Origin: Chromera velia
Taxonomy: Eukaryota
DNA: 45,594 bases
Assembly: GCA_018398765.1 (NCBI GenBank)
Contig: JAHBMJ010000515.1
Location: 1 to 45,594 of the forward strand
Direction: 5' to 3'
Positions 1 through 45,594 of this stretch are shown here, one piece after another (position 1 is the first letter of the stretch; each line of letters opens with the position of its first letter). Made by a program: the position numbers and the translations under genes. The notes beneath the pieces were generated by a model. That model saw nothing but the letters and a program-made list of their open reading frames with translations. It searched no databases and was not told the DNA's origin.

Positions 1-858
1 TTAACCACTAGGTTATGAACGTAAGCGATACACACCATTCTCTTTTGCTTAGCACTATTTTCGATTAAGTCAATTTATTTAATTCTCATTTTCTTTCTAG
101 TCACGCTTTGATAACGTATAGCAGCTGATTACATGCATTCCTTTCTTTTTTTTTTTTTTTTACAGGACAATCGGAGATGGGGTTGACATGACAGAAGGAG
201 AGGAGTGAGAAGTGAAAAAAGGGAGTAAAAGCTTAATGGACATTGGCTTTGTCAAGGGGTCAGCCACATTGGAATGGGAAGGGACGAACGAAAGGCGGAT
301 AGAAGCTTCATCCAGTGCATCACAGAGGGAAAGGGTGTGCAGGACGAGTGTGCAGGGTGATTTTTCGATGATGTAGAGCTGAAGTGACTCTATGACGGAT
401 TGGATGGCACGCTTGGTCGGATGGGGCATCTCACTGGAAACCAGCTTCAGCAAGTCATTGGAGTCTACCCCCACTTCAGCTGTGACTCCCGCTTTCCAGA
501 CGTACCTCAAGACAGGCAAGAGGCACTCTAAGAAATCAACGAGGTCATGAGCAGCGTAGAGTTCAGTTCGGGTAGAAGACCAGCCGACTCGCTTTTAGAA
601 AAATGCCCGCCAGTGCAGGATGGCAGACTTCAAAGTGAAGAGCTACCCAGACTGTAGATGTGCATTTCTGGCAGACCCCAATGCGGCATCGCTCCATGAC
701 TTAGTGGAGAGGGGGGATGATGTGGAAAAGACATCAGAGCGAGAGATACGGAGGATACGGGAGGTGGCGGTGTGTTGGGCATAACAGAGAAGAGAAAGGA
801 GATAATCAGCGTCGGCGTGAGTAGAAGCGGAGGAATGACGGCTTAGTTGATTGCACCC

Positions 859-2589
859 TTATGACAAGTCGGGGCGAGTGTCTTGTGTAATCCACGAAAG
901 ACATCCCAACCTTTCACAAAAGGCTTTTCCTTCCTGGGCTGTCAAGAGACGGGGCGGTTTGGAGGGAAGCTCGCGAGATGATGGGGGGAGGGGGAACAAA
1001 TCAGAAGGGGAAGTGGGGACGGAAGAGGGAACGGAAGCAGAAGAATTTGCAGAATCCCCCATACCCTCAGAGAGGGGGAAAGACAGGAGGTACTCGGTCT
1101 GGTGGATGTGCACGGAGTCCCGTGACACATTAAAATCTACCCCTGCCCAGCGGAGGGTTCCGTTCTTGGGTTTGGTGATCTTCATCTGGTAACCTCCTTT
1201 AGCTGCAATCTCGCGTGCTAGCTGAACTGCAGACCGACCAATGGGCAGGATGGCAAAGTCGTTAACAAACATGGGAAGGATACTAAGGAGGCGGGAAATG
1301 GGGGCCTCAGGCTTACTCGTCCATTTCCACCATATTTTTCGAACAGAGGAAGGCACCTACCCTGCTGCTGCGAGCGTCTTATTGCAAGAGCGGTCCCACA
1401 AATTTCCAGAGTCATGGAGCCCGTAAAGCACGTGGTTGAGGAGCCATAGGAATTTCCCATGGTCTGGGTAATCTTTTGGGGGATGGACATAAAGGGAACC
1501 GGAATGGAGAGCCGTGAGGTACGCTGTTTTCACATCGGCCACAACGATTTCACGGGGGTGAAAGTCGGAGTGAGCAAAGGCCATAGCAAGGGCAATGCAC
1601 ATGGCAGACTGGGAAGCGGTAGCACAGGACGTTGTGACTCCTTCATGGCAGTCGAAGGAAGGAGTGCCATCAGCAATGACTCGAGACTTGTACATCCAAG
1701 AACCTTCCTCAACATGCTTCTCGGTGTCAATAAAATGGGTGGGCATGGCAGAGCGGCGGTGCTCGGCATCTACTTCTGCGATTAGGACTCGCTTGTATGC
1801 ATCATTGTCAGCGAGTGACTGCAACTCTGCGGCATGGGACTTGGCTTGCCCGTCGAGTTGTTCTACTGTGAGCCTCCAGCGTGGGAGAAGAATGTGAGTT
1901 ATGGCAGCTTGGAATGCACTGGGCCCCACCTCAGTGTCCTCGTTCCACAAATATATAACAGACGCATCTGCAACAGTTACTGGAGTAGGAGGAGGGAAGA
2001 TGGCAGCCGCAGCTGCTGAGGGGGCAAGAGAATCGAAAGACAACCGATCAGTGAGGAACACTATTTCTGGGCTGGCAAGGAGAACACTTCGGTAAGTGTC
2101 ACAAAGGTGGGAGGGGAGAGTCTCCTCGGCAGAGAGGATAATATTTCGCTCAACAACCTCTTCTGGGACCAGAAAGCAAAGCTTAGGCCCACACCCAGAA
2201 GGTTTTTGCGCACCGCAAAAGTTTGGGGCGGCCCCTGAGAGGGCACTATGCAGGCTGCATGCGTCGGCTTGCAAGAGGCTGCTTGCCGTTTGATCCCCAT
2301 GTCTGAACCTCAACCCGTCCTTCACCTTCAGGGTCGACAGCACGGATGCTACCAAAGAAACAGCGGCCTGTGTTCTCATCCCGCTAAAGAATGAGCCCAT
2401 CTTTACCAAAATCAGTGATATCAAACTTAGGAGATGGCGGCTGGTCAGACGGACACTGTATGTCTGAAGACTGCTACGGTTGTTGCTGCTGCGCCTGGTG
2501 AGGAGACCCAACGGATATGTCCGGGCGCTCGGAAGGGGAGTCCGACGGCAACGGAACGACATAGACAGGGTCTGGGTGGGGGCTATCAT
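859..2589 (-). pseudogene. Copia-type reverse transcriptase, interrupted
   Basis: YKSRVIADG, IVVADVKTAYL, YVHPP, LYGLHDSGNLW and FVNDF are copia RT motifs, split across ORFs 1357-2589 and 859-1356 by an in-frame stop. Confidence 0.85.
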
Positions 2590-2929
2590 TGGAATGGATG
2601 CACCTGCGATACGACAGGATAGGTCCTAGGGATGGGCCGTCCAGAAGGAAGACGCAATCGGAATACATCATGGGAGGACTGGGTGGCTGGGCACCTTAGC
2701 GTCGCTCGAATGAGCTCTTGTGAGTGGACTCTCGAGGCTGACGATTGTATTTGGCTGTGGTAAGGGAAGCAAACTCCTTCCAATGCGAATCGTCAAGACC
2801 TCGATCTCTGAGAATGCCCTGCAAGATCGTGAGCCACTCACGATGGGAACGCTCTGTTTTGCCGAGAGAGTGGTGGCTGCCTACAGGGGTTAAGGGGTTT
2901 GTGGCTTCCCGCTCAGCTAACCACTCATA

Positions 2930-3520
2930 TCAATCACCTTGAAATTCAGGCCCGTGATTGGTCATCACCTCAGGAATGAGGTCACTCTCCAGACTGCGGG
3001 ACCAACAATTATAGGCGGCACGGATTGTGGCAGAATCTTTTGTTTCGACTACCTCTTGAGCGAGCCAGTGATCATGCTGGTCTTGGATATGCAATGAATA
3101 CCCCTTTTTCAACCCTATCACAAGGTCACAACATACTCGCTGCCCGGGGCGATCGACCTTCAAAGACCCCCGGGTGCCGTCTCCCCCATGCCTCAGCTTC
3201 ACATGCACATACGTACCCCCTCGGATGCATAAAAGCAGGGCGCGTTGAACGGCACGGTAGGAAATGCTGCTGCAACCGGGAAGAAGGTCAGAAAAGGACG
3301 CACGGAGGGAACGCCAAGTGGCCTCGATGCCTGCGTGTCCTAACCATTTGTGATGTGCGCGGATGAGTTCATCAACAGTGGTTTTGATGGAAATGGGGGG
3401 GGGGTCCTGTGAGAAAGAAGATTTTGGCTGCTGAGAAGGAGGCTGATCGGAGGCTGAAAAACTGTCACAAGATGATGAAACGGGGGGAGAGACAGCAGAT
3501 TCTCCCGAATGGGTTTTCAC
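2930..3520 (-). pseudogene. Retroelement integrase fragment (HHCC region plus first DDE motifs)
   Basis: LIRAHHKWLGHAGIEATWRSL, PGQRVCCDLV and VMTNHGPEF (equivalent to SDNGPEF). Confidence 0.8.
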
Positions 3521-6199
3521 AATATAAGACTGGATGCGATTTCCTCAGTGCTGCTTCTTCTGTTTGGCTGCTTTCAAACGAGCGGGGAGGTGCCCATTTG
3601 TGAGCACAACCAGAGAAAGAGACAACGGAGGGGACATAGGCGATGCAGGGTCCACTGCAACGGCCTCTAGAGACACAGAAGGGGAATTCAAAGCGGGTGG
3701 GGACTCAGGCGGGGAAGTCCCATCTATCTCCAGAGGCAGAAAAAATAGATCATTTGCTGCACGGGAAAAATTGATAACGGTGGAAAGGAGTTCCAAAGAT
3801 CCAGTTCGATAGTCAAATCGCGCGCCTAGTTTGATGAGACACTGATTGCTGATGAGTGGGAGGGTGACTGCTTCTATTTCTATGATGAACGGTTTCAACA
3901 CAGCAGGCTGCCCATTTAGTTTGCAAGGAATGGTGGCATGGCGCCGCATCCTCACTTTCGTTCGACAAGCAGTAACAACGGAAAGAGATGTCGGCAAATC
4001 AGTCTCAGTCCATTATAACCCTGACTCTTCAGCATGCTTATTCAGCCAGCCACAAGTCCACGTAGTACCACTTGCACCCAGATCAAACAAACACGTAAAA
4101 CCGTCAAAAGAGAAACCAGAAGAAACAGGAAGAGAAAGAGTTGACTGTGATAAATGCCCTACAGCGGCAGCTGTAGGGGAAGCCTCCGAATCTGTATCCG
4201 ATGCCTCTGACTCATTCGTTTCGCTAGTTAGGGCCCTTCCCTGCTGACGAGCACGCCCCTTCCCTAATCTTGTAGACTGTTTCCCCCTCTTTCCCTGCCC
4301 GCCCCCATTCCTACCGGACCCGCCCCCGCCTCCGCTGTAGCCGTAGGCCCTCCAGAGGGTAAAGTGGCCACAGGTGAGGTCACAGTCACCAGTCTTGTGT
4401 CCTCAGTGATCACAATCGCTGCAGTAGTGCTATTTTAAGTACTCTTCAGGACGGTGGGTCATATGCTCACAGTGAGGGCGCTTTTGAGACGGTCCACTCG
4501 TACGGGGCTGAGGATGGCCAGTGGAAGAGCGACCCGTTAGCTGCACGCTGTGCGTTTGTGCGGGAACGGACAGATTGGCAGGGAGACAGGAAAAATAAGA
4601 GGGCTGGGCAAAGTGGCGGAATTTGGCTACCGCACCATCATCTCCGTCGAAAGGCATATGGGGGGCTATGCTACTCTCGACATTCGCACGCACAGTGCTG
4701 TCGGAAATGCCGTTGATGAGGACTAGGGAAGCGAGCTACCTCTGATGGCGGGTGAGGGGGTCAAGGAGGGGAACGAGCTTCTTTTCCACCCTCCAAGTGC
4801 TGAGATCGTTTTTGTCCCCCGCCTCCGACTACACAGGGACAATCTCTTCCTGCAACGAGAGACGGGAAATTTCTCGGCAGGCTGCCTTTACTATCTCGAT
4901 GTACTTCTCAACATTGGGGGAGTTGGAAGTGGACAGAGTAAAAAGGAAGCGGAAGTTTGTGAATATCCGTTTGTGTTCAGTTTCCCCCGATGACTGCAAG
5001 ATGACATTCTTGCAGTCGACGACTGCAAAATAACATTCTTGCAGTGTTCAACATCATTAGACTCGGGGGGGGAGAGATCTGAAACAAGATTGTAGAGCTC
5101 AGGGTATTTTTACAAACCCTGGCGGAATGTTGCTGCATGGATGTCTGACGGCGCACTCGCAGGCTGCAATTTGCAGTGGTCTTCAAACACATTGACAATC
5201 GTGACTCTACCCCCGTGAGGGTCCTTGAAGGGGAGCTCACACTTCCATAGGGCGAATTTCCCCATGTCAATGGTGGGGGTGGGAGTCGGAGACGGAACAG
5301 AAGTGGACTGAGAAAGAAACAACTGCGCCAATTTGTTGATATTGGCGGTCAACAAGTCTAAGTCAGAGGGGCTGGGGCTTTGATCAGAAGGGCTTTTGGA
5401 GATAAAACGGCCATCGGCCCCTCGAAGTTGGTCTCCGTCCATCAGAGAGGGAATTTTTCAAAGCTACACTCTGATACAGACCAACAGACCCTGAGGAGAA
5501 AGAGGAAAGAACCAACTACTACCATGAAGCGAACTAGAATGGTCCAGTCAAGGACATCAGTCTAGTCACTTACACAGTTCTCTATACAGGAATAATAATG
5601 CAAGATGTTTGTCCGGCTTCTGCTCTCATCGATCAAGAGTTGTTCCATCGAATCATCCTGAGTGTTTCACTAAGCAACTTCACAATATGGATTGATGCAT
5701 GCATTTTCTCCATAATGTTTCAAGCCCTGCTGCACCGATAGGCAACGCAGCAGCACGGGACCGGCCAAGTCGGGCCAACCAATGCACGCCCGCCCCCTCT
5801 TTATAAGTAGCTGATTACATGATCTGGTCGCTGTGCCACATTGCCATGAACATAAAACTCAGAATCACGATAGGGGAAACAATATAATAACTAAACATCT
5901 AGCTAAACATATAATTAATGAACATTAAAATGTATAAGAACACTAATACTGGCCCACACATGGTGCTACATGGTGCATCTAAATAACTGATGAAGCAATA
6001 TCTACTAAATTGGTTGATTTGCACGTGTTACGTTTTTAAGAACTAAAGTGAGGACTGAACAATAGACTTGACTTATCGATCTTAACATATGTGGAGGAAT
6101 CTGTCCATGAGACCCTTTTGTTCCTTTCATACTGTTTTGTTTCATTTCAATCTTAATCAATCTTATTCTTTCCATGCATTGACTTGCATGCATGCATGC

Positions 6200-6659
6200 T
6201 GCTTTGTCCCTCCTGTCCGGCCACCTTATGGCGTCCAGACAGAAGGTAAAGCAAGGATAAGAACCTTAGGGAAGATCTAGAGAAGGAATGTGAGCAATAC
6301 TCATTCAGACAGCAGTTTATAGAAGGTTTAGCTCTAGAGCTATCTGGGATTCCAATCAGCTAGCTTCATTCTATCATTGCACAATCTCTACTTATACTCC
6401 TCTCTGTTCCTCTCTCTCAGAGTCTCAGACTCCCGATCTATGATAAACAGACATCAGACTCAAACGATGCTATCTGTTGCTTAAGTAACATATTGTATAC
6501 TTGAATGCGAAGGTCAGACTCGACTTCAACGACTTTGATCGACGCGCGCAACACGTACGAAGCAAAGCGCGGCGGCGGAATATGGCGCGGCACGCTGGCT
6601 CACTCAGTCACGGCATATGTGAAGGCTCAAAGGGCGATGCTACAGGGTAGGACTCTACA
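6200..6659 (-). repeat. 3' LTR of the non-autonomous element
   Basis: About 97% identical to 9399-9858 (15 substitutions counted by eye, no indels); TG..CA ends. Confidence 0.93.
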
Positions 6660-9377
6660 GATCCCCCCCGGCTACGGACAAGAAAATCGCGTCCTCGCGA
6701 TCAATCAGACACATTCGAGCATGCGCGGAAAGGAAAAAAAGGCGAGCAAAAGGACATGATCAACCATGCAGACACAATGCAAACCCATGCAACTAACAGA
6801 ATACCTTTAAGGAGGTAGTCAAAAATATCCAGATGCGAAAGCTGACAAGCAAAAAAGTTTCCTCCCATTGACGCAAGTCAATTGAATTTACGTGCGCAAA
6901 CATAAACAGACTTGCAATGAACAGCTTGCTTTCTTTCTCTCTTTCTCAGACCGGCCTCCTGAAAGGAAGCGGGCGATAGATAGAACAGCATGCCTGTAAG
7001 AGAACCCCTTCCAGTTCTTTTTTCTGAATGAAAGTAGACGGGCAGACAGAGGTACGAACAAAACGTGAAGAGACGGAGAAACCAGAGGACGGTAGCAAAA
7101 AGTCTCACGCACACATATGTTCACACCCAATGTCATATATTCACATCTCTTCTTCCTCTCTTTTCTATCTCACTTCCTTCCCGAAGACTGCATGCGCGTC
7201 TTTGCCTGTTGTCAACAACACCGTAGATCGACCGAACACACAAGAACAGACATCAACAAATGAACGGCACCCGGTCAGACCTATCGGAGAGAGACGCCTG
7301 GCGGCATACCATCTGGCTTCATGCAGATGCTTGCGCAGAGACGGCTGGCTCCACCAAGGCTCCCATCAACTCCCGTGCTGCGAGGGGGAGAGGCGATACC
7401 CAGAGACCCCAGAGGGCTTCCAAAGCACCGACATCCCCCTGTAGGGAGAAGATACAGAAGGGACAAAGAGACATGCACGGGCTATCCCTTCGCTTTTTCT
7501 TCTTTTCTCGTTGAACCAGATATCCCTTTCTGTTTCTCTCAAGATTCGTTCTTTCTTTGCTCCTCCTCTACTCATTTTTCCTCGGCCTCTTCCAGTCTCT
7601 TTCTCTCAAAAAAAGAAACCGGGGATAACACAAAACATTTTAAAGCAGCAGACGGAAACAAGAAGGAGACAGCGAATGAAGGCGCCCCCTCGTGCACTCG
7701 TGCTCTCAGCCACATGGAGGGTCTAACTCCGAAGCCATGCACAAAGAAGAGAAGCTGAGAGAGAAGAAAGGTCACTCTTTCAAAAGGAGCTCCAGAAGTT
7801 CCGAATATGCGGCATATGTGGCGCTCGGCTTGTTATTCTCACAGTCCGCCTCTTTGTCGCTCAGCCTTGCAATGCTCACTCCCCCCCCAAGTTCAGTGCA
7901 GGGGCGCAAGGGCGGTCACAGGCAGTCGCGGGCATGCGCAGGCATAAGCACATGGCGGCGACAATCAGGCAGTCCTCTGCCCTTTTCATACATAGCTGAT
8001 GTAGGGGTAGGCAATCGAGTTGGAGTTCTTGTCAACAGAAGGACTCGACGGTCTCGTCAAGCACAAACACACTCTGCACGTGTCAGTAGCTGCATAAAGG
8101 GAGGGAGGGAAAGGACCGGACACATTGCAGACTGCCCCACTGGTTTCTCTCTATCTCGTCTCTTCTTTCTGTCTCGTTTCATCCCCTTGCTGCCCCTTTC
8201 GATACATGAACTCTTAACTCTGGGTAAAAGGCCGGCAGCCCCACGCAAACGCTTCAGTCACACTCAGTCGTAAGTATTTCGCATACTCTCGGCCAACCTC
8301 GATTCGATTCGCCCCTCCACCTCGAAGAACCCCCTCTTCCCGCCCTTTCCCTTTCCCTTTGTCCCCCGCTTTCACCCCCTCTTCCCCCTTCCCCCCCCTT
8401 CTCCCTCCCCTTCCCTTCCCTGTTAGTGGAAAATGTGCCAGCGCCGGCGAGAGACGAGGCGGCAGCTGCCGTGTGCCCTACTCTGTCTCTCGGTAGGTCT
8501 GCCGCGACCCTTCTGCCTCTCTTGCCGTCGAAGGCAGGCTCGATGTCATTTTGTAGCCCTTTTTTACTTCCCCCTCCTTCCTACTCCAGGCTCGCCGCGT
8601 CGGGGTCCTAGAGCAGAAGGCCTTCCCCGGCTGGCACACCGGCCGTCACTGCGTTGGTCCATGTGGTATGCCGCCACCTGTCCCTTCTGTCTGTTTAACA
8701 TGCATGTACAGTCTCACGCACTCGATTGAACGGCCACTCATCGAACGATCCGTACGACACCTGGACAGCCAGAAGCGACAAGCTTTCTCTTTGAAGAAAA
8801 TGGCAGCATTGCAGGCACATGGAGAGACGAAGGGCGTCTTCTTGTATTTGAACGCTGCCGGAGGACCAGTCCAGGCAGACCCAGACACGCTGGAGGTGTT
8901 TGCAGGCCACGAAGGTGGTCAGCCTCGCGCAGACAAGCAAGCAACCAACAGCAAAGACAAGTGAAGGTGATCAGCCGACACTCCTCCGGAAGATGGAGAT
9001 AGTTGCAGAATCAAAAGACATAAAAAAAGCACTCTACTGGCCATTTGGATTGCGATCTGCTCGTAGGCGGCATTTTCAATGAAATCAGGCTCCTCGAAGT
9101 CCCGAGCAACACCAAGTAACGTCTCCACCATCGGCTTTGGCGACCTCCAAGGATCTTCGGGCTCTCCACCCAAGGACAAAGGCAAAGTCCAGAATCGGAC
9201 TCGAAGGGGATATCTAAAAGAGGGCTCCAGGCAGCTTGGGACGCAAGGGGACGCTGAATTCCCCTACTCATGGTCTTTGCCTGACCGTGCCCGTATCGTT
9301 GCAATCGGTTTCCAACTGTTGCGCAAAAGGACAGGTCTGATCTCCATCATAGAAGCTACACGAGAGTCGACACTCAT

Positions 9378-9395
9378 CGAGCTGAGCGTTCACCA
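9378..9395 (-). promoter_or_regulatory. Primer binding site (complementary to a tRNA ending ...GCGUUCACCA, possibly tRNA-Trp)
   Basis: Plus strand gagcgttcacca ends at 9395, 3 nt from the LTR edge. The tRNA identity is an inference. Confidence 0.65.
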
Positions 9396-9398
9396 CAA

Positions 9399-9858
9399 TG
9401 CTTTGTCCCTCTTGTCCAGCCACCTTATGGCGTCTAGACAGAAGGTAAAGCGAGGATAAGAACCTTAGGGAAGATTTAGAGAAGGAATGTGAGCAACACT
9501 CATTCAGACAGCAGTTTATAGAAGGTTTAGCTCTAGAGCTATCTGGGATTCCAATCAGCTAGCTTCATTCTATCATTACACAATCTCTACTTATACTCCT
9601 CTCTCTTCCTCTCTCTCAGAGTCTCAGACTCCCGATCTATGACAAACAGACATCAGACTCAAACGATGCTATCTGTTGCTTGAGTAACATATTGTATACT
9701 TGAATGCGAAGGTCAGACTCGACTTCAACGACTTTGATCGACGCGCGCAACACGTACAAAGCAAAGCGCGGCGGCGGAATATGGCGCGGCACGCTGGCTC
9801 ACTCAGTCACGGCATATGTGAAGGCTCAAAGGGTGGCGCTACAGGGTAGGACTCCACA
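9399..9858 (-). repeat. 5' LTR of the non-autonomous element
   Basis: Direct repeat of 6200-6659, adjacent to the PBS. Confidence 0.93.
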
Positions 9859-10429
9859 ATGCATAATTCTGTATTTCCGAATTAATTCTTTTTCCATCAA
9901 AATCTCAGGGCATGATACAGATGAGTGACACCATAGCGGACGGCCTGACGATAGACCTTTATGCTGGCCCGCGTTTTTTCGTGCACTAGCTTTACCGTTT
10001 GCATGGCTGCGCCCCTTCACCCGCTAGTTCGATTTGTGTGCATGGTGAACTAACTTCGGTGAAACTTCTTGATAAAGGTTTTTCTCTCTTAACAAAAGGT
10101 AGCCTTTGCCAAGGAAGAAACAGATTATCAAGGTTTCGTGCTACTTTTGATCTCCTCCTTTGGTTTTTCTATCGTGTCATTGAAGCTACAAGTGATAAGC
10201 TGCATATTTATAAAGTGATCAATAAGCTTGCTTCTAGAATCGACTAACAGGAAAAAGCAGAACCTTTGGACAAACTAGGCTAGATCCACCCTTCATATAT
10301 GGGGACGCGGCATGCAAAACAAAACCCTCGATCATTACTTTGGTGAAGCCTGCCGTAACACTGCTAGCAGTATGTAAAGACTACTTTAATTGTAGATTAC
10401 GCAGTAAAAGTTAGAAAATGGTTCTATAT

Positions 10430-21615: not shown

Positions 21616-24600
21616 ACGAAAGAAAGAAAGAAAGAAAGAAAGAAGGAAGGAAGGAAGGAAGGAAAGAAAGAAAGAAAGAAAGGAAAGAAGGAAGAAAGAA
21701 GTGTGAGTGTGAGTGTGTGTGTGTGAGTGTGTGTATGTGTGTGCATAGCGCACCTTTTTCCCACTCTCTTTCCGACAAAAGGAAACAAAAATGCTCCCAA
21801 GCAAGCGAAAGAATGAATTCAAGAAACGCACCAGGGTATCCACTTCGTTGACGTCTCCCACCAGAGTTTCTGAATTCTTGAAGGCTGCCTGGATCTCCGC
21901 ACCATCCATCAGCCCGTCCTGCAATCAGAGCAGGAGGTTGAATGAATGCATGAAAGAAAAACATACCAAAACCATTCATGCAGCCGGTCGGAGCTCTACA
22001 CGACCAACCCGCCCGGAACCGAGACACATGTAACATAAAGCTCCAATGGATACAGTCAGCATAATTCCAGGGGAGGCACAGGAAGAGCAAGGCATTTCGA
22101 CTGGCAGGTCTGCATTGGGAATGAAGAAAAAGTGCAAGTTAAAAGAATTCAAACCCCTGCAATTCCCCAGATGGTTCGGAAAGCGGCTCTGTAAGCGGAG
22201 ACCACCTAGGACGTGAGCTTGGAATGAGAAGACTTCATCCAATCCGCCCTACAAATAAATCTCTGTCTGTGTAAATAAAGAAATGTTCTCTCTCGGACCT
22301 GCAATTCGCACTGAGAGACGTGAAGAGATCGACGCGAAGGCCTCCAGGATGATGGGCAGAGGTTTCACCACCTGCATGCATGCATACATGCATGCAATCC
22401 ATTCATTCATTCATTCATTCAAAAGAGAGAACTAACGCGGATGCACACATACAGACATAGACGTGCAGAAACTAAATGGATGCGTTGTTTTCTTTTTTGG
22501 CTTTTGGCAGACTGAAAGAAAGAGGGAGAAAGAAAAGAAGAAGCAAGAAAAAGACGAGAAGAAAGTGAGCGAGAGAGAGTTGAAGAAAGGAACACATACA
22601 AACACAGGCACACGCGAAGAAGAGAGAAGGAGAGGGCAAGAAGGTGATACATATTGACACTATCCCTCGACCGCTGTCTGTCATTTGTGAGAGTACCCCG
22701 TCTGCATGTCTCTGCCAAGTGAAGGCGACAAGGTGCCACTGATGGAGAGGACCTAAATGTGAGGGAAAGATAGATAGATTCCCGATCTGTCTGCACCTGA
22801 GTCGAAACATGCAACCACCCCGACAGTCCCTCCCTGTCAATTGAAGGGCCGACCGACCGCACAGGCCACATCGACGCCATCCAGTCCCGCAATCTCAGGT
22901 GCCACTTCGCAGATCAGAGTCGCGACCTCTTGGAGCAACTCGGCAGCGAAAATTGCCCGCAGATCATCCGCCTCCCTCGGGGAGAGAGAGAGAGAGAGTC
23001 AATAGACCGTGAGCGAGACAGAGAGGGTCAGGAAGAGGAGGAAAGGAGGCTGGAAAAGAAAGAAAGACAGACAGACAGATGAACTCAAGGACGGAACACG
23101 AAGGCCTTTGGCCGTTTAAAGGAAATCATTGAGGAGATGCATGCATCATCAATCACCGGCACGGGGGTACTCTGTCAGAACGAAAACGACGCACAACGGT
23201 TGACATGGGGTTAAAAGCGCGCGCACACACACACACACTCAGAGAGAGAGGGGGAGAGAGAGAGAGAGAGAGAGAGAGATTGACACAGAAAGACAGCAAT
23301 GAATTCTGCCGATGTAAGACGAAAGGAAGAGAAAGAAAGAAGTGCTTGCAAGGTCTGACCCATGCAAGTACCGACCTCGCCGTGTCACATCTGAGAGTGA
23401 GGAGTTCGTTGAGCGTCTCGATGTCCGACTCGTTCACACGTTGCCTTGCAGGTATGTACGCAGACCTTGCAACAGATCGATCGGTTTTTGTTCCTCCTTC
23501 TTCTTTCCGCCTGATTGCATTCAACGGATTCTGCCTGATTTTGAAATCACAAGAATAATTTGTGTTCATGCTGGTGCTCATCTGTCCACAACACGCCGTA
23601 CAATTACAGAGGGAAAGGGACCAACGATGGAACCAGCCAGAGAGACAGTGAGACAACCAGACGACAACTAGGAATGCTCAGAGACTGGAAGGCGTCTAAA
23701 GGTTTCGTTCGAACTATGGCACTCATGCGGATGAACCTGCTAGATACGCCGCACTTTCAGGAATAGCTAAAGGTTGTGTGAAGATCGGAATGGCAGAAAG
23801 AAAACACTCGCAAACAGGGAGGGCATCCCTCTCTTTTTCTTCCTCTTGCTCTGTACGTTGGTCTTTCCATGCACTCGTGTGTGCCTGTGTACACGTGCAA
23901 GTGTGTTTATGTGTCCGCTTTTCTCTCTGAACTTGCGCGCATGTAGGTCTACCCATCTATCGTTTTGTTTGTCTACTTCTATGCCTTTCTATCTCCCAAA
24001 AAGAGTAGGAGAAGAAAACAAGGAGTCTGTCCATCTATCCGTCCCTGTCTCTGTTCGTGTCTCTCTCGCTGCTTGTTGATTTGTTTCTTCTTCTGCTTAT
24101 TTCTGCTTGTGCCCCTCTCTGGCTGTCTTCTGATTTCAAAAATATTCCAGAGGGAGAAGTAAAATGCATACAAACACATGCAGTAACAACGCACACACAA
24201 ACTTGGGGGGAGAAGCCGATCGTATCCGCTTCCTGCCTCCAGGCCGGCAAGGCTGTATACCAAATCCTGTGCGCATCTGCTGAGACGAGCCACAGAGATT
24301 TTCAAGCGAATCCGGTCGAAAAGCTGTCCCGCTCCTCCTGTGGCGTTTTGGATTTTCTGGAGGAGACTGGTCTCTGGCCCTTCCGTGTTTTCATCTTCCT
24401 CGATTTCTTCGTTTGTGAAGTTGCCCAAGGCAGCTGTGCCGGGAGGAAACTCAACCCCGACGTCTTGTTGAGGGAACGTGAGGTCTGCTGTCGGCAGATT
24501 TCTGACTCGAAAAGTCTGATTGGATCCAAAGGGACCTTCAAAGATGATGTCAATATCGGTGGGGGGCCCGACCAGAGTCGGGTCCGAAAAGTTTAACGTA

Positions 24601-25644
24601 GTGTTAAAGTCGAAAGGAGAGTCCCCGCTACAGGAGGCGTTGCCGAAATTGGAGGAAATGAATCGGTCCAGACCCGTCAGATTACCTCCCGTGGGGATGA
24701 ACGAGGAGGGCCTGCAATCAATTCAATTCAGTCACTCCCTCATTCACCCACTTACCCACTCGCTCTTCTACTCGGCTACCCACTGTCTCATTCTTTCATT
24801 TACTCAATGATTCACTCGCGCTCATCATGAATCACGAACTCAGCCCTACACATCCATGTTCAATTTCTTCTTCATCAGACGGAGTGCCTGAGAGCCCAGG
24901 AGCACAATTAGGGTGGCAGATTGGAAGGAAGTACTCGGCGTGCCCGGATGGAAGGAAGGACAGCCACAATGAAGGGGGCCTCTTTTCTTCGCTTGCCGAC
25001 GCTCGTCTCCGCCGCTTCTCTTCTCTTCTCTTCTCTTCTCTTCTCTTTTTTTTTTGTTTTGTTGTTGTACGCAAACAAGAGACGAAAGGAAACAAAGAGA
25101 CTAGCAGCTTGGAAGGCCACATGTATAACTCAATGACGAACTGACCCTGACAGCGCCTCTTCGACTGAAGTCGGAATCCCATTTCCTTTCAATCCCACGG
25201 ACTCCCCACAAATGTTCTCAGGAGAAACCTCGCCCCCCAGCCCTGGGAAGATCTTATCAAACAGGTTCTCTGTGCCGTCAAGCGTGTCTGCGAGAAAGTC
25301 TGACGTGATGTGGTAGAGGCTGTCCACCTGGTCCACAGTCGGGTAGGCCGGTGGGAAACTCCGACTGTTGCTCTGTTGCAAACGTCTCAGACGCTCTGTT
25401 GCAACATCGGCTCCATCCGTCTGGGATCTTTCACAGCCGTACCGAGCTAGATAATGACAGGCGCCCTCCACAATCTTGGCCAGCGGGCCCATGTCGTTGA
25501 TTCGTTTCGCGTAACCTTCAAAGTCGGCAGCAGTGGACGGGAAAGAACCACCCTGCCCGACTGCACGGGCCTGTTCCTGGAAGCAAGAGTGGAGAACATC
25601 CGGGGAAAGTCCGACTGCCACACCAAAGAGGAGGGGGCAGAATC
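19880..25644 (-). CDS. Multi-exon host gene A, unknown protein, probably a secreted glycoprotein (first exon not located)
   Basis: Exons bounded by AG/GT, approximately: 25146-25644, 24850-24940, 24203-24711, 23737-23767, 23375-23441, 22858-22976, 22690-22752, 22300-22371, 22060-22248, 21832-21918, 21343-21375, 20815-21091, 20644-20687, 19880-20387. Several junctions are phase-consistent (CDTAR|EADDL; ELIK|QLSWKFTLCPMSAST|YGDPKF); those around 22.1-22.7 kb were not resolved. Many N-x-S/T sequons; introns are filled with microsatellites. Confidence 0.65.
20450..20558. repeat. (TTCA)n intronic microsatellite
   Basis: Directly visible. Confidence 0.9.
21535..21743. repeat. (GAAA)n plus (GT)n intronic microsatellite
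   Basis: Directly visible. Confidence 0.95.
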
Positions 25645-26412
25645 CTGTGTGCATGTCAGCAGACAGGCAGCGAGGGAAGGAAAAAAGAAGGAACGCAGGC
25701 CGGTACACTGTTGTTTGCAACACTTCTTTTAACTTACACTCTTCAAAACCGTCTGCGAAGTGCAAGCTGTATTGATGCGGTCATAATTCTGCTGAGGCTG
25801 TACAAAAAGACCACAATCATATCAAAAAGACCACAGGCAAATCGTTTGTTCACACATTTGAACAAAGGCCTGGTGAAGTGTATGGTTGATTCACTGTTGC
25901 ACCTATATGGTGTTGCACAATGCATGTTGCAGTACGTGTTGCATAAACTGCGCTATGCTGCATGCATAGATTGCATGTACGTACAGATTTGCAAATCGAT
26001 CGATATACACATGTGTATACATGAGTCACATCTCTATATATGGTGCTGCACGTGTATATAGCTCTCCTCGATCTGGCTGTGGAGATTCTGCAGCCAATGG
26101 AACCTTTTGTTCCGAAAAGTTATGCACAATGTATAAAGGACAGCACTTGCTCTCTTGCAACGTCGCCATGCAGGATGCTTTGATGATCTTGGCTGTATAT
26201 ACGTTGCGCTCTGTTGCAGCAGCAACAAGGCATCGGCACTGATGTGTGATTCCGAAGGGTTCGCCCTCGAGACAGCCGCTGGAATTTCCTCATAGCCTTC
26301 CATGAAGCGCATGGATACTTTCATGCGTGGCGGCCGCGTCCTGTTGAAGGGTTCTCTCCATCTCTCTACAAGACGATCTCTTGCAAACAACAGATGTTGG
26401 GGAAAGGTTGAA
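23736..26412. repeat. Segmental duplication block X, copy 1
   Basis: Near-identical to 31189-33839 (offset 7453 at the left edge, 7427 at the right). Contains the 5' exons of gene A, the intergenic region and the first 37 codons of the nuclease-like ORF. Confidence 0.93.
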
Positions 26413-28764
26413 TCCTCCGCCCCGCACGCCCAGCACCTATATACATTGTCAAGGCTGAACGAGAGTTGTGGGCGAATATGGGGAGGTTCTTTCTATTGTC
26501 ACAGATCCTTGGTGGCGCAACTCGCAACTTTCTCTGCTGGAGGGGTGCAGCAATGTCTGACACACCCAAAGGCACCCCAGCCAGCTTCGCATCTGCGCCG
26601 AGAAAGACTTCACACTCAAGAAGCTTTCCATCTGGAGCGCAGAAGAACCGTGGACCCCACCAAATCACCCACAGATGCTGTAGTCAACGTTGAGAATGAA
26701 AAGAACCTTCCGAGGGTCTGTAAATTCACTTCGCACGAGTGTCACGAAGTAGAGCAATCGTCCATTGCTCTGCTTCGCGGGACGTTCCGCCCAACCGAAG
26801 ACTTTGTAGGCCTGGAGGAGCCCCCCATCCCCCTCCCCCATTTCGCCCACGCAGATATTGCAGTGCGCCCCAAAGGCTGCACAGAAGACCTCTGGCTTCC
26901 TGTGCAGGTCAAATCGACCAAATGCGAGAGTCGACCGACAAAAAACAGGTCCCCATCGTGGAAATTCCGAAGAGTCCGCGGGTACGACGGAATGGTAGTG
27001 GCCTTCGTCTCTCTGCAAAAAGATTGCGAGCTGGGCCCAAAGGTGTGGCTTTTCCCTGGACGTTATTTTGACAGCCTCGCAGGAGAAGGGTCGTTCCGGA
27101 TCACTCAGGGAGGAAAACATGACAATGTGGAGAGCAGGTTTCGATTTGAGAATCATTGTGTGCTGCATCATGACAGACATGTCGGGCAGGCGCTCTATGA
27201 AAAGTGGTGGGAAGCCCGAAAGGACCGTGGCTCCGTCTGTGACCCGTACCGTCTTCAAAGTTTCAGCAGCCTGCAGTCACAGTTGAGTCCTGCACATCTG
27301 AAGGAGTGGGAAATGCTACAGAGGTGTCTTAAGCTGTTTGACTCCGTCCCGGGGGGCGTAGAGGTTCGCGCCGCTCTCTACCCCTCCTTACCCCATGACA
27401 TTGAAATTCGCCTTGCCTCCTCCGATCAGAATGAGTGGCACAGAGTGCAGCTCAAGAGTTCTTGCTGGTTGCCAAGTCACCGTTTCGCTGCCGTCAACAT
27501 GAGTAGGAGGCTTGGTTCTCATACACTCCCGTATGCTGAAGGCGACTTTGATTTTTTGCTTGTGAGCTCCCCGCAGAATGGAAAGTCCTCAAAAGCTTTC
27601 CCTCCTGAATTCATCAACCCTCATCCACCTCTGGACCCTGATAGCACATCATTCTTCTTGATTCCCATGTCCGAGCTCGTCAAAGAAGGCGTGGTGTATT
27701 CAGAGAAGGAGAAGCAGAGGGGGGTGACAGGCCTCGGTCTTGACTTTTCGATCGATGATTCCACTTACACCTGCGTTCCGATCAGAGAGCCTCCCTGGAT
27801 TTCCCAGAAAGATGGGGATCTTGCCCCTTTCTCATCGCAAGGCATTGGAGAAAATGGTGCGACTGCGTCCGCATCAAATCGCAAGAGCACAACCGCATGC
27901 AGGCGCTCTGATCATTTTGACTTTCCGAACGTCCAGGGGGCATTGTACCCTGATTTTTTTTATAACAATGCACAGCAGCAACCCTACAAAGAGGCAGCCA
28001 CGAAGTATCGAGAAAGAACTTCTTTCAACGAGGCAGTGGATATTGACCATCTCCCCCTGCATGAATGGGGCAGAACCGACAGAGGGGCGCTTCTCCTCTT
28101 GCGACATAGCCTGGCCCCTGAGCCATCAAGTGGATTTGCCGGCCTCGAAGAGCCCCCGATTCCTCTATCTCCCTACACGACAGACCATGTAGCTGTGCGG
28201 CCAATCGGCTGTGCAGAGGATCTGTGGCTGCCTGTGCAACTGAGATCGACACGAACCCAGTTTGGAAAGCGTGTAACTGAAGAGGGAGGTGGGGTTCGGA
28301 ATCCCTCATGGATTTTCCGAGACCTTTCCCGTGACGGAACGTCTGCACTTTGCATTTTTGTGCAGGAGTTCCCGAGAGCCTGGCTTTTTCCAGGGGACTC
28401 TTTGCCCTACTCTCTGCAGAATTCAACGTCCAGGTCCTTTCGTATTACTGAAGGGGGAAAGTATGACAGAGAAGGGAGACGGTGCAGCTTCCAGCACGCT
28501 TTCCCAGAGGGTCGTCATGTTGGGGAAGCTCTACTTACGATCTGGCAAGAATGTAGGGACGGGAAGCGAGAGTGTGAATTGCTTCCTTTGAATAGACTCA
28601 GTGACAAGTTGAATCCCCTTCCCAAACACCGGGCCCAGCGTCTGGTAAAATGGAAAGTCAATGCGTGGGAAGCTTTGACGGCAGGCCAGCAAGTCCAGCG
28701 TATTTTGTCCTCAGGAGTGAGCCGAAGAATGACTACGCTCTCACATTACCTGAGACATTACTGA
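26302..28764 (+). CDS. Intronless 820-aa protein with three tandem PD-(D/E)XK-like domains (A-B-A') and a presequence-like N-terminus
   Basis: Long open frame. Domain A: ADIAVRP..DLWLPVQVKS (D185, Q202, K204). Domain B: E-helix, LPHDIEIR..HRVQLKSS..PYAEGDFDFLLV..FFLIP (D366, Q383, K385), resembling the I-Ssp6803I/PDDEXK_5 pattern. Domain A': DHVAVRP..DLWLPVQLRS. Confidence 0.85.
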   Translation: MKRMDTFMRGGRVLLKGSLHLSTRRSLANNRCWGKVESSAPHAQHLYTLSRLNESCGRIWGGSFYCHRSLVAQLATFSAGGVQQCLTHPKAPQPASHLRRERLHTQEAFHLERRRTVDPTKSPTDAVVNVENEKNLPRVCKFTSHECHEVEQSSIALLRGTFRPTEDFVGLEEPPIPLPHFAHADIAVRPKGCTEDLWLPVQVKSTKCESRPTKNRSPSWKFRRVRGYDGMVVAFVSLQKDCELGPKVWLFPGRYFDSLAGEGSFRITQGGKHDNVESRFRFENHCVLHHDRHVGQALYEKWWEARKDRGSVCDPYRLQSFSSLQSQLSPAHLKEWEMLQRCLKLFDSVPGGVEVRAALYPSLPHDIEIRLASSDQNEWHRVQLKSSCWLPSHRFAAVNMSRRLGSHTLPYAEGDFDFLLVSSPQNGKSSKAFPPEFINPHPPLDPDSTSFFLIPMSELVKEGVVYSEKEKQRGVTGLGLDFSIDDSTYTCVPIREPPWISQKDGDLAPFSSQGIGENGATASASNRKSTTACRRSDHFDFPNVQGALYPDFFYNNAQQQPYKEAATKYRERTSFNEAVDIDHLPLHEWGRTDRGALLLLRHSLAPEPSSGFAGLEEPPIPLSPYTTDHVAVRPIGCAEDLWLPVQLRSTRTQFGKRVTEEGGGVRNPSWIFRDLSRDGTSALCIFVQEFPRAWLFPGDSLPYSLQNSTSRSFRITEGGKYDREGRRCSFQHAFPEGRHVGEALLTIWQECRDGKRECELLPLNRLSDKLNPLPKHRAQRLVKWKVNAWEALTAGQQVQRILSSGVSRRMTTLSHYLRHY

Positions 28765-29249
28765 TTTTTTGGTGATGCAAATATTCCTAATGTTTATTTG
28801 TCTAGCTATGTATTAAATAGAAATTTATATAAATCTATATACTAGTAGTCTCTATACTATATATAGTACTGGTCTACATATTATAATTTATATATCTGTG
28901 AATGATGAGTTTCAATGATCATTATATATATTTTTAGTGTTCTTCTATAAGTCTATCATAAATTTTAAAAAAGAATTCTAGATGGATTAAAAAAAAAAAA
29001 AGAAGATATTGTTATGTATCTAATTTGTTTTCTTTCTTTTGATTAATTGCCTGCAAAACCTTGCCTACCTGCAATACTTATGCAACACCAAAATAATATG
29101 TGTTTGAGGCAAACAAAAGAAAAAAAATATGTTTAAAAACTGAGTATAAGTATAAAACATCTGCTAACATCTGCATTTTTTCCCTATGTGATACGCCTAT
29201 AATATATATTTCTTTAAACAAACTATATTAAAATGAAAGTACATCTCAT

Positions 29250-30852
29250 TATACACTGTATGTCATGGAGCAGGTCTAGTACTGCGGGTTAAGCTAGCAG
29301 TTATTGTATACAATTGTACAGCAATATTACTTAACTGTCTGACTCAGCATCATACAGTAGAGGAAGATTCTGGTCTTTCATGCAAATACGAGCGAGCGTT
29401 GGTGTATGATATAGAACGGTGTTAAGTAAGTAACATCTAAATGTTGGGCCTGCTTCGGCGCGTCCCGGCGCCTAAGTCTGAGTGCCAGTGAAGCCTGGGA
29501 ATTAAAAAAATACGAATGGATTCATGAGGACTCTGGAAGGAGATTCAAGGGCTCTGCAGCAAGACGAGTTAATACGTACAACATGGCAATACTCTTCGAT
29601 ATAGAAGATGGCACGCGATTTCCACTTGGGTTTTGCCACGAAGCAGTCATCAGCATTTTCACCTTCTCCTTGCATGGAATTTCCTTCCAACTGAAGCGGC
29701 TGGCTGGAGGCTCCAGAGAACAAACCGCTCTATGGCGTGACTGTGTCTGTTTACGTATGACTGCAAGACCCCCCGTCTGTGGATGCTCATTGATGCATGC
29801 ACGGTGGCTGCATGTACGTCTGTCTGTCTGTTTCTTGAATTCGGTTCATCAGGGCACACATACCTCGAATACGCAGCGGGGCCCATTGATCTCAGTCAAG
29901 ACGGAGGAGATGTCGGGAAGTAGACCGGGGTCGACCAGGACCCTCGTAGTGACGTTGGCAGAACATTCGATGCAGAAGTCTGTGGGAGGGGGGATCTGGG
30001 CACGATCGAGGCTACAGAGTTCGATGACTTCAAGATCGGGATTCTGACCGATCCCGATAGCACAGCTGGCAGTTGTGAGGCTAGAAAGGTCCAATCTTGT
30101 CAAGTCTGTATCAACAATTTCGACCGTGACGGCCTCGGTCACACCAATCGAAGCCGGCCTGGTCACATTCTGCATTCACGTAGGCAAGCAGTCACGCGCA
30201 AGCAGAAAAGGGATGAACGTCAATTTGTGCACCTCCAAAAACGATATTCTCAGCGTGGCCGTGTAGATCTTGCAGCCTCGATCGAATCCTTGAGGATGCG
30301 TGCGTTATTTTGCCTGTATTCCTTCCGGGCTCCATCACAGCATTTGCGTGCAAGTTACTCATGCAAGCGAAAAAGAGCAGAAACCTGAGAGAGGGCAATC
30401 ATCGAGGGGAGCGGCAATTTCTTTTCCCCGGACAAACGTATTGAGTGCAGACACAGACGAAAAGGGAAGGAAGGAATTCTTCCTCAGACAAAGTGAAAGA
30501 CGCAAACCCACCGCCGGCAGTCTGAATCGCGTGTGAGCGATGGAGAGCTCCACCACCTTATCGATGCCAGAAAGGTCCAGTGAGTTCAACTGTGTTTGAG
30601 CGTTGTTGTTCGGGGGTGCCCCTATGACACTCGGCTCTCTGGGGTATTGCAGCGTTCCCGTCAGACGGACCCTATCCATGGATAGAATAGACGAGCTGCT
30701 GCCTGTGAGGCGGCCATAGATGGGAACATCCCTTGGGTCGAGAATCTGCATGCATGTGTTTTGTATGCGTCCATACACATGCATGAATGTACGTTGAAGA
30801 AGAATCTGTAGGTATGCGCTTATTTCATGTGGATACTTCATTAGAAGCTTCA
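29250..30852. repeat. Segmental duplication block Y, copy 1
   Basis: Homologous to ~37135-38731, and clearly more diverged than the block X copies. Confidence 0.9.
29502..30745 (-). pseudogene. Orphan duplicate of the 3' exons of gene C (reading frames still open)
   Basis: Exons ~30387-30745 (ILDPRDVPIYG...DDCPLS) and ~29853-30170 (NVTRPASIG...PRCVFE), plus a probable terminal exon at ~29500-29710. No in-phase upstream exon was found. Confidence 0.5.
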
Positions 30853-31166
30853 AGGTACCCGGGTGGTTGGCTGAATGGGTGCGGGAGGGAGATTGAGAAG
30901 ACACATGCATGCATGTAGAGACTCTTTCGATCATCTTCTACTGTTTCTCCTTCATCTACAGTGGTATCCAAACAGTTACCCCCCTCTCGCAAAGCTGAGG
31001 TCCAAAAGTTGAGCTAGTTCTTTATGCAGACAGAGAAAGAGAGAGAGAGCGAGACAGACAGAGAGACAGACTATATATTTCTTCTTCGCACTTCTTTTTC
31101 TTCATGTACATAACAGACAGACCGACAGGCAGACAGACTGACTTACAGATATGGGGATTTTGAATG

Positions 31167-33092
31167 TCAGGGGGTCTGTGCGTGAAGTCCTGCTAGATAC
31201 GCCGCACTTTCAGGAATAGCTAAAGGTTGTGCGAAGATCGGAATGGCAGAAAGAAAACACTTGCAAACAGGGAGGGCATCCCTCTCTTTTTCTTCCTCTT
31301 GCTCTGTACGTGGGTCTTTCCATGCACTCGTGTGTGCCTGTGTACACGTGCAAGTGTGTTTATGTGTCCGCTTTTCTCTCTGAACTTGCGCGCATGTAGG
31401 TCTACCCATCTATCGTTTTGTTTGTCTACTTCTATGCCTTTCTATCTCCCAAAAAGAGTAGGAGAAGAAAACAAGGAGTCTGTCCATCTATCCGTCCCTG
31501 TCTCTGTTCGTGTCTCTCTCGCTGCTTGTTGATTTGTTTCTTCTTCTGCTTATTTCTGCTTGTGCCCCTCTCTGGCTGTCTTCTGATTTCAAAAATATTC
31601 CAGAGGGAGAAGTGAAATACATACAAACACATGCAGTAACAACGCACACACACACCTGGGGGGAGAAGCCGATCGTATCCGCTTCCTGCCTCCAGGCCGG
31701 CAAGGCTGTATACCAAATCCTGTGCGCATCTGCTGAGACGAGCCACAGAGATGTTCAAGCGAATCCGGTCGAAAAGCTGTCCCGCTCCTCCTGTGGCGTT
31801 TTGGATTTTCTGGAGGAGACTGGTCTCTGGCCCTTCCGTGTTTTCATCTTCCTCGATTTCTTCGTTTGTGAAATTGCCCAAGGCAGCTGTGCCGGGAGGA
31901 AACTCAACCCCGACGTCTTGTTGAGGGAACGTGAGGTCTGCTGTCGGCAGATTTCTGACTCGAAAAGTCTGATTGGACCCAAAGGGACCTTCAAAGATGA
32001 TGTCAATATCGGTGGGGGGCCCGACCAGAGTCGGGTCCGAAAAGTTTAACGTAGTGTTAAAGTCGAAAGGAGAGTCCCCGCTACAGGAGGCGTTGCCGAA
32101 ATTGGAGGAAATGAATTGGTCCAGACCCGTCAGATTACCTCCCATGGGGATGAACGAGGAGGGCCTGCAATCAATTCAATTCAGTCACTCCGTCATTCAC
32201 CCACTTACTCACTCGCTCTTCTACTCGGCTACCCACTGTCTCATTCTTTCATTTACTCAATGATTCACTCGCGCTCATCATGAATCACGAACTCAGCCCT
32301 ACACATCCATGTTCAATTTCTTCTTCATCAGACGGAGCGCCTGAGAGCCCAGGAGCACAATTAGGGTGGCAGATTGGAAGGAAGTACTCGGCGTGCCCGG
32401 ATGGAAGGAAGGACAGCCACAATGAAGGGGGCCTCTTTTCTTCGCTTGCCGACGCTCGTCTCCGCCGCTTCTCTTCTCTTCTCTTCTCTTCTCTTTTTTT
32501 TTTGTTTTGTTGTTGTACGCAAACAAGAGACGAAAGGAAACAAAGAGACTAGCAGCTTGGAAGGCCACATGTATAACTCAATGACGAACTGACCCTGACA
32601 GCGTCCCTTCGACTGAAGGTGGAATCCCATTTCCTTTCAATCCCACGGACTCCCCATAAATGTTCTCAGGAGAAACCTCCCCCCCCAGCCCTGGGAAGAT
32701 CTTATCAAACAGGTTCTCTGTGTCGTCAAGCGTGTCTGCAAGAAAGCCCGACGTGATGTGGTAGAGGATGTCCACTTGGTCCACAGTCGGGTAGGCCGGT
32801 GGGTTACTCCGACTGTTGCTCTGTTGCAAACGTCTCAGACGCTCTGTTGCAACATCGGCTCCATCCGTCTGAGATATTTCAGAGCCATACCGAGCTAGAT
32901 AATGACAGGCGCCCTCCACAATCTTGGCCAGCGGGCCCATGTCGTTGATTCGTTTCGCGTAACCTTCAAAGTCGGCAGCAGTGGACGGGAAAGAACCACC
33001 CTGCCCGACTGCACGGGCCTGTTCCTGGAAGCAAGAGTGGAGAACATCCGGGGAAAGTCCGACTGCCACACCAAAGAGGAGGGGGCAGAATC
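31167..33092 (-). pseudogene. Truncated duplicate of the 5' exons of gene A
   Basis: ORFs 32578-33363 and 31432-32145 match gene A exons. Homology stops at a splice donor (GCAG|GT in copy 1, GCAG|GA here), and read-through ends AGLHAQTP* at 31167. Confidence 0.6.
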
Positions 33093-33406
33093 CTGTGTGC
33101 ATGTCAGCAGACAGGCAGCGAGGGAAGGAAAAAAGAAGGAACGCAGGCCGGTACACTGTTGTTTGCAACACTTTTTTGAACTTGCACTCTTCAAAACCGT
33201 CTACGAAGTGCAAGTTGTGCAAAAAGACCACAATCATATATTTGTCCGAAGATTTAAGGCGTCTGCAAGTGAGAAGGGCAAATCGTTTGTCCACACATTT
33301 GAACAAAGGCTTGGTGAAGTGTATGGTTGATTCAATGTTGCACCTATATATATAGTGTTGCACAATGTTGCACTACGTGTTGCATAAGATGCTATATGCT
33401 GGAGTC

Positions 33407-33437
<31 letters not shown>

Positions 33438-33839
33438 GTTTGTGATGCATACAATATGATGCATGCATTTGTGGTGCTGCACGTGTAGCCCTCCAGGATC
33501 GATCTGGCTGTGTAGATTCTGCAGCCAATGGAACCTTTTGTTCCGAAAAGTTATGCACAATGTGTAAAGGACAGCACTTGCTCTTTTGCAACGCCACCAT
33601 GCAGGGTGCGTTGATGATCTTAGGTGTACGTTGCTCTCTGTTGCAGCAGCAAAAAGGCAACGGCGCTGATGTGTGATTCCGAAGGTTTCGCCCTCGAGAG
33701 AGCCGCTGGTATTTTCTCATAGCCTTCCATGAAGTGCATGGATACTTTCATGCGTGGAGGCCGCGCCCTGTTGAAGGGTCCTCTCAATCTCTCTACAAAA
33801 CGATCTCTTGCAAACAACAGATGTTGGGGAAAGGTTGAA
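31189..33839. repeat. Segmental duplication block X, copy 2
   Basis: Near-identical to 23736-26412. Confidence 0.93.
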
Positions 33840-35045
33840 ACAGTCCTCAGCAAGGACCCAAGGCGGAACACCAGCCTGCATACACAATACAACGTTGAGC
33901 GAACTGCTTGCGAACTCCTTCGAGCCAGTTTCCGCCCAAGAAAAGAATTCGGGGGACTCGAGGAACCTGGTGAGCCTCTGCCCCCCTATGCAAAGGCAGA
34001 CATGGCTGTGCGGCCCTGGGGGTGTTCGGAAGATCTCTGGTTGGCTGTGCAGGTAAAGTCCGCAACCTGCCAGAGAGGAAAAGCCACCGCCATAGAACAC
34101 AAACGGTCACCCAGCTGGTTCTTCCGGCGAGTTCGTGGCTACAGCGGAATGTTGGTGGCTTGCGTGGGCCTGCAGAATGATCGTCAGCTGGCTTGCCACA
34201 CCCCCACTGTCTGGCTGTTCCCGGGACACGTCCTTGACTTAGTTGCAAAAGACGCGCTCCGTATAACTGTGGGAGGGAAGAAAGAGAAAGTCGGAACTCG
34301 CTGTAGCCTTGAAGCTGAAAGCACTCATGCAGGAGAGGTACTGGTTTCAGCTTGGCATGACGCGAAGCGGGGGAACGGTCCATTTTTATTGCAAAATCTG
34401 AAAACTTTGCAGACACAGCTCAGTCCATCCCATCTTGCCGAATGGACGATGCTCCAAAGATGCTTGAAACTCTTTGAAGACGTCCCAGGAGGTGTGGAGG
34501 TTCGTCATGCTCCGTGTGCCGCGCTTCCCTACGATATTGAGATTCGTCTGCCAGGGGGAGAAGTATCGTGGCAGAGGGTGCAGCTAAAAAGCTCTCGTTG
34601 GAATTTGGGGAGGCGACTTTCAAGAGTTCACATGTTCAAAAGGGTGAAAAAAAGTGTACGACCGTATAGCGAAGGTGACTTTGATTTTCTCCTGGTTAGT
34701 TCCCCACAGAACGGTTCCAGTCCGCTTTTCCAGTCGTCAGGCAATCGGATTGATGCCGCTCGTGTGGTATCTGACAACTTTGGTTTAGATTCCAGTTGGC
34801 GTTTCTTCTACTTGATTCCAGAATCCATTCTAATACGTGAAGGGGTGGTGACCTCTCGCAGAAATGGCGGTACAGGTATTATGAATTTGAGCCTAGATTT
34901 TGATTTGCCTCCTGTTGCAAAGCCGACGTCACGCGGACTCCGTCTGCTTGACTGGCGTCTTGATACCTTTGATGCCGGCCAGGCTTTCAAAAAAATAGAG
35001 CATATACTTCTACAGTTTAAAAATAGAACGCGGACAGATAATTAA
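33729..35045 (+). CDS. Intronless 438-aa paralog with two tandem PD-(D/E)XK-like domains (A-B)
   Basis: ADMAVRP..DLWLAVQVKS (D91, Q108, K110) and LPYDIEIR..QRVQLKSS..PYSEGDFDFLLVSSPQNG..FYLIP (D269, Q285, K287). Collinear with domains A-B of 26302-28764. Confidence 0.87.
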   Translation: MKCMDTFMRGGRALLKGPLNLSTKRSLANNRCWGKVETVLSKDPRRNTSLHTQYNVERTACELLRASFRPRKEFGGLEEPGEPLPPYAKADMAVRPWGCSEDLWLAVQVKSATCQRGKATAIEHKRSPSWFFRRVRGYSGMLVACVGLQNDRQLACHTPTVWLFPGHVLDLVAKDALRITVGGKKEKVGTRCSLEAESTHAGEVLVSAWHDAKRGNGPFLLQNLKTLQTQLSPSHLAEWTMLQRCLKLFEDVPGGVEVRHAPCAALPYDIEIRLPGGEVSWQRVQLKSSRWNLGRRLSRVHMFKRVKKSVRPYSEGDFDFLLVSSPQNGSSPLFQSSGNRIDAARVVSDNFGLDSSWRFFYLIPESILIREGVVTSRRNGGTGIMNLSLDFDLPPVAKPTSRGLRLLDWRLDTFDAGQAFKKIEHILLQFKNRTRTDN

Positions 35046-35578
35046 CTTGAAGGTGGATCATTGATACCCGCACTGATATGTTTTTATAAAAAAGGAAAAA
35101 GATCCGAGTTTTGTAGTATATACTTGTAACTTTATAACTTATACATCATAATTCAGTTCAATGTATCATAATTTAATGACTCGGATACTCGTAAGTGTTC
35201 ACCAATTATATAAGACATGGTTTCATTTTTTTTTTTTTTGCAAAAGAACTACAATATTGTTATAAGTCTTACTAATGGCTAAAGGTTTTAAAATAGAGTT
35301 CTTAGATTTTATGTTCTTCGAATCTTTTGGTGGCGTGAATATTTCAATTATATTTCTAATATATATATATTTATCAAATATAAAATAGATACAAATAGAT
35401 GCAAATAGACTTGTTTGATAATTAATTTAAATAAACAAACAATCTTCAAAAAAATATATATTTCAATATACTAGTACAATATGAATGAAAATATATCAAC
35501 CTTATTTTTTTTTTTTTGAACTGTCCGTAATACTTCCAAACAGTCTTACGCAATGCCAATACTTGTGTAATTAATACC

Positions 35579-36824
35579 CTAAGCGTGGGCTAAAAAAAAA
35601 AAAGTGAAATCTAAGCTATAAAAAGTCTAACTTTAACCCTTCCCCTTAAAAAATTATTATTTTAATTATATATAAGCCTACACTGTTTAGAGGGCAAATT
35701 CTGAATCTACGTTTTTATCCTGAGTTTTTGATAAGTTTTTACAAGCTTTTTGAACATGCATGAATCTAACTTTTACTCATACTAGCATTCACAGCGTTCA
35801 GATATTCATACCACTACACCGTTTTCTTCTTCAAGAACCTGGAGTACGGCATTGTTAACTTCGGTCCAACCCTACATAGGAAAGTTACGTCCATTTGCCA
35901 AACGTATGGTTGCGCTTCTTTCTCTTTTAAATGGGTCACTACTGCACTAGACATAATATTTTTAAAAGAAAACTCGTCTTTCTTCCCCTTCAGAAGACCA
36001 AAGACTGAACCCCTTTCCCTTTGCTCTTTCAGAATGCAATAAAAAACCTGTACCTTGAAAGCTTTATGTCATCAATCATGCAATCCAGAACTGCTATGCA
36101 CTGTCTATACCTATGCTAATTCAAAACACTCTCTTTCTCCCCCCCCTCTCCACTACTGGTTTTTTAACATGCAGCCATACCCAGCTTTTTTCGAAAATGA
36201 TTTTCCCCCCATTCCAATCTTGCCCTGCTGCCTAGCCTGCTGCCTGCTTTCCAGATTCTCTGAAGCCTGTACACATATCAAACGATGAAACTTTGCAGCA
36301 GTCTTTGCTTCAAGTTGATCCATCAATGGGTTGATCTTTTTGATGTTTTCTTTGATTCAACGTATCACTGTATTCAGTGGTGTATTTTTCTCCCCCCCAT
36401 CCTCTTTCTCAATTAGGGGAGGATTCTCCGCAGGAAAAAACTAGAGAAACAACTATAAGGAGATCTACAGAGAGAATTTGCTGTCATACAAGTTGAGTCA
36501 GTTTGATTTGTTTGGCAACTAGTTTGGCAAGCAGGCTTTCCTTCCCCTCCCCCAATGAATCTGTGCTCTGGGTTATCCTCATTCACTGTTTAAAGCCTTG
36601 TCAGTGGCTTGAGATCTGGTGTTGCTAGGTCTAGAATTCAACTTCAGTTATCATTATCATCAGCTAGCTCTAAAACTAGCTCTAAAAACACTTAAATTAA
36701 TAGTAATGTAGTCCTCTTCTAACTTTTTGTTCACTTGGCTAGAAAAAGTTTTGGAAAGAAAAAAAAAAAACTGAAAATGCGTTAAGAAAAAAAAAAAATT
36801 TTTTTTTTCTCATCCCACGCCTAG
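35579..36824. mobile_element. Non-autonomous hAT-type DNA transposon, 1246 bp
   Basis: Perfect 8-bp TSD TTAATACC at 35571-35578 and 36825-36832. Imperfect TIR: CTAAGCGTGGGCTAAAAAA versus CTAGGCGTGGGATGAGAAA (reverse complement of the right end). No intact ORF. Confidence 0.8.
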
Positions 36825-37134
36825 TTAATACCTAAATAATAGTTGTTTGATGCACAAACAAAAAATTTAAAACTCTTTTTTAACAAACTGATTATATGAG
36901 TCAGTGCGACATATATATATATTGTTTTTAAATATGATACACTTGGTGAATGAATTGAAGAAGTTAAAGCTGGTGAGTATACTACTTAGGCTCTGGCCAA
37001 CTGCGGGGCATAAGCCGCATAACATGTAAGTAACTACTGTTCTGTTCACACTTATTTACTCAAAGTAGGAAGGGCATTTGAAGGCGCTCGCAATATTTCA
37101 AAAAAAAAAATACTAAAATGAGAATGCAATCCGA

Positions 37135-38731
37135 TATGCACTGTGTGTTTTATAGTAGGGGTCAAGCTAGCTATTATTGTATATATAATTGTGAAGCAAT
37201 TTTAAATATCAGCATCATATTATTCATATAGCAGAGCAAGATTCCAAGTCTTTCATATAGAAACGATTGAGTGTTGGTGCATAACACAGACCGTTGTTAA
37301 ATTAGTAACATAAGAATCTTGGGCCTGTTTTGGCGTGTTCTGACCCCTAAGTCCAAGTACCAGTGAAGCCTGGGAATTAAGAAAATACGAATGGATTCAA
37401 GAGGACTCTGGAAGGAGATTCAAGGGCTCTGCAGTAAGACAAGTTAATACGTACAACATGGCATCACTCTTCGATGTAGAAGATGGCACGCGATTTCTAC
37501 TTAGATTTTGTCATGAAACAGTCATCAGCATTTTCATCTTCTCATTGGTATTTCCTTCCAATTGAAGAGGCTGGAGGCTTCAGAAAACAAAACGGTTACC
37601 GTTCTATGGCGTGACTGTGTCTGTGTATGTATGACTGCAAGGCCTGCCGGTATGGATGCTAATTGATGCAGCAAGCCACAGTGGCTGCATGTACGTCTGT
37701 CTGTCTGTTTCTTGAATTTGGCTAGCTAGGGCACACATGCCTCGAATATACAGCGGGGCCCATTGATCTCAATCAAGATGGAGGAGATGTTGGGAAGCAG
37801 GCCGGGGTCGACCAGGACCCTCGTGGTGAGATTGGCCGAACATTCGAGACAGAAGTCTGTGGGAGGGGGGATCTGTGCACTATCGAGGCTACAGAGTTCG
37901 ATGACTTCAAGATCGGGATTTTGACCAATCCCAATAGTACAGCTCACGGTTGTGAGGCTAGAAAGGTCCAATCTCATCAAGTCTGTATCAACAATTTTGA
38001 CCGTGATGGCCTCGGTCACACCAATCGAAGCCGTCCTAGTCGTATTCTGCATTCACTAAGGCAAGTAGTCACGCGCAGGTAAAAAAGGAATGATTGTACA
38101 TTTGTGCACCTCCAAAAACGATACTATCAGCGTGGCCATGTAGATCTCGCAGCCTTGATTGAATGCTTGAGCATACGTACGTCATTTTGCTTGTATTCTT
38201 TCCAAGCTCTATTGAAGCATTTGCATGCAAATTACTCATGCAAGCAAAAATAAGCAAAACCCTGAGAGAGGGCAATCATCGATGGGAGCGGCAATTTCTT
38301 TGCCTCGGACAAACGTATTGAGTGCAGACACGGATGAAAAGGGAAGAAAGGAATTCTTCCTCAGACAAAGTGAAAGACGCAAACCCACCGCCGCGGCAGT
38401 CTGAATCGCATGTGAGTGACCAAGAGCTCCACCACCTTATCGATGCCAGAAAGGTCTAGTGAGTTTAAAGATGTTTGAGCATTGTTATTCGGGGGTGCCC
38501 CTATGATACTCGGCTCTCTAGGGTACTGCAGGGTTCCCGTCAGACGGACCCTCTCCATGGATAGAATAGACAAACTGCTGCTGGTGAGGCAGCCATAAAT
38601 GGGAACATCCCTTGGGTTGAGAATCTACATGCATGTGTTTTGTATGCGTCCATACACATGCATAAATGTACGTTATAGAAAAATCTGTAGACATGCGCTT
38701 ATTACATGTGGATACTTCATTAGAAGCTTCA
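37135..38731. repeat. Segmental duplication block Y, copy 2 (CpG-depleted)
   Basis: Homologous to 29250-30852, with many CG-to-TG/CA differences and a 2-bp insertion near 38393. Confidence 0.9.
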
Positions 38732-41700
38732 TGGGTGAAACTGTATCTAAAGATGTTTTTTTTTATTAGTCTATTGATAAGACTCTATACCTATTTCTTA
38801 CTGACTTTTTAAAAATGTGTTTTTTACATATCGTGAATGACCCTAGGGGTACCAAATGACCCACTTGAGTTTTGATAGTGATTACATAGGCAAAGATGAC
38901 CCAATATAACCCTAAAATCATAGTAGTAAGTACACTAGCCCCCAAACTCTCAAACAGGAAAGCTTGATCCAATACCGTCCCCAAAAATGAAATTTTGCCA
39001 AACTCCAAAATTTTGTTCAATAATTTTGTTGCCTAGGGTAGTGAATTTATGTACTAGTCCATGCAGGCTCACGACATGATGCGGCAGACGCAAAAGAAAA
39101 GAGAAGAAGGCAAACAAAAACAGGGAGAGCCAAAAGAACCAAGATAGAAAAAATAAAGAAAAGAACGGGCGAACAAAGGAGGGAAGGAAAGAAAGAAAGA
39201 AAGAAAGGAAGGAAGGAAGGAAGGAAAGAAAGAAAACAAAAAGCACAAGGCCCCATCCAGCACTTCAACGACTTCTTGTTCTCTTTGACCCACCCCTTTG
39301 ATCAATCTGAGGACACTGCAGTACATCATCAGCTTAAATTCCTTCGTCCCAGTCAAGTTGGCAACAAAGTCACCCCCACATGTAGCGTTCTCGATGACGG
39401 TCTGATTCGGCAAGATGAAGTCACCTTCCCGGGCGATTGCGAAAAGGGGGTTTTTAGAGGGGCCAAAAAGACAAGTAAGAAAGCGGATAGACGAGGAGGA
39501 GGGTAGCTGAGGGTCAGCCGTGGATTGTTGTCTGCTTATGCTCACATTCCCGTCAAAGGAGCCTGCCGAGAAGTCAACAATCAAATTCTCGTCTGATGTG
39601 TCAATGCCTGACGATACCGGAGGGCTGAAAAAGCGGAACGCTAACTTTCCGTCTCCTACTGAGTCGAGGAAGGGAGCCACGATGATGCTCTCATCTTCGC
39701 CTCTTCCATCTTTAAAGAAGCCACTGAAAATGTTCATGTCAAACTGAATGGTTACCTCCTAGAGATGTGGGAAAAAGAAACGCTGAGGACTCGATAACTT
39801 CCCAACCACGTCGCCGAGGTCAATTCTCATCATGTTCATGCTGAAGACATATGCATCTATTAATATGTATGTATTTAGATGTATGTATGTATGTATGTAT
39901 GGAAGTGTGCATATCTGTATGAACGACGATTTTTATCGATAATATTTGAATCCATTGGCAAGCAGTTTGCAATTCGTTCCAGATGCCTTCAGATGGACGA
40001 CCTCATGTGTCAGGCCTGGAGCTACAAGGGACCGCTACGAAGGAGTTTGTATTGACTGCATATATATTCGGGCATGCGTCTTTTCTTTCGTGTCCTTCCT
40101 TCCTTCCCTTTTTTTTTTTGAATCAGACGAGGACGTGAATGAAAGGACATAATCAATCGGCGAGTTTTATTCATTGCAGACGAATACACATTTTTTTAAA
40201 AATTCAAGTTGCATATCTGGGTACATGAAAATTCTTTTGACGCCTGTCTGTCTTCAAAAAGTTTTCAAAATTCGAAAGTCGTGCTTCTTGTCGTCTTCAC
40301 GGCCCAACCAATGTCCAACCAGTAGAAGAAAAACAACAGGAAGGAAGAAAGAAAGAAAGGGAGGAAGGGAGGAAGGAAGGAAGGAAGGAAGGAAGGATGC
40401 ATGGAAGGAAGGAAAGAAAAAATAAAGAAAGAGAGAAAGAAAGAAAGAAAGAAATCAAGAAAAAATAAATCAGAGAAAAGCGGAAGTAGGGGAAGGAGAT
40501 GAGAAAAGAAAGCAAGGACAACTCAAAGCAGAACCAGAAGAGGAAGGAGACTGAAGAGGAAGGCACAGAAACGGCAGACCCCCCGACCGACCAAGCGACC
40601 AACCGACCAACCGACCGTTCAAGATTGGGAAAGTAGATATCCTGGCCGTCAAGGGGGAAGACGCCACCCACCTGAACCCCCTCGACAGGGAAAGGAAGGA
40701 AGAGACAAGACATAGATGTTATACACATACAAACATGCAAAAAGACAGAATGCCCCCGTTTCAGATGGACAGCCCAACCGACCGACACAGACACACACAG
40801 CAAGAATCAGACGTGCGGTGTTCTCGTAGAGATAGAGACAGAGTCAGACTCAGAGACAGAAAGAGATACAGAGAGAAAGAGCAAGAAGCATGAGGACATT
40901 CCTTTGGAACCAAAAAAAGTGGTAATCAAATTTCGAAAAATAGTAGGGGGATGCAGGAAGGAAGGGAGACTCTGAAAAATAGAAAAATACATTCGGAACG
41001 CGAGATTCATTATCTCAGCCTAGACATCCATCCTCCTCAATTCAAAAGATTTCATTTCAATCAGATCATCTTGCAATACGTTCCCATGCAGCCAGAGATA
41101 GCAGTGGATCAAGCTTCTGTTTATCCAATCAAAACAAGCACATGGCTGACTGACTGCAATTTCATCGAGTTCGCGGCACCCCACCAACTCCTCGAACTGG
41201 ATGAACGGCGCGATGCTCCTGGATCCATCACAGAGGCTCTCCGTCTCCCCCCGGGCCTTGCACACAGGACTGATGAAAATATTCGAGGACCTATCAAAAA
41301 GCCTTCGCCTTCCAGGGAAGTCACTTTGGTCCTCTCTCAATGAGCCTCCTCCTTCTGCTGCTGGAGAGAAGAAAGAGGCCAGCCCTCCTTGCTGCTTCCT
41401 GACAGACCTCTTCTTAAACTCTATGAATGGGTCCGTCCCTTTCTCGTCCAGATCTCCCCAGTACTTTTTTGGATTGAGGTCGAAGAGAGAGGAGTCAGAG
41501 AGCTTCAAGTTTTCCTCCACACTATCAACGGGTGCATCTGCATGGAGAAGCTGCAACATTGAAAAGAAATGGGGGCCGGATTAGAAAGATAAAAAAGAGA
41601 GACACAGAGACAGAGGATTTGTAGAAACATTAGGTAATCCAACTAAATCAATCAATAAAGAGTTAAATATATAGGATTTTATAGGAAAAATTCAAAAACT

Positions 41701-43969
41701 AATATTTTTTAAAATAATTTCTTTCTTTCACTCTTTTTTAACATGTTATTATTGGATGTAGAAGCATTTGTGTCCTTTTGCTAGCTCACCACACCAACAT
41801 TGCTTCTTCTTCCTTCCAGGCTTCTTCTTGGGCGCTGCAAGTTTCTCCACACACTCGGTACTGTATGGAGCATAGCATCTGACGTGAAACTCTTGACACT
41901 CAGGGTGGTGATGCCTGGGCCTCCCAGCTGCAACTTACTCTTTTGAAGTAGAAACAGAAAGAAGATTCTTCCTATCAACTATACAAACAGAGCTTCTTCC
42001 ACATTCATGGAGGGAACCCCAACATCGGAAGCACAACAGGCAAGACTGTGCCCATAAAAGAGGAAGTCTCTGTGTCCACACCCGTTCTTCACCTTCCATC
42101 ATGTGGTTTCTCCATCCAGGCCCCACAGCAAGAACTTCCCCCACAGTTTCCATAGGTAGACTGTCTTCCTGCAATCAATAAGCAAATCAAAAACTAAAAT
42201 CAAATAGGCATTCAATTTCATTTAGAAGAAGAAAATTTGTAAAAAATGCTAGCTGACCGTAAGATTAGGTCCGCACAAGAAAGAACCTCCCACTGCAGTC
42301 TTCTTAAACGGCACGGGATGATGCCCATCTTGCCCCACAATCCATCGATGAGCAAACATGCTCATCAACCAGTCCGTTTCCACATCAGCAGCTTTATATT
42401 CATTCTCTACAATAGCAACTACAAACACCCGAACTGTCCCTATGCGTGCAGAAGCAAAGAAGTGAGAAGGCTTCCGGAAGTTGTCACCTGGAGGCACAAC
42501 GTGCACTGACAGGTGTGGCAATGAAGAAAACCCAAAAACTCTTCCCTTTGCAACTTCTATTACCCTTGCCTCCATTGATGCCTTCTTTGCACCAGAATAT
42601 ATTTTCACTGTATTCTTCTGAGTCTTATGGATGGTTACATAGTTCACCGTCCATCCAGCCTTGACCACCTTGTCAGACAAAGTGCTGCTGTGCTGTTGCA
42701 AATGAGATTCAATACCCGCAATCGATAAGAAAGAAAATCTGAACTCCTCTCCCACCCTTTTCTCCTCTGCGAAATGGGCCCATGCCCTTATTGCCCAGTT
42801 AGGAAGCATCCCTCCGTTCCCGTTTTGTCTTCAAGACAGGCGTCATCAACCAAAAAATTGAAATTTTGTTGCCATCTTCCTCCTCTCTGACTCTTTTCAC
42901 ACATGCACCAGCTTTCAAAGCACCCAAAACTGCTGTATTTTTATCTCAATCATAGCGGGTAATCTTTGCAAAATATAGGGGATCTCAACCCCAGTCTCCA
43001 ATTTGTAAGACGCCTTCTCTCTAGAAGACGCCATCCTGTCATGCAAGTTAAACAAAGGAAGAAACAGAAGAGAGTTTTTTGGAGATGGTGTCATCTATTG
43101 TTGGAGTATTCAGTCAGTTAAAGCTGCCGCGTAGCCGTCTACGCGATGCATGCATGCATAGAGATGCTTGCCGGGCCGCGCTGAGCCGCAGCCCCGTCAT
43201 TTTGAACTCAACGCGCTCTTATGCAATGACTCTTCATGAGTCGGATTACCTAATCCACACTTTCCACGAGACGCGACCAGACAGACGATCGTCTTTCTCC
43301 AATTAATATGCAAGACAGTGTTGGGATGCAAAACAATTAAGTGAATTAACACAAAACAAACAAAACACATTGATGCGTGTGTTAGCAAGTATGGACGGGA
43401 TTGCATACTTCATTTTCTTTCCTTCTCCCTTTCATTCTTTCTTTCTATCCATCCATCTGTGTGTCTTCTTTTCTTCCTTCCTTTCTGGCTTTCCTTTTGT
43501 CTTTGCTTCCGCAGTTTAGTTCTCCCAAAACCAAACAAACCCATCAGAACGAAAACGGACAAGCAGACACAGAGACGCACAGACCGACAAACAGACAGAC
43601 AGACAATCCCACCTTCAATTGTCTTCAGAGGGTCCCTTGCGAAACCCTCCAATGCTCCAGAGAGACCACCAGAAAAGAGTCTAGCTGAGTCCGGTCCCTT
43701 GGAAAAGAAGATGTCCTGAATGGTCAAGAGCCTCCCGTCAAACCCGGGTTGCTTATTCCGACCCTCCTCCTTCTGCCCATTCGAATTGTAACCCCCGAGG
43801 CCACTCTCCGGGGTGGAGTAGGGCGGTAGGCTTCCTTCTGGGCACAATTCAAAGCACATGCATGTAGAAGAGTTTGGATCAGGGAGGAAGTAGCAGAACG
43901 GGGCAGAGAGGAAGAACGTATCCCAAGGAAGAGCTCCAAGATCCTTTACACTACTGGCGCCTTCATATT

Positions 43970-44000
<31 letters not shown>

Positions 44001-44034
44001 GCGTGTGCGTGTGCGTGCGTGCGTGTGTGTGTGT

Positions 44035-44074
<40 letters not shown>

Positions 44075-44086
44075 ATGTGTGTGTGT

Positions 44087-44125
<39 letters not shown>

Positions 44126-44970
44126 TGTGTATGTGTATCTGAACGCGTTCCTTGCCTCCACCGTCAGAAGTTCCAATCCAAAGTTGCATGGATCCTCTGT
44201 CCTAGTAGTACACCTGCATGCAGGCACGGGGAGATAATGGATGACGATCGAGTAAGGTCGCAGACCCTAATTGGATACAACATGGATACAGCAAACCTTG
44301 CAGCAATGCTCGACCTTTCTCTTTCCACTTCCGCACACGTGCACTCACATTTTGCCCCCAAGAAACGTGTTTTCCACGCGATACAAATCTAATGAGAAAG
44401 AAGCTTTCATTTGTCCGATCGATACTCCTCCCTCTATCTGCATATATCTGCTTGACTCTGCATGCGTAGGAAGGCCCCCTTTCTCTTAATTCCCTTAATT
44501 CAGCACACCCAAGCACCCACCTTTCTGCAGGCGGAGGAGGGAGGCAGCCTGAGCGATCTTCCGAGGTGCACACGGCGGCGTGGGGGGCGGGGGTAATGGT
44601 GAGACGGCGGAGAATCTGGAGGACCGCCTCCTGCTGGTCAATTAAGGCGAGGATGTCGGCACGGTCCGAGCTAAAATTTGCAATTAAGTTGTCCACCTGA
44701 AGAGGAGGGATGTGGATAGGGAGGGATAAGGGACTCGATTTGAGCACTGTGCATCACCACGATATTTACAGACGCATGTGTGTTCAGAGAGTGTGAAACT
44801 TTTCTTTTCCGTGTTCTAGCGTCAGCAGTGGAATTGATTTGTCAGTGGTCTTCACACACACACACACACGCACACACACACACATACAAACACACACACA
44901 CACAGGCATACACACAGGCACACACACAGGCACACACACAGGCACACACATACACACACACACACACACT

Positions 44971-45012
<42 letters not shown>

Positions 45013-45390
45013 CTTGCAGGGCAATTTACTTTGCACGCATGCCGGTACCTGTTTTCTGTTCACCGTTTTGCCATCCTGTGTTCAGATGAGGATTACACAC
45101 AGGCACACAGGATGAAAACAATTTAGAGAGAGAACAGCACGATACATGCCCTCATGCACGTTGCCCCGCACCCGTACCGAGTCCTCCAGTTCCGACAGTG
45201 CCTCTTCCACAATGGGGTCCAAGGTGTGGTTGTCCGTGCTGGACGCAGAGACGGACGGAGAAGGAGAAGTGGCCTTTGAGAGGAGACGTCGGGTCGTGTT
45301 CATGTCTCCTGCTGGGTCCGAGCCGTTCAGGAATGGCTCCGTGACATTGATCACTGCCTCTCTCGTCTGGTTGAACTCCTCCAATATCTG
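37377..45390 (-). CDS. Multi-exon host gene C, unknown probably secreted protein; 5' end is outside the window and the 3' part appears frameshifted
   Basis: Exons approximately: 45178-45387 (ILEEFNQTREAVINVT..TTRRLL), 44520-44696, 44160-44213, 43612-43818, 41150-41553 (..PGRRRLF..), 40615-40672, 39250-39758, 38265-38625, 37741-38047. AG/GT boundaries, sequons and microsatellite introns. Phases were not fully resolved. Confidence 0.55.
41781..42809 (-). other. CpG-poor nested coding-like segment inside an intron of gene C (possibly transposon-borne, decayed)
   Basis: A 186-aa ORF at 42249-42809 joins in phase (NLT|EDSLP, GT..AG intron ~42169-42257) to 41935-42168. Flanked by AT-rich DNA; no family recognised. 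Confidence 0.35.
43969..44137. repeat. (CT)n/(GT)n microsatellite
   Basis: Directly visible. Confidence 0.95.
44853..45012. repeat. (CA)n, (CACACACAGG)n and (GA)n microsatellite
   Basis: Directly visible. Confidence 0.95.
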
Positions 45391-45594
45391 CATGCATGAT
45401 GCGGGCATATACGTGGGCATTCATACAGACGGACAGACAAGAAGAAAGAAAGCTCACGTGTCGACTCAAAATATTACAGTATATCTGTGGTAGGCAAAGA
45501 GAGGACGGAGGGGAATTAAGTGAGAAGAGAATGAGGGGTCCCTCCACATATGGACAGGGGTCATCTCAGAGAGAGGGGGGGGGGGGGGGGGGGG

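What the first reader, a model, noticed from the sequence alone, without database searches (positions are those of the whole stretch)
26302..35045. Family of intronless eukaryotic genes made of tandem homing-endonuclease-like PD-(D/E)XK domains
Seen: two intact, intronless paralogs (820 and 438 aa) in an otherwise intron-rich, TE-decayed region. Each has two different modules with an acidic helix, a D, then Q-x-K 16-17 residues later (ADIAVRP..VQVKS; LPHD/LPYD-IEIR..RVQLKSS..PY.EGDFDFLLV..FF/YLIP). The putative catalytic D, Q and K are kept in both paralogs although the linkers have diverged heavily, which points to selection. Established: the PD..QxK..Y...D...Y/FLIP pattern is that of the I-Ssp6803I/PDDEXK_5 group I intron homing endonucleases, normally small single-domain bacterial or phage proteins that oligomerise. 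Inference: these are single-chain pseudo-dimeric nucleases or nucleic-acid-binding proteins, either domesticated or still spreading. I recall similar two-domain hypothetical proteins in giant viruses and picoalgae but cannot verify that here. This is the best candidate for an undescribed system.
Basis: partly seen in the sequence, partly recalled or inferred. Interest (0 to 1): 0.88.

Follow-up and report, generated by a model that had tools for sequence, protein, structure and literature searches.

The report
Giant-virus-type twin nucleases aimed at mitochondria
Two uninterrupted genes of a coral-associated alga belong to a family of about 25 proteins built from paired restriction-enzyme-like modules, whose giant-virus relatives come and go at a fixed genome site, and the algal versions were likely re-addressed to the mitochondrion, where they would cut its DNA at chosen sites.

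Summary
Confirmed, with corrections. Both ORFs are real. Each carries an A+B pair of PD-(D/E)XK modules: I-Ssp6803I is the best solved match to B, and the catalytic D, Q and K are all but invariant over 58 units. The 820-aa protein also has a third, degenerate module nested inside B. The host is most likely Chromera velia (inferred from named relatives), with about 25 paralogues; Vitrella has three. The two genes are old paralogues (synonymous sites saturated, sisterhood rejected); only the promoter and first 38 codons were copied recently. Full-length two-module relatives are giant-virus proteins. One lineage sits right behind PCNA in 14 of 74 scorable loci, patchily, like a free-standing homing endonuclease. 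Viral members start with basic, AP2-like or zinc-finger-like segments; 12 of 13 chromerid leaders look like mitochondrial presequences (my own score, no trained predictor). Best reading: domesticated, probably mitochondrial, site-specific DNA endonucleases. Import, cleavage, substrate and expression are untested. Ten literature searches found no description. This scan noted the same family before on other DNA (a protist; giant-virus PCNA loci).

The parts
26302..28764 (+). Gene 1, 820 aa (P0001): leader - A - B(most) - linker - A'(degenerate) - end of B
26302..26415 (+). Codons 1-38: Arg-rich, acid-poor leader, predicted mitochondrial presequence (Met1, Met4 or Met8 start); 84% identical to the leader of gene 2
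26416..26733 (+). Gene 1 aa 39-144: spacer without counterpart in gene 2
26734..27276 (+). Gene 1 module A (aa 145-325), E151, D185, Q202, K204
27277..27801 (+). Gene 1 module B (aa 326-500), E335, D366, Q383, K385; lacks its last strand and helix here
28060..28602 (+). Gene 1 module A' (aa 587-767), catalytic Asp replaced by His629 and Lys by Arg648; likely inactive
28612..28737 (+). Displaced end of module B (aa 771-803) and an R-x-M-T-T motif (aa 808-812) at the offset where five other family units carry a similar motif
33729..35045 (+). Gene 2, 438 aa (P0002): leader - A - B
33729..33842 (+). Gene 2 codons 1-38, predicted mitochondrial presequence
33879..34412 (+). Gene 2 module A (aa 51-228), E57, D91, Q108, K110
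34413..35021 (+). Gene 2 module B (aa 229-431), E238, D269, Q285, K287; closest solved fold I-Ssp6803I
23736..26412 (.). 5' duplicated block, copy 1: exons of a divergently oriented unknown gene, the shared intergenic stretch and the leader codons; 93% to copy 2 overall, 95-99% over the first 2 kb
31189..33839 (.). 5' duplicated block, copy 2
29286..30855 (.). 3' duplicated block, copy 1: end of the next minus-strand gene; 86% to copy 2
37159..38734 (.). 3' duplicated block, copy 2

Best explanation
These genes encode single-chain pairs of restriction-fold (PD-(D/E)XK, QxK type) modules with both predicted active sites intact, related to come-and-go endonuclease genes of giant viruses, and in this alga they were likely domesticated and sent to the mitochondrion, where each paralogue would cut mitochondrial DNA at its own site. 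Steps: (1) shown: two homologous modules per unit, conserved catalytic residues, old paralogues under purifying selection, about 25 family members. (2) Shown for viral relatives: optional presence at one site behind PCNA; inferred: they spread by homing. (3) Inferred: the two modules take the place of the two DNA-contacting subunits of I-Ssp6803I and read a long asymmetric target, as monomeric LAGLIDADG enzymes do; the variable segments right after each QxK would set the specificity. (4) Predicted from composition: where viral members have a basic, AP2-like or zinc-finger-like front end, chromerid members have a mitochondrial presequence. (5) Speculative: the cuts feed the recombination and linear-fragment state of chromerid mitochondrial DNA, and double-unit (ABAB) proteins are split by the matrix processing peptidase.
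For: Fold: AlphaFold model pLDDT 86, pTM 0.79; module B to 2OST Z 13.9, rmsd 2.5, 141 aligned; module A to NhoI Z 8.2, 117 aligned. Catalytic columns over 58 units: A Asp 57 (one gap), Gln 58, Lys 58; B Asp 58, Gln 58, Lys 57 plus one Arg; helix Glu in all Chromera units that have the column (20 of 25 for A, 25 of 25 for B). Identity among 25 Chromera units falls to 0.20-0.21 and 0.18-0.30 right after the two QxK motifs, against 0.81 and 0.53 at the motifs. Full-length structural matches are giant-virus proteins (Aureococcus virus A0A076FH51 E 1.5e-14, TM 0.62 over 388 columns; Klosneuvirus; Hyperionvirus) and three unnamed Nucleocytoviricota clusters of 122, 85 and 56 members. PCNA loci: 14 occupied, 60 empty, 8 changes on the PCNA tree with 5 forced by strong branches. 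Leaders: 12 of 13 chromerid against 3 of 22 viral/environmental starts and 10% of 207 internal windows pass an Arg-rich, acid-poor test; the most hydrophobic 11-residue window averages 0.3-1.8 (0.9 and 0.6 in the window genes), weak for a signal peptide. [quoted passage not shown]
Against: No import, cleavage, substrate or expression data. The leader score is my own, made after seeing the sequences; kin share leaders; no set of ordinary Chromera starts was available as control. 15 of 25 Chromera models could not be scored (they begin at or inside module A, or are fused to another gene). One environmental protein with a presequence-like start (P0028) was left out of the comparison group; counting it gives 4 of 23. 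The window's own leaders lack the R-x-[FLYIM]-[SATC]-[STAG] motif found in 5 of 13 chromerid and 2 of 22 other leaders. A two-gene mitochondrial genome seems a small target for about 25 cutters. Vitrella units have Ser/Gly at the helix Glu columns. The tree is unrooted and leaves Chromera, Vitrella and the viral clade in one open fork, so virus-to-alga transfer is not shown. Several family members are truncated or fused to transposon sequence (P0022).
Confidence: 0.42

Rival explanations
1. Mitochondrial RNA factors that work like RAP/FASTK proteins: each paralogue binds or cuts one junction of the precursor transcripts that yield the many rRNA fragments.
For: Same predicted compartment. A large family with variable recognition segments suits many RNA targets. 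RAP domains also have a restriction-endonuclease-like fold, are expanded in chromerids (28 in Chromera) and are mostly predicted mitochondrial in apicomplexans (PMC8190603, passages).
Against: No Pfam RAP hit at E<=1 in the 2 window proteins or 26 relatives. RAP-bearing structures rank low (FASTKD4 Z 3.4) against Z 13.9 for a DNA endonuclease. The nearest relatives behave like DNA-homing genes. No relative from apicomplexans, dinoflagellates or Perkinsus, which share fragmented rRNA, was among the 34 hits (a single-sequence search).
Confidence: 0.2
2. Restriction-like defence enzymes taken from giant viruses and turned against invading viral or other foreign DNA in cytosol or nucleus; family diversity reflects an arms race.
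For: Viral relatives; birth-and-death pattern with truncated members; module A's best solved match is the restriction enzyme NhoI (Z 8.2).
Against: Presequence-like leaders in 12 of 13 scorable chromerid proteins; Z 8.2 is close to the level the tool calls common; no methylase or other partner gene seen in the window.
Confidence: 0.13
3. Selfish genes still at work: nuclear homing endonucleases, or nuclear-encoded destroyers of one parent's mitochondrial DNA in a cytonuclear conflict.
For: Viral relatives are optional at a fixed site. In the window, near-identical flanks enclose two very different nuclease cores, which is also what a cassette swap leaves; in the virus pair L009/L010 the gene is the most divergent real ORF (81% against 91-100%).
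Against: Synonymous sites between the two copies are saturated; the closest Chromera pair in the tree still has end branches of 0.11-0.12; no terminal repeats or target duplications; conversion of flanks around a selected core explains the same profile.
Confidence: 0.12
4. Structure-specific mitochondrial junction resolvases: the fused pair acts like an Hjc dimer on branched DNA made by recombination-dependent replication.
For: Hjc enzymes match module B at Z 6.3-7.6; a two-site single chain suits paired cuts; chromerid mtDNA recombines heavily.
Against: One resolvase would do, whereas about 25 paralogues vary most in the predicted sequence-reading segments; I-Ssp6803I matches far better (Z 13.9).
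Confidence: 0.08
5. Plastid-targeted or catalytically idle DNA-binding proteins.
For: Leaders are also Ser-rich; module A' of gene 1 has lost catalytic residues.
Against: Chromerid plastid import is scored on a bipartite sequence with an ER signal peptide (PMC6723311, passages) and the leaders lack a strong hydrophobic core; near-invariant D, Q, K in both modules argue for catalysis.
Confidence: 0.05

Closest known systems
I-Ssp6803I (PDB 2OST; Pfam PF11645 PDDEXK_5), cyanobacterial group I intron homing endonuclease
   Same: Fold of module B (Z 13.9), D...QxK active site and Y..DFD motif aligned residue by residue.
   Different: I-Ssp6803I is one 150-aa domain that forms a tetramer on a 23-bp pseudo-palindrome (PMC3384342, passages). 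Here two diverged modules share one chain, some proteins hold two such pairs, the genes are free-standing and nuclear, scores stay below the Pfam cut-off, and leaders look mitochondrial.
Uncharacterised two-module proteins of Nucleocytoviricota (A0A076FH51, A0A1V0SIJ8, A0A3G5A8P9; loci L003-L018)
   Same: Whole A+B architecture and all catalytic residues.
   Different: They start with AP2-like (label from memory), zinc-finger-like or basic segments, one shared with phage HNH nucleases, and are optional next to core genes. I found no description of them in print.
Monomeric LAGLIDADG homing endonucleases (I-SceI type) and yeast HO
   Same: Logic: duplication and fusion of a multimeric homing nuclease into a pseudo-symmetric single chain; HO is a domesticated example (PMC3943268, PMC3384342, passages).
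   Different: Unrelated fold. The 2014 review names monomeric LAGLIDADG enzymes as the only compact homing nucleases reading fully asymmetric sites; HO acts in the nucleus.
RAP/FASTK proteins
   Same: Restriction-endonuclease-like fold, chromerid expansion, predicted mitochondrial targeting (PMC8190603, passages).
   Different: No RAP profile hit; two full QxK modules per unit rather than one terminal RAP domain; nearest relatives are viral genes.
Mitochondrial polyproteins cut internally by MPP (yeast Arg5,6)
   Same: An R-2/R-3-like motif at the junction between fused units (PMC8734313, passages).
   Different: Here the units are repeats of one nuclease, and cleavage is only predicted from a motif noticed after the fact.
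MepB (PDB 4LQE, PF08877)
   Same: Second-best match to module B (E 3.3e-5; Z 11.4).
   Different: Single bacterial domain; no two-module chain.

Membership tests
I-Ssp6803I / PDDEXK_5 intron homing endonucleases | PD-(D/E)XK fold closest to I-Ssp6803I | tested here: met
   (module B); module A is homologous to B
I-Ssp6803I / PDDEXK_5 intron homing endonucleases | Catalytic Glu, Asp, Gln, Lys | tested here: met
   2OST sequence positions 37, 50, 52 align; their catalytic role is recalled, the original paper was not held
I-Ssp6803I / PDDEXK_5 intron homing endonucleases | Reaches the PF11645 curated cut-off | tested here: not met
   0 of 2 window proteins hit; 10 of 26 relatives hit below cut-off, best 20.5 against 26.1 bits
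I-Ssp6803I / PDDEXK_5 intron homing endonucleases | Single small domain per chain | tested here: not met
   two or more modules per chain
I-Ssp6803I / PDDEXK_5 intron homing endonucleases | Tetramer on DNA | not tested
I-Ssp6803I / PDDEXK_5 intron homing endonucleases | Encoded in a group I intron | tested here: not met
   no Rfam match in 19000-45594; gene 1 lies between the apparent start of one neighbouring gene and the apparent end of the next
Free-standing homing endonucleases (viral relatives only) | Optional at a fixed site beside a conserved gene, patchy on the host-gene tree | tested here: met
   14 occupied, 60 empty PCNA loci; 8 changes, 5 forced
Free-standing homing endonucleases (viral relatives only) | Co-conversion of the flanking gene end | tested here: inconclusive
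   PCNA nt 721-765 z 3.4 (1 of 17 windows); last 45 nt 1 of 1000, last 30 nt 147 of 1000
Free-standing homing endonucleases (viral relatives only) | Cleaves the empty allele | not testable with these tools
   needs an assay
RAP/FASTK | RAP domain profile match | tested here: not met
   no RAP hit at E<=1 in 28 proteins
RAP/FASTK | Structural likeness to a RAP domain above unrelated rows | tested here: inconclusive
   FASTKD4 module Z 3.4, rank 49
RAP/FASTK | RNA binding or processing in an organelle | not testable with these tools
   needs CLIP or assay
DUF4365 (PF14280) | Profile match | tested here: not met
   1 of 26 relatives at E 0.09, 27 residues; one UniRef entry bears the name
Mitochondrial matrix proteins | Arg-rich, acid-poor cleavable presequence | tested here: inconclusive
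   composition fits in 12 of 13; no trained predictor, no Chromera control set
MPP-cleaved polyproteins | Internal R-2/R-3 site at the unit junction | tested here: inconclusive
   strict motif 3 of 10 linkers, loose 6 of 10, against 1 and 14 in 11,270 module residues; motif chosen after inspection
DNA transposons | Terminal inverted repeats or target-site duplication around the gene | tested here: not met
   only short or low-complexity repeats around either gene

The most novel reading that the evidence does not exclude
Chromerids captured a giant-virus homing endonuclease, gave it a mitochondrial address and multiplied it into a set of about 25 site-specific single-chain cutters, some delivered as MPP-split polyproteins, that actively chop and reshuffle the mitochondrial genome into its heterogeneous linear pieces. 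The same family would be a natural source of monomeric restriction-fold meganucleases that enter mitochondria.
Probability: 0.2. Interest if true: 0.9.

Novelty: new variant of a known kind. Interest (0 to 1): 0.68.

Why it matters
What produces the fragmented, heavily recombining mitochondrial DNA of chromerids and related alveolates is open, and this names candidate enzymes that can be tested in a tube. It would be a case of a selfish viral nuclease domesticated for an organelle. Separately, a natural single-chain, two-site PD-(D/E)XK endonuclease with long asymmetric targets would be the restriction-fold counterpart of monomeric LAGLIDADG meganucleases, a class I did not find described.

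Tried and rejected
Pfam gave nothing for either window protein; NCBIfam nothing for 23 members; PHROGs only the unnamed phrog_5018 in 15 of 23. Atlas feature searches stayed under 0.9. The single-sequence model of the 820-aa protein was unusable (pLDDT 32). Complex prediction of two copies was not available, so a dimer of A+B units is untested. No whole genome was held, so family size rests on protein databases and loci of other paralogues were not seen. RNA reads could not be consulted. Six paralogue gene ids per search gave no hit in 12 of 16 supplements of PMC4501334, the one of PMC6920818 or the 472 characters held for PMC10739334; unseen supplements and organelle proteomes in papers not held may bear on location and expression. 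Viral scans with P0036 and P0027 found nothing. The one prokaryote-genome hit (L099, a Cyanobium MAG contig) is 99.7% identical to L008, which carries an RNA polymerase N/RPB10 gene, so I read it as a mis-binned viral contig; that scan used one motif and does not exclude prokaryotic two-module forms. Rejected: that the two genes arose from the local duplication (AU p 0.0024); that fast divergence is recent positive selection (pS saturated); RAP or DUF4365 membership; transposon ends. Not excluded: that the two tandem units are divergent haplotypes assembled side by side. The first tree run timed out and was redone with a quicker model, whose support is less reliable with long branches.


Full report
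Observation. The window looks like intron- and transposon-rich eukaryotic DNA. Both ORFs are open and far longer than chance (longest of 200 shuffles 192 aa). Profiles for the two modules show gene 2 as leader-A-B and gene 1 as leader-A-B-linker-A'. A' has His and Arg at the catalytic Asp and Lys. Module B of gene 1 stops at profile position 148 of 186 and its missing end reappears after A' (E 5e-4 among four test pieces); P0018 has the same layout.

Host and family. Nine of nine hits of the first search were named Chromera velia. The exhaustive search gave 34 hits: 24 Chromera-type, one of them the window's own 820-aa protein from Met8; three named Vitrella brassicaformis; seven environmental (names). 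With gene 2, which has no exact record, that makes 25 Chromera proteins; five hold two A+B pairs and several are truncated. The species is inferred, not read from the record.

Fold. A model of gene 2 aa 47-434 from 23 sequences has pLDDT 86 and pTM 0.79. Module B matches I-Ssp6803I (Z 13.9, rmsd 2.5, 141 residues) and MepB (Z 11.4); module A matches NhoI (Z 8.2) (Foldseek agrees). The sequence profile finds 2OST and 4LQE among 177,635 PDB sequences. A and B are homologous over the catalytic core. Over 58 A+B units the Asp, Gln and Lys of both modules are all but invariant, and among Chromera units the segments just after each QxK are among the least conserved. That these segments read DNA in I-Ssp6803I is recalled. 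Partial or duplicate records (13 ids) were left out of the unit set.

History of the locus. The two genes sit in a tandem pair of roughly 7.5-kb units. Identity runs 95-99% over the first 2 kb, 76-91% over the intergenic stretch and leader, 53-61% over the nuclease modules, and 84-92% in the 3' block. Synonymous divergence is 0.01-0.07 in the 5' block and leader, 0.18 in the 3' block and 0.80 (saturated) in the modules, with pN 0.35. Gene 1 is sister to P0018 (100), gene 2 groups with P0004 and the second unit of P0012, and holding the two together is rejected (p 0.0024). So the cores are old paralogues under purifying selection whose shared front end was recently homogenised or copied. A cassette swap or side-by-side haplotypes would give a similar profile and are not excluded.

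Viral relatives. The only full-length structural matches in the viral library are giant-virus proteins, and the Atlas's top three structural clusters for an ABAB paralogue are unnamed Nucleocytoviricota proteins. Metagenome loci place relatives beside RNA polymerase N/RPB10, PIF1, Endonuclease VII and DUF5767 genes. In the near-identical pair L009/L010 the gene is 81% identical while other real ORFs are 91-100%. Four loci had it behind PCNA, so I fetched the best 80 of 585 PCNA loci: 13 hold the gene 73-155 nt after PCNA, one more is cut by the contig end, six are too short to score and 60 are empty. A collagen-like gene follows in 10 of 12 occupied loci examined and in 38 of 60 empty ones; presence needs 8 changes on the PCNA tree, 5 forced, though it is more clustered than shuffles (mean 13). 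The PCNA 3' end is more alike among ten occupied lineages in one of 17 windows (z 3.4), but not in the last 30 nt. This is the pattern of a free-standing homing endonuclease; cleavage is not shown. All 25 Chromera units form one branch (100); Chromera plus Vitrella as one clade is not rejected (p 0.63). The tree has no root, so the direction of transfer is inferred only.

Targeting. Chromerid leaders are Arg-rich and acid-poor: 12 of 13 pass, against 3 of 22 viral or environmental leaders and 10% of 207 internal windows (Mann-Whitney p 2e-5; not independent samples). Dropped before the count: 15 Chromera models with no usable leader, 10 environmental proteins with short leaders or partial starts, and P0028, an environmental relative whose leader also passes. 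Five of 13 carry an R-x-aromatic/aliphatic-small-small motif; the window's two do not. None has a strong hydrophobic core. After module B, 3 of 10 inter-unit linkers carry a strict and 6 of 10 a loose MPP-type motif, against 1 and 14 in 11,270 module residues; six units have it exactly 24 residues after the last W of B, including the end of gene 1. MPP cuts such internal sites in yeast Arg5,6 (PMC8734313, passages). The motif was noticed first and tested second, and shared ancestry could also preserve it; ABAB could instead be a single-chain mimic of the I-Ssp6803I tetramer.

Mechanism. I favour imported, site-specific DNA endonucleases (0.42), then RAP-like RNA factors (0.20), defence (0.13), selfish drive (0.12), junction resolvase (0.08), other (0.05). 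Fold, residue conservation, selection, family size and viral occupancy are shown; catalysis, import, substrate and role are inferred.

Literature. Ten searches listed no paper describing this family; the library lacks most subscription papers. Read as passages: PMC3384342 and PMC3943268 (homing endonucleases), PMC8190603 (RAP), PMC9550989 (myzozoan mtDNA), PMC8734313, PMC6723311, PMC4501334 and PMC12768974, which reports 15 PD-(D/E)XK genes in mirusvirus introns; whether those are two-module proteins I could not see. After my own tests I found two earlier notes of this scan on other genomes that reach the same readings; they are not independent evidence.

Verdict. A real, apparently undescribed variant: a single-chain tandem form of the I-Ssp6803I-type nuclease, mobile in giant viruses and expanded with probable mitochondrial targeting in chromerids. 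It works like a monomerised homing endonuclease but is not a member of the intron-encoded PDDEXK_5 family by the tests above. Interest 0.68.

Noticed in passing
window 23982-25771, 29849-33237, 37726-38052 (minus strand): Multi-exon unknown gene lying head-to-head with each nuclease gene, about 650 bp apart, with no Pfam hit in the four exon ORFs scanned. The middle copy looks chimeric: its 5' part matches the left gene (97-99%) and its 3' part the right gene (86%), as after unequal crossing-over.
   Followed up: partly
window 859-5442 (minus strand): Decayed copia-type retrotransposon (RVT_2, E 6e-9). The C-terminal half of family member P0022 resembles the 1357-2589 ORF by eye, suggesting the same element family interrupts a nuclease paralogue elsewhere.
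   Followed up: partly
window 10944-13007 (+) and 14720-18549 (-): Two broken non-LTR retrotransposons in opposite orientation (weak RVT_1 and endonuclease hits), 45-60% alike in translation.
   Followed up: no
window 6200-6659 and 9399-9858: 460-bp direct repeat, 97% identical, around a 2.7-kb interval; possibly LTRs of a non-autonomous element.
   Followed up: no
window 28765-29285 and 35046-37158: Sharp drop to 25% and 34% G+C right after both stop codons; the second holds a 25-nt inverted repeat pair (35579-35603, 36800-36824) that may bound a 1.2-kb insertion.
   Followed up: no
L099:1014-5497: Contig in a Cyanobium MAG is 99.7% identical to L008, which carries an RPB10-type gene; likely a mis-binned giant-virus contig.
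   Followed up: yes
L011:8004-8804: A GIY-YIG/NUMOD1 endonuclease gene lies 0.9 kb from the two-module nuclease gene in this giant-virus contig.
   Followed up: no
L019-L098, downstream of PCNA: A collagen-like gene with a Tyr-rich Cys-Cys start follows PCNA, with or without the nuclease, in most of these viruses.
   Followed up: partly
protein P0028: Environmental A+B protein with a presequence-like leader outside both chromerid branches: a further eukaryote lineage may have the family.
   Followed up: no
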